Below are positions 1 through 34,289 of a DNA stretch of 34,289 nucleotides, one piece after another. Under the pieces are notes generated by a model. It ran no database searches. It saw nothing but the letters and a program-made list of their open reading frames with translations, and had not been told where the DNA came from. A program made the translations under genes and the position numbers. Positions within the stretch are counted from its first letter, which is position 1, and the number at the start of each line of letters is the position of its first letter. Origin of the DNA: a virus; the IMG/VR virus record IMGVR_UViG_3300029913_000009, positions 1 to 34,289 of that record. One strand, given 5' to 3'.

Positions 1-3000
1 AACTGCCCCTTACGGCTCATGACAGCCATCTCGTCGCCATCTTGAACGGCACGCTGAACTACAAACGCCTGACCATATCCGTAGACAATGTCTCCCTTCC
101 TCAATTCACGGGCTTCGATGGTGCGGATGGCTGCGGTTTTTCCATAGACCACCTCCACCTGTTCAGGGTAGAAGTTCACATACGAATCTCCTCCACCCTC
201 ACCCTCATTGTTATATACAATACCGTCATACCCAAGACGCTTCAAGGCTTCGGTGCTTGGGATGTCTTGCGGCCAACCCTCACCAGCCAATTCAGGGTAC
301 TTCCCAGCTTTAACAGCTTGGTTTAAAACAGCATCGTCGTTAACTTCCTTGTCGCCAGCGTAGATACCCTCGTAGTATTTCTTCGCCTCACGACGGGCCG
401 CAGCTTCGTTCTTGGCTTCTCCCTCCCATGAATACTGGGGGGAGTCCTTGTCCATCGTGCTCCGCAGACGAACGGTGAACGTGGGCAGTTTGCCATTGAC
501 TACCCGAATCTGGTCAGGGTAGAAAGCAATCCACGCTTCGTTCTTATACTGTGCTCCGTCGTAGCCCTGCTCTTCGAGGCTCTTCGCCAACTCCTTGAAT
601 TTGGGGTCACTCGGTGATACGTGCAGCGTATCGAGGTTAGCCGGATTGTTGATAGTCAGAATAGCCTCAATGATGTGACCGTCTGGTTGACCCGCGATGA
701 GGTCTTCACAATACTTGCGGCGGACATGGAACATGGCTGGAACTTCAAACGTGTCGAACTGCTTCGTGGTTCCGTGATACGCACGCACAGTCTTGGTGGA
801 TGCTGCCTTCTTACGGTCAATATCCACATTGGAGATAATCTTTACTTGGTTGGACGATAGAACACAGTAGGACTCACCCCCGAACTCTTGGTCATCGCCC
901 TCAGGAACCTTGGCTCCATCAAAGCCTAGATAGTGTAGAGCGTCGGTTACCTTTTTGTTGTCAAATAGGTCGTAAGCCCGGAACCCTTCCTCAAGCTGCG
1001 GCTCACGAATTTTTCGGTCATAGTTGTCACGACCATCATCAATCGCGAGTTCACCCCACTCGGTGCTAGTCATCTCGTCGGCCAACAGGTAATTGACAAG
1101 GTAATCCAACAATCCTGTGGACTTGTTCAGTTCTTCGGCGTGCTCTTCGTAAATCCCCGGCGAATCTTCAGCAGTGTCTGTCTTCTGAATCTTGTGCAGA
1201 GGAATCGGAGGCGTCGTGATGGATGTATTTACCCAGTTAGGGTTGGTTAGGTCGAGTAAGTTGTTGATGGTCAAATTCGCCGTGATAAGGCGACAGGGCT
1301 GCTTGGTGTGTTGCTGTCGATTCTTTGCGTACGCAATGGCTTGTTGCTTACTCTTGGTAAAGAAGAAGGCAAACACGTCAACCTCAAGCGTCATGCCGAG
1401 AAAACCCGAACGCAAACCCTTGTTTCGCTTGAAGTCATCAAAGTCATACGTTGTACCGTGGTAAACGGGTCCAATGGTCAGAGCCTGTTTCTTTATTCCA
1501 GCCCTATGACGAACATCCATGCGACGACGCACAGCCAACCGCTTAGACTGCACACTGGCGGTCTTATCCATGATGGCGGTGTAAGCTGCGGTCTTCGAAG
1601 CGGTAGTAGCCTTGTCTACAGGGGTGGATGAGATAATTTCCAACCTCCCTGAATCAAACACCCCTAAATTTGTGTGACCTTCTCCCTCTTCAAGGAATGA
1701 GTCGTAACCGTTCGCTTTCATCCAACGAACAAATTCAGGGCATTGGGTTGCATCCCAGTTCCTACGGGCAAGCGCCTTAATGTACCCCACTGGGTCGTCA
1801 TCACCATCCAACCAAATTTTGTTGTTCGCAATATCCTCATAAACTTTCTTACCCAAGGGGGTGAAGGTTTTGGGGTCAAGGTAATACCTCTCGCTATAGT
1901 TAAGCAAGTCCACACCATCAAAAGTGCTCTCAACATTAGCACGGACTTTATAAACCCACCCGTGGGCTCCGGCATGTAACTTAGCAAATCCCAAATCCGG
2001 GGTGAGAAAAATAGGCTGCTCGACAACTTCTTTAGTCACTCCCGCTTTGCTCACAGTTTTAAATTGGTCAAACTTATGGGGGCTACCATGATACCAATCA
2101 GCAGATATGGCTTTTGCGGCGGTTTTTTGGTCAAGTGGTTTTATGAGGGAAGGACTATAATTGTCATGGTTCAGGTTGACAAGGTATTCGTCGCCCATAC
2201 GTGTCCATTTGTACTCGTCCGCACGCGGGGATGATGCCGTGACCCGGTTGTCCTTAGGGTTGAACGTGCCAGCGTTCCCAATCGCACTCTTGATTTGACT
2301 AGGGGAGAATACAACAAAGTGGTCACAAATGGTGTGTGAATCTCCCGGAGTGTCCTCAACGTCCTTAAAAACCACCCCATCATGCCCCTTATCTCGCGCA
2401 CTTTTAATAAGGTCACCCACCGGAATCCAGTTACCTTCGGCATCTTTTATGTTGAGGAAGGAGCCGTTTGCTTCAATTACCTTGGGGTTCGTGATACGTA
2501 GGAATACGGGCATTACATTCATGCCTTTTGGTTCTTCTCGCAAAGCTGAGAATTCATGGTTCTCTAATTCAAGGGTGAGTCGCTCTAGGGTTTCCCAATC
2601 TCTCCTTCTCTCAGCTTTTTCAATTTCTTTGGATAGTTGATTGTACTTTTTTTCATGCTCTTCAACGTTATGAACGACTTGCTTACTTGCAAGATCAGCA
2701 TACTCTGAGGCGACTGTAGGGTGGGCGGCGAACCAAAAGCCCATACGTGCCGCGTTGTTTTGAGTAGAACCCCCTCCTCTCTCAGTGTTAAAAGTATCGA
2801 AGCTTTGATTTGTGCCGTGATATACACGCAGTGGCCGACCATGGTCATCAACCACCTTGCTCCCATTGAACCATGCTTGAAACGCAGGGTTCTTGGTAAC
2901 ATCCCCCGGCTGACCCATCCAGTCTTGGTCTTGGGTAAGCCCAGCCCCTTTTTTGGTTTGAAGGCAAAGACCCTCAGGCCATTGGGTTCCCGGCTTAGTT

Positions 3001-3305
3001 GCACACCAGATGGGAACACCACGATTTGCAGCGGTAGTGATGCGGTGCCGCCCGTCGAGCACATCTATCCGGTCGGTGTCGTAAGCATAGATTTTTGGAT
3101 AATCGTCAACTGATTCCAGCAGTTCCAGACGCTTCAACCGGCTGGGATTCCAGTCAAACTTCTCTCCGGGGTGTTGAGACTCCCACAGGGCTTTGAACTT
3201 CCCGGCGTCAATTAAGACGAGTTCATTGTAACCGCTATTTCTGCGGTGTCTCTTATTAAATGGGATTTCGTTTACGTCCAACCCGGTTGGAATGCGGTCT
3301 TCCAT
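1..3305 (-). CDS. Partial giant ORF (N-terminal ~1100 aa seen; runs off window start, no stop in window). Domains: N-terminal ParB-N-like nuclease ('IDVLDGRHRITTAANRGVPIW', ~2991..3128) followed by at least 4 tandem ART-like modules with 'YHGT/S..FDxF' cores near 2811..2828, ~2075, ~1450 and ~770. Polyvalent-type virion/injected protein.
   Basis: Hand-translated minus-strand frame from the ATG at 3305..3303 (SD AGGGG 8 nt upstream) is open to position 1. The ORF track shows only short conflicting ORFs on both strands across 1..3300, as expected when a stop-less ORF was not listed. The repeated peptide module 'xVYHGT...FDxF....G.......GFWFA.....A.EYA ... G[YHF]DG.V......[ED]S[YH]..[FV][VF].P.Q[IV]' recurs about every 650 nt (e.g. 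RVYHGTNQSFDTFNTERGGGSTQNNAARMGFWFAAHPTVASEYA; PVYHGTTYDFDDF; RAYHGTTKQFDTF; WYHGSPHKFDQF). Confidence 0.65.
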   Translation of the reverse strand, partial: MEDRIPTGLDVNEIPFNKRHRRNSGYNELVLIDAGKFKALWESQHPGEKFDWNPSRLKRLELLESVDDYPKIYAYDTDRIDVLDGRHRITTAANRGVPIWCATKPGTQWPEGLCLQTKKGAGLTQDQDWMGQPGDVTKNPAFQAWFNGSKVVDDHGRPLRVYHGTNQSFDTFNTERGGGSTQNNAARMGFWFAAHPTVASEYADLASKQVVHNVEEHEKKYNQLSKEIEKAERRRDWETLERLTLELENHEFSALREEPKGMNVMPVFLRITNPKVIEANGSFLNIKDAEGNWIPVGDLIKSARDKGHDGVVFKDVEDTPGDSHTICDHFVVFSPSQIKSAIGNAGTFNPKDNRVTASSPRADEYKWTRMGDEYLVNLNHDNYSPSLIKPLDQKTAAKAISADWYHGSPHKFDQFKTVSKAGVTKEVVEQPIFLTPDLGFAKLHAGAHGWVYKVRANVESTFDGVDLLNYSERYYLDPKTFTPLGKKVYEDIANNKIWLDGDDDPVGYIKALARRNWDATQCPEFVRWMKANGYDSFLEEGEGHTNLGVFDSGRLEIISSTPVDKATTASKTAAYTAIMDKTASVQSKRLAVRRRMDVRHRAGIKKQALTIGPVYHGTTYDFDDFKRNKGLRSGFLGMTLEVDVFAFFFTKSKQQAIAYAKNRQQHTKQPCRLITANLTINNLLDLTNPNWVNTSITTPPIPLHKIQKTDTAEDSPGIYEEHAEELNKSTGLLDYLVNYLLADEMTSTEWGELAIDDGRDNYDRKIREPQLEEGFRAYDLFDNKKVTDALHYLGFDGAKVPEGDDQEFGGESYCVLSSNQVKIISNVDIDRKKAASTKTVRAYHGTTKQFDTFEVPAMFHVRRKYCEDLIAGQPDGHIIEAILTINNPANLDTLHVSPSDPKFKELAKSLEEQGYDGAQYKNEAWIAFYPDQIRVVNGKLPTFTVRLRSTMDKDSPQYSWEGEAKNEAAARREAKKYYEGIYAGDKEVNDDAVLNQAVKAGKYPELAGEGWPQDIPSTEALKRLGYDGIVYNNEGEGGGDSYVNFYPEQVEVVYGKTAAIRTIEARELRKGDIVYGYGQAFVVQRAVQDGDEMAVMSRKGQ

Positions 3306-3350
3306 CAATTTGCCCCTACTATGACATAGAAAGTCAAGGTGTTTTGGGCA

Positions 3351-4709
3351 TCAAATCTTGTGAACTTCAGCCTTCATGGATGTACCACTTTCCACTCGCC
3401 CGGTGCGCCAATCGATGGGGGATTCCCCATAAGCCGCTTCCACCAGCCGTAGCGCCTTGGCAAAGTCCTCGGGATGCTGCTGCCACCACTCAATCATGCC
3501 CTTCTCAAGGTGAGTTACTCCCTGAAGATCGCGGGTGCCATTCTGAACCGCCTCGTAAACAGGGATGCAAGATGCCCAGACCGCAATCTGCCGTGCATTC
3601 GCTTCGGGCTTCACGAAGACATCTTTGGATTGAAGCGAAATACTCTCCGCAGGAATTGGGGTTTTCCAAAAAGCTTCCTGATAACGTGGAGCATAGTCCA
3701 GCCCCTCTGGAAGCTGCACTCGCAGGACACTGAACTTTTCAGTCAGGGTAGGGTAGTCTTCCCATCCCCATACATGGTTTTGAATGGCTGGAATCGGCAG
3801 TGACAGATAGTGATCGAGAGCCCCATGCCAACGAGTAACAGCATGGAAACCATCCAAGGGTAGCGTGGCTGTGTTGTTATTCTTGCTACTAATGAACGCC
3901 AACCCCTGTTGAACCGCCTTCTTGTACTTTTCCGCCATGGCTGGGTTGTCACGGATAACCCCGGTGTCTTTAGAGAGAGCGTCATATACACTGAGCCTCC
4001 ACCAACGGAGGTACCAAGAGATTCTGTCCTGTTTCTTCAGGTGGGTTTTAGCCCATTGAACTTCCCTCTTTACAATGGATTCAAATTGTGGCTGGTCGGC
4101 AATCAACTGCTTGAACATCGCCTCGTAGTCGTGGGCTACTTTATGGTCAGGCAAGAGAGTGTCCCAAGCTTCCTGTTCAGTCTCAAATACAGGGTCTGAG
4201 TGCAATGCGGGGGTTTCTGTGTGATGACGCGGTAGGAAGATGTTAGCATCTCCGGCTCCGGCAAATTTAGGCTTCGTCAATGGCGACTCCTGTATGTACC
4301 CTTCCTCATCCACAAACGTGTGCGGGTCGAGGTTAGCACTGTAGATGCTCTGCCACTGGTTACCCGTCCAGACTTCAATCTCGGAGTTCACACGTGAGCA
4401 GTAGTACGCCTCATGGCCGGAGTCGTTGGTGCCTTCCTCATCCTTGGTCAGATACTTTGGTTCCACAACACGGAGGACGACCGGCACGAGACCATCCTCG
4501 GCGATGTTATCTGAGTCATTGTAAGCGAACATCTCCGCTCGGTTGAGCCAGAAATCCACACCACCAGCGTCGGTCAGGAACACCTTACCGGCCTTGTAGC
4601 TCTTCAACGCCGGTCCGCCAATGCCGTTGTTGGCATTAGGCAGGAGACCGGAGGTGGCAATTTTGTCAAGATTGGCGAGGTAGGTTACGTGGTATAGAAA
4701 CTTAGGCAT
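3351..4709 (-). CDS. 452-aa protein with DarT/ART-like N-terminal module ('MPKFLYHVTYLANLDKIATSGLLPN ... GKVFLTDAGG ... EAYYCSRVNSEIEVW'). The rest is of unknown function.
   Basis: ATG verified at 4709..4707. It overlaps the upstream stop as 'cATGccTAA'. The N-terminal motif closely resembles the DarT N-terminus ('LYHFTHxxNLxSILxxGLL') and the H-x-T first strand of H-Y-E ADP-ribosyltransferases. Confidence 0.6.
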   Translation of the reverse strand: MPKFLYHVTYLANLDKIATSGLLPNANNGIGGPALKSYKAGKVFLTDAGGVDFWLNRAEMFAYNDSDNIAEDGLVPVVLRVVEPKYLTKDEEGTNDSGHEAYYCSRVNSEIEVWTGNQWQSIYSANLDPHTFVDEEGYIQESPLTKPKFAGAGDANIFLPRHHTETPALHSDPVFETEQEAWDTLLPDHKVAHDYEAMFKQLIADQPQFESIVKREVQWAKTHLKKQDRISWYLRWWRLSVYDALSKDTGVIRDNPAMAEKYKKAVQQGLAFISSKNNNTATLPLDGFHAVTRWHGALDHYLSLPIPAIQNHVWGWEDYPTLTEKFSVLRVQLPEGLDYAPRYQEAFWKTPIPAESISLQSKDVFVKPEANARQIAVWASCIPVYEAVQNGTRDLQGVTHLEKGMIEWWQQHPEDFAKALRLVEAAYGESPIDWRTGRVESGTSMKAEVHKI

Positions 4710-6195
4710 GGTTGTCCCCTACTTTGGAAGCCACAGTTGGAATTTCAGCACTGGCGGTCACGTTCTTCCACGCAGCATTGACGGGTCGCCATTGCCTGTC
4801 GTTCTCAGTTTTATATCCCAGCAATTGCAGCGGCGTTCCGTCTTTCAGACGAATCTCTTTCTCCTCCTCACCAAGCGAGGGGTTTAGATTGCATAGCATT
4901 GTGTTATCCCAGTCAACGTCGCGGTCGGATACTCGTGCCCAAAAATAATATTTGGACTGTCCGCGACCGAAACTCCCCCAATGGGCTTCTGCGGCATCCT
5001 CATCCCATGACCAGTAAGTTCCAAACCCCTGTTTCTTAAGTTGCTGAAGGCTCTCTAATGTCATGCAGCGGTAGACATTAAACTTGCCACCTCGACTGTC
5101 ATGTTCATAAAAGAAATGTTCGTATACACCTCGCAGGTAGTCAGTCGCTTGTTGTAGGGCATCTTCTTCTGCTTCAGGTGTGTTCTCCCCATTGAAATTG
5201 AACCACTCACTGATATTCCAATCATACTCACGAATGAGCCCCTTAATGCCTCCATGTTTCGCGAGGAAAGTGTCGAAATCAGGAAGGTAATCGGAGGCAT
5301 GGGCTGTCTTTTCCTCAGTAGATGCACGTAGCGGTTGAACACTGTGTGGGTTTTCAACTTCTTCGAAGAAGCTGCTCTGGCCGTCGCCTTCAAGGTCAGC
5401 GGTCTTCAACGTGGTAACATTTTTAACATCTTTACTGTCAAAAATGACGTAGTTACAAGTTCCGTCACCTCTGACTCGGCTGTCTCCATCAAGGTATTTA
5501 ATGCCCTTGACACCGAGAGAGCGCAGGTATTCGCTGGCCGCTTTGTCAGAGCCCTGTTGAACCGAAATGTCGCGGTAAACGGAGCGACCCGTGATGATGC
5601 CATCTATCTTGTTGTGGTCGGCCAAGTCACCCCAATCCGGACTGGACTCTTCAGCACCTTTTCTCGCGTTTGCGATTTCATTCACAAGCACCTTGCGAAC
5701 TAATGGTGATTGCTCACTGAGGGGTTTGTCCCAGTCGAGTAACACATTGTCTTCGGGGATGTCAGCCTTGTACAACTGACCTCCGGACTGCTTCTCAATG
5801 GGAGTTTTGCAGAACTCCAAGAATCTCTTCTTGGTTGTCCTATGGTTTCCATTGAAACCGCCCATGTAACGAGCCCCCAGTTCTTGGTCGGCCCAGTCCT
5901 TGTCCACCGGGCCGTACTCCTGCGCCAACCAAGCCATTTCGGCTGGAACGTAATCCGGGTCACGCCGCGTGATTCTCCGGCCATTGACCACATAAGACCA
6001 GTCGGGCTTGTTCTTCTCCAAAGATGTTCGATAATACTCAGCAACATCTCGGTTTCCCGCGAAGTACAGTCCCCCACCCGTAGGTCTGATTACCTTCACC
6101 CGTGTTGATTCTGTCCGTGTCGAATGAATCGAAATGGAAAGGAGTGCCGTGATAAACTTCCTTGCCCAACTTCGCCCCCGGCACCATGGCCTCAA
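4702..6195 (-). CDS. ORF continuing the polyvalent protein in the +1 frame (TTG-initiated as listed; no good independent start). Its N-terminus completes an ART-like module ('TGGGLYFAGNRDVAEYY ... GVKGIKYLDGDSRVRGDGTCNYVIFDSKDVKNV'). This is probably the C-terminal ~445 aa of the polyvalent gene, separated by a frameshift at 6071..6075.
   Basis: It overlaps the polyvalent 3' end by 158 nt in another frame. The peptide 'GLYFAGNRDVAEYY' matches 'GFWFAAHPTVASEYA' of the gene-1 modules and PARP 'GIYFADMVSKSANY'. The 'YHGT' first half of this module is encoded just upstream in the polyvalent frame. Confidence 0.55.
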   Translation of the reverse strand: MRPWCRGRSWARKFITALLSISIHSTRTESTRVKVIRPTGGGLYFAGNRDVAEYYRTSLEKNKPDWSYVVNGRRITRRDPDYVPAEMAWLAQEYGPVDKDWADQELGARYMGGFNGNHRTTKKRFLEFCKTPIEKQSGGQLYKADIPEDNVLLDWDKPLSEQSPLVRKVLVNEIANARKGAEESSPDWGDLADHNKIDGIITGRSVYRDISVQQGSDKAASEYLRSLGVKGIKYLDGDSRVRGDGTCNYVIFDSKDVKNVTTLKTADLEGDGQSSFFEEVENPHSVQPLRASTEEKTAHASDYLPDFDTFLAKHGGIKGLIREYDWNISEWFNFNGENTPEAEEDALQQATDYLRGVYEHFFYEHDSRGGKFNVYRCMTLESLQQLKKQGFGTYWSWDEDAAEAHWGSFGRGQSKYYFWARVSDRDVDWDNTMLCNLNPSLGEEEKEIRLKDGTPLQLLGYKTENDRQWRPVNAAWKNVTASAEIPTVASKVGDNHA

Positions 6196-9100
6196 GACTT
6201 GGCATCAAACTGTTGCCTTCTACACGCTCGGGCTGAAGGGCATACGCATTAGAGCCCTCACCGTCGTTCTTGTCCATGTTGGGGAACGTGGTGTCGGACA
6301 TCGGGGTCTGCTTGTGACTCCCAAATTTCATCACACCCACCAGCTTTAAGCACCGAGGGTTGTAGAAACACACACCTCCGAAGGATTCATCAGCCAATCC
6401 GTCAACTCCCTTTTGTACCATCATTTTGGGGAAGTTTGGATTTGCATCAGGACGTACTTTAAGTGCGGCGTACTCGTCCCAGTCATCCGATTCTTTCAAG
6501 TCGAGGATATGTCCACCAATGATTTCAAACTCCAGCACAACTCCACCTTCTTCGTCATCCGAGAAGTCGGCGTAGTTTGATTTGGCAAGGTCAGGATCGA
6601 GTGCAGTGTAAAATGCTGTACCAAAATAGCCGGGGCTGCATTTGGTTATATCCACTCCACGCTTGCGAATGTCTTCTGCTGACTTTGAATCAGTGCCGTG
6701 GTAGACGTGGGTTCCTTTTAGAATTGAAGCGGTTTTATTCACCTCTTCTGCAAAGCCGGGGTTGCACTCGGGGCATGTGCATATTGGGCACTCATGACTT
6801 CCGCAATAGGCATGATATTTTTTCTGGATAGCAGCGCCCGGTGGAACTACGAGTATGTCAGGCGGTCCGAACTGGTCATGGGTGCCGTCGATGATCGTGC
6901 CATCTTTCATCACGTTCCAAGAATGGTCGCCATGGCCGTTGTGTCCCTTATCAGGAGTGGGGTACAGGTAGAATCCACTGGCTTTTTCCCAGCCGAACTT
7001 GTTCTCAAGTATGTCGGCCATGGTGTGACATTGGCCTTCTCCATCCTCCTCGCGTAGGGTTTTTAGAATCGCCCGGATTTGTGGTATGTCGATTGTTTTC
7101 TTGGCACCAACCTTTAACTGGTTGTAGTCGGCGATGTATGGCTCAAATACTTTAATTTTCTGCTCGATGTCCTTCTTTTGTGCAGGGTCTTTAGCACTCT
7201 TCAACATATCCACAAGCGCCTCATACTGCTGCACAATTGCGGCCTGTTCTTCACGTGAGTGATTCCACATGCGGTCACTCTTCAACCGAAGGTCTTTCAG
7301 TGTCTGAACGATTGTGTTGGGGTCTTTCATCTTGCCGTATGGGTCAGCTTCATTGGTCTTTGGGAAGCGATTTCCTTGTGGGTCGATTTCCGACTGCATG
7401 ATGTGAGTGGTCTCATGTGCTGTAAGCTGGTCTGCAATTTCGGTGTGTAGGAACATATCTATGTATTTAGGGTTGACATAAACTACCCGAGTACCTTGTT
7501 CCACCTGACAGATTTCATCTCCACCCCCTTCTCTAGTGGAGGGCACGCCAGCTTTGAACGTGATTGTATTTGGGTCTCCTATCCGGCTTTGAATAGTTTG
7601 TGGTAGGCGCTTAATCATGTCATGCCCTACTTGATTCAATTCCTTGTCATGAGGGTTAGAAGGAGGTGTGGTGGTGTGTTTTGAGACCAAGGCAGTACCG
7701 AGTGCTCCTGAAAGCAACGCGACACCAAGCCCCTTTAATACATCCTTTACTCCAGCCTCTTTTGTCACTCCACTGGGAACATACAGCCCAGCTTCCTTGA
7801 TGTACTCAGCTTCTCCCATATCCAGAATCCGTTTGAGAGACTTGAGATAGATGATGGCTTCACTGAAATTGCGGTGACCCAAGGCAACAGCCGCGAACTT
7901 GGCGTATCTCTGAGCGCGGTTATAAACAGTCAATCGGCTATGAGCGTTACCGTAAGCCTCCCACAGCTTGAAAAATTCTTTCGCCAGTTCCTCATAACTG
8001 CGACCCTTGAGCTTCGGGTTGTTGTCTTCCACTTGAGCCCGGTAATTGTTCTGCATGTTCTCACGCACTTCGCGTTCGAACCCATACTCATTGGTCAGCC
8101 AGTAAAGGCACTTATCTACCTTGTCTTTTACAATTCCGTACTGCCCCTGAAAGTAGGTGAAGTGTTGAGCCATACGGTTCGTAATGTCACCACAGTGCTC
8201 CAGCGCGTGAGTGCCAATGCCAGCACCTAAAGGATGCATCTGGCAACGAAGCATGGCCTTCTCAGGCTCTCCTCTTTGGTCGGAAGCTAGTTCATCGAAC
8301 TTCTTATCTCGTTCATTTTCTACAGCGGCTGTCTTCACCTTCTTCCCACTCAAACCAATAGCAGAGGGTGGGATGAAGTCGTAGAAGATGCGTTCGTTGG
8401 GGTTAAGCATCCCACGCACAGGGCCACCAGTATGTCCCCCAATGTCGGTGCCATATTGGTCACGCTTATAGGTGGCAATGGTGACACGGGCAGGGACTTC
8501 GGTGAGCCCAGCCATCTGTGCCTGTGCGATACGATGGTTGCCTTCGATCACAAGGGCTGTGTTGGTATCCTTAAAATAACGGAGGGTAATAGGCGACCGG
8601 ATGCCATGGCGCTTGATGTCTTCGACAGAATCATGAAACGCATCCTCACCATGCCGGTTGTCCTTTGGGCTCCAGTGATACTCACGCAGGGGGAGTAGCT
8701 GAGAGATGGGCACGTACTCTACCCACGGCTCGGATAACTCGCGTGCGTATGCCTGAGGAAGCCAGTCCTTATACTTATCAGACTCCATCATGGTTTCCCA
8801 TTTGGTGCTTTCATCCTCTCCGCGTGCATACGCTTCCTTAACGCTGCTGGTTTTAATTGACGTGTTAATTGACGCGATGTTGGTCTTAATTGACGCGATG
8901 TTGGTCTTAATTGACGCGAAATGTTGGATACTGGCTGTCTTGTCTTCACTCTTCACAGCTACGAGCACGGTGTTCTTGGCATACTTCATTTTGTCATCTT
9001 CAATGTCAACCAACTCTTGAGCAATCTCCATCGCTCTTTCGCGAGTCACGCCTTCACGCATCTCTTGACGCAGGAGTTCAACGGTATCATCATTGTCGTC

Positions 9101-11986
9101 ATCCCACAGCGGCTCCTCGGCGCTGAGGTCATTCTGGTCAACTGAGAACATGTCTCCAGTTTCCTTGTTCCACGCATAGACAAAAATATCGGGTAGTTTG
9201 GCCAGTTGTTTCCAAACGGCACGGCCACCATCGGTCTGCTTATCGCCTGATACGATGGTTGGGCAGTGACCATTTTTAATCAACCACGCATACAGCTTAG
9301 CGGGTAATCCTAGCCCCAAATACCAGTTGTCAAAAGCGATAGCACCGATGCTGAAGTAATGCTCTTGCTGATCCATTTCACAGAACCCGGCATTCCTTTT
9401 ATTCACACTGTCGTACACCGCAAAGGTGGGTTCCTTTTCATCGTAATTTGCTTTGCTTATTTGATAGGAGCCCATCTTGCCAACGGGTGATGCGGGTTTT
9501 GGATCAAACTGGGATTGTGTGAAAAAGTCCCACCGTCTGGACATGACCCTGAACAAGCTCATTGGACTGCCAGTGTCTCGAATTCCATGATCCCACTTGT
9601 TGATGGCAGTCTTCGTCGCCTTGAAGTCGATGTAATAGCGGCCCTTGGACTTCTTCACTGGGTAACGTTGTGCCAACCGCTTCCATGCCTTGTGAGCATC
9701 CGGCTGCATATCGGTGCTAGACCATAGGCGGTCGGCACCCTGCTTCTTCGCTTCTTCAATCGCACGGTCGTAGAGCATCTGACCGAGGCCAGTTCCACGC
9801 CAGTCATCCTCAATAGAGACATCGAACACATAGTCCTTGCCGTTTTCCTTATCCAGTTCAATGTAACCAACCGGCAACGTGTGTTGAGAGTGCGGATTCG
9901 GGCGGCGGTCGGGTGTCCATGCTTCAATGACAAGCGTGTCGCCTCCTATCATCCTGCCGGGGCGCACTTCGAAAGTAATCTTGCTGAGGTCTTCCTCGCG
10001 GTCGTTGTATTTCTTGTAACCAAAATCAGGCATGGCGGTCTTCACATAGCCCCGCAACGGCTGCTTAATCAACGCATCAACCTGAGGTCGTCCTTCGAAT
10101 ACCTGCACTACTTCCAAATCTTCCGGCTTGCAAAGAAAGTTGGTGTAGGTTTCCCACGTATCCACAGCCGCAGCCCGAGGAGAGAAGTTTCCGTTCACAC
10201 CACCATCGGCGATGAGCCGGTTCAACCCATCTACTGTTTTCTTCATGGTTGCGTAGTGGCGGGTCGATTCAAAGTTCTTGATGCGACACTTTATGATGGC
10301 CGGTTCACCATTCAACCGGGAGTTCTTTACATCACGAGTGCTGTATTTGCCGAGAAGGTAGGCTTCGATTTGACGTGGGACTTCGCCACCGCCCCCTGCC
10401 CAACGACCGGCAACCCCACCACCCGGTGAGGTGCTGACTAAATGGGCTTCACCTTGATAGCTCCGTCTGGTCATTCCCAGCGTTTTGACCATCTTCTTGG
10501 GGATGTCGGCCTCGGTCATGTCGTATTTTGCCAGCACATCTTGTAGAATGGCATCGAACTCAAGCCCACGGAAACCCTCCTTGAGAATTAAGTTGGCTAT
10601 TTCTACTGTAGTTCCATGATAGACGATACCTGACAGAGCATCCTGCTGCAAGCTGTTCCATACATCCTGACCGTCAGTTGCAGCGGCGGTTTTCCTTCCC
10701 TGAGACTTCAAAGGAATGCGATACCGCCTTTGAGTGTCATCGTATTCTACGGGATAACGTTCACTGAGGCGCTTCCAAGCCCCAACTGCGTCTTTACTGA
10801 GGTTGTTGGGGGTTACGTCTGAATACAGATACTCTGCGCCCCGTTTCTTAGCCTGTGCAATAACGCGGTCGTACAGCATCTGACCTAAACCAGTGCCACG
10901 CCATTCCGGCTTGATATTAGAATGGGTAATCGCGTAGGAAAGTTCCTCTCTGTTCAAAAACAATTTCTCGGCGGTGACGTATCCCTGCGTCTTCTCCATG
11001 GATTTTTTGATGGGGTCGATTGCTTCGGCCTCAAGCAAATGAATGCCGTGGTCCGGCTCCTGAATGCGGAGTTTTTTCAAGTCTTTTTCACGATCATTGA
11101 ACTTTGTGTAGTTGAAGTCAGGACTGGCAACTTTAGACGTAGTTTTATGCTTCGCTATCCTCGGGGGTTTAAGCTTGAACTGTTGCAAAATGTCTTCACC
11201 ACTATCCCATAGTTCCTTGAGTCTGGACTTCTGCTCGTCCGTTCTTGGCATGGAGGAACCATGATACTTAATCATAGGAGCCCCATACTTCATTAGGATG
11301 GGGTCAGTGCTCATGAACAACCGCTTGGGATAAGTCATCTTTCCATCAGCACATTGGCCGAGGTATTCTTTCTGCTTAGGGCTCAAGCGAAGCGAGATTT
11401 GCCAACCCAAAGTGCTTCCACTGCTGTCGGCAGAGATGAGAACGTAAAAAGGACGGAGGTTAGTATCGTCAGTTACTGTGTCTTGGTCAGATGTTTTTGT
11501 AACAAAATTGGCACCGTACTTGGCATTAAAACGTTGAGCTATTGCCATCCACTTAGGACCGTGACCACCGTCACCACGATGAATACCACGCATCATTTTG
11601 TATGTATGAAACCCGTACTTCTTCAGGTCGGCAACTTCATTAACAAGGAAATCCTCTGAGTGGGCCAACTCATGAGCCAAAATCCTACGAAGTGTACGTT
11701 CATCTCCCGTTACTCGTTTTTGAATTTCAATCTCAGTGTTATCCCACCAGAAAGGCTTCCCTTCTTTTAGACCATATTGCCAATGACATAGACCGAGGGT
11801 GTTGCCTTGACTGTTGTTTATTTTTATCTTGGGTCTAGGGAGCCCCGGAGCTAGTACGGTCATCATCTCATTGATGATAGCGTCTATCTTACTTAAAACT
11901 TCAAAGTTTTGGTTTGCGGCTGTTTTGAACGCAGTAGTGCCCGTCACTTGTGCCGCATCTGTTTTTTGAAGGAGTTCGTTCCGCAT
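6038..11986 (-). CDS. Giant polyvalent protein (1982 aa from ATG 11986; TTG at 11992 also possible). Domain order: SprT-like zincin, GNAT, ART-like, GNAT, GNAT-like, ASIKTNI tandem repeat, ParB-N, HExxH zincin, C4 Zn-ribbon, ART (H-Y-E), truncated C-terminal ART.
   Basis: Single 5.95-kb ORF. Motifs: 'RILAHELAHSEDF...GGHGPKW' (SprT); 'WRGTGLGQMLYDR[VA]I..AKK.GA' twice (GNAT); 'ITLRYFKDTNTALVIEGNHRIAQAQMAGLTEVP' (ParB-N); 'LTAHETTHIMQSE' (HExxH); 'VYHGTDSKSAEDIRKRGVDI...GYFGTAFYTA...GGVVLEFEII' (ART); 'CGSHECPICTCPECNPG'. The architecture matches phage/conjugative-element polyvalent proteins. Confidence 0.85.
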   Translation of the reverse strand: MRNELLQKTDAAQVTGTTAFKTAANQNFEVLSKIDAIINEMMTVLAPGLPRPKIKINNSQGNTLGLCHWQYGLKEGKPFWWDNTEIEIQKRVTGDERTLRRILAHELAHSEDFLVNEVADLKKYGFHTYKMMRGIHRGDGGHGPKWMAIAQRFNAKYGANFVTKTSDQDTVTDDTNLRPFYVLISADSSGSTLGWQISLRLSPKQKEYLGQCADGKMTYPKRLFMSTDPILMKYGAPMIKYHGSSMPRTDEQKSRLKELWDSGEDILQQFKLKPPRIAKHKTTSKVASPDFNYTKFNDREKDLKKLRIQEPDHGIHLLEAEAIDPIKKSMEKTQGYVTAEKLFLNREELSYAITHSNIKPEWRGTGLGQMLYDRVIAQAKKRGAEYLYSDVTPNNLSKDAVGAWKRLSERYPVEYDDTQRRYRIPLKSQGRKTAAATDGQDVWNSLQQDALSGIVYHGTTVEIANLILKEGFRGLEFDAILQDVLAKYDMTEADIPKKMVKTLGMTRRSYQGEAHLVSTSPGGGVAGRWAGGGGEVPRQIEAYLLGKYSTRDVKNSRLNGEPAIIKCRIKNFESTRHYATMKKTVDGLNRLIADGGVNGNFSPRAAAVDTWETYTNFLCKPEDLEVVQVFEGRPQVDALIKQPLRGYVKTAMPDFGYKKYNDREEDLSKITFEVRPGRMIGGDTLVIEAWTPDRRPNPHSQHTLPVGYIELDKENGKDYVFDVSIEDDWRGTGLGQMLYDRAIEEAKKQGADRLWSSTDMQPDAHKAWKRLAQRYPVKKSKGRYYIDFKATKTAINKWDHGIRDTGSPMSLFRVMSRRWDFFTQSQFDPKPASPVGKMGSYQISKANYDEKEPTFAVYDSVNKRNAGFCEMDQQEHYFSIGAIAFDNWYLGLGLPAKLYAWLIKNGHCPTIVSGDKQTDGGRAVWKQLAKLPDIFVYAWNKETGDMFSVDQNDLSAEEPLWDDDNDDTVELLRQEMREGVTRERAMEIAQELVDIEDDKMKYAKNTVLVAVKSEDKTASIQHFASIKTNIASIKTNIASINTSIKTSSVKEAYARGEDESTKWETMMESDKYKDWLPQAYARELSEPWVEYVPISQLLPLREYHWSPKDNRHGEDAFHDSVEDIKRHGIRSPITLRYFKDTNTALVIEGNHRIAQAQMAGLTEVPARVTIATYKRDQYGTDIGGHTGGPVRGMLNPNERIFYDFIPPSAIGLSGKKVKTAAVENERDKKFDELASDQRGEPEKAMLRCQMHPLGAGIGTHALEHCGDITNRMAQHFTYFQGQYGIVKDKVDKCLYWLTNEYGFEREVRENMQNNYRAQVEDNNPKLKGRSYEELAKEFFKLWEAYGNAHSRLTVYNRAQRYAKFAAVALGHRNFSEAIIYLKSLKRILDMGEAEYIKEAGLYVPSGVTKEAGVKDVLKGLGVALLSGALGTALVSKHTTTPPSNPHDKELNQVGHDMIKRLPQTIQSRIGDPNTITFKAGVPSTREGGGDEICQVEQGTRVVYVNPKYIDMFLHTEIADQLTAHETTHIMQSEIDPQGNRFPKTNEADPYGKMKDPNTIVQTLKDLRLKSDRMWNHSREEQAAIVQQYEALVDMLKSAKDPAQKKDIEQKIKVFEPYIADYNQLKVGAKKTIDIPQIRAILKTLREEDGEGQCHTMADILENKFGWEKASGFYLYPTPDKGHNGHGDHSWNVMKDGTIIDGTHDQFGPPDILVVPPGAAIQKKYHAYCGSHECPICTCPECNPGFAEEVNKTASILKGTHVYHGTDSKSAEDIRKRGVDITKCSPGYFGTAFYTALDPDLAKSNYADFSDDEEGGVVLEFEIIGGHILDLKESDDWDEYAALKVRPDANPNFPKMMVQKGVDGLADESFGGVCFYNPRCLKLVGVMKFGSHKQTPMSDTTFPNMDKNDGEGSNAYALQPERVEGNSLMPSLEAMVPGAKLGKEVYHGTPFHFDSFDTDRINTGEGNQTYGWGTVLRGKPRCC
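6503..6709 (-). other. ART (H-Y-E type) domain of the polyvalent protein.
   Basis: 'VYHGT' ... 'GYFGTAFYTA' ... 'VVLEFEII'. Confidence 0.6.
7193..7675 (-). other. Second HExxH zincin-like region of the polyvalent protein ('LTAHETTHIMQSEIDP').
   Basis: HExxH with a downstream Glu. The family is uncertain. Confidence 0.4.
8453..8710 (-). other. ParB N-terminal (ParB/Srx-fold nuclease/NTPase-like) domain of the polyvalent protein.
   Basis: 'LVIEGNHRIAQAQMAGLTEVPARV', a G-x-H-R ... G...VP motif. Confidence 0.7.
8851..8927. repeat. In-frame 21-nt tandem repeat 'ttaattgacgcgatgttggtc'. Two perfect copies plus two degenerate flanking copies. Encodes (ASIKTNI)n in the polyvalent protein.
   Basis: Read directly in the sequence at 8851..8927. 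Protein: 'FASIKTNIASIKTNIASINTSIKTS'. Confidence 0.9.
9623..10030 (-). other. GNAT acetyltransferase domain 2 (internal duplicate of domain 1).
   Basis: 'WRGTGLGQMLYDRAIEEAKKQGADRLW'. At the DNA level it is similar but diverged from domain 1 (10868..10906 against 9760..9802). Confidence 0.7.
10253..10630 (-). other. ART-like module inside the polyvalent protein ('IVYHGTTVEIANLILKEGFRG ... GRWAGGGGE ... NGEPAIIKCRIKNFE').
   Basis: H-G-T strand, Gly-rich aromatic segment and a trailing acidic strand, as in the other modules. Confidence 0.45.
10718..11110 (-). other. GNAT acetyltransferase domain 1 of the polyvalent protein.
   Basis: 'WRGTGLGQMLYDRVIAQAKKRGAEYLY', the acetyl-CoA-binding motif A (R/Q-x-x-G-x-G/A). 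Confidence 0.7.
11498..11815 (-). other. SprT-like zincin domain within the polyvalent protein (HELAH at ~11660..11674).
   Basis: 'HELAH' followed by 'GHGPKW' downstream, the SprT/DUF45 pattern. Confidence 0.6.
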
Positions 11987-12018
11987 CCGCAATCCTGCCT
12001 ATATAAGAAAGCGGTAGT

Positions 12019-12336
12019 CTAAAGGACTAAATCCCGTATTTCCTTGAACCCCAACAGCCTCTGGCGTTCTATGTCGAAAGCTTTACCATGCCGGTGACCG
12101 CACTTGATGTGGATCATTTCGTGGATTAAGGTGACTTTGGAGATAGCTCTCCACCCCCCAACGAAAGGGTTGATTCGGATTCTCCATATCTTTTCTTCTT
12201 CCAGATATAAACAGTCACCGAAGGTGGCTCCCCCTAATGGCTCCCACCAAACCACAGCGTCAGGTAGTTCTCCACCAAAGTATAGTTTGTTGAACTTGAT
12301 ATAGTATCTCTTAAGCTGGCGGTCGGATTTTAGCAT
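12019..12336 (-). CDS. Free-standing SprT-like zinc metalloprotease (105 aa from ATG 12336; GTG at 12342 listed).
   Basis: 'LYFGGELPDAVVWWEPLGGATFGDC...TLIHEMIHIKCGHRHGKAF'. SD GGGAGG 9 nt upstream of the ATG. Confidence 0.6.
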   Translation of the reverse strand: MLKSDRQLKRYYIKFNKLYFGGELPDAVVWWEPLGGATFGDCLYLEEEKIWRIRINPFVGGWRAISKVTLIHEMIHIKCGHRHGKAFDIERQRLLGFKEIRDLVL

Positions 12337-12363
12337 TTCCACAGCCTCCCGGAGCCCGAGGCT

Positions 12364-12903
12364 CTACTTGAAGGAGACGGTAGTCATCGACTGAAGAGCT
12401 TTTAGATAAGTAAGACCAGCAGTTTTTACAGTGGTACTGCTGTTTTTAGGCGTCCTACCCTGCTCTTCCTGATGCGCCTCAATCGTGTCGAAGGCATAAT
12501 CGAAGGGGACTTCAGAGATGTCACCCACGCGGTCGTCATCCCAGCCGGTTGGATAATGGGCGAGGTACATTTCTAAAGCTGAATCCAAATTCGGGAAACC
12601 CAACATAATCTTGTACTCATCTAGCTTCCCCTTTGCATCCAACTGCTCTATCACAAACACCTTGTCCGACGCCTCATCTTCGCCAATATAAACATCCAGA
12701 CCCTCCCCGTCCCTGCCGTTAACGTCGGAGACGTAGCCATAATCGCATTGCATGGTCCTCTTCCAAGGCTTGCCCTGTTCATCCTTGCCTGTACGTACTG
12801 AATTTTTTGGCCATTCGATTACAATGGGAATGCCTCGGTACTCAGTGGAGTGCCGCTGAGACAATTTTTCAGCTATGCGAAGAAACTTGGATTCAAAATT
12901 CAT
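12364..12903 (-). CDS. ppa: Inorganic pyrophosphatase (family I) homolog, 179 aa.
   Basis: 'VIEWPKNS' against E. coli PPase 'VIEIPANA'. 'DYGYVSDVNGRDGEGLDVYI' against '[20 protein letters not shown]'. 'DAKGKLDEYKIMLG' against 'DEAGEDAKLVAV'. The size matches. Confidence 0.55.
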   Translation of the reverse strand: MNFESKFLRIAEKLSQRHSTEYRGIPIVIEWPKNSVRTGKDEQGKPWKRTMQCDYGYVSDVNGRDGEGLDVYIGEDEASDKVFVIEQLDAKGKLDEYKIMLGFPNLDSALEMYLAHYPTGWDDDRVGDISEVPFDYAFDTIEAHQEEQGRTPKNSSTTVKTAGLTYLKALQSMTTVSFK

Positions 12904-13058
12904 ATAGCCCCTTGGTGTTTAGCTATTCTTATCCTATAGATGAATCTCAAATGTGGAAAATTCCGATTTCCTAGTATTACTAACTCAGTCCATGCATTAC
13001 ATTTGATACTACTGGACTTACTTATAGAACCGCGCACACTGATTACCATTGTACGCGC
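12904..13058. promoter_or_regulatory. AT-rich divergent intergenic region between the minus-strand PPase gene and the plus-strand islet. Likely carries divergent promoters.
   Basis: 155-nt non-coding AT-rich gap with divergent gene starts. No convincing sigma70 -35/-10 pair could be fixed by eye. Confidence 0.3.
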
Positions 13059-14690
13059 ATGGTTGGAGGAGACCGCTTGAGCGTTAAAAAGAAGAAGCCA
13101 GCAACACCCCCGGAGAAGTCCCCATTAACGCTTTCTCCACCGTCTAAAGAAGACATAGTAGCCGACGCGCAGCGAGTCGCTAAGTTGTTGCCTGAGGGAG
13201 AAGAACTAACCCGAGGATTCTATCGTAATCACAGGAACAAGCAGCTTATTAGAGAAAAGGATGTAGAGTGGCATTTTCCTAAGTTTGGCGGTCTTGTTCT
13301 GGCTGCGGGTTTGAAGGCGACAACGCAACAAGTAGAAGAGAACCCCTCTCAAACCATCACGGATGAGGAGCAAGACCTTATCTACGATAAGGACTATGTT
13401 TACAACAAGGAGACGGACACATATATCACCCCCCTTCCTCGCACCCTTGGTGGGAAAAGCGTTATCCTTGCGGGAGAGATTCATCGTGCGATGTTGAAAG
13501 CCTACTCTAACTGGGATGGAGCGTCCGAGACCATCAATGAAATTTGTCGTCGGTTTAAATTCCGTCGCGATTGGTTCATGGAGTATAAGGCTCTGCATGG
13601 ATGGACCCATGATAAAGAGCCCTTCACCAACGAGGAGCTAATCACTCGTGATGTGGATGATATGGCGGATGACGCGGTTCAACAACTTCGTCTGAAGGTA
13701 TTCAACTCCTATCAGAAAAAAGTTTGGCAAGCAACCATTACCGATGCGAAGAAGTGGAACCATTTTGAGCAGTCAGTTTTACTCCCTCTGAGCGAACAGA
13801 TTAAGCAAACGCTGTCAGACTATAAACCGCCAATGCTTACTCTTCCAAAAAGTGATGAGCCCTACGCTCTTGTGGTAGCCCCTTTCGACTTGCACTTCGG
13901 TAAGTATGGTTGGATGGATGAAACCGGACAAGGATACAGCCGCTCTGAAGCACGTGATTTGCTTATGGACAAAACCAATGAGTTGGCAAAGTATGTTGCC
14001 AAACTGGGTCGTCCTGAATTGGTCGTAGTGGCTTCTGGGTCAGACTGGTTTCATATTGACAATCAATGGAATACCACAACACGTGGTACACCACAAGACA
14101 CTGATGGAACACCTTCACAGATTTTGATGGAGGGGTGTCAATTGGCCTACGACCACATCGAAATGCTTCGACAGCTTGCTCCCATCAAATACCTCAATGT
14201 CCCCGGCAATCATGATTACAACAACGCCATCAGTATGATGATGTTTTTGCTTGGCAAATACACGGGGGCCAAAGATGTGGAAATTATTCAGTCTCCACAG
14301 AAGCGGCAGTATGTAGGGTACGGTAACTCCCTTCTTGGCTTCGGCCATGGGGATTGCGTGGCCCCGAAAGACATGATGTCGGCTATGGTAAAAGAGGCGA
14401 AGGATTTGTTCACTCACAGCGAGTTTCAATACTTCTTCTCAGGGCATCTACACCACGAGATTGCTCGGGAGATTGGAGGACTGACCCACTACCAACTGAA
14501 GAGTTTGTCAGGGTTAGATCGTTACCATTCAAAGCATGGCTACATTACTTCAGGTCGTGCGTTACAGTCCTTTGTGGTCAGTCGTACAAGTGGTGTTACG
14601 CTTCAGATTAACTGCAACGTCATTGGAGACACGCTGTTCGGGGTGAAGGAACGAAACGTTAACACCAAATCGAAAGCGAGGCATTACTAA
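13059..14690 (+). CDS. 543-aa protein with a C-terminal calcineurin-like metallophosphoesterase domain (SbcD/Mre11-like motif set). N-terminal ~250 aa unknown.
   Basis: 'VVAPFDLHFG', 'GSDWFHIDN', 'NVPGNHDYNN', 'GFGHGD', 'FSGHLHHE'. Confidence 0.65.
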   Translation: MVGGDRLSVKKKKPATPPEKSPLTLSPPSKEDIVADAQRVAKLLPEGEELTRGFYRNHRNKQLIREKDVEWHFPKFGGLVLAAGLKATTQQVEENPSQTITDEEQDLIYDKDYVYNKETDTYITPLPRTLGGKSVILAGEIHRAMLKAYSNWDGASETINEICRRFKFRRDWFMEYKALHGWTHDKEPFTNEELITRDVDDMADDAVQQLRLKVFNSYQKKVWQATITDAKKWNHFEQSVLLPLSEQIKQTLSDYKPPMLTLPKSDEPYALVVAPFDLHFGKYGWMDETGQGYSRSEARDLLMDKTNELAKYVAKLGRPELVVVASGSDWFHIDNQWNTTTRGTPQDTDGTPSQILMEGCQLAYDHIEMLRQLAPIKYLNVPGNHDYNNAISMMMFLLGKYTGAKDVEIIQSPQKRQYVGYGNSLLGFGHGDCVAPKDMMSAMVKEAKDLFTHSEFQYFFSGHLHHEIAREIGGLTHYQLKSLSGLDRYHSKHGYITSGRALQSFVVSRTSGVTLQINCNVIGDTLFGVKERNVNTKSKARHY

Positions 14691-15148
14691 TGCTGACCAT
14701 AACCAAAGGATACAAGCCAGAAGATATTGACAGTATCCATAACCTAGAGAACGCTTGCTTCAGCCGACCATATCGTTGGAGCAAGCAAGACCTAACCTCC
14801 TCTCTGGAGACGGTCAACACACATGTTTGGGTCGGGGTGTACGATAGCAAAGTGGTGGGGTATGTGCTTGTTGAGATAGATAAAGACGAAACCACCGGGC
14901 ATGTTGTTTCATTATGCGTTGACCCATCATGTCAACAACAGGGATTCGGTAAGTTGTTGATGGAGGAGGCAGAGACCTCCCTTAAAAAGCTGGGTGTAAG
15001 GAAAATGAGACTTGAGGTACAAGTGGACAACCCCGCTCAAGTTTTATATTTCAAGCTGGGGTATCGAGTGGTCGGAGTCACACAGAAGTATTACTCCAAC
15101 GGCACCGCTGGTATCACGATGGTTAAGCCTTTGAAGCGCCGGTCTTAG
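14690..15148 (+). CDS. GNAT family N-acetyltransferase (RimI-like), 152 aa.
   Basis: 'GYVLVEIDKDETTGHVVSLCVDPSCQQQGFGKLLMEEAE...LEVQVDNPAQVLYFKLGY'. ATG overlaps the upstream stop (TAATG). Confidence 0.8.
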   Translation: MLTITKGYKPEDIDSIHNLENACFSRPYRWSKQDLTSSLETVNTHVWVGVYDSKVVGYVLVEIDKDETTGHVVSLCVDPSCQQQGFGKLLMEEAETSLKKLGVRKMRLEVQVDNPAQVLYFKLGYRVVGVTQKYYSNGTAGITMVKPLKRRS

Positions 15149-15254
15149 CGTCTTCATTTTACTCTCGGGCCTCGGAAGGATGACACGTTATCAAAACCGT
15201 GACCTTCAAGTACGTGGCTCCCTACTAAGGAACCACGTAGTTCAGTCTTTGGGA

Positions 15255-15941
15255 CTAATCCCACAATGAAGAATAGTGGCGAACAAAGAGCAGCATCCCC
15301 TCTTCGAAAATTTTACGGTCACGGTCTGCAAGGGCTTGAGATGCCTTGAAACGGTCGTGCTTGACCTTCTCCCACGCCTCAGCAGATACCCCGGACGGCC
15401 TGTCCATGGGGTACGGACCGAGTTCCTCTTCGTAGAGTCCGGAGTTGATGTGACGGTCAGCCTCAAAGGCTGCAATCATCTTGTCAATAATCGCGTCCCA
15501 ACGGGCTGAGGCGCGTTCCATGCCCTCTTCCGAGGGGTTACCCCGCCAATCCCCCTCAGAGATGCAGTCCTCGGGCTCAAAGACGCTGCTAGGCACACCC
15601 TGCTTGTCCTTCTTCAGCTTGCGAAGGGCATCAGGCATCCAACTGCTGAGATAGTGGTCGAGACTCCAGATGTCACGGTCAGACCAGCCGCGACGGCCAC
15701 GCTGAATGAAGCACTTCACGGCGTAATAAGCCTCACGCGGGTTACCCCACGGAGAGTATTTGAAGAAGCGGTAGAAGACGTAGTAGAGGTCTACGAGGCG
15801 GGAACGACGATTGTGATCGTCGATGTTGAAAATCTGAAAATCCCAAAACATGCGGCATTCAGACGCAAGGGTGAATCCTTCTTCAGTCTTCTTGCGAAGA
15901 CGAAGGAACACCAGTACCTTGTGAAAGATAGAGTTGAGCAT
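15255..15941 (-). CDS. Hypothetical protein, 228 aa.
   Basis: ATG verified at 15941. Protein-like composition. No recognisable motif. Confidence 0.5.
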   Translation of the reverse strand: MLNSIFHKVLVFLRLRKKTEEGFTLASECRMFWDFQIFNIDDHNRRSRLVDLYYVFYRFFKYSPWGNPREAYYAVKCFIQRGRRGWSDRDIWSLDHYLSSWMPDALRKLKKDKQGVPSSVFEPEDCISEGDWRGNPSEEGMERASARWDAIIDKMIAAFEADRHINSGLYEEELGPYPMDRPSGVSAEAWEKVKHDRFKASQALADRDRKIFEEGMLLFVRHYSSLWD

Positions 15942-16127
15942 TCGAGTTGTGTCCTTCCTTACTTAGTGATTACACAATCGCATTACTCTTCTCCTTTGTA
16001 CAGCGGCAGTGGCACTACTATAGAATACCCAAAGTTCAAGAAAATACAACAGAAAAATTTGAGGGCGAGGCAACTGGGACAATCCCGCAGTGCTTCTCAC
16101 CCTCAGAGAATGAATAAGGGGTATAAA

Positions 16128-17237
16128 TTAAGCGGTCAGGTAGGAAACCCATAACCGTTTGCTGTCCTCACAGAAATGACGTAATCCCCGGAGGTTCAGC
16201 ACTTTCATGGCGAGTTTCAATCGCCAGTCGTTGGCCTTTAACAGTTTGAGAAGAATATCCTCACTACTGGTCGGTTCTGCCTGACACCATGATGTCGCCC
16301 ATGTAATTTCGGGTGACACCACAATCGGTAGCCCAGTTACCACACAATCAGCGGCCACGATATTAAATGTCTCAGAGAAAGATACCTGCATTGCCACATC
16401 CATCAGCTTCAACAGCTTCAGGAACTCCTCGTGGGGCATCCACGGGTGCTTAATGAGTTCATGCGGGGTGGCTTCGAACAGTGCCTCAAGATTTCTCAGC
16501 ACACTTTCACCCTGCGTTTCAACTCGGGTTGCATTGGTATGAAACCGCAGTATCTTCCCTTCCAAATCGGCGTACTTGATAGCAGCCACAGCTTGAATCA
16601 ATTGATTCTTCAAAGGCCGAATGGCACCGAAGCACGCTATGTCAACAAATGTGGATTCAAGCTTCTTCTTAACAGCCGGAACCTTCAGGTTATAAGGGTA
16701 GTAGTTGGGGAGATAGGGCACCTTCTCAACTACCTTGGCTTGTGACCAAGTTGGATTCGCAGCCTTTACAATGGCTCTAATGTCCCGGACTGAGTTCTCC
16801 GAGTTGGCTGCAAACTTAACGTTTGTGTATTGGACGTACTTAGTGAGCCAGTTGATTGCCACACCTTCTTGTGCTAGGAATGGAAGTTCGCTGTGACTAC
16901 GTACGATCCACTGGACATCGGGATGCAGACGTTGAAGGACTTCGAACTTGCTGGGTACAACCCAAAGCGCCTCGACAATAACGTGCGTTGGGTTGTAGTT
17001 TGTCACTTCACGGTCGATGTCATTGTTATCAATTACCTGCACCAGATGTACGTCGATATGGATGCTCTCCAACATATCAACAATAAATCGGGCAGAATTT
17101 AGCAAGCCACTGGATAGCTCTTTCTTAGCCCCCACTGTAGCCTCATCTTGCGGACTCCAGCAATTGCTATAACTACCTCCAGAAGATTCGCGAAATTTTA
17201 GGACGAATAGGACTCTCGGATTCACGGTGCGCCTCAT
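16128..17237 (-). CDS. GT-B fold glycosyltransferase (GT4-like), ~369 aa from ATG 17237.
   Basis: N-terminal 'RVLFVLKFRESSGG'. C-terminal 'ETFNIVAADCVVTGLPIVVS' resembles the GT4 E-x7-E motif 'E.FG.V.LEAMA.G.PVV'. Confidence 0.5.
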   Translation of the reverse strand: MRRTVNPRVLFVLKFRESSGGSYSNCWSPQDEATVGAKKELSSGLLNSARFIVDMLESIHIDVHLVQVIDNNDIDREVTNYNPTHVIVEALWVVPSKFEVLQRLHPDVQWIVRSHSELPFLAQEGVAINWLTKYVQYTNVKFAANSENSVRDIRAIVKAANPTWSQAKVVEKVPYLPNYYPYNLKVPAVKKKLESTFVDIACFGAIRPLKNQLIQAVAAIKYADLEGKILRFHTNATRVETQGESVLRNLEALFEATPHELIKHPWMPHEEFLKLLKLMDVAMQVSFSETFNIVAADCVVTGLPIVVSPEITWATSWCQAEPTSSEDILLKLLKANDWRLKLAMKVLNLRGLRHFCEDSKRLWVSYLTA

Positions 17238-17309
17238 CAGGACGTTCACTAACGAAAGGAAAAGTCGTCGCGTGAAGTCACTTTCGAGGGCACTAATTTT
17301 CGATTTAGC

Positions 17310-17879
17310 TTATGGTACTAACACCCCGTCAGTCGTACAATCGCAAGGGCCGGGTTCCTCTGCTGGTGCCACAGACGTAGCACAGTCATTTGTATGGATT
17401 TCCTTGCCTGATTCTTCAATGAACTTCTGTGCCTTTTCCTCTCTCGTGAGTTCTTCATCCGAAGTCTCATCTTCAATTGGGTTGTCAACTTGCTCCTGTG
17501 CTTGACGAGCGGAAACTTCTTCCGGAGTCAATGCCTCATAGCGGAAGATTAGTTCAGTGGCAGCGTCTACACTCTCAACACCATCGGGAACGGCCCACTT
17601 GATGTTAAGCACCTTCGACTCAAAGGACTCAAGCACAGCCTTCGACACGGTAATGCTTCCACCACTGGCCTGAATGAGGGATGCAGCCAGAACAGAGAGC
17701 TTCTTGTTCTGGTGGATGGCCTCACGCAATTGAGGGATAACCTGACCAATCAAAGTGTCAGGATTGGTTTTCAGTTGTTCGTTCTCGTCCTGTAATTGCT
17801 TAACAAACTTTTGAGCAGAATCGAGGTACCGCATCTTCAACGACTTGTTTTGCAGACTTTGTGTTGAGCGTCTTGTCAT
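17310..17879 (-). CDS. Acidic coiled-coil hypothetical protein, 189 aa.
   Basis: ATG at 17879 overlaps the upstream stop (TAATG). Confidence 0.5.
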   Translation of the reverse strand: MTRRSTQSLQNKSLKMRYLDSAQKFVKQLQDENEQLKTNPDTLIGQVIPQLREAIHQNKKLSVLAASLIQASGGSITVSKAVLESFESKVLNIKWAVPDGVESVDAATELIFRYEALTPEEVSARQAQEQVDNPIEDETSDEELTREEKAQKFIEESGKEIHTNDCATSVAPAEEPGPCDCTTDGVLVP

Positions 17880-18529
17880 TACTGTTTCGCCTTCTTCTTC
17901 GCAGCCTTCTTGGCCGGAGATTTCTTTGTTGGGGTTTTCTTGATGGGCTTCACAGCCTTCTTGGCGGAGGGCTTCTTTACTTTCTTGATTGCCTTAAAAG
18001 AGTCAACCTCCGGTTCGGTCTTCGTGTACTCTTCGTACTCCGGTTCGGCATGGTTATTCTTGTACTCTTCGTAGGCCACCGTCAGAATATCCACAATGCC
18101 CGGAAAACAGACAATGGCGGAACCATCCATTCCGACGACTTGACCTAAAGCCTTCATGGCACCAACAGCCGGGACGGAGACCATCGCCATGTACTCATAT
18201 TCTTCCGGGCCGCAGTCGTATTCAGCGGTACCCCACATCTCAGCGAAGGTACGTTCGGCCACGCAGGATTGGTGTGATTGATAGTTGGGGTTGGGTTGCA
18301 TCAGGCGACTGCGTTGGTCAACGAGGAATTTGTCCTTGGTGTTGACCTCCCCTGTTGGCTCCTCGTCTTTATCCCATTTGCTAACGATGGTGTTATCAAA
18401 GATTGGACTCCAGACAGTCTGAAACCCTGTGTTCAAATCCTCGTAGTAAAGGTCATCAATCTTGCGGTATGTTCCACCAGCGGCGGTAAAGATACTGTTC
18501 TGCGGGATTTGTGAATACTTAGTAGCCAT
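17879..18529 (-). CDS. Protein with histone-H1-like Lys/Ala/Pro-rich C-terminal tail ('KKVKKPSAKKAVKPIKKTPTKKSPAKKAAKKKAKQ'). Putative DNA-binding/nucleoid-associated or injected protein.
   Basis: ATG verified at 18529. Low-complexity basic tail typical of H1/AlgP/Hc1-like DNA-binding tails. Confidence 0.6.
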   Translation of the reverse strand: MATKYSQIPQNSIFTAAGGTYRKIDDLYYEDLNTGFQTVWSPIFDNTIVSKWDKDEEPTGEVNTKDKFLVDQRSRLMQPNPNYQSHQSCVAERTFAEMWGTAEYDCGPEEYEYMAMVSVPAVGAMKALGQVVGMDGSAIVCFPGIVDILTVAYEEYKNNHAEPEYEEYTKTEPEVDSFKAIKKVKKPSAKKAVKPIKKTPTKKSPAKKAAKKKAKQ

Positions 18530-18541
18530 AGTTGGTCTCCG

Positions 18542-18712
18542 TCATTCCTTAATACTGCGTTTGTTTGGTATTCCGGGGCCAGAGATTGGAGCCCAATTGT
18601 TGTTTATAGGCGACCGTACACCACCGCGATAGTTTGATTGGCTTTCTGATTTATGGTTGCTGTACTCAGCCGCTGTAGCTTCTTCGCCACCGAAGTCTTC
18701 AAGCTTGCTCAT
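18542..18712 (-). CDS. Small hypothetical protein (56 aa from ATG 18712, SD GGTGGT).
   Basis: ORF plus SD. Confidence 0.4.
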   Translation of the reverse strand: MSKLEDFGGEEATAAEYSNHKSESQSNYRGGVRSPINNNWAPISGPGIPNKRSIKE

Positions 18713-18714
18713 AT

Positions 18715-19014
18715 TTACCACCACGTTAGTCGGTGTGCATCATCGGCCAATCCAAGATGCGTTAGAATTGGCATGATATAGTTGCTGGATTTTGGGAGCC
18801 AGATAGCGTCTTCGGGGAGCACAGCCTCAATACGTGCCTGATAGGCATCCGACTCTTCACGGGTCGCCTGATTACGTCCTGAAGCATGGTAAGCATAGTC
18901 AGGATTCGGAGGGAGATAAAACACGGTGTTGTCGTATGAGTTGAAGTACGCTTTGATGACTGCGTTACACTCTGGCAGTTGGTTGGGAGCGGCATATACC
19001 AATCCAAGGAGCAA
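18715..19014 (-). CDS. Hypothetical protein (99 aa). Start uncertain (TTG, no SD).
   Basis: ORF only. Confidence 0.3.
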   Translation of the reverse strand: MLLGLVYAAPNQLPECNAVIKAYFNSYDNTVFYLPPNPDYAYHASGRNQATREESDAYQARIEAVLPEDAIWLPKSSNYIMPILTHLGLADDAHRLTWW

Positions 19015-19165
19015 CGAGGTGAAGGTGGAAGTTACAAACTACAAACTCCTCATAATCACTGTCATCTTCAGCCTGATTGTTAACTCGCCACGAGGCCGCT
19101 TCTTCACACTGCTGCCCACACACAGAGCCGTCATCTGTCACGTGGTCACACCTTGTCCAACTCAT
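18965..19165 (-). CDS. Small Cys-containing hypothetical protein (66 aa from ATG 19165, ATGA overlap).
   Basis: ORF plus start-stop overlap. Confidence 0.3.
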   Translation of the reverse strand: MSWTRCDHVTDDGSVCGQQCEEAASWRVNNQAEDDSDYEEFVVCNFHLHLVAPWIGICRSQPTARV

Positions 19166-19593
19166 AGCTCCTCCGAGTAGTCGGGGCTCAATCCGTGGTT
19201 GTGTCCCCAATGACACTCCACTTCAAAATCGTCGAATTCACGGTCGTGAATAGCAATAACTTCCCCTTCACTGACTTCTTTCAACCAGCTATAGAATGAC
19301 CGTTGTGACTGGTTCTTTAGCTTTTCCCACTCGACGTATTCTGCTTTCTTTTTTTCCAACTCGGCTTCTATCTGAGCGATAGTAGTGTCTTTGGGCATAG
19401 TCTGAATGAGAGTTCTCTGGTCAGGGTATAAAGGAGCGGCTTTTTTGGCTATCCGTTCGGCCTCAAGTGCCTTATTTGATGCGAGGCCAATCAGTTCTTC
19501 CAGACGCTCAGCCGTCATGTCTTCTGGTATTGTGACGTACGATGCATTCTCGTAACTGTCGCATCTGTAATGTGCAATCTTGGCTAGTTTCAT
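19162..19593 (-). CDS. Hypothetical protein (143 aa, MKLAKIAHY..).
   Basis: ATG at 19593 forms an ATGA overlap with the upstream stop. Confidence 0.5.
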   Translation of the reverse strand: MKLAKIAHYRCDSYENASYVTIPEDMTAERLEELIGLASNKALEAERIAKKAAPLYPDQRTLIQTMPKDTTIAQIEAELEKKKAEYVEWEKLKNQSQRSFYSWLKEVSEGEVIAIHDREFDDFEVECHWGHNHGLSPDYSEEL

Positions 19594-19844
19594 TTTGTTG
19601 CCTGATTTCCCGGCCACAGTGTGTGGGTCTTTCCACGGGCATGATCGGCGGGGCATGGCAGTTCCTTACCCTCCGGCTCCCAGCCAGTAAAGGCAATACC
19701 CCAAGCAGCACGCAGGGCTTGCCAGTCTTTGTGTTTGTCGCAGTATTCACACTCGCCGGGGGCGTGTAGAATCCTCTGGTCACAATGAGGAAACTGCTGG
19801 ATGGTTTCGTGGATGTTAATGCTGGTTTGCGTTTTCTTAAACAT
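19590..19844 (-). CDS. Hypothetical protein, 84 aa, Cys/His-containing.
   Basis: ATG verified at 19844. Confidence 0.45.
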   Translation of the reverse strand: MFKKTQTSINIHETIQQFPHCDQRILHAPGECEYCDKHKDWQALRAAWGIAFTGWEPEGKELPCPADHARGKTHTLWPGNQATK

Positions 19845-19868
19845 AAAACTCCTCCGGTTCGATTAAAC

Positions 19869-20369
19869 TTAAGATTCTCCCCACACGGGCGAGAACACCC
19901 TTGACTTCAAATACTGAACCGCAGCCATAAACCGCTCCAAATTTTCTTCGAATTGACCGATACCCACGTTGCAACGATGGCACAGAAGACCACGTACACT
20001 CTTTCGTTTGTCCGTCTTTGCGACTGCATGGTCATGGTCAACGTAGGGTAGTCGGCTTTCAGTGAACTCCAAACGGCAAATCGCGCATTTGTTATCTTGC
20101 AGCTTGAGTAGCAACAAAAAATCATCGGTGCTTAGACCATACAGACGTTTGAGCGATGAGGATTTTCTGATTGCCTTATACTGTTCGGGGTGGCGCTCAT
20201 TCCAATTTCGTACATAGCCTTTGAATCGGTCTGAGTTTTCTGCATACCACTTTTTCTGACGTAAACTCTCGCATTTGTTACAGGCAGACTTAAGCCCATC
20301 CTTGCTTCGTTTCCTCCTACCAAACTTACCGGGCTTACCACACTTGGTACACAATTTGACGACTTCCAT
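19869..20369 (-). CDS. Endonuclease VII-family (His-Me finger) protein with N-terminal Zn-finger. Putative free-standing homing endonuclease or resolvase.
   Basis: 'CAICRLEF...VDHDHAVAKTDKRKSVRGLLCHRCNVGIG'. ATG at 20369 preceded by GGGGGTG. Confidence 0.7.
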   Translation of the reverse strand: MEVVKLCTKCGKPGKFGRRKRSKDGLKSACNKCESLRQKKWYAENSDRFKGYVRNWNERHPEQYKAIRKSSSLKRLYGLSTDDFLLLLKLQDNKCAICRLEFTESRLPYVDHDHAVAKTDKRKSVRGLLCHRCNVGIGQFEENLERFMAAVQYLKSRVFSPVWGES

Positions 20370-20382
20370 TAAGAAACACCCC

Positions 20383-22095
20383 CTATAAAAGGGGTTCAAT
20401 AGTCTCCTCTTTTGGTAACTCGATACCATGGTCTGTAAGGAACCGCTCAGCCATACGTTTTATGTAGTCGGCTTCCACTTGCAGTTTCGTCACAAGGTCT
20501 TGATTTGGGTCTCGTACACCCTCAATCTGCTGCCGCTTGATTCCCAAGATGTCTCCCATAATCGGGTCTGAACCATGCTCGGACAGCAGATAATAAATCG
20601 TGCATGGTTCGTCCTGACCATCGCGGTGGATACGACCGACACACTGCTCATGAACTCCCGGTGACCAGTCAAGTTCAGCAAACACAGCAAGGTGACATAC
20701 GTCCTGTAACCCATCCATACCCGCTCCGGCACGCAGCGAGACAAGCAGGACTCGCGACTTGCCGCTGATGAGGGCTTGCTTGGAGGCTTCCTTTTGATTC
20801 GGTGTCTCGGAGCCGGTGTACATGACCGGGTTGAATTCCTTCAACCGCTCCATGAGGATGTCGTAGACCTCCCGATGCCATGCGTAGACCACCACGGGCT
20901 CCGTATTGTCGGCGATGAGGAACTTGACAAACTCGGCCACGTACGGTGCCTTGGCGATGCCGGTGGCTTGCCGCATCTTGATGTCAAACTCGCCAGCCGC
21001 TTGCATCTTCTGGCCTTTGAAGTCTTGCGTCTGTTTGAGAATCAGCTTGGCAAGTTCGATAGCCTGACCCTTCATGTGGTCGAGTGCCTTGGCGTCCACA
21101 TCAATGTGGTGAGGCACCACAGTGACAGGCGGGAGTTCACGCTTGACCTCGATGCGGGTGCGGCGGAGCATGAGACCGTTCTCGCGTGCGAACAGACCGA
21201 ACGCTGCGGGGTCTTTGATTTTCAGCTTGTCGCCGAACTGGTAAATGCACCACTCGCGAATGAACTCATCCTTGGTGCCCAGTGAATCCGGGAGCAGCAC
21301 GTCAATGATGTTGAAGATTTCTCCGCCGTAGTTGTAGATGGGCGTGGCCGACGTACCGAGGCGGAAGGTACACGCATCGGCGATGTGTTTGGCCGCGTTG
21401 TATTTCTGCGTGCCGTTGTGGCGGAGTTCCTGAATCTCATCAAATACAACCGACTTCAGCAGGGGGGCGAGGGTCTCTGCCCACCCGCCAAGTTTGGCGT
21501 AGTTAGTGATGAACACATCGGGTAATCTACCCTTAGTGTACTTCAGGATGTCGTAAGGAGTACCCTTCTTCAGAATGTGCGTGGTGAGGTCAGTGAACTT
21601 GTTCACTTCGTCACGCCACTGAAAAGGCAAGTGAGTGAGGGTGACGACAAGCGCCGGGAGCGTCTTCGGTTCGCTGAGTCCCGCGATGGCTGTGCAGGTT
21701 TTACCCAGCCCAACGTCGTCAGCCAACAACAAACCACCAGCCGTCAACCACATGTGAGCGGCCAACGCCTGATATTCCCGTGGAGGAATCTTCAACTTGA
21801 AAGCTTCCCGCTCCATGTGTCCATTGAGGAGTTGTTCAATAAGAGACTGACGCTCACGATGCTCCTGAGCCCGTTCAGCGAGAAGCTCAAAAGGGTAGAC
21901 TTCTAATGGATAGCGGTCGAGGAACCACTGAAGGTCGCGGCAATTCTCAGGCGTAGCAGAGATAGACTGCTTGCCGTACTGCCACGTATCAATCTTCGCG
22001 AACACACGTTTAAGCCTGATAGCAACGTGCGGCTCGACCACTAAGTCCCAACACTGATTACGTTTATTGTAGGTACACGAACCATAGGTACGCAT
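20383..22095 (-). CDS. SNF2-family DNA helicase/translocase, 570 aa.
   Basis: 'LLADDVGLGKTCTA' (motif I), 'VVFDEIQELRH' (motif II), 'SLRAGAGMDGLQ', 'QCVGRIHRDGQ' (motif VI). Confidence 0.85.
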   Translation of the reverse strand: MRTYGSCTYNKRNQCWDLVVEPHVAIRLKRVFAKIDTWQYGKQSISATPENCRDLQWFLDRYPLEVYPFELLAERAQEHRERQSLIEQLLNGHMEREAFKLKIPPREYQALAAHMWLTAGGLLLADDVGLGKTCTAIAGLSEPKTLPALVVTLTHLPFQWRDEVNKFTDLTTHILKKGTPYDILKYTKGRLPDVFITNYAKLGGWAETLAPLLKSVVFDEIQELRHNGTQKYNAAKHIADACTFRLGTSATPIYNYGGEIFNIIDVLLPDSLGTKDEFIREWCIYQFGDKLKIKDPAAFGLFARENGLMLRRTRIEVKRELPPVTVVPHHIDVDAKALDHMKGQAIELAKLILKQTQDFKGQKMQAAGEFDIKMRQATGIAKAPYVAEFVKFLIADNTEPVVVYAWHREVYDILMERLKEFNPVMYTGSETPNQKEASKQALISGKSRVLLVSLRAGAGMDGLQDVCHLAVFAELDWSPGVHEQCVGRIHRDGQDEPCTIYYLLSEHGSDPIMGDILGIKRQQIEGVRDPNQDLVTKLQVEADYIKRMAERFLTDHGIELPKEETIEPLL

Positions 22096-22367
22096 CAGTG
22101 TCCTCTCAAATAAGCTATAGCTGCTTCAAGGAGGGTAATGTCATCATTAAACCCACCTAAGGACGGGTTGCATACATTGCAGAGCAGCCCTCGAACTTCT
22201 CCGGTCACGTGGTCATGGTCCACGGCAAGTCGTTTTCGCAGCTTGGAGATGTGTGTTTTGCAAAGCCCATTCGGCCTCTTTCGGTCTTTGTGGAAAAATT
22301 TGCGTAGCTTGTCCTGTCTGCATCTTGTGCAGATAGCTCGGTCTTCAGGTGTGGTTGTTCTATTCAT
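22095..22367 (-). CDS. Endonuclease VII-family protein, 90 aa (T4 gp49-like recombination endonuclease or HNH-type homing endonuclease).
   Basis: 'CTRCRQDK...[23 protein letters not shown]'. Confidence 0.75.
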
Positions 22368-22370
22368 CTA

Positions 22371-22541
22371 CTATTGAATGTCAAACCCGAGAAGCTTCCA
22401 CAGTTCTTGTGCCATCTGTACCTTCCCATGTTTAATACCCAAGTCGTAGGTATCTTGATAGTCGCAGGGGAACTCATACACATCGTCTCCATTGGGCTGG
22501 TTTTTTAGTCCTTCAAGATACGCTTTCAAGTCGATTGACAT
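22371..22541 (-). CDS. Small hypothetical protein (56 aa).
   Basis: ORF; ATG verified at 22541. Confidence 0.4.
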   Translation of the reverse strand: MSIDLKAYLEGLKNQPNGDDVYEFPCDYQDTYDLGIKHGKVQMAQELWKLLGFDIQ

Positions 22542-23020
22542 CTTAGCTCCTCGCGAATCGCCATCCACAACTTGCCCAACCAGTTCCGACCCTTACCGTC
22601 CTCACCCCAACCCCAGTAGCTATCCCGCCACGAGTCTTCAATCAATTCGCGGTTGCCGGTCGCCAGCAGCTTGCGGCGTACGTACTCATGCTGTGCTGCC
22701 TTGGCACGGAGGATGTTAGCCATGATGGGGAGTTTAACCATATCCCAGTCCGGCTTCCTGTGTTCCTTGTTTTTCTCGGCTATTTTGAACGCTTCATGAG
22801 CGGAGGGGGCTTGTACGAGAGCAAGCTGAATACCGACTAGTTGGAGTTGTTTAAACGGGGTATCGGCTGTGTAGTTAAACTTCTCCCAATGGTAGACCGC
22901 CTCAGAGGTATCGAAACGGATATTCTCCCACTTCAAGGTGAATGCAGAGAAGTTGGACAGAACATAGAAGTCCTGCTCGTAGAAGAACACCTGAGTGTCG
23001 GTGTCAAGCTTGTGGTTCAT
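22526..23020 (-). CDS. NADAR (YbiA-like, DUF1768) domain protein, 164 aa.
   Basis: 'VFFYEQDFYVLSNFSAF' N-terminal motif. 'DSWRDSYWGWGEDGKGRNWLGKLWMAIREEL' C-terminal motif. The ATG at 23020 forms an ATGA overlap with the upstream gene. Confidence 0.75.
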   Translation of the reverse strand: MNHKLDTDTQVFFYEQDFYVLSNFSAFTLKWENIRFDTSEAVYHWEKFNYTADTPFKQLQLVGIQLALVQAPSAHEAFKIAEKNKEHRKPDWDMVKLPIMANILRAKAAQHEYVRRKLLATGNRELIEDSWRDSYWGWGEDGKGRNWLGKLWMAIREELRCQST

Positions 23021-23196
23021 TTTGCCCCTCGCAGTAGTGTCGTGTGGTTCTGTTGATAGAATTGTTGAAAACCCTTTGGGCCGGGGCATCTCATCCAATC
23101 CTGCATACTCTTATGTGTCCAGTCTTGCGTCTTCTTGCGAAAACGCATTGTCCTACCGCAGTCTTCGCACTTCTGTCTTATTTTGGCGTCGTTCAT
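23017..23196 (-). CDS. Small Zn-finger protein ('CEDCGRTMRF...WMRCPGPKG').
   Basis: ATGA overlap at 23196. Confidence 0.45.
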   Translation of the reverse strand: MNDAKIRQKCEDCGRTMRFRKKTQDWTHKSMQDWMRCPGPKGFQQFYQQNHTTLLRGAK

Positions 23197-23414
23197 ATAG
23201 CCCATCCATTGTCTTCGACGTTCTTGATGAACTTGTTCACAGCCTTGTCCATCGGTTCAAAGTAATCAGTCCCGTTTTGGTCAGGGTAATAGGTGTTCAG
23301 GAGAGCCCGAAGTTTACCTTTAGCCTCTTCCCACAGTATCCCTCGCATGGAAGTCAAGATACGGTCGTCGCTCATTACTTTCTCCTTTGGGTCGGTGTCA
23401 ATCTTACGATTCAT
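23193..23414 (-). CDS. Small hypothetical protein (73 aa).
   Basis: ORF plus GAGGG SD. Confidence 0.35.
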   Translation of the reverse strand: MNRKIDTDPKEKVMSDDRILTSMRGILWEEAKGKLRALLNTYYPDQNGTDYFEPMDKAVNKFIKNVEDNGWAI

Positions 23415-23589
23415 CACCCTCTTGTTTTCCAAACTCCTTTTCGTAGAGTTTCCACACGCCGGAAGCTTCACAGTGGGAGAAGTAGTCACCGATGCCATGG
23501 TCTTCTCTCGGTCCGGGACACTTCTTTCCACACTGGGCGTGAATAGCGTCCAACAAAGCCCTCCTTCTTATTTCTTTGGCTTCCTTCAT
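23404..23589 (-). CDS. Small Cys/His-containing hypothetical protein (61 aa).
   Basis: ATGA overlap with the upstream stop at 23589. Confidence 0.4.
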   Translation of the reverse strand: MKEAKEIRRRALLDAIHAQCGKKCPGPREDHGIGDYFSHCEASGVWKLYEKEFGKQEGDES

Positions 23590-23960
23590 TCGTTGTCTCC
23601 ATACTTACCGCCGGGACGATTCATCTCTTCGATGGATGCCCAGCACGAATTCTTTGGGTCAGTGACACGAGTAAAGGATTTAGCTCCAATAAGGGGGGCT
23701 GGTCTGGTATGATATGCCCATCCCTCAGAGCCATCGTACTCACTCCGGTCGAGCCACCAATCATCTCCAACAATAACTAAATCGTTAGCAATCTCCTGAC
23801 CGCCATAACCTGCGTCGTACTCAATGTCAGCGATGGCAGTAAACTCTTCCCATGTGATTTGGTACTCACCGTCATAACTCCCAACCCATCTAATGGTATT
23901 GGGGGATTTCCCTTTGTATTCAAGGTAGTTTAGGGTTTCTTTGAGAAGATTCATGCTCAT
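23586..23960 (-). CDS. Hypothetical protein, 124 aa.
   Basis: ATG verified; overlaps the upstream stop. Confidence 0.5.
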   Translation of the reverse strand: MSMNLLKETLNYLEYKGKSPNTIRWVGSYDGEYQITWEEFTAIADIEYDAGYGGQEIANDLVIVGDDWWLDRSEYDGSEGWAYHTRPAPLIGAKSFTRVTDPKNSCWASIEEMNRPGGKYGDNE

Positions 23961-24529
23961 CCTTCTTGATTTGTCAGGGCTAGAAAAGCTAACTTTGAGG
24001 CGTCTACATCCATGCTCTTAAGCAATCGAGCCCGTCTTAGGTTGCCCTCGGCCTGACGTTCTTTGTTCGTGACGCAATCCTGTACTTCTTTTGAGTTATC
24101 CGCGACAAAGTACCCACTATTTGTGGAGCAGATGATGATCCCCTTTTCAATCCACCATGCCACAGCGGCACGAAATTGGCGACGAGTGCCATCGGAGTCT
24201 GGTTCATTTATCTGTGTGAGAATGTCCTTGGTAGTGACCACCAAAGACTTTCCGATGGAGAGGTACCGGGGGATGGCTTCGACGTATGCCTTCCTGAGCT
24301 TCATACTGACAACCTGACCTGTTTCCTCATCGGTGTAGAGATACTCGATGTGATCCAAGTCGTCATCGGTAGCGAGGCGGAGTTTGTCGGCGGGTAGTAT
24401 CCGAAACTCTTTTTTGTCTTTGCTATTGGTCGGGTGTACTTTGTGACGCCCTTCTACCTTGTAGTCGGTCTCTACAATAGTACACAAGAGGTTCTCGGGA
24501 ATGTATACTGCCAAGTCTCCAGTGTTCAT
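23957..24529 (-). CDS. Hypothetical protein (190 aa from ATG 24529).
   Basis: ATG 2 nt after the upstream stop. Confidence 0.5.
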   Translation of the reverse strand: MNTGDLAVYIPENLLCTIVETDYKVEGRHKVHPTNSKDKKEFRILPADKLRLATDDDLDHIEYLYTDEETGQVVSMKLRKAYVEAIPRYLSIGKSLVVTTKDILTQINEPDSDGTRRQFRAAVAWWIEKGIIICSTNSGYFVADNSKEVQDCVTNKERQAEGNLRRARLLKSMDVDASKLAFLALTNQEG

Positions 24530-24531
24530 AC

Positions 24532-24825
24532 TTACTGAATACTGCAAGGATCGGTGGTATTTACAATCTCCGCCAGAATATCTCCGTGACAAGTTAACTT
24601 GGGTTTGCACCAGCAGCCAAGGGTTTTGCCACGAAGTTCATGAAGATGATCGAGCAGGTCTGGGTTGGAAAGAAGATAAGCACGGTATTTGGCTAGGACT
24701 TCCTTTCGGTTGCCATCCGAGCCAACATGGAAGGGGTTGTGCCAAATTGACTCGGAAAACTCTTGAAAGGCACGACCAATATAGAGGTCGAAGGATTCCT
24801 TACGAACATGCACAACTCGGGTCAT
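24532..24825 (-). CDS. DUF4326 family protein, 97 aa.
   Basis: 'HNPFHVGSDGNRKEVLAKYRAYL...LRGKTLGCWCKPKLTCHGDILAEIV', the hallmark 'GCWC.P..CHGD[IV]L'. Confidence 0.7.
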   Translation of the reverse strand: MTRVVHVRKESFDLYIGRAFQEFSESIWHNPFHVGSDGNRKEVLAKYRAYLLSNPDLLDHLHELRGKTLGCWCKPKLTCHGDILAEIVNTTDPCSIQ

Positions 24826-24830
24826 GTACC

Positions 24831-25028
24831 TTAATACTTGACTTTGCGGATGGTGTCCATAAATCCAGTAGCATAAAGGATAAGAAGTATTTGACCTGCG
24901 GATACGGCGTCGATGACATACTCCGCCGTACCGGGTGTAAAGAAGGCATGGACTACCTGATTCATCACCATCGAAAAGAAGAAGGCGATTGCAAAGAACC
25001 CTATAGTTATGGCAACTTTTAGTACCAT
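24831..25028 (-). CDS. Small two-TM membrane protein (65 aa).
   Basis: Two hydrophobic helices 'VAITIGFFAIAFFFSMVM' and 'AGQILLILYATGF'. Confidence 0.45.
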   Translation of the reverse strand: MVLKVAITIGFFAIAFFFSMVMNQVVHAFFTPGTAEYVIDAVSAGQILLILYATGFMDTIRKVKY

Positions 25029-25055
25029 ACACACTCCGTACTAACGTATCCCATA

Positions 25056-25430
25056 TTATAAGAAACTGAGGAGAAGATGCACGATGTAAAGGGGCTTACC
25101 GTTCAAACTGTCTGGTAAGTTCTTGTGTTTGCTCATGGTAGTGAGGAGAATTAGCTCTACAACTTCTGTGTGTTGGGCATACCTCATTAGCTGGCGAGTG
25201 ACGGAGGCGAGGCTGGTGCCGCCCCCAGAGTCATCCGACTTGCACTCGATGCCAATTCCAAGGTCTGTAATCAGGAAGTCTATTCGGTCGCGGGGGGCGA
25301 GAGAATACTCTGGCTTGAAGGTAAGGTTCAGGTCGGTCAGCACCTGACCAACGCCGTGTTGCAGTTCCTTCTCACTATGGTAGCAATACTTGGTATTGTA
25401 AAGGGTGGTGCAGATGTCAGCAGCGGTCAT
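25056..25430 (-). CDS. Small PD-(D/E)xK nuclease-fold protein (VRR-NUC-like), 124 aa.
   Basis: 'RDRIDFLITDLGIGIECKSD', the D...E-x-K arrangement. Confidence 0.45.
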   Translation of the reverse strand: MTAADICTTLYNTKYCYHSEKELQHGVGQVLTDLNLTFKPEYSLAPRDRIDFLITDLGIGIECKSDDSGGGTSLASVTRQLMRYAQHTEVVELILLTTMSKHKNLPDSLNGKPLYIVHLLLSFL

Positions 25431-25635
25431 CAGGGCTCACTACAGTGCTACGCCACGGGCGACCGGCAGCAATCCAACGCTCCCGCAATTGAGCATGGTA
25501 TACAACGGCTGGTTCCGGCCCTACATCATTGTAGCCGAACTGAATCCCACACTGAGGGCAGATTTCATGCAACCCTTCAGCAGGATCAAGTTTCAGGCGG
25601 TCATAGTCACAGACAGGACATACCTTATATATCAT
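25417..25635 (-). CDS. Small zinc-ribbon protein (72 aa; 'CPVCDY...CPQCG').
   Basis: ORF plus C4 motif. Confidence 0.45.
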   Translation of the reverse strand: MIYKVCPVCDYDRLKLDPAEGLHEICPQCGIQFGYNDVGPEPAVVYHAQLRERWIAAGRPWRSTVVSPDDRC

Positions 25636-25842
25636 TGTTCTTCCGCGCTATCTGAATCTGTTCCCATGCTTCATCCGCAAGACCACGGGCAGCTATGACA
25701 ATGAACGTACGCCATCATGCCTCCTAAAAGAATACTTCTATAGTACCACTATTCGATCCGCCAGTGCCACTACCTTCCGACCCCGCCCCAGCCCATCTGC
25801 AAGGACTGTAACGTTTTCCACAGTCACAAAGGCATTTCCAAA

Positions 25843-26274
25843 CTACTTTTCTTCCTCTGTTTGGCCGTCCATTAACAATAGTGAGTCTTCCGACTCTTTG
25901 TCTTGTTCGGTCTTTGAACGCCATACAATGCCCATCTCTTTAAGTAAGTCTCTATCTTGCATTGTAATGGTATACAAACCTACACACCTACGACAATTGC
26001 ATTTGAAGTTAAGAGGATGTGTTTGAGTCCTAACATCTCGTACTCGGCGGGTTCGGCTGAACTTACGTATCATATCGTCTCCTCTTTCCGTAGGGATTTC
26101 AAATCGCTTGTTGAGGGGGAACATGCCCGATTCGACTAGCTGTTTGTGCTCAGTTTTCAGAACACTGAGACGAGCCATAGCCTCTTCTCGGCTTATCAGA
26201 TCAAGTGAGAAGTCTTCGTATAGCCGGGAGATTTTTCGTATGTATTCGGCGAACGGTTCCTCTTGAGGCTCCAT
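25843..26274 (-). CDS. Hypothetical protein, 143 aa.
   Basis: ATG verified at 26274. Confidence 0.5.
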   Translation of the reverse strand: MEPQEEPFAEYIRKISRLYEDFSLDLISREEAMARLSVLKTEHKQLVESGMFPLNKRFEIPTERGDDMIRKFSRTRRVRDVRTQTHPLNFKCNCRRCVGLYTITMQDRDLLKEMGIVWRSKTEQDKESEDSLLLMDGQTEEEK

Positions 26275-26307
26275 ACCTATAAATACCCCCTAACAAGGGA
26301 TGGGTAT

Positions 26308-27033
26308 CTAAGTTTCTGTGGCTCTGACGATGTTGACCAGTTTTACATTTTCATCAAGAATTAGATAAGATGCGACATCGCCAACCCAGCACCCAGCGTT
26401 CCAATACTCCACACCGTCACGATACTCGTGGTAGGGGCTGTGAGTATGGCCGCAAAACACATAGTCAGCTTTGAGTCCCTTGGCGACACTAATAGCTCCA
26501 TCCGCGACTTTGAAAGTCAGTCGTTGATATTTTGTGTGAAGTTTATCCAGAATTGTTGGTAGCCAGCGTTTCAGGAGGTTTCTTTTCTGAAGCCAGATAT
26601 GCAGCCCCGTTACAAAGTCGTTGAACCAAGGATTGCCATTAGCGAATAAGGCGTCGAACTGATGACCATGCATGGCGACACACGTATTGCCGTTCCAGCC
26701 CCACGTGTATTGTTGATATACAGGGACACCAAGGAGGTGCTCCATGACTTCAGTTACCCCGGCATCGTGGTTGCCTTCTACCCACACGACTTCAATCTCT
26801 CGCTTAGGGTTGGACAGTTCTCGAATAAGAGAGATGACTTGCCAGTGTTCACTGGTCAGGCGACTGAAGTTTAGGTCGGAGAAAATGTCTCCGAGGAGAA
26901 TGATACGCTTGACTTTTATTACACCAAGGTAAATCTGATTGAGCAGGTTTGTGAGTTCCCTAGCCATAGCTAGAGGTGAACCGAGATGGACATCGGAGAT
27001 TACAAGAGTGTCATAGACAGTCTCTAAGCGCAT
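26308..27033 (-). CDS. Calcineurin-like metallophosphoesterase (LpxH/YfcE-like motif pattern), 241 aa.
   Basis: 'LVISDVHLG', 'LLGDIFSD', 'VEGNHDAG', 'AMHGHQFD', 'CGHTHSP'. Confidence 0.8.
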   Translation of the reverse strand: MRLETVYDTLVISDVHLGSPLAMARELTNLLNQIYLGVIKVKRIILLGDIFSDLNFSRLTSEHWQVISLIRELSNPKREIEVVWVEGNHDAGVTEVMEHLLGVPVYQQYTWGWNGNTCVAMHGHQFDALFANGNPWFNDFVTGLHIWLQKRNLLKRWLPTILDKLHTKYQRLTFKVADGAISVAKGLKADYVFCGHTHSPYHEYRDGVEYWNAGCWVGDVASYLILDENVKLVNIVRATET

Positions 27034-29317
27034 AACTCTTTCTTCTCAAAAGAGACGACAAGTGGAATTTGTTGAATGTGTTCCAGAACCCTTCTCGCTT
27101 GGTTCGCATGTCCTCTACCTCATTAAGGAACTTAACCCCCTCAGGCCATTCAGTATTAAAATACTTCAACGCCTTGAGATATTGATATAAAATCTCAACT
27201 GCGTGATATAGGTTATACTCCACGTTGGAAGAGCGGGGATCGACAGCTTCATCACTCGCCATAGCTTCTTGTATCTCTTTAACGATGATAGCCTCATAGT
27301 TGGGATCACGAGTAGCCAACCGTTTTTCACCTTCCGGCCATGTTGGCGGTGTAGCTATGCGAACTTGTTTGTGGTATTTATCTCCTGTATCTTCATCGGT
27401 CACTTCTTCCCCGTCCTCAGTTATTTCGCTAAGGAGAGATATATAACCGTCAACCCATTGTTGGTTTTTTGTCCACTCGTCTGGATGCTTGGAGTACCTA
27501 TCAAGGAGTAGCTTTTCAAATTCAGGCCAACGGCCACGGACCACACTCGTAACGTAGTCCCTTATTGTTTCAGGGAGTTTACGGGCATTATTCCAATAAT
27601 CCTTTTTACTTTGAGGTACAAAACCACTACTACTACCACTTGAGTAGCTTTCACTGAAATCGTAATCCTCAGCGAACTTCAACAGCTTCTGTTCCAATTC
27701 AGGCCAACGTGCCTTCATGATATGGGAAGCATAGTTAATAGCTGGCATGACATCGGTGGTCTGTAAAAGACGTTCCTCAATCTCCGGGTCACGTCCCTTG
27801 ATGACACTGCGTGCATAGTCATACAACTGCTCCGGTTTGGCATTCCTTAATGTGTCAGGTTCCATCTCCAAATCGCGACTTCCACCAAGGAATTTGCGAG
27901 AGTAATTCAACAGATGAGTCGTATCTCCAATCTGGCGCAATACTACTTCAAGGGGTTTCCAGCGACCCTTGATGAATTTATCAGCATACTCGATAGCTTG
28001 CTCAGGATCACCTAGTGTCATTCGGTACTCCATCTTATCCATGCCACTGAATGTAAGCTGAGCACCGGGGAGGTCAGCCCACCTCTGATTCAAGATGGTT
28101 TCCGCATATAGTTTGATGGCTTTAGCAGGGATGGGGTTAAGCTTGGCTTTGCCCAGCTTCTTTTCAAACTCAGGCCAACGTCCCTTGATGATGCCTCGGG
28201 CATATTCAAGACAGAGGTACATAGAGTTGGTCGAGGTTGTTGCATACGTCAGAATCTTCTTCTCAGCGTCCGGCCAACGTTCTCCTTTGAGAAATTTGCG
28301 ACAATAGGACAACAGGTCGAGAGAAGGTCGTCCTTCGAGAAGAAGCTTTTCCAACCGTTCATTTGATTTTCCGGGCATGAACTTCATGCAATAACGGAAG
28401 TACACTTTGGCAGAAGGGGGCTCAGATGTATTGTATCCATAGTAACTCTTCCTGAACATTTCATCAAGCTCGGCCTGAGGCAAAGGTTGGTTATCATAGA
28501 CGGCCTTACGTAACTGGTTGTCAACTTCATCGCCATGCTTAGCGAAAGCCTTTTCAACTTTTTCCTTAGGATCATTTGCCCCAGTGAGGTACTTATACAC
28601 CCCCGGCTCACCCATCTTGGCAAGCTGGCTGATTACTTTCAGGCAGATAGGGTCAGATATAAACCGGGCGACAGTCTTCTTTGTCTTACGATAATTACCG
28701 CTTGTGGAAACAATGCCGTCTGGAATTTCAGTGTCGGTACGGTCTTTCAGTTGATTGGTAGCAGGGTGGAACTGAGCGTAGGCAGAACCTTCATCGAAGA
28801 TAACGTAGGTTGGCCCTGAACTGAGATACGTATTGCCCATGTTTTCATGAGCGGTACACCAGTTGGTACCAGCCGATAGCTCAGCTAGAGCCGGAGCCTT
28901 CGTCACTTTGTAGACGAGGATGTCCCCATCCCGGATGATGACGCTGGCACCTTCACGAATCTTTTCCCGGTTCTGTTCTTTTTTGGAGAAGTTGCCTTGG
29001 TTATCTTCGATGACAGTGAACAGGGTGCCCGGTGTGTATGAGTTAATGTCTTTGTTCCCAGTGAAGCCGGGGGCTTTCTTAAGCCGGTTGAAAGTAATAA
29101 GTTGTTCCTTAATCCGCTCCCCATCTTCAGGGAGACGGATGTGTCCCTTGGCAAGCATACGTGCTATCCAAGTGATAAAATCTGTCTGGTTGGGAGAAGG
29201 GTCAACCTGAATACACATCTCCACTTGCTCTGGAGTGAGCTTCATCTGACTGCACAGAAAATCAATTTTCTGCTGTGTCGGTCGAGCGACCAATAGGAAA
29301 TGGGATAAGAAACGCAT
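27011..29317 (-). CDS. 769-aa protein with about 7 tandem ~40-aa repeats centred on '[KR]GRWPE[FL]E'. N-terminal globular region 'NWCTAHENMGNTYLSSGPTYVIFDEGSAYAQFHP'. Function unknown.
   Basis: Peptide repeats IIKGRWPEFEKKL, FIKGRWKPLEVVL, VIKGRDPEIEERL, IMKARWPELEQKL, VVRGRWPEFEKLL, LKGERWPDAEKKI, TPPTWPEGEKRL. Mirrored at the DNA level by recurring 'ttcaggccaacg' (27521, 27702, 28168, 28270). ATG at 29317 (TTG at 29323 listed). Confidence 0.7.
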   Translation of the reverse strand: MRFLSHFLLVARPTQQKIDFLCSQMKLTPEQVEMCIQVDPSPNQTDFITWIARMLAKGHIRLPEDGERIKEQLITFNRLKKAPGFTGNKDINSYTPGTLFTVIEDNQGNFSKKEQNREKIREGASVIIRDGDILVYKVTKAPALAELSAGTNWCTAHENMGNTYLSSGPTYVIFDEGSAYAQFHPATNQLKDRTDTEIPDGIVSTSGNYRKTKKTVARFISDPICLKVISQLAKMGEPGVYKYLTGANDPKEKVEKAFAKHGDEVDNQLRKAVYDNQPLPQAELDEMFRKSYYGYNTSEPPSAKVYFRYCMKFMPGKSNERLEKLLLEGRPSLDLLSYCRKFLKGERWPDAEKKILTYATTSTNSMYLCLEYARGIIKGRWPEFEKKLGKAKLNPIPAKAIKLYAETILNQRWADLPGAQLTFSGMDKMEYRMTLGDPEQAIEYADKFIKGRWKPLEVVLRQIGDTTHLLNYSRKFLGGSRDLEMEPDTLRNAKPEQLYDYARSVIKGRDPEIEERLLQTTDVMPAINYASHIMKARWPELEQKLLKFAEDYDFSESYSSGSSSGFVPQSKKDYWNNARKLPETIRDYVTSVVRGRWPEFEKLLLDRYSKHPDEWTKNQQWVDGYISLLSEITEDGEEVTDEDTGDKYHKQVRIATPPTWPEGEKRLATRDPNYEAIIVKEIQEAMASDEAVDPRSSNVEYNLYHAVEILYQYLKALKYFNTEWPEGVKFLNEVEDMRTKREGFWNTFNKFHLSSLLRRKSYALRDCL

Positions 29318-29340
29318 TAGCAAGCCTCACTAATGCGTTC
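29311..29340. promoter_or_regulatory. Perfect 10-bp inverted repeat AACGCATTAG-(10 nt)-CTAATGCGTT between the 473-aa and 769-aa genes. The left arm contains the ATG of the 769-aa gene.
   Basis: Read directly. A stem-loop on the mRNA that would terminate or attenuate after the upstream gene and/or sequester the downstream start codon. Confidence 0.5.
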
Positions 29341-29344
29341 CATA

Positions 29345-30766
29345 TCAGCCTTTCACAGATTTACGACCACGCTGCTTCGTGAAGGCACCGGCCAACTGCT
29401 TGAGACGAATCCGGGCACGGTTGTATTCCTGTGGAGTCAGCCCGATTTCATGCCCCTTATGCTCCTCGTGCTCCATCTCCACCGTAGTTGCCAGCCGTTG
29501 GCACGTCCGACAAAACTCTTTGATGGTCTCGGCGCTGGTGCCAGCCTCGTACACAGCTACAAGGACGGGGAATACATCAGGGTCGTGTTCCTCAACGTAC
29601 TTGATAAAGGCATGGGCAAAGAATTGATCTTCCAGTTTTTTCTCCTCGCGGTTCGTCGCAGCCATGAGGTACTCCGACTTAGAGTACACATACTCATCCG
29701 TAACTTCCCCGTGAACTTCGGGATTTGTCTCTGAGGCTAAGGACAAGTTACCAGCACGACAGACTGGGTTCTTTGTCCGTTTGCCGTGAATGGTGTTGTA
29801 CTTGTTGGTGAGGCAGTAGTTGATGTAGTAACGCCACCGACGCTCTGACGCCCCATACTGGGAGAAAGGATCAAAGGTTTGGAACACATCTGTTTTGCCG
29901 TTCTTACGGTGCTTGGATGTGGGTGGCAGGTACTTCATGTGGATCATCAAATCCTGACACCAGTCTTCAATGTCCTCCTCGATGCCATACCCATTCAAGC
30001 GACGGCGAACCCAAGTTTCGATGTACTTAGGCTGACGTTCGATGAACTCCTCAAAATCCTTGGGTACAACAAACCCGTCGTGACCGATGAAGTGCCCATC
30101 CTCACTAATGTAGAAAGGATCACCTTTGTAGCCCTCTTTAACTGCAAGAACTGCACCAACCGGAATTGTTAAGGTGGGTGTAATCGCAGCAGTTACTGTT
30201 ACTGGGTCACAAGGTTGCGTTTGCCTGTCTGCCTCCGTAGGTGCATCTTCGGCCTCACGTGGCGTAGCCGGAACATAGGTTGTGCCATTCTTGACAGCCC
30301 AACGCTTGCGTTGTGACTCGGAGATTTTGGCCCTAGCTTCAGGAGTTAGCTTGCGGTCTCTTGTTGCCCATTTTGCTTTTTGTGACTCGGAGATACGCTT
30401 GCGTGCTTCATCGCTAAGTTGTCTCTTCCGAGGAGATAGTGAGGGCGATACTGGTGCTTCAGTTTCAATTTCGCTTTTGGTTACAGCGAGTTCGACTGCA
30501 ACGAAGATCGGGCTGGAGGTTACAGCGACTGGTTCGGCGACGGCAGGTTCAACCATAGTCACAACTGTAGTACCGAGACGAGCAAGGTGCTCGTTAACAG
30601 CGACTGCAACTGTGTCTTTGATCGTGTTGGTAAAGTGAGTAACCATGGTCTGAATGACCACCCCAATACCTTCATTTTTAATGAATTGAAGGATTTCATC
30701 ATGACTGATAGAGGGGGGTTTAACCACGGTTTCGGGGGCACCTACAAATGGTGTAGTCTGAAGCAT
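29345..30766 (-). CDS. 473-aa protein (ATG 30766, SD GGAGG) with two NUMOD3-like DNA-binding repeats ('LSDEARKRISESQKAKWA', 'LTPEARAKISESQRKRWA'). The rest is unknown.
   Basis: Repeats also visible as DNA repeats 'ttgtgactcggagat' at ~30306 and ~30381. The GTG at 30793 listed by the ORF track lacks an SD. Confidence 0.6.
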   Translation of the reverse strand: MLQTTPFVGAPETVVKPPSISHDEILQFIKNEGIGVVIQTMVTHFTNTIKDTVAVAVNEHLARLGTTVVTMVEPAVAEPVAVTSSPIFVAVELAVTKSEIETEAPVSPSLSPRKRQLSDEARKRISESQKAKWATRDRKLTPEARAKISESQRKRWAVKNGTTYVPATPREAEDAPTEADRQTQPCDPVTVTAAITPTLTIPVGAVLAVKEGYKGDPFYISEDGHFIGHDGFVVPKDFEEFIERQPKYIETWVRRRLNGYGIEEDIEDWCQDLMIHMKYLPPTSKHRKNGKTDVFQTFDPFSQYGASERRWRYYINYCLTNKYNTIHGKRTKNPVCRAGNLSLASETNPEVHGEVTDEYVYSKSEYLMAATNREEKKLEDQFFAHAFIKYVEEHDPDVFPVLVAVYEAGTSAETIKEFCRTCQRLATTVEMEHEEHKGHEIGLTPQEYNRARIRLKQLAGAFTKQRGRKSVKG

Positions 30767-31001
30767 TACGCCTCCACGGCAAACAAGTCCCACCTATAGT
30801 AGTGGGGATAAGATGTTAATACTCGGATTCCACCCGATGCGGAGCACTAAATAATTTCTCCGCTAAAGTGTGTAAACCTCAGTAGCCAAAGGAGGTTACT
30901 GGGGTAGGGTTTACTTGGTATTCAAACGTTAAGCTATGACGAGGAGGAAGTCAAACAGAGGTAGAAGTGAAAAAATTTGGTAGGATTTGCCGTCGTTTCA
31001 A

Positions 31002-31199
31002 CTACACTTCATCATCACCGTTGATGTTTATTCGTATGTCGGACAGCCGCTTCCTGAGCCGCTTGCGGATGACATCTGGTGGGTGAATAGCTACCTGCTC
31101 TTCAAATTGAGCAAGCGTGTTTTCAAGCGATTTTCTACTGCTGAGAATCGCCAAGAAGTTGGGAAACGCTGCGGTTCCAGAGAACTTGTCTACTGCCAT
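31002..31199 (-). CDS. Small hypothetical protein, 65 aa.
   Basis: ATG verified at 31199. Confidence 0.4.
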   Translation of the reverse strand: MAVDKFSGTAAFPNFLAILSSRKSLENTLAQFEEQVAIHPPDVIRKRLRKRLSDIRININGDDEV

Positions 31200-31212
31200 A
31201 AAAACGTCGTCC

Positions 31213-31605
31213 TTATTCTCGTACTGCGTCGATAAGCTGCTCCACTACCCGTTGAAACCCGTTCATGATGGTCAGTTGATTGGCCGATAGGACTCGTTGT
31301 TCAGTTGCCATGTCCCGTAGTAACTGGAACTGCTCATGCTGAACCCCGGCTTGAACCTTAACTCCTTCTGCCAACTGATGAACGGATTCCGCGAGTTTGT
31401 CTTGAGCTTTAGACTGTGCTTCAATAAGCTTCTTAAGCTCGTCATTACTCTCGGTGATAGCTTTGGTGTTAGCTTCGACCGTCGATTTGAAAGTTGCAAG
31501 TTGTACCTGCGACCAAATGAACAACCCCACACAAATGAAGGCTGAACCTGTAGCGGCCCCGTATTGCCAGATGGGGAGCAAAGGATTAGCTTGGAGGATA
31601 AACAT
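31213..31605 (-). CDS. Membrane-anchored coiled-coil protein (N-terminal TM 'SAFICVGLFIWSQVQLA' then a long helical region). i-spanin-like or holin-like candidate next to the terminase.
   Basis: ATG at 31605 verified; the upstream TTG at 31671 overlaps the terminase stop. Topology inferred from hydrophobicity only. Confidence 0.45.
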   Translation of the reverse strand: MFILQANPLLPIWQYGAATGSAFICVGLFIWSQVQLATFKSTVEANTKAITESNDELKKLIEAQSKAQDKLAESVHQLAEGVKVQAGVQHEQFQLLRDMATEQRVLSANQLTIMNGFQRVVEQLIDAVRE

Positions 31606-31667
31606 GTGCGTTGAGTCCTTTCGGTGAGTTACTTCCCTACTAAAAAGAACCCGTAGTGGTAATTCTC

Positions 31668-34289
31668 TCAACGGCCTCTGCGATGAAATGGATTACGTAC
31701 TATCTCAGTGCCAAAACTTGCCATGTTTGATTGGATTTTCTTGATGCGTTCGAACACTTGTAAGTCACGCATCATAATCCCATCTAAACTTGCGATAATT
31801 CCCGCTGGTTGGTTTAACTGCTCTGACATGAGGATGCTCTGTCCAGTTGGGTCTATCTTCAACCCACCTTCTTCCACGAGCCACTTCTGTGCCACATAAG
31901 CACAAAGTTGAGCAGCGTCTACCATATCGTCGTGTGATCCTTTTTCCATTGGTGCTTGCACACGTATCTGATACTTGTTGATGTATTCAGCTTCTACAAG
32001 ACGTAACTCTTGGAGGAACTTCGGAACGTAGGGGAATCTGCAACGTGAGTCGCGGATGTAACCCTGAAGCACATACGCCATCTGTGAGTTGATGGTTGTA
32101 GTGAGGTTCACAAGTTCTATATTGTGAATCTTGTTCAGGTCAAGTAGCTGTACAAGTTGTTGACCGCCATGTTGGTCGGTCGCTCCGCGATAGCAAGGCA
32201 TCAAAGAGTTTAACGCCTTGAGCCATGACAAGATGTCTTCGAGAGGCAGAGTTTTGAATCCAACATACTTGTCGATACCGGGGATGGACTGCACTCCAAT
32301 ACTGTCAAACTTCTCTCCTACCATCATGCGGTCGATGTAGTCATAGACGAGATGGATGGGCTGGGCTCCACCCTTGTATTCCAAGTGGCCGATAGCGACT
32401 GCCGTAGCGTCGTTCATCATACCCAAGTCGATTGCCCAAAAGAATTGGCGACCGATTGCATTCGGGTGGAACTTGATGATGTTGAAACGAGCCGTGCTTA
32501 GGTCTGGTTCTTCCAGACCACTGATCGTTTTTTCATATCTCACGTCTGTGCAAGCACGAATCTGAGCCTCGGTAACGTACGATTCAGATGACTCTAGGAA
32601 CTGACCACCATACTCAGCCTTGAACGTGAGTGCGTTTGTCTCATATTCTTGACGAAGTGTAATGGGGAGAATAGTGGGATTCATCTCGGCGGTGGATGCG
32701 CGAAGGGTAAAGATGCCAGACTTTGGACCTCTCTCTAAAGCTTGCTTGTGAAGGTCGTACATCTTACCGACCTTTGTCCACGGGCTGGAGATGGAAAGCA
32801 CGAGGGAGTCTTGGAACATCCGGTATTGGTCATACGGGATTTCCTTTGCGGCCTTTTCACTTACCCATCCCCCACCATTGATTAGCTCGGCGTGCTTGAA
32901 GTTGATTGTGGAAGGCTTAGCAGCCGCGTAGACCTCATCTGATGCTGAGCCCTTGGCCGACCGGAAGTGGGCAAACTCATCCAGTGCAAGAAAGATGTTG
33001 GACGGACCACGGGAAGCGTTGGTGGTACAGGGGAACGATCTAACATTGATGGTCGGAGTCGTGTCACGCTTCATGCGGTCTTGATCTGAGACGAAGCCTA
33101 GTGATGCACTGGAGGATGTCTTCAGATAGGGGTTGAAGAACGGAGCCCGGTTAATGTCTTCGCGGAGCTTCTCATAAAGACGGCTGGCACCTGAGTCATC
33201 CTGAGCCATAAAGGTGAAGTCTACCGGGGAACCGGGGACAAGACTGAAGTAGTCCTGTGGGGAACGTATGCTGAGGAGCTTGTAGAGGGTGTAGGCACCG
33301 ATGGCAGACACTACCTGAGAATTATGAGTGACATTGAAGTTACTTCCGAAGAGGTAAAGACCAGATGGATTGGTGGTGGTTATGCACCGCATCTGCATTT
33401 TACCCGCAGGTTCAATGCTGGTGATGTACCTCCAATTCTGAGTGGTTTTTACTTTACTTAAGAGCCTATCAAGCTTTCTTTTAAGGCGAAACACTGGAAG
33501 GCGACCCGTCCACTTAACTAGATAAGCACGCTTACATACTTTTTTTCCTTCGGGGGAGTTTGTACACACAGGTAATTTTTCAGACCAATAGGGTTTTAAC
33601 CCAAGGGAAGCCGCAAGGAGATATACCCCCCTAGATAAGCCTTCGTTAGTATTTGAAAACTCACATTGCCCATCCAACATACAGGAGCCGTCTGTGTCCA
33701 TTAAACCCTGAAGTAAAGCCAGTCGCTGCGCTACCGATGCCCATAGGTATTTATCAGGAATATGCTTAACCTTCAAAACGCCAATGTTTCTTAAATCAGA
33801 GAGAAGCCCTCTAACCCCCCACGATTTGGGATTTTTACCTTGTCGCACATTGTACCCAGCGTGAGTAAATTCGGCGAGTATTTCGGGGTCAAGTCCAGTA
33901 ATACTTGCTGCACCTGTTGATCCATCTCCAAGCCACGCACCGAGACAGTATGGGTCTAAAGGTAACTCCTGTTCAGGTAGGGAAATCGGGTGAGTTAAGA
34001 GGATTGAGTGGTTAGCTTGCGGCTCCTTTTGGGGGTTACTAACCACCTTCAATGTTTGAAGAATCTCTTCAGTTGTTCTAACTCCCCCATTCACGGTCGG
34101 ACGTAAAAAGTGTCCTCGTCTGAACTTCCTACCGGGGTTAAATAGTCGATGATTAGGGTTTGTTGGTTCTAATTCACGACCACAGCCACAAGCACAACCC
34201 CCCTCAGTTGAAAGTTCCAATGTGTTTCTTTTACGGCGGTTGAGATTCTTACGTTCATCTTTAGTATATGTATGCCAGAGGTGCCCAGC
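31668..34289 (-). CDS. terL: Terminase large subunit (partial, 5' end outside window) interrupted by a LAGLIDADG intein.
   Basis: C-extein: Walker B 'NIFLALDEFAHF' and nuclease motif 'FFWAIDLGMMNDATAVAIGH'. The reading frame is open upstream of the listed TTG to the window edge. Confidence 0.85.
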   Translation of the reverse strand, partial: AGHLWHTYTKDERKNLNRRKRNTLELSTEGGCACGCGRELEPTNPNHRLFNPGRKFRRGHFLRPTVNGGVRTTEEILQTLKVVSNPQKEPQANHSILLTHPISLPEQELPLDPYCLGAWLGDGSTGAASITGLDPEILAEFTHAGYNVRQGKNPKSWGVRGLLSDLRNIGVLKVKHIPDKYLWASVAQRLALLQGLMDTDGSCMLDGQCEFSNTNEGLSRGVYLLAASLGLKPYWSEKLPVCTNSPEGKKVCKRAYLVKWTGRLPVFRLKRKLDRLLSKVKTTQNWRYITSIEPAGKMQMRCITTTNPSGLYLFGSNFNVTHNSQVVSAIGAYTLYKLLSIRSPQDYFSLVPGSPVDFTFMAQDDSGASRLYEKLREDINRAPFFNPYLKTSSSASLGFVSDQDRMKRDTTPTINVRSFPCTTNASRGPSNIFLALDEFAHFRSAKGSASDEVYAAAKPSTINFKHAELINGGGWVSEKAAKEIPYDQYRMFQDSLVLSISSPWTKVGKMYDLHKQALERGPKSGIFTLRASTAEMNPTILPITLRQEYETNALTFKAEYGGQFLESSESYVTEAQIRACTDVRYEKTISGLEEPDLSTARFNIIKFHPNAIGRQFFWAIDLGMMNDATAVAIGHLEYKGGAQPIHLVYDYIDRMMVGEKFDSIGVQSIPGIDKYVGFKTLPLEDILSWLKALNSLMPCYRGATDQHGGQQLVQLLDLNKIHNIELVNLTTTINSQMAYVLQGYIRDSRCRFPYVPKFLQELRLVEAEYINKYQIRVQAPMEKGSHDDMVDAAQLCAYVAQKWLVEEGGLKIDPTGQSILMSEQLNQPAGIIASLDGIMMRDLQVFERIKKIQSNMASFGTEIVRNPFHRRGR
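33321..34196 (-). mobile_element. Intein with LAGLIDADG homing-endonuclease domain inside terL. C-terminal junction '...LYLFGSNFNVTHN|S' at ~33321. The N-terminal junction is uncertain: a Cys near 34196, or upstream of the window.
   Basis: Two LAGLIDADG motifs 'YCLGAWLGDGS' and 'LLQGLMDTDGSC'. Block B-like 'QANHSILLT'. Terminal 'THN' plus Ser+1. Confidence 0.65.

Follow-up and report, generated by a model that had tools for sequence, protein, structure and literature searches.

Predicted ADP-ribosyltransferase modules of the ART-PolyVal family repeated in the giant proteins of a probable phage effector block

The ART-PolyVal domain, also named 'N4-ART' or the polyvalent-protein ART family, was described in 2017 with a triad published as H-Y-D (Iyer et al., 2017, J Bacteriol, PMC5512222). 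Published examples are the virion RNA polymerase of Roseovarius Plymouth podovirus 1 (CBX87992.1) and a P. aeruginosa prophage protein (WP_023121221.1) with 12 copies; the same work predicted metallopeptidase processing of polyvalent proteins and named T4 Alt, a virion-packaged ADP-ribosyltransferase, as a model (PMC5512222). Alt, a member of the R-S-E (Alt/VIP2) clade, has a single effector domain and stands outside polyvalent chains (PMC5512222). It has no sequence relationship to the modules described here, and the likeness lies in the proposed use: a capsid-carried ART that would be injected with the DNA and modify the host's proteins as infection begins. P1 DarB and DdrB are also giant head-packaged multi-domain proteins, DdrB being proteolytically processed and carrying a zincin domain (PMC5512222). 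A PHROG annotated as DarB-like is matched by one ORF of the present locus, but the methyltransferase and helicase domains of DarB are missing from it. The P1 Dar proteins are not known to contain ARTs.

The window analysed here covers positions 1 to 34,289 of IMG/VR record IMGVR_UViG_3300029913_000009. Its first 13 kb hold the following ORFs.

3..3305, minus strand: g1, the N-terminal 1101 aa of a 4167-aa polyvalent protein; the open frame leaves the window
3351..4709, minus strand: g2, 452 aa; an N-terminal ART-fold domain and a C-terminal part
4702..6195, minus strand: g3 frame, 497 aa from TTG (465 aa in public gene calls)
6038..11992, minus strand: g4, about 1982 aa (1984 aa from TTG; 1982 or 1975 aa in public gene calls)
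12019..12342, minus strand: small SprT-like zincin ORF, 107 aa (Pfam SprT-like, 30.3 bits, E = 3.9e-7)
12364..12903, minus strand: InPase-domain ORF, 179 aa (Pfam PF18823 InPase, E = 2.3e-36)

The initial annotation had described four consecutive minus-strand ORFs totalling more than 4000 aa, and open-frame analysis bears out both this layout and the total (4034 aa). The 107-aa SprT-like ORF lies outside the range of that annotation but belongs to the block. The upstream end of the block is the InPase ORF; InPase is a domain typical of polyvalent proteins, and the PHROGs matched by the ORF carry the labels minor head protein, virion structural protein and DarB-like antirestriction. The likely start of g4 is the ATG at 11986, and the g1 ATG at 3305 is preceded by a Shine-Dalgarno-like motif, 'AGTAGGGG'. 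The remaining 3066 aa of g1 lie beyond window position 1; full-length g1 was assembled from its source contig (JGI 3300029911 Ga0311361_10000489) and IMG/VR contig L007, which overlap by 5221 nt with 0 mismatches, and part of g1 is also found on an IMG/VR viral contig. The block comprises five genes (the InPase ORF, the small SprT-like ORF, g4+g3 with ∼2429 aa in frame, g2 and g1), about 22 kb and about 7300 aa. Besides ∼12 ART-PolyVal modules and one or more further ART-fold families, it encodes GNATs, ParB-N-like domains, zincin/HExxH peptidases, InPase and cREC-REC.

Several unrelated effector domains are combined in one large polypeptide in both g4 and g1, the proteins are phage-encoded, and zincin-like metallopeptidases are present as the hub domain (SprT-like twice, plus two HExxH motifs). 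We therefore consider the region to be, with reasonable probability, an effector block carried by a large uncultured phage and built of polyvalent proteins as Iyer et al. (2017) define them. Sister contigs are up to 116.6 kb long, copies more than 99.8% identical occur in several metagenomes, and the phage genes present include the terminase large subunit, an SNF2 helicase, an exonuclease, endonuclease VII and homing endonucleases. In the vicinity of the block, no gene for a capsid, portal, MuF or protease protein was recognised. The block directly adjoins DNA-metabolism genes; 20 kb separate it from the terminase, and a gene for a NADAR ADP-ribosyl-nucleic-acid hydrolase, which shows that the phage handles nucleic-acid ADP-ribosylation, lies 10 kb away. 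These surroundings would suit early or middle genes expressed inside the infected cell, for example for anti-restriction or DNA protection with the ParB-like domains, and never delivered. Such an undelivered block strikes us as the least probable of the alternatives, as published work takes stacked effector chains of 2400-4200 aa with zincins as the mark of injected polyvalent proteins (PMC5512222) and the InPase ORF matches virion-protein PHROGs.

The repeated module of the block is, by its sequence, assigned to Pfam ART-PolyVal (PF18760), an ADP-ribosyltransferase of phage and plasmid polyvalent proteins, as the earlier placement in this superfamily had proposed; g1 matches the profile in four stretches with E = 5.7e-48 (163.7 bits). 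The copies in the window and one further candidate are as follows.

2280..2858, minus strand: ART-PolyVal module 1, g1 aa 150-342 (Pfam 88.5 bits); VYHGT, GFWFA, PVFLRITNP, GHDG, VVFSPSQIKSA
1638..2102, minus strand: divergent ART-PolyVal module 2, g1 aa 402-556; WYHGS, PIFLTP, GYDS; Pfam 19.2 bits, E = 2.2e-3 (below the cut-off); N-terminal half in the local HMM, E = 6.4e-9
828..1475, minus strand: ART-PolyVal module 3, g1 aa 611-826, with a long insert (Pfam 42.7 bits; local HMM E = 1.1e-20); VYHGT, AFFFT, GFDG
492..794, minus strand: compact ART-PolyVal module 4, g1 aa 838-938 (Pfam 31.5 bits, barely over the cut-off; both halves matched by the local HMM); AYHGT, GYDG, IAFYPDQIRVV
144..491, minus strand: degenerate ART-PolyVal module 5, g1 aa 939-1054, without the H-G-T strand; only the C-terminal half is recognisable (GYDG...NFYPEQVEVV; local HMM E = 2.9e-8; Pfam 16.8 bits over profile positions 106-136 only)
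6338..6718, minus strand: compact divergent ART-PolyVal-like module, g4 aa 1759-1885; VYHGT, AFYTA, GVDG, CFYNP
5410..6166, minus strand: split ART-PolyVal module, aa 1943-2194 of the g4/g3 fusion (in silico fusion, Pfam 33.0 bits; local HMM E = 1.5e-26)
10073..10639, minus strand: putative ART-like candidate, g4 aa 452-640 (IVYHGTTVEIANLILKEGF...)

The repetition is real and far above chance: in full-length g1 and the g4/g3 fusion the tripeptide YHG occurs 16 times (0.59 expected by composition) and HGT 13 times (0.75 expected). Within 1..11992, four modules reach the Pfam gathering score of 31.2 bits (88.5, 42.7, 31.5 and 33.0 bits) and three further copies, g1 402-556, g1 939-1054 and g4 1759-1885, are divergent or partial and fall below it. 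Together with the ART fold of g2, these uphold the proposal of at least eight ART-like modules. It does not hold that the same module of ∼200 aa occurs in all four ORFs: g2 belongs to another family, the 497-aa ORF contains two-thirds of a module, and variable inserts spread the modules over lengths of about 100 to 250 aa. With a local family HMM, ten modules are detected in full-length g1 (the tenth, aa 2979-3130, is weak, with E = 0.014) and two in g4/g3; g1 additionally has five putative ART-like candidates and, besides the ARTs, HExxH, cREC_REC and GNAT domains. This density had been thought unusual, but 12 copies are already published and a 1746-aa homologue (P0001) has nine. The compact g4 copy (1759-1885) has no ART-PolyVal match in the Pfam search, where the PARP model reaches only E = 0.013-0.023; it aligns to the family alignment in hhalign (94%, E = 1.4e-7) and is matched by the local HMM with E = 2e-3. 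The resemblance of the g4 452-640 candidate to ARTs is limited to the first strand and helix; Pfam and PDB sequence searches with it gave no match, hhalign gave 35% over ten columns, and aa 419-477 matched an NCBIfam RNA 2'-phosphotransferase with E = 9e-3.

Across 23 homologous domains V-Y-H-G and Ser191 are invariant, the following Thr is nearly so, and Phe43, Asp160-Gly161, Pro186, Gln188 and Lys190 are nearly invariant, which fits the published H-Y-D description (PMC5512222). The active site had initially been read as a PARP/DarT-type H-Y-E triad. The His of that reading stands; the conserved acid is the Asp of GxDG rather than Glu, and the Tyr position is a variable aromatic. The H-Y-E assignment was rejected, as its '[ED]S[YH]' position is unconserved across the same 23 domains, the published triad is H-Y-D, and the Pfam PARP model gives no better than E = 0.013-0.023, for one module. 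In the window the strand-1 His (Y-H-G-T) is present in six of the seven ART-PolyVal-type modules and is missing from g1 939-1054. The strand-2 residue preceding the nearly invariant Phe is Tyr, Phe, Trp or His in homologues (Asn in one copy outside the window); the exact Tyr is found in the window in the split module only (GLYFAG), the other copies having Trp or Phe (GFWFA, PIFLT, AFFFT, and AFYTA with Tyr one residue later). The strand-5 motifs are GHDG, GYDS, GFDG, GYDG, GYDG and GVDG; in the split module GVKGIKYLD replaces GxDG, a subfamily trait common to its homologues. With GVKG in place of GxDG in two copies, the H strand absent from one, and the Tyr position substituted, some copies may be inactive.

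Modelled with AlphaFold (pLDDT 88), one module resembles ParT/RES, MbcT, tankyrase and exotoxin A structures, and Foldseek places ART structures (PARP4 and ParT) in its first five ranks, although the hits are weak (E of about 0.1). The proposed check of a single module returned an ART fold, and the ART-PolyVal modules are predicted from this model to adopt the ADP-ribosyltransferase fold. The RES/ParT/MbcT toxins (PDB entries 6d0h, 6fkg, 9r35 and 8qnl) share 4-11% sequence identity with the module, differ from ART-PolyVal in their catalytic residues and are stand-alone toxins with cognate antitoxins. MbcT degrades NAD+ and ParT ADP-ribosylates Prs. That RES-type toxins are the closest solved folds, and that Iyer et al. 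put ART-PolyVal together with the Tox-ART-HYD2 clade of toxins (PMC5512222), would be expected if the modules consumed NAD+ itself as NADases or NAD+ phosphorylases, depleting or reshaping the host pool early or blunting NAD+-dependent defences. We regard this as unlikely: the toxin likeness is at the fold level only (6-11% identity), and a dozen diverged paralogues are hard to reconcile with one small-molecule substrate, their diversification pointing instead to different macromolecular targets.

The best structural match to the module is a domain of cyanophage A4 gp28 (PDB entry 9k3a, chain B), an ejection protein within the pre-ejectosome, with no match at the sequence level; the relevant part of gp28 has been called just an 'alpha+beta' domain and given no enzymatic role (PMC12002296). 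This match and the PHROG labels of the InPase ORF are indirect hints that the proteins might be packaged in the virion. The modules could then be mainly non-catalytic, repeated alpha+beta blocks of an internal capsid body or ejection apparatus, maintained for their packing or binding and with a largely decayed active site, for which the replaced or missing triad positions in several copies, a 20-residue hydrophobic segment in g4 (aa about 1418-1437), as in a possible membrane-inserting ejection protein, and the frameshifted variants tolerated in nature also speak. The invariant V-Y-H-G and near-invariant T, D-G and P.Q.KS of distant homologues are nevertheless typical of an active site and exceed the needs of a fold alone; most copies keep both His and Asp, and the modules are fused to clearly enzymatic domains (GNAT, InPase and zincin). 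A mainly non-catalytic role seems improbable to us. No experimental report of enzymatic activity for any ART-PolyVal domain was found in the papers searched.

The N-terminal domain of g2 also has the ART fold, in a family distinct from ART-PolyVal.

4305..4709, minus strand: g2 N-terminal domain, aa 1-135, ART fold; LYHVT, KVFLT, PVVLRV, D90, IEVW

It has no GxDG...P.QIK part, and hhalign finds no match to the ART-PolyVal profile (probability of about 1%); the invariant residues of its own family are His7, Thr9, Phe44, Trp54, Pro76, Asp90 and Trp119. The nearest known proteins are the RNA 2'-phosphotransferase Tpt1/KptA and the DNA ADP-ribosyltransferase DarT. Assignment to Tpt1/KptA (PF01885) was rejected, with a Pfam Tpt1 score of 11.5 bits against a cut-off of 26; Tpt1/KptA is two-lobed, whereas g2 is without the N-terminal RNA-binding lobe. 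The exact g2 protein occurs on 15 public contigs; it matches no family in Pfam, PHROG or NCBIfam at significance, and these collections have no family model for its N-terminal domain.

The order of domains in g4 is SprT-like, GNAT, the ART-like candidate, GNAT, ParB_N, the hydrophobic segment, HExxH, the compact ART and the start of the split ART.

11516..11851, minus strand: SprT-like zincin metallopeptidase domain, g4 aa 48-159, HELAH (Pfam PF10263, 29.0 bits; cut-off 25.6)
9677..10954, minus strand: two GNAT domains, g4 ∼aa 347-420 and 707-772 (Pfam Acetyltransf_1, 63.7 bits, two stretches)
8483..8653, minus strand: ParB N-terminal-like domain, g4 aa 1114-1170 (Pfam ParB_N, 21.5 bits, E = 2.4e-4)
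7391..7441, minus strand: HExxH motif AHETTHIMQ, second putative metallopeptidase of g4 (from sequence; weak eCIS_core, E = 0.064)
6071..6075, minus strand: G5 run (C5 on the plus strand) with a 1-nt indel polymorphism

The SprT-zincin, GNAT, HExxH and ParB-N domains reported beside the modules are all recovered here, ParB_N scoring below its cut-off of 26.3 and also matching PHROG ParB-like partition protein families (E = 3e-5). Residues 347-385 are additionally matched by Acetyltransf_CG, and the ART-like candidate lies between both GNATs. Frame analysis and a single g4/g3 ORF in one sister assembly show that g3 is really the C-terminal part of g4, detached by a frameshift: G5 splits g4 from g3 and G4 gives one 2429-aa protein. 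G5 is found in the window and in all eight sister assemblies that cover the site (L001, L002, L004, L006 and L008-L011), G4 in L003 (JGI 3300029914), where the ORF is continuous. The 497-aa ORF accordingly holds only the C-terminal two-thirds of one module, whose H-G-T strand is at the end of g4 in the other frame: VYHGT comes from the g4 frame and GLYFAG, GVKGIKYLD and NYVIFDSKDVK from the g3 frame. The rejoined module is 34% identical to g1 module 2416-2644 across 260 aa. Frameshifts truncating g4 and g2 occur in near-identical natural genomes, so strict selection does not act on every part.

A K-T-A-[A/S] motif is found at nearly every domain boundary and only at boundaries.

132..12426, minus strand: 14 K-T-A(-A/S) linker motifs, with KTA codons at 132-140, 1557-1565, 1587-1595, 2118-2126, 5302-5310, 5398-5406, 6728-6736, 8327-8335, 8933-8941, 9605-9613, 10034-10042, 10685-10693, 11918-11926 and 12418-12426

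In total, 22 are observed against about 2.3 expected: 13 in full-length g1 (1.5 ± 1.2 in shuffles) and nine in the g4/g3 fusion (0.8 ± 0.9). The other window proteins, 6221 aa in all, have a single one, within the InPase ORF. The enrichment is about tenfold, and KTA ranks fourth among over-represented tripeptides, behind YHG, HGT and VYH. Comparable motifs occur in the nearest relatives (P0022, P0057 and P0002). An acidic coiled-coil ORF of 720 aa adjoining g1 carries two more. Going by its position and enrichment, the motif is possibly a processing site.

Building on the identity and fold of the modules, which are demonstrated, we infer each step of how the block would act. From what is described for the family, the proteins would be synthesised late and packed into the capsid. 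A prohead protease, or the zincin domains of the proteins themselves, may cut them at the K-T-A|A/S linkers, and they would be carried into the host jointly with the phage DNA. The ART domains would bind NAD+ with two strands, H-G-T and the aromatic G-x-[YFW]-F, and would transfer ADP-ribose to host macromolecules by means of the Asp of GxDG. Each deeply diverged paralogue (mostly less than 35% identity) may have a separate target, and copies without the His or Asp would probably be binding or structural modules.

The locus shares with published ART-PolyVal proteins the domain family (by HMM), the H/aromatic/Asp signature and a multicopy setting of giant phage proteins with zincin, GNAT, ParB-like and InPase domains. 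It differs in having ∼12 copies over two proteins, ∼10 of them in one 4167-aa chain, several being compact (∼100 aa) or degenerate, in combining them with further ART-fold families within a chain, and in a lineage-specific KTA[AS] linker at domain boundaries. Since such polyvalent proteins were already described in 2017, the locus is a new and extreme case of a known kind of system; the new leads that it offers are the KTA[AS] boundary motif and the g2 ART-fold family, for which Pfam, PHROG and NCBIfam have no model.

The reading frames at the start of the window agree with those of the initial annotation, which had described four on the minus strand, and ORF analysis adds two small ORFs upstream of g4 that belong to the same block, bringing it to ∼22 kb.

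Reading frames of the block (window coordinates)
3..3305, minus strand: g1, frame open up to the window edge, 1101 aa
3351..4709, minus strand: g2, 452 aa
4702..6195, minus strand: g3, 497 aa counted from TTG
6038..11992, minus strand: g4, 1984 aa from TTG, with a likely ATG at 11986
12019..12342: SprT-like small ORF
12364..12903: InPase small ORF

The source contig is JGI 3300029911 Ga0311361_10000489 (83.7 kb), with sister contigs of up to 116.6 kb, the 116-kb genome being ENA ERZ27249201 k141_607481, and g2 is coded on 15 public contigs; megablast of window 1..12000 against phage and plasmid records gave no match. Full-length g1 (4167 aa) was assembled by joining two loci, and the homologue search did not return g1 itself. 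Read-through from g2 into g1 was considered, as the stop between them is in the same frame, but each has its own AGTAGGGG ribosome-binding motif and ATG and they are thus separate genes. An alternative genetic code was ruled out because the long ORFs are intact under table 11.

g3 is the continuation of g4 and no separate gene. The end of g4 reads '...EVYHGTPFHFDSFD...NQTYGWG' and g3 carries on '(G)LYFAGNRDVAEYY...' in the +1 frame, the shift site being a G5 run at window 6071-6075. Sister assembly L003 (JGI 3300029914) has G4 and one continuous g4/g3 ORF, whereas the window and, L003 apart, 8/8 sister assemblies covering the site have G5; the in-frame product would have 2429 aa. In g2, an extra G at nucleotide 784 (window ∼3926) splits the gene into 273 + 183 aa in the related contigs L008-L011, four assemblies that apart from this share 99.86% identity over 20.8 kb. 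There are thus two independent 1-nt indel polymorphisms, the G run at g4/g3 and the insertion in g2, and either variant is predicted to truncate an effector protein in natural populations. A run of 20 hydrophobic residues (VLKGLGVALLSGALGTALVS) lies mid-protein in g4 (aa ∼1418-1437; window 7681..7740, minus strand) and is possibly a membrane-spanning segment.

The recurrent motif on which the initial annotation was built is far above chance: full-length g1 and the g4/g3 fusion hold 16 YHG tripeptides (0.59 expected) and 13 HGT (0.75 expected). In four stretches g1 matches Pfam PF18760 (E 5.7e-48); this family is ART-PolyVal, the 'ADP-ribosyltransferase in polyvalent proteins'. Cut-out segments were scanned one by one against Pfam (gathering score 31.2) and compared with a local family HMM iterated on 65 homologues.

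Segments scanned for ART-PolyVal (amino-acid positions)
g1 150-342: module, Pfam 88.5, above the gathering score
g1 611-826: module, Pfam 42.7, above the gathering score
g1 838-938: module, Pfam 31.5, above the gathering score
g4/g3 junction: module spanning it, Pfam 33.0, above the gathering score
g1 402-556: Pfam 19.2 bits, below the gathering score; family HMM E 6e-9
g1 939-1054: Pfam 16.8 bits, last strands only, below the gathering score; family HMM E 3e-8

The family-HMM values support g1 402-556 and g1 939-1054 as divergent or partial copies, and g4 1759-1885 has a weak family-HMM match with an hhalign tie to the ART-PolyVal family of 94%. Taken together, the scans, family HMM and hhalign place seven ART-PolyVal-type modules in the window, of which one lacks the His strand. 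In full-length g1 the family HMM finds ten, at aa 150, 402, 611, 838, 939, 1248, 1556, 2310, 2416 and 2975 (the last a weak match); the protein also has cREC_REC (E 8e-17), an HExxH domain and one GNAT. The paralogous modules are old, the best pair sharing 34% identity and most pairs <30%.

Five further 'LYH[GVA]T' modules of full-length g1, at aa 1377-1500, 1705-1840, 2051-2300, 2819-2950 and 3824-3960, have weak PARP or Tpt1 matches only. The 'LYH[GVA]T' modules could not be united in a single family, as the alignment stops after the first strand and helix; partial profile links to the g2 family were obtained for g1 1705 (72%) and g1 3824 (55%). In g4 452-640 the resemblance to ARTs ends after the first strand and helix; sequence searches of Pfam and the PDB returned nothing for this segment and NCBIfam Tpt1 matched with just E 9e-3, leaving it an unverified ART-like candidate. 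'IKYHGSS' (g4 aa 243; local HMM E 0.89) was put down to chance.

By the initial annotation's own criterion, a predicted non-ART fold such as a beta-sandwich would have spoken against the ART reading. The AlphaFold model of g1 150-342, with a 23-sequence alignment as input (pLDDT 88, pTM 0.74), instead predicts an ART fold and not a beta-sandwich. The five best Foldseek matches in the PDB are PARP4 and ParT, with E only ∼0.1; the all-helical matches in the same list correspond to a helical hairpin inserted in this module. A PDB profile search with the module alignment returned cholix toxin alone (E 0.94). Across the 23-domain alignment V-Y-H-G and S191 are invariant, T is nearly so, and F43, D160-G161, P186, Q188 and K190 are nearly invariant; the position of the PARP 'Y', just before F43, is Y, F, W or H. 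The published family triad consists of H in strand 1, Y in strand 2 and D in strand 5, and the family is placed within the Tox-ART-HYD2 clade (Iyer et al., 2017). This description and the 23-domain conservation correct the H-Y-E triad proposed initially: the H holds, the Y position is a variable aromatic or His, and the conserved acid is the Asp of GxDG, not that of '[ED]S[YH]'. Both H and D are kept in most copies here, and GVKGIKYLD replaces GxDG in the g4/g3 module, in its paralogue g1 2416-2644 and in the homologues of both.

The claim that the same module occurs in all four ORFs does not stand, since g3 is not its own gene and the g2 module belongs to a different ART-fold family. For the first 135 residues of g2 (LYHVT...KVFLT...PVVLRV), searches of Pfam, PHROG and NCBIfam gave nothing significant; as an ART-PolyVal copy they were rejected (hhalign ∼1%, with only the PVVLR strand aligned). 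The AlphaFold model has a pLDDT of 93.9, and the fold search identifies an ART despite the failed ART-PolyVal match. The domain thus has an ART fold and belongs to a separate family that has no family model. A profile search with the domain found >224 relatives, mostly stand-alone proteins of 160-200 aa without Pfam domains, and an exhaustive search (E<=1e-3) gave 1124 cluster representatives, some of which form part of larger proteins (1200-2300 aa), among them the polyvalent protein P0016. Such a widespread family could enter domain databases.

The ART superfamily and the polyvalent class of protein were both rightly recognised at the outset; calling the module density unusual was not right. 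ARTs are reported to be the commonest protein-modifying domains of polyvalent proteins, described as injected phage effectors (Iyer et al., 2017; PMC5512222), and among the homologues found 33 have one copy, 19 two, 12 three, one four and one (P0001, 1746 aa) nine. The published descriptions and the multi-copy homologues mean that architecture and copy number were already described, in 2017; the locus is a large, extreme example of a known protein type and leaves the general picture drawn then unchanged. What is new here amounts to two modest leads, the g2 ART-fold family and a linker motif.

This motif, KTA (mostly KTA[AS]), occurs 13 times in g1 (1.5 ± 1.2 in shuffles) and nine times in the g4/g3 fusion (0.8 ± 0.9), against once in the 6221 aa of other window proteins, in the InPase ORF; KTA[AS] enrichment in the giant proteins is approximately tenfold. 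Window 132..12426 holds 14 K-T-A sites. The 22 sites of g1 and g4/g3 all fall between domains, often right before the H-G-T strand ('EEKTAA-WHGT', 'AEKTAASNKLYHGT', 'VNKTASILKGTHVYHGT'), and mark essentially every domain boundary. Directly after a KTAS site, g4 aa ∼1018-1057 (window 8822..8941, minus strand) form a short tandem repeat of imperfect peptide units, 'ASIKTNIASIKTNIASINTSIKTS'. The closest relatives P0022 ('EKTAAAKTAAI'), P0057 and P0002 also have the motif; pooled over the 65 homologues it is only mildly enriched (42 versus 26 expected). A scaffold-like, 720-aa acidic coiled-coil ORF adjoining g1 (related contig L007, 9937..12099, minus strand), which has no family match, carries KTA at aa 86 and 489.

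The x-x-A↓S of the motif may resemble assemblin-type protease sites, and KTA[AS] may, tentatively, be a cleavage site. Processing of polyvalent proteins by their own metallopeptidases was predicted earlier, with no site named (PMC5512222). A possible if somewhat doubtful reading is that the giant proteins are effector polyproteins which a phage protease would cut at K-T-A↓A/S into at least 25 enzymes, either inside the capsid or once injected. Were the five unverified ART-like candidates of g1 real, ∼17 of the enzymes released would be ART-fold domains, from three or more families, one (the g2 type) without a family model.

[quoted passage not shown] Counting against this mechanism, structural genes near the block were not recognised: as a check on the cleavage motif, the large ORFs around it were scanned with PHROG and Pfam, and no capsid, portal or protease gene emerged. 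The terminase was absent from the viral-contig collection when looked for. The literature search found no experimental work on ART-PolyVal activity or targets.

One neighbouring gene bears on ADP-ribose.

22526..23098, minus strand: NADAR-domain protein, 190 aa (PF08719, E 3.9e-27)

NADARs reverse guanine ADP-ribosylation in DNA, and those encoded by phages neutralise the DarTG1 defence (PMC11543638, PMC11825919); the phage thus carries many ARTs and an ADP-ribose-removing enzyme. Elsewhere in the window, a terminase large-subunit ORF (31668..34220, minus strand) has a LAGLIDADG-type insert resembling an intein or a homing endonuclease; the ORF starts with a Cys-rich segment and lacks an obvious ribosome-binding site, which means that the ATPase part at the N terminus may be upstream of the window end. 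With a GIY-YIG-type homing endonuclease downstream of g1 (L007 13565..14194, minus strand) and an endonuclease VII/HNH gene overlapping the helicase gene (window 19869..20429, minus strand), this insert points to a genome with many selfish endonucleases. A 770-aa ORF (27011..29323, minus strand) has approximately five repeats like '..[KR]GRWPEFEKKL..' and neither a PHROG nor a Pfam match.

The candidate motif puts the long-predicted processing of polyvalent proteins within reach of virion mass spectrometry and, if the polyprotein reading were true, would be their first defined processing code. The locus is also a compact test bed, with about a dozen diverged ART copies in one phage, catalytic positions intact in some and altered in others, and natural frameshift variants.

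Follow-up and report, generated by a model that had tools for sequence, protein, structure and literature searches.

Programmed +1 frameshifting is exemplified by Escherichia coli prfB, with its CUU UGA C site and upstream Shine-Dalgarno (SD)-like element, and by the capsid and tail genes of Listeria phage PSA. Transcriptional slippage normally requires runs of ~8-9 A or T, and phase variation at homopolymeric tracts, typically 7 nt or more in length, is known from the contingency loci of Neisseria, Haemophilus and Campylobacter. The ADP-ribosyltransferases (ARTs) of polyvalent proteins, in turn, are defined by a His in strand 1, a Tyr in strand 2 and an Asp in strand 5 (Iyer et al. 2017, PMC5512222). 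The locus described here, in which a frame break at a run of G residues falls within such an ART, lies in a stretch of viral DNA of 34,289 nt (IMG/VR record IMGVR_UViG_3300029913_000009), which is referred to below as the window; all coordinates are those of the window.

The window has a phage gene context, including a terminase large subunit, an SNF2 helicase and exonucleases. The first of the two open reading frames (ORFs) at the break is encoded on the minus strand and extends mechanically over 6038..11992 (1984 codons from a TTG at 11992), but gene callers prefer the ATG at 11986. The resulting truncated polyvalent gene (6038..11986, minus strand; hereafter the G5 allele) encodes 1982 aa and stops at the TGA at 6040..6038. 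Its product contains an SprT-like domain, two GNAT domains, ParB_N and two further HGT (PARP-like) modules, and keeps the 32 first residues of a terminal ART domain together with a 10-aa out-of-frame tail, TVLRGKPRCC; the terminus reads ...VYHGTPFHFDSFDTDRINTGEGNQTYGWGTVLRGKPRCC*. The 105-aa SprT-like gene located directly upstream showed no BLASTP similarity to the N-terminus of the polyvalent protein, and the idea that it is a split-off piece or duplicate of that N-terminus was rejected for this reason.

The second ORF lies in the +1 frame of the same strand and overlaps the first. It is called as 4702..6099 (minus strand; 465 aa from a GTG at 6099), and the mechanical ORF reaches a TTG at 6195. 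The ORF reads ...PTGGGLYFAGNRDVAEYY... and then ...GVKGIKYLDGDSRVRGDGTCNYVIFDSKDVKNV, with GVKGIKYLDG..GDGTCNYVIFDSKDVKNV likewise past PTGGGLYFAGNRDVAEYY; its content is the remainder of the ART domain and a C-terminal region of ~210 aa. At the junction there is a run of five G residues (6071..6075, minus strand; C5 on the plus strand), the site of a 1-nt insertion relative to an intact allele with four G residues (G4), and in the G5 allele translation stops 11 codons past this run. Frame 0 contributes YGWG and the +1 frame contributes GLYFA, which places the frame change inside the G run itself. When one base was deleted in silico, a single ORF of 2429 codons without internal stops was obtained, reading GEGNQTYGWGLYFAGNRDVAEYY. 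Thus, the sequence confirms the original prediction that the polyvalent frame ends in the middle of a module of which the remainder lies in the +1 frame, that CCCCC is present on the plus strand at 6071..6075 and that removal of one G makes the module continuous. The motif of 'gene 1' quoted there for comparison, RVYHGT...GGGSTQNNAARMGFWFAAHPTVASEYA, is also found, near position 2777 on the minus strand.

The ART-PolyVal-type domain straddles the frame break and spans 5416..6157 (minus strand), from VYHGT to DVKNV. Of its catalytic codons, frame 0 contains that of the His (6151..6149) and the +1 frame those of the Tyr (6066..6064) and the Asp (5439..5437), so that neither G5 product can be a complete ART. 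The Pfam family PF18760 (ART-PolyVal) matched the fused sequence only, across the junction (residues 40-89), with an E-value of 6.2e-7 and a score of 30.7 bits that is slightly below the curated cut-off of 31.2 bits, and there were no matches for either ORF alone. In a search of 5.8 billion proteins, more than 100 proteins aligned as a single chain with 94-98% of the fused 256 aa, and many homologues with E-values of 1e-20 to 1e-32 carried a precomputed PF18760 annotation; none was a close relative, the best having 40% identity. Comparison with related phage genomes, proposed at the outset as a search for an uninterrupted ORF, revealed a single frame in all six related phage or viral loci: tblastn against GenBank phages found the fused 256-aa segment whole in BK063671, Tunturiibacter phage Tunturi_5 and Sulfitobacter phage phiGT1, and a one-frame ART domain was also present in three IMG/VR contigs. 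Conservation of the break was tested among near-identical and distant genomes, and no relative shares it. The contiguity of all homologues makes G4 the ancestral state.

An alignment of 15 sequences yielded the consensus HGSPHxFDxF...GTGEGAQAYGWGLYFA. In this alignment, G30, G32 and Y34 of the segment YGWGLYFA, which crosses the junction, are invariant, as is H6, and D243 (NYVIFD) is found here and in most of the aligned sequences. In the predicted structural model, the His and Tyr lie in strands E2-8 and E33-36, respectively, and the Asp just past strand E237-241, and the predicted fold is that of a PARP/diphtheria-toxin-like ADP-ribosyltransferase. A predicted model also matched a pre-ejectosome tail protein of Cyanophage A4 (PDB 9k3a, chain B), with an identity of only 15%. 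Judging from the sequence comparisons, each ORF carries part of a single domain, and the split is no chance resemblance.

The domain, by the same measure, is of the ART-PolyVal/Tox-ART-HYD2 type, located at the C-terminal end of a polyvalent protein, and its predicted activity is NAD+-dependent ADP-ribosylation. It has the same His-Tyr-Asp layout as the ART-PolyVal (PF18760)/Tox-ART-HYD2 clade (PMC5512222) and, once the frames are joined, matches the family at a score just under the curated cut-off; as with the ART-PolyVal domains described in that study, it is found terminally in a large, multidomain phage protein, beside GNAT domains. It differs by a helical insert of ~110 residues that follows the Tyr and precedes the C-terminal strands, a feature common to the closest homologues, and the window allele further differs in that a frameshift separates strand 1 from strand 2.

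Further contigs of this phage were gathered by exact-protein look-ups of neighbouring genes. They came from JGI metagenomes (33000299xx, 3300030020, 3300030506 and 3300037278), from ENA (with MEGAHIT-style k141 names) and from Logan assemblies of SRA runs, and, judging from the assembler naming, would all derive from short-read (Illumina-type) data. Runs carrying the phage include SRR8555123, SRR8555051, SRR8555044, SRR9021116 and SRR30280140, and JGI samples carrying it include 3300029911, 3300029914, 3300029915, 3300029922, 3300030020 and 3300030506. The longest contigs of the phage reach ~116 kb, and the window is 100% identical to the JGI contig Ga0311361_10000489 (83.7 kb) over the shared 14.7 kb. 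No match to the region was obtained by megablast against GenBank phages, by an exact DNA pattern search in IMG/VR or in two metagenome contig scans.

The junction was covered by 17 distinct contigs at 99.7-100% identity, of which 16 carry G5 and one carries G4, although the JGI, ENA and Logan assemblies may share reads or libraries, so that the truly independent observations number fewer than 17. A look-up not conditioned on the break returned 8 G5 contigs and 1 G4 contig; another such look-up, with the InPase gene, returned no additional contig reaching the junction. In the G4 contig (L006; JGI 3300029914, Ga0311359_10009185), the gene is called uninterrupted, and its protein is identical to the in silico repair over all 2145 available residues. 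The proposal that the two ORFs constitute one gene of ~2430 aa is thereby upheld by a natural allele that encodes the intact protein.

The G5 allele occurs on haplotypes that differ in the presence or absence of a 21-nt repeat unit, of a 22-SNP patch and of an additional G at 3928, as well as in a C/T polymorphism at 8495. Thus, the G5 contigs are not one assembly copied many times. When G/C runs of at least 5 nt were compared between the contigs and the window (244 comparisons), the sole length difference was at the junction run, with no length change in any of the 227 run-by-contig comparisons at the other runs. Six of these other runs lie inside the same 1984-codon ORF and leave it unbroken, and other long ORFs of the window likewise pass intact through G/C runs of at least 5 nt.

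When the junction run was set against the SNPs linked to it, at 8495 and 8477, three of four possible combinations of alleles were observed, so that a single mutational event suffices. All four combinations occur between the 8495 SNP and the 3928 insertion, which indicates that recombination or recurrent mutation shuffles these alleles. The 3928 insertion itself is a frameshift allele of the neighbouring 452-aa gene (AAAAG to AAAAGG at ~3928, in six contigs) and lies outside any homopolymer (G1 to G2 after AAAA), which speaks for indels arising in the ordinary way under relaxed constraint.

The SNPs of the upstream ORF comprise 24 synonymous and 11 nonsynonymous changes. The sole SNP of the downstream ORF is a nonsense change at 5866, which converts the TAC (Tyr) codon at 5866..5868 (minus strand), within the orphaned part of the ART, to TAA in one contig with a G5 background (L009). 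This single event is what relaxed constraint predicts. In all other contigs the downstream 465-codon frame is open; at a diversity of ~0.1-0.3%, however, this says little either way.

These results are best explained, with a probability that we put at roughly three in four, by a real gain of one nucleotide (G4 to G5) in the final enzymatic module of a polyvalent effector gene of ~2430 aa, as a result of which the module has been lost. The derived G5 allele would now dominate a nearly clonal phage population across many metagenomes, with the ancestral intact G4 allele persisting in at least one sample. The 1982-aa protein of the G5 allele retains the SprT, GNAT and ParB domains and the two other HGT modules, but from the terminal ART it keeps only strand 1 with the NAD-binding His. 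Strand 2 with the catalytic Tyr, strand 5 with the Asp and the C-terminal region of ~210 aa are left in the +1 frame, behind a GTG without a ribosome-binding site: no SD-like sequence precedes the GTG at 6099, unlike other genes of the window. The ORF at 4702..6099 is thus probably an untranslated or poorly translated remnant in the G5 allele, and we infer that the downstream part is mostly not made and that the terminal ART module is inactive. Of the three causes put forward in the original prediction, a real frameshift mutation is the best supported; a sequencing error is contradicted by the occurrence of G5 in 16 contigs, and for programmed +1 frameshifting or slippage no positive support was found.

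Loss of the module was probably tolerated or even favoured, given that the adjacent gene of more than 4000 aa (window 1..3305 and beyond) contains other ART-PolyVal copies, with several strong matches (E = 5.7e-48), and that the remnant appears to have begun to decay, as suggested by the single nonsense SNP. One of the two other HGT modules of the polyvalent gene itself gave a weak PARP match. The most likely reading is that a redundant terminal effector module was lost. Against it, the presence of G5 in 16 of the 17 contigs and on several haplotypes, while compatible with neutrality or positive selection, is equally compatible with some functional product.

The gene belongs to a class whose products are thought to enter the host by injection and to undermine its defences. 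With the loss of the terminal ART as the preferred reading, the locus would offer a modest but clear-cut case of a wild phage population that has lost, or switched off, an effector module of which the intact form still circulates, and the G4 and G5 alleles form a natural on/off pair for probing the function of the ART module; no new mechanism is revealed. For annotation, the two ORFs are best treated as one polyvalent gene with a frameshift allele, and the 465-aa 'hypothetical protein' found in many metagenome assemblies as the detached C-terminal portion of an ART-PolyVal domain with its unassigned tail.

Recoding would provide a different explanation, in which the G5 allele yields two products, one of 1982 aa and one of ~2430 aa made through ribosomal or RNA-polymerase slippage, with the terminal ART being sub-stoichiometric. 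At the site (UGG GGG ACU), the G5 run permits tRNA-Gly to re-pair in shifted frames, such that a +1 shift (GGG to GGA) would give YGWGLYFA and a -2 shift, with perfect GGG re-pairing, YGWGGLYFA; low-level spontaneous slippage is therefore possible. The run also resembles an SD sequence, as does the prfB stimulator, and G5 is present at high frequency on several haplotypes, with the downstream frame open in 15 of the 16 G5 contigs. However, the A-site codon ACU is common (15.9 per 1000) and GGG is not rare (11.7 per 1000) among the 7368 codons of the window used for the calculation, and the 0-frame stop lies 11 codons downstream rather than at the site. The SD-like G run overlaps the putative shift codon instead of sitting 3 nt upstream. 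Moreover, the 151 nt around the site show no unusual RNA structure compared to shuffled controls (z = -0.73), the downstream frame is interrupted by a stop in one G5 contig, and transcriptional slippage would normally call for a run of ~8-9 A or T rather than five G. Finally, the break is present in no near or far relative, and an intact G4 allele exists. Recoding is, in our judgement, unlikely.

The site resembles those of prfB and PSA in that a +1 change is needed for the full product and in that a G-rich, SD-like sequence is found at the site. It differs from them in having neither a stop or slow A-site codon nor a properly spaced stimulator, and in that the break is unconserved in relatives and coexists with an intact allele. 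Two defining features of programmed frameshifting, a slow or stop codon and a conserved break, were thus tested and found to be absent, and the site does not belong to this class. We also considered a prfB-like +1 shift at CUU CGC, two codons past the run; this candidate was rejected, since its product, YGWGTVLAGNR..., would be without the invariant catalytic Tyr.

Alternatively, replication slippage could toggle the G run, as a contingency tract, between G4 (ART on) and G5 (ART off). Such phase variation would let the phage population spread its risk over two kinds of host, those sensitive to the terminal ART effector and those able to sense it, and it would suit an effector class thought to be active in host-phage conflict (PMC5512222). 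Genomes that are otherwise near-identical differ in the length of this tract, and no other G/C run varies; as in the loci of Neisseria, Haemophilus and Campylobacter, a change of one G in a naturally polymorphic tract switches the frame of a conflict-related gene. The window tract is, however, very short, at 4-5 nt, against the usual minimum of 7 nt in known contingency tracts. Only two lengths were seen, and one event is enough to explain the three allele combinations found with the SNPs at 8495 and 8477. The frameshift allele of the 452-aa neighbour, in addition, lies outside a homopolymer, and the locus looks more like one in which ordinary indels are tolerated in an accessory effector island. 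The G4/G5 run is therefore a poor fit to contingency loci, and phase variation appears distinctly improbable.

It is similarly doubtful that the run serves as a switch in the broader sense, either as a reversible phase tract or as a nascent recoding site with low-level +1/-2 slippage. If it did, the run would tune the amount of the terminal ART effector that is made and packaged with the ejected polyvalent protein, the phage population could vary its counter-defence arsenal, and the frameshift allele of the 452-aa gene would be part of this on/off repertoire.

Two further explanations have less in their favour. If the gene were split but functional, translation of the downstream ORF would start separately, at the GTG at 6099 or by re-initiation, and its product would either act independently through its C-terminal region or combine with the upstream fragment into a two-piece ART. 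Gene callers do predict the 465-aa product from this GTG, and the frame is open in most contigs, but the start has no SD-like sequence before it, the product lacks strand 1 and the catalytic His, no homologue is so organised, and one contig carries the nonsense allele; a split gene is highly unlikely. Least probable of all is that the genome is G4 throughout and that sequencing or assembly erred at the homopolymer, as might be supposed from a break that sits in a homopolymer and from the perfect domain restored by removal of one base, since the recurrence of G5 across three assembly sources (JGI, k141-named ENA and Logan), in many runs and samples, while no other run varies and other long ORFs stay intact through such runs, makes an error very unlikely.

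The candidate products can be told apart by their predicted peptides. The truncated 1982-aa product is predicted to yield the tryptic peptide INTGEGNQTYGWGTVLR, and the product of a -2 shift the tryptic peptide INTGEGNQTYGWGGLYFAGNR. The junction peptide predicted for the intact allele, or for a +1 shift, is INTGEGNQTYGWGLYFAGNR, with ...YGWGGLYFAGNR as an alternative junction form.

Comparison of metagenome contigs from the same near-clonal phage population with the window revealed a second frameshift polymorphism, at position ~3928, within the neighbouring 452-aa gene (window 3351..4709, minus strand), which adjoins the downstream ORF. Six contigs (L014, L015 and L017-L020) carry one additional G at this site (CGGAAAAGTAC changed to CGGAAAAGGTAC), which converts the gene into 2 overlapping ORFs of 273 aa and 183 aa; the window holds the intact form, and the insertion site lies outside any homopolymer run. 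When the insertion was considered together with the C/T SNP at 8495, inside the polyvalent gene, all 4 possible allele combinations were found among the contigs, suggesting recombination within the population.

Contig L005 is nearly identical to the window except for 22 SNPs concentrated within ~260 bp (window 10172..10430). This patch corresponds to residues 521-607 of the polyvalent protein, inside its first HGT module, and the substitutions are for the most part synonymous; it looks like a recombination or gene-conversion tract derived from a diverged relative. The polyvalent gene also contains a perfect tandem repeat of a 21-nt unit (2.6 copies, window 8865..8919), encoding ASIKTNI repeats, the copy number of which is variable: L005, L009, L014 and L015 have one unit fewer than the window, an in-frame change that yields a polyvalent protein of 1975 aa rather than 1982 aa. 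Further gene-length variation, among contigs L023, L025, L027 and L028, affects the stretch at window ~13059..17249, on the upstream side of the polyvalent gene. There, an exonuclease-like gene encodes either 537 or 543 aa, and the gene at 16128..17249 either 335 or 365 aa (with an additional 38-aa call), depending on the contig, which suggests more start-site or indel polymorphisms.

At the junction between the downstream ORF and the 452-aa gene (window 4702..4709), the stop codon of the former overlaps the ATG of the latter (ATGCCTAA). In the G4 allele, which has four Gs in place of the five at 6071..6075, there could be translational coupling between the end of the intact 2430-aa gene and the 452-aa gene. 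In the five-G allele (G5), ribosomes arriving from upstream stop 1.3 kb short of this point, and polar effects on the effector genes farther downstream could result. The 452-aa protein had no Pfam or PHROG family match at the usual thresholds; judging from its sequence, the N-terminus (LYHVT...GKVFLTD...) reads like a further His-containing ART-like strand pattern.

The giant gene immediately downstream (minus strand, window 1..3305) continues past the start of the window and encodes 4167 aa as called on longer contigs (L004, 11405..21359). This further polyvalent effector gave several matches to ART-PolyVal (E 5.7e-48 for the portion inside the window), besides one to cREC_REC and a faint one to PARP. 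Directly upstream of the polyvalent gene lie 2 small, stand-alone genes on the minus strand, encoding a 105-aa protein with a weak SprT-like match (window 12019..12342) and a 179-aa protein with an InPase domain (window 12364..12903). BLASTP detected no similarity between the 105-aa protein and the N-terminus of the polyvalent protein. Matches to the 179-aa protein lie in the interior of very large phage proteins, some of them in DarB-like antirestriction PHROGs. Both small proteins look like free-standing counterparts of polyvalent-protein modules.

Follow-up and report, generated by a model that had tools for sequence, protein, structure and literature searches.

A YbiA-type NADAR gene and its DUF4326 partner in the accessory island of a phage rich in ART modules

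Background

Does a phage that encodes many ART modules carry a NADAR protein to reverse the marks of its own enzymes, or to remove marks set by its host? The question is raised by a large soil phage, virus record IMGVR_UViG_3300029913_000009, of which positions 1 to 34,289 form the window analyzed here (the whole stretch of DNA, 34,289 nucleotides, to which all coordinates refer unless stated otherwise). A preliminary description of this window proposed a NADAR gene close to a DUF4326 gene, a series of ART modules that the NADAR protein might counteract, and two metallophosphoesterases that could process ADP-ribose products. We examined these proposals by comparison with domain families, solved structures, published enzymes and related phage loci. 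The main features are listed in Table 1.

Table 1. Features of the window discussed in the text, with their positions and supporting matches
Feature	Position	Strand	Evidence or remark
ART-PolyVal polyvalent protein, first 1101 of 4167 aa, runs off the window	3..3305	-	PF18760
N-terminal ART-fold domain of the 452-aa protein	4335..4709 (gene 3351..4709)	-	No Pfam family
ART-PolyVal module split by a frameshift	5398..6160	-	G5 run at 6071..6075
PARP-like ART module in the 1984-aa polyvalent ORF (6038..11992)	6293..6748	-	Segment residues H17, Y47 and E73 conserved
InPase-type first gene of the polyvalent array	12364..12903	-	PF18823 (precomputed annotation); PHROG minor-head/polyvalent families
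SNF2-family helicase, downstream edge of island	20383..22095	-	Pfam SNF2-rel_dom, E 1.8e-18
Endonuclease VII-type gene	22095..22367	-	Pfam PF02945, E 7e-18
56-aa ORF	22371..22541	-	16-nt overlap with NADAR 3' end
NADAR gene	22526..23020	-	164 aa, ATG start, YbiA subfamily
62-aa ORF, CxxC...C pattern	23017..23205	-	Stop overlaps NADAR start (ATGA)
60-aa ORF	23193..23375	-	Called in L001 and L003
61-aa ORF	23404..23589	-	Start overlaps previous gene (ATGA); called in L001 and L002
124-aa ORF	23586..23960	-	phrog_3972, E 1.9e-23; start overlaps previous gene (ATGA)
190-aa ORF of unknown function, between DUF4326 and NADAR	23957..24529	-	phrog_2113, E 1.6e-9
DUF4326 gene	24532..24825	-	97 aa, PF14216
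Conserved 124-aa gene, upstream edge of island	25056..25430	-	phrog_5928, E 2.5e-25
Metallophosphoesterase, 241 aa	26308..27033	-	Pfam Metallophos, E 7.2e-12

Results and discussion

A full-length YbiA-type NADAR

The claim of a phage-encoded NADAR is borne out. Pfam family PF08719 (NADAR) matches the product at 96.4 bits (cut-off 35.1, E 2.8e-27) over the whole model (1-163 of 163), the domain spanning residues 12-160 of the 164-aa protein with no fold extension. The NCBIfam family TIGR02464 scores 94.3 bits, against a curated cut-off of 73.7. The top solved relative is E. coli YbiA (PDB 2b3w, E 6.8e-18), and PDB 8bau also matches (E 1e-6); no DarT1-associated (DarG1-type) NADAR chain is present among the PDB matches at E <= 0.01. 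A PADLOC scan returned a single weak match of NADAR, to a candidate system component (E 6e-5).

The catalytic and ADP-ribose-contact residues of PnNADAR have been named as E43, K50, W89, E125, D130 and W133 (PMC11543638). Counted on the PDB-search alignment, they correspond to E40, K47, W92, E128, D133 and W136 of the phage protein, all of which are invariant in our subfamily alignment A2. The catalytic Glu and Lys stand seven residues apart (E40, K47) in the alignment with PnNADAR. The charged position of the last strand that defines the subfamily is Glu (E128), not Asp or His, and aligns with E125 of PnNADAR and with the Glu of YbiA 'LVE'. Judged from its sequence, the product is a full-length YbiA-type NADAR in which the published catalytic and contact positions are all filled.

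Similarity to phage NADARs of known function is partial. AdfN-Bas32 shares 47% identity over 73 residues only, confined to the C-terminal half (E 5e-15), and its top family is likewise TIGR02464 (66.3 bits). T4 gp30.3 (T4 AdfN) shows no detectable similarity by BLASTP (E 0.22); it represents a different NADAR branch, with His at the subfamily-defining position where the window NADAR has Glu.

Members of the NADAR subfamily share 52-77% identity across prophages and very different phages, whose contigs range from 40 to 545 kb. The subfamily is carried by phages and prophages: the two chromosomal homologues inspected both fall within the early region of a prophage, next to YqaJ/RecT and integrase genes, and at other loci the genes that recur around NADAR serve recombination and replication. 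GTP cyclohydrolase II is the annotation of some phage homologues, or of a gene adjoining them. With the E. coli YbiA/TIGR02464 (COG3236) N-glycosidases, the phage protein shares the 'naked' YbiA fold devoid of N-terminal extension, the subfamily-defining Glu and a score above the family cut-off. Those enzymes are chromosomal, in LexA operons or riboflavin-linked, whereas the present NADAR is carried by phages and prophages, and its subfamily differs from E. coli YbiA by a variable insert that follows the WEKF motif.

An accessory island upstream of a SNF2 helicase

The NADAR and DUF4326 genes are located in a variable accessory island (22095..25056) between two conserved genes, just upstream of the SNF2 helicase gene. 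The genes from DUF4326 through the helicase all run on the minus strand, and successive genes are separated by 2 nt or joined by ATGA or other short overlaps. The island is absent from Tunturiibacter phage Tunturi_5, the closest cultured relative, whose SNF2 helicase is 60% identical to that of the window: there the flanking genes abut, the first at Tunturi_5 positions 219491..219835 and SNF2 at 219885. Since the NADAR gene lies in an island missing from Tunturi_5, its setting is typical of counter-defense cargo.

Several genes of the island vary in their support among metagenome copies. The 190-aa ORF is called as a gene in such copies, and no homologue of it adjoins NADAR in other lineages; the 62-aa ORF is absent from metagenome gene-caller predictions. 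The endonuclease VII-type gene, which probably encodes a mobile homing endonuclease, is missing from metagenome variant L002. Among the genes scanned between 20383 and 27033, which include the small ORFs and the ORFs at 25417..26274 only in part, no ART-family match was found. The scanned proteins of the window include no riboflavin gene and no SLOG, Macro, Nudix or TIR gene, and a megablast of 20000..27100 against cultured phages returned no match. Promoter and terminator scans gave counts at or below shuffled expectation. The gene run is flanked by two hairpins, one at 26287..26300 and the other at 20378..20395, which we regard as weak evidence.

Of the two metallophosphoesterases suggested as processors of ADP-ribose, that at 26308..27033 is recognized by Pfam (Table 1); it has no solved homologue, and no homologue was found in the sister-lineage loci or in Tunturi_5. 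The other, at 13059..14690, is of the DNA-repair-exonuclease type (PHROG 1.4e-55) and shares 45% identity with a stretch of Tunturi_5 that bears the annotation 'DNA repair exonuclease'; nothing ties it to ADP-ribose processing. We rejected both as part of a NADAR/DUF4326 unit: neither is co-inherited with the pair, and the gene at 13059..14690 is kept in Tunturi_5. The gene at 26308..27033 is thus context only.

DUF4326, a recurrent neighbor of NADAR

The DUF4326 gene was also correctly placed by the preliminary description, in the same tight, all-minus-strand gene run: PF14216 matches its product at 90 bits (cut-off 25, E 1.5e-25) and phrog_464 at E 1.2e-32. A motif formed by K67, C71, C73, C79 and H80 is invariant in 16 sequences, and no solved relative was found by sequence. 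DUF4326 has been predicted in the literature to be a rhodanese-phosphatase-fold enzyme for ribose-linked phosphates, or to link NAD+ chemistry and DNA modification.

NADAR and DUF4326 are neighbors in several unrelated phages. They are directly adjacent in the sister lineage, while five small ORFs separate them in the window phage. Across 58 non-redundant loci of the YbiA-type subfamily, DUF4326 occurs within 10 kb of NADAR in 8, and 50 have no DUF4326 nearby; 5 of these 8 have it on the strand of NADAR at a distance of about 0.5 kb or less, with varying gene order. As DUF4326 has a base rate of 4.0% of phage records, the 8/58 frequency has P = 0.002, and the tight adjacency has P <= 4e-9 under a model of random placement. 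DUF4326 is a recurrent partner of the YbiA-type phage NADAR. Compared with the sister lineage, NADAR (69% identity) and DUF4326 (70%) are conserved at the level of TerL (68%) and SNF2 (65%), so that both appear to be under purifying selection.

Iyer et al. (2021, 2022) have described associations of DUF4326 with NADAR, Macro and SLOG in jumbo phages and giant viruses. The same two domains are neighbors in a large phage here, and independent lineages repeat the adjacency there as in the present phage set. In contrast to the fusions described by Iyer et al., NADAR and DUF4326 of the window phage are separate genes with the five small ORFs inserted between them.

ART modules lie in a polyvalent-protein array

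The abundance of ART modules noted earlier holds once the ORF running off the left end of the window is read. Seven modules are supported and one further YHGT motif, near 10624, is a candidate; all belong to a polyvalent-protein array at 3..12903. The ORF at 3..3305 accounts for four ART-PolyVal modules (at about 2274..2846, 1605..2117, 801..1487 and 450..803): PF18760 matches it in four stretches (E 5.7e-48, 163.7 bits), and our own HMM domains are found as well. The module split by a frameshift matches PF18760 when its frames are joined (E 1.3e-7, 32.9 bits). L080 carries an in-frame G4 allele of the G5 run, and the homologue in locus L020 reads in one frame; an exact-pattern metagenome scan for the frameshift site gave no match, but an exact-protein look-up did find copies.

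The 452-aa protein had been described as ART-like at its N-terminus, and an ART fold is indeed found there, with conserved H7 on strand 1 and a conserved acidic residue, 112, on strand 5. The closest structural counterparts of this domain are the Tpt1 and DarT enzymes, which act on nucleic acids; by sequence it belongs to neither family. Pfam missed every ART module in the intact 1984-, 497- and 452-aa ORFs, PDB sequence searches with two YHGT segments gave chance matches only, and hhalign detected no significant similarity between these YHGT segments and the profile of the 452-aa family.

Giant proteins with SprT-like, GNAT, ParB_N, InPase and ART-PolyVal domains, such as those of the window, are characteristic of the polyvalent virion proteins (Iyer et al. 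2017, cited in PMC9503650). Relative to these, the window stands out by its heavy ART load, with at least seven supported modules in an array of ~7,300 aa in total, and by one ART-fold domain that has no Pfam family. Family precedent (PMC9503650) and a structural match to a cyanophage ejection protein suggest that these polyvalent proteins would be packaged in the virion and injected into the host.

Are NADAR and the phage's ARTs a pair?

As the phage itself encodes seven supported ART modules, one of which (the 452-aa N-terminus) is close in structure to Tpt1 and DarT, we may hypothesize that NADAR provides self-immunity, removing the ADP-ribose added by the phage's own ARTs from phage DNA or producer-cell targets. 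There are precedents for such a role. In the YarT-YbiA toxin-antitoxin pair, a YbiA-type NADAR neutralizes an H-Y-[EDQ] ART (PMC11125620); T4 encodes Alt and a NADAR 3 kb apart; and in L020 only 0.8 kb separates NADAR from an ART-PolyVal protein, within a module of head genes. However, the nearest supported ART module of the window (6293..6748) is 15.8 kb away from NADAR in a different gene module, and the polyvalent array at its nearest point (12364..12903) is still 9.6 kb away. Tunturi_5 has ART-PolyVal modules in three polyvalent proteins, and neither NADAR nor DUF4326 was found in its whole 308.7-kb genome. An ART-PolyVal protein occurs within 10 kb of NADAR in one of the 58 non-redundant loci, L020 only. 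A viral-contig search produced three loci with a 452-aa-type ART, none with NADAR or DUF4326 nearby, and a similar search with an ART-PolyVal fragment produced one locus. Furthermore, the demonstrated target of the T4 NADAR is host DarT1, not Alt, and Tpt1-type phosphate-end ADP-ribose is not removed by NADARs. Co-occurrence of NADAR with the ART block thus fails across relatives, be it in Tunturi_5, in the 58 loci or in the three 452-aa-type loci. NADAR is not coupled to the phage's own ARTs, the modification-reversal pair of the preliminary description is not upheld, and self-immunity is very unlikely.

The DarT1-NADAR (DarTG1) and YarT-YbiA pairs also combine a NADAR hydrolase and H-Y-E-type ARTs in one genome. 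In the window phage, unlike these systems, the NADAR and the ARTs are neither adjacent nor co-inherited, and the ARTs sit in giant polyvalent proteins. DarG1 has an Asp-type (BC4488-type) catalytic residue and a basic N-terminal DNA-binding extension, both of which the phage NADAR lacks.

A proposed AdfN-like counter-defense and its alternatives

The reading we favor, to which we give about even chances, is that the 164-aa protein is an orphan YbiA-subfamily phage NADAR acting like AdfN against a host DarT1-type defense. Early in infection, it would hydrolyze the N-glycosidic bond that joins ADP-ribose to a nucleobase of phage DNA, and possibly of RNA. The target would be the N2 of guanine, or possibly cytosine, and the enzyme would remove replication-blocking marks set by a DarT1-type or pierisin-type defense ART of the host, which probably belongs to the Acidobacteriota. 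The substrate, the timing and the host system countered are what we infer in this scheme.

Phage orphan NADARs from three independent lineages (AdfN; T4, Bas32 and Bas60) counter DarTG1 in vivo (Johannesman et al. 2025, PMC11825919). Like AdfN, the window NADAR is encoded by a phage as a solitary gene with no DarT beside it, has residues that align with the catalytic Glu/Lys pair, and is found among genes of DNA metabolism. Of the two roles put forward in the preliminary description, anti-defense is therefore the better supported, by this precedent and by the homology to AdfN-Bas32, which is detectable in the C-terminal half only, whereas the pairing with the phage's own ARTs does not stand. 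Guanine-linked ADP-ribose is removed by every NADAR tested so far, namely DarG1, E. coli YbiA, the sigma70-linked form, T4 gp30.3 and C. crocatus YbiA, and YbiA-type enzymes also remove cytidine-linked ADP-ribose (PMC11125620; PMC11833690; PMC12945103). However, E. coli YbiA and T4 gp30.3 hydrolyze guanine-ADP-ribose in vitro yet do not rescue cells from DarT1 toxicity (PMC11125620), so that in vitro activity is no guarantee of an anti-DarT role.

Three further observations count against an AdfN-like role: the score above the cut-off of TIGR02464, a family named 'riboflavin biosynthesis intermediates N-glycosidase'; the lack of detectable similarity to T4 AdfN or to DarT1-associated NADARs; and the recurrent DUF4326 partner, which does not figure in the AdfN mechanism as published, the consulted parts of PMC11825919 making no mention of it.

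The DUF4326 partner leads to other readings. NADAR and DUF4326 may jointly break down small molecules derived from ADP-ribose, for example immune signals of the host or toxic products of NAD+ degradation, with NADAR cutting an N-glycosidic ribosyl bond and DUF4326 stripping a ribose-linked phosphate. The enrichment of DUF4326 near NADAR and their tight, same-strand, order-independent adjacency argue for such a joint function, but the 50 subfamily loci with no DUF4326 nearby do not, and neither do the published NADAR activities consulted, which concern base-linked ADP-ribose or riboflavin intermediates and in no case a signaling nucleotide. As SLOG, Macro, Nudix and TIR genes are also missing from the scanned proteins, we consider this reading rather unlikely. 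We attach still less probability to a two-enzyme cassette for nucleic-acid de-ADP-ribosylation, in which DUF4326 would supply a step that the single AdfN lacks (for example, the removal of a phospho-ribosyl remnant or an action on adducts with another linkage), or to a cassette guarding the phage genome from its own DarT/Tpt1-like 452-aa N-terminus, in that case a nucleic-acid ART delivered by the virion. Finally, NADAR might be a metabolic YbiA/COG3236 enzyme with no role in conflict, acting on reactive riboflavin-pathway intermediates or another small ribosylamine. Its TIGR02464 score, its closest solved relative, its Glu at the subfamily-defining position and the GTP cyclohydrolase II annotations on or beside some homologues all point in this direction. 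Yet the scanned proteins contain no riboflavin gene, the gene sits in a phage accessory island and its homologues in prophage early regions. Moreover, AdfN-Bas32, a proven anti-DarT1 factor, has TIGR02464 as top family too, and even E. coli YbiA is active on guanine-ADP-ribose in vitro (PMC11125620). A purely metabolic role thus appears improbable.

Conclusions

Phage anti-DarT NADARs and the link between DUF4326 and NADAR have both been published already. The present locus indicates that a heavy load of ART modules in phage polyvalent proteins does not by itself demand a dedicated reversal enzyme. DUF4326 is present in ~4% of sequenced phage genomes, and its order-independent adjacency to NADAR provides a concrete pair to study together. 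If the AdfN-like reading is true, the window NADAR belongs to a further anti-DarT branch of YbiA type, which is large, highly conserved and horizontally mobile; soil bacteria would then seem to use base-directed ADP-ribosylation of DNA as a common defense.

The NADAR gene and its relatives

The NADAR protein (Table) covers the entire Pfam NADAR model (E 2.8e-27; 96.4 bits, cut-off 35.1), scores above the curated cut-off of NCBIfam TIGR02464 (94.3 against 73.7 bits) and matches PHROG 1017 (E 2.3e-34). A longer, TTG-initiated reading is possible, but the MNHKLDTD start is common to homologues and metagenome gene calls. The closest solved structure is E. coli YbiA (2b3w, E 6.8e-18), followed by the ADP-ribose-bound Phytophthora NADAR (8bau, E 1e-6). 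Counting through the 8bau alignment onto residues named in the structural paper (PMC11543638), we assigned E40 and K47 to the Glu/Lys pair, W92, D133 and W136 to ADP-ribose contact positions, and E128 to the subfamily-defining position; none of the six varies when the protein is aligned with eight relatives. At the subfamily-defining position, Glu marks the YbiA family, Asp the DarT1-linked NADARs and His the T4 gp30.3 type (PMC11125620, PMC11543638). Because it carries Glu there, the window NADAR is YbiA-type, without fold extension.

Coordinates of features in the window
Feature	Position	Strand	Description
4167-aa polyvalent protein, first 1101 residues	3..3305	-	ORF runs off window end
452-aa protein	3351..4709	-	N-terminal ART-fold domain
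1984-aa ORF	6038..11992	-	
Endonuclease VII-type gene	19869..20429	-	
Terminator-like hairpin	20378..20395	-	at SNF2 helicase gene end
Endonuclease VII-type gene	22095..22367	-	
NADAR	22526..23020	-	164 aa, ATG start
DUF4326	24532..24825	-	97 aa, Pfam E 1.5e-25
Terminator-like hairpin	26287..26300	-	just after metallophosphoesterase gene
Large terminase (TerL)	31668..34220	-	850 aa, weak LAGLIDADG_3 match at residues 165-215

An identical NADAR protein occurs on at least 23 metagenome contigs, with the same gene order in all six inspected; since the longest of these contigs is 248 kb, this is probably a jumbo phage. Homologues (120 among the matches listed) are 63-77% identical, and the viral contigs that carry them range from 40 to 545 kb. 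Both 'bacterial' matches inspected, one from Hwanghaeella and one from Aminobacter, are in the early region of a prophage, by YqaJ/RecT or integrase genes. YqaJ, ParB-HTH and primase genes are recurrent neighbours at other loci, and in L024, an unrelated viral contig of 95 kb, two halves of an SNF2 helicase lie on either side of the NADAR gene. Such a distribution is typical of mobile phage cargo placed among genes for replication and recombination. The early region of the Aminobacter prophage (L008) holds a second NADAR gene, the two (6001..6717 and 11910..12425) being 5 kb apart. In L024 (8298..10937), the NADAR ORF (9593..10462) has an N-terminal extension of roughly 135 aa, and the N- and C-terminal helicase halves are mutually in the same frame.

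Compared over its whole length with PP885688.1, the window comes from a distant relative of the Tunturiibacter phage Tunturi_5 (308.7 kb), a phage of an Acidobacteriota host from tundra soil and the nearest cultured relative (identities: TerL 43%, SNF2 60%, exonuclease 45%, InPase 40%). Because of this distant relationship, a similar host is a reasonable guess. Tunturi_5 TerL aligns to residues 301-848 only of the window TerL, and the TerL ORF of the sister lineage of related phage contigs has 1011 aa; the window TerL may contain an intein, or its N-terminal part may carry a variable insertion.

NADAR and DUF4326 in an accessory island

The DUF4326 motif (K67, C71, C73, C79, H80) is invariant across 16 sequences. 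Five small ORFs separate DUF4326 from NADAR; 3' of NADAR come one more ORF, an Endonuclease VII gene and the SNF2 helicase gene. From DUF4326 to SNF2 all genes share the minus strand and are spaced by 2 nt or overlap in the ATGA manner, which, together with the domain matches, confirms the NADAR, the DUF4326 and the tight run noted in the preliminary description. In Tunturi_5, the SNF2 helicase comes directly after a homologue of the window's 124-aa gene (25056..25430). Since the flanking genes abut there, window 22095..25056 is an accessory island.

One Endonuclease VII-type gene is found on each side of the SNF2 helicase gene, and the two look like mobile homing endonucleases; the 22095..22367 gene is missing from a metagenome variant (L002), in which the gene call for the helicase gives 552 aa against 570 aa here. 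The two terminator-like hairpins bracket the DUF4326/NADAR run; hairpin counts in this region show no excess over shuffled expectation.

An iterated HMM search placed DUF4326 within 10 kb of NADAR at 12 of 66 loci, or 8 of the 58 non-redundant viral and prophage loci of the window NADAR type. Against a base rate of 4.0% of cultured-phage records, the latter count has P = 0.002, on the generous assumption that any DUF4326 copy in a genome falls within 10 kb. At five non-redundant loci the genes are 72-507 bp apart on the same strand, with DUF4326 upstream in some and downstream in others, and if genes were placed at random, such tight adjacency would have a P of at most 4e-9. In the sister lineage (identities: TerL 68%, SNF2 65%, NADAR 69%, DUF4326 70%), NADAR directly adjoins DUF4326 (in contig L011, the DUF4326 frame closes at 9988, and NADAR begins at 9995); the window's metallophosphoesterase and five intervening ORFs are absent from these loci. 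The evidence ties NADAR to DUF4326. Fusion or adjacency of DUF4326 with NADAR, Macro and SLOG domains has already been published (Iyer and colleagues 2021, 2022), and these authors predicted that DUF4326 processes ribose-linked phosphates or links NAD+ chemistry to DNA modification.

ART modules of the window

The window holds seven supported ART modules and one further YHGT motif near 10624, a candidate only, in agreement with the number counted initially. The 1984-aa ORF has SprT-like, ParB_N and two GNAT domains; a Pfam scan of the listed ORFs found no ART match in it. Once one G is dropped from the minus-strand G5 run at 6071..6075, however, its end joins the beginning of the following ORF in one ART-PolyVal module that passes Pfam (E 1.3e-7; 32.9 bits against a threshold of 31.2). 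Four other metagenome assemblies (among L078-L083) have G5, as in the window. In the independent assembly L080 the run is G4, and one uninterrupted ORF extends over more than 2145 aa. A genuine polymorphism, slippage at this site or an assembly error that recurs could explain the difference.

As the next gene downstream of that for the 452-aa protein, an exact-protein look-up identified the gene of a 4167-aa protein, whose fragment in the window, omitted from the ORF listing since its ORF is cut by the window end, matches ART-PolyVal over four stretches (163.7 bits). A ParB-like DGRHR motif is visible by eye in this fragment, and in longer contigs the protein also has a cREC_REC domain. Residues 1-149 of the 452-aa protein belong to an ART-fold domain family without a Pfam model, which keeps the motifs LYHVTY, VFLT, SDN, VPVVLR and IEVW and was detected in about 21 mostly stand-alone proteins of 140-230 aa and in three viral contigs.

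Possible roles of the NADAR protein

The preliminary description proposed that NADAR reverses the action of the phage's own ARTs or acts in anti-defence. Self-immunity against the phage's own ARTs ranks lower, as co-occurrence does not support such a pair. In the window the polyvalent array starts 9.6 kb from NADAR, and the closest supported module is 15.8 kb away, beyond a divergently oriented exonuclease/GNAT pair. Across the whole Tunturi_5 genome, three polyvalent proteins carry ART-PolyVal-type modules, with no NADAR at E <= 1 (subfamily HMM; phmmer with T4 gp30.3 and Bas32) and no DUF4326. Neither NADAR nor DUF4326 occurs within 10 kb of the 452-aa-type domain at its three viral loci. 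An HMM from the window's modules detected ART-PolyVal within 10 kb of NADAR at only one of 58 non-redundant loci, L020, where NADAR lies in an apparent head-gene module with a 459-aa ART-PolyVal protein 0.8 kb before it. T4 likewise encodes Alt, a packaged ART, 3 kb from the NADAR gene, but the role demonstrated for the T4 NADAR is against host DarT1 (PMC11825919). The evidence thus does not tie NADAR to the window's ART modules. In L020, a 62-kb phage contig, positions 5279..11651 hold in order an 843-aa ORF, the ART-PolyVal protein, a pair of small ORFs, NADAR and a 380-aa ORF; judged from their translations, the 843-aa and 380-aa products are putatively portal-like and scaffold-like, respectively. 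This layout fits virion packaging of both NADAR and the ART-PolyVal protein.

The anti-defence alternative is plausible. Every tested NADAR strips guanine-linked ADP-ribose from DNA and RNA, and YbiA-type NADARs also strip the cytidine-linked form; thymidine-linked and phosphate-end ADP-ribose are not substrates (PMC11125620, PMC12945103, PMC11833690). Orphan phage NADARs (AdfN) of T4, Bas32 and Bas60 neutralise DarTG1 defence (PMC11825919). The window NADAR is 47% identical to AdfN-Bas32 over 73 residues (E 5e-15) and is unrelated to T4 gp30.3 at the BLAST level. Given these activities, this anti-DarTG1 function and the likeness to Bas32, we rank an AdfN-like role first: NADAR would strip phage nucleic acid of ADP-ribose linked to bases and thereby let replication proceed. 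However, E. coli YbiA and T4 gp30.3 are active in vitro yet do not rescue DarT1 toxicity in cells (PMC11125620), and the AdfN model does not account for the DUF4326 partnership. In the main rival, proposed by Iyer et al., the two proteins would jointly process small molecules derived from ADP-ribose. A purely metabolic YbiA role, like self-immunity, ranks below both.

Conclusions

The literature already describes NADARs in phages, their action against DarT, the association of DUF4326 with NADAR and polyvalent proteins laden with ARTs, and this locus adds a new member to these kinds, with a predicted function. Mildly new are the size and conservation of the YbiA-type phage NADAR branch, the ART-fold domain family lacking Pfam coverage, the G4/G5 polymorphism splitting one ART module, and the comparative evidence that NADAR and DUF4326 move together within an accessory island and independently of the ART array.
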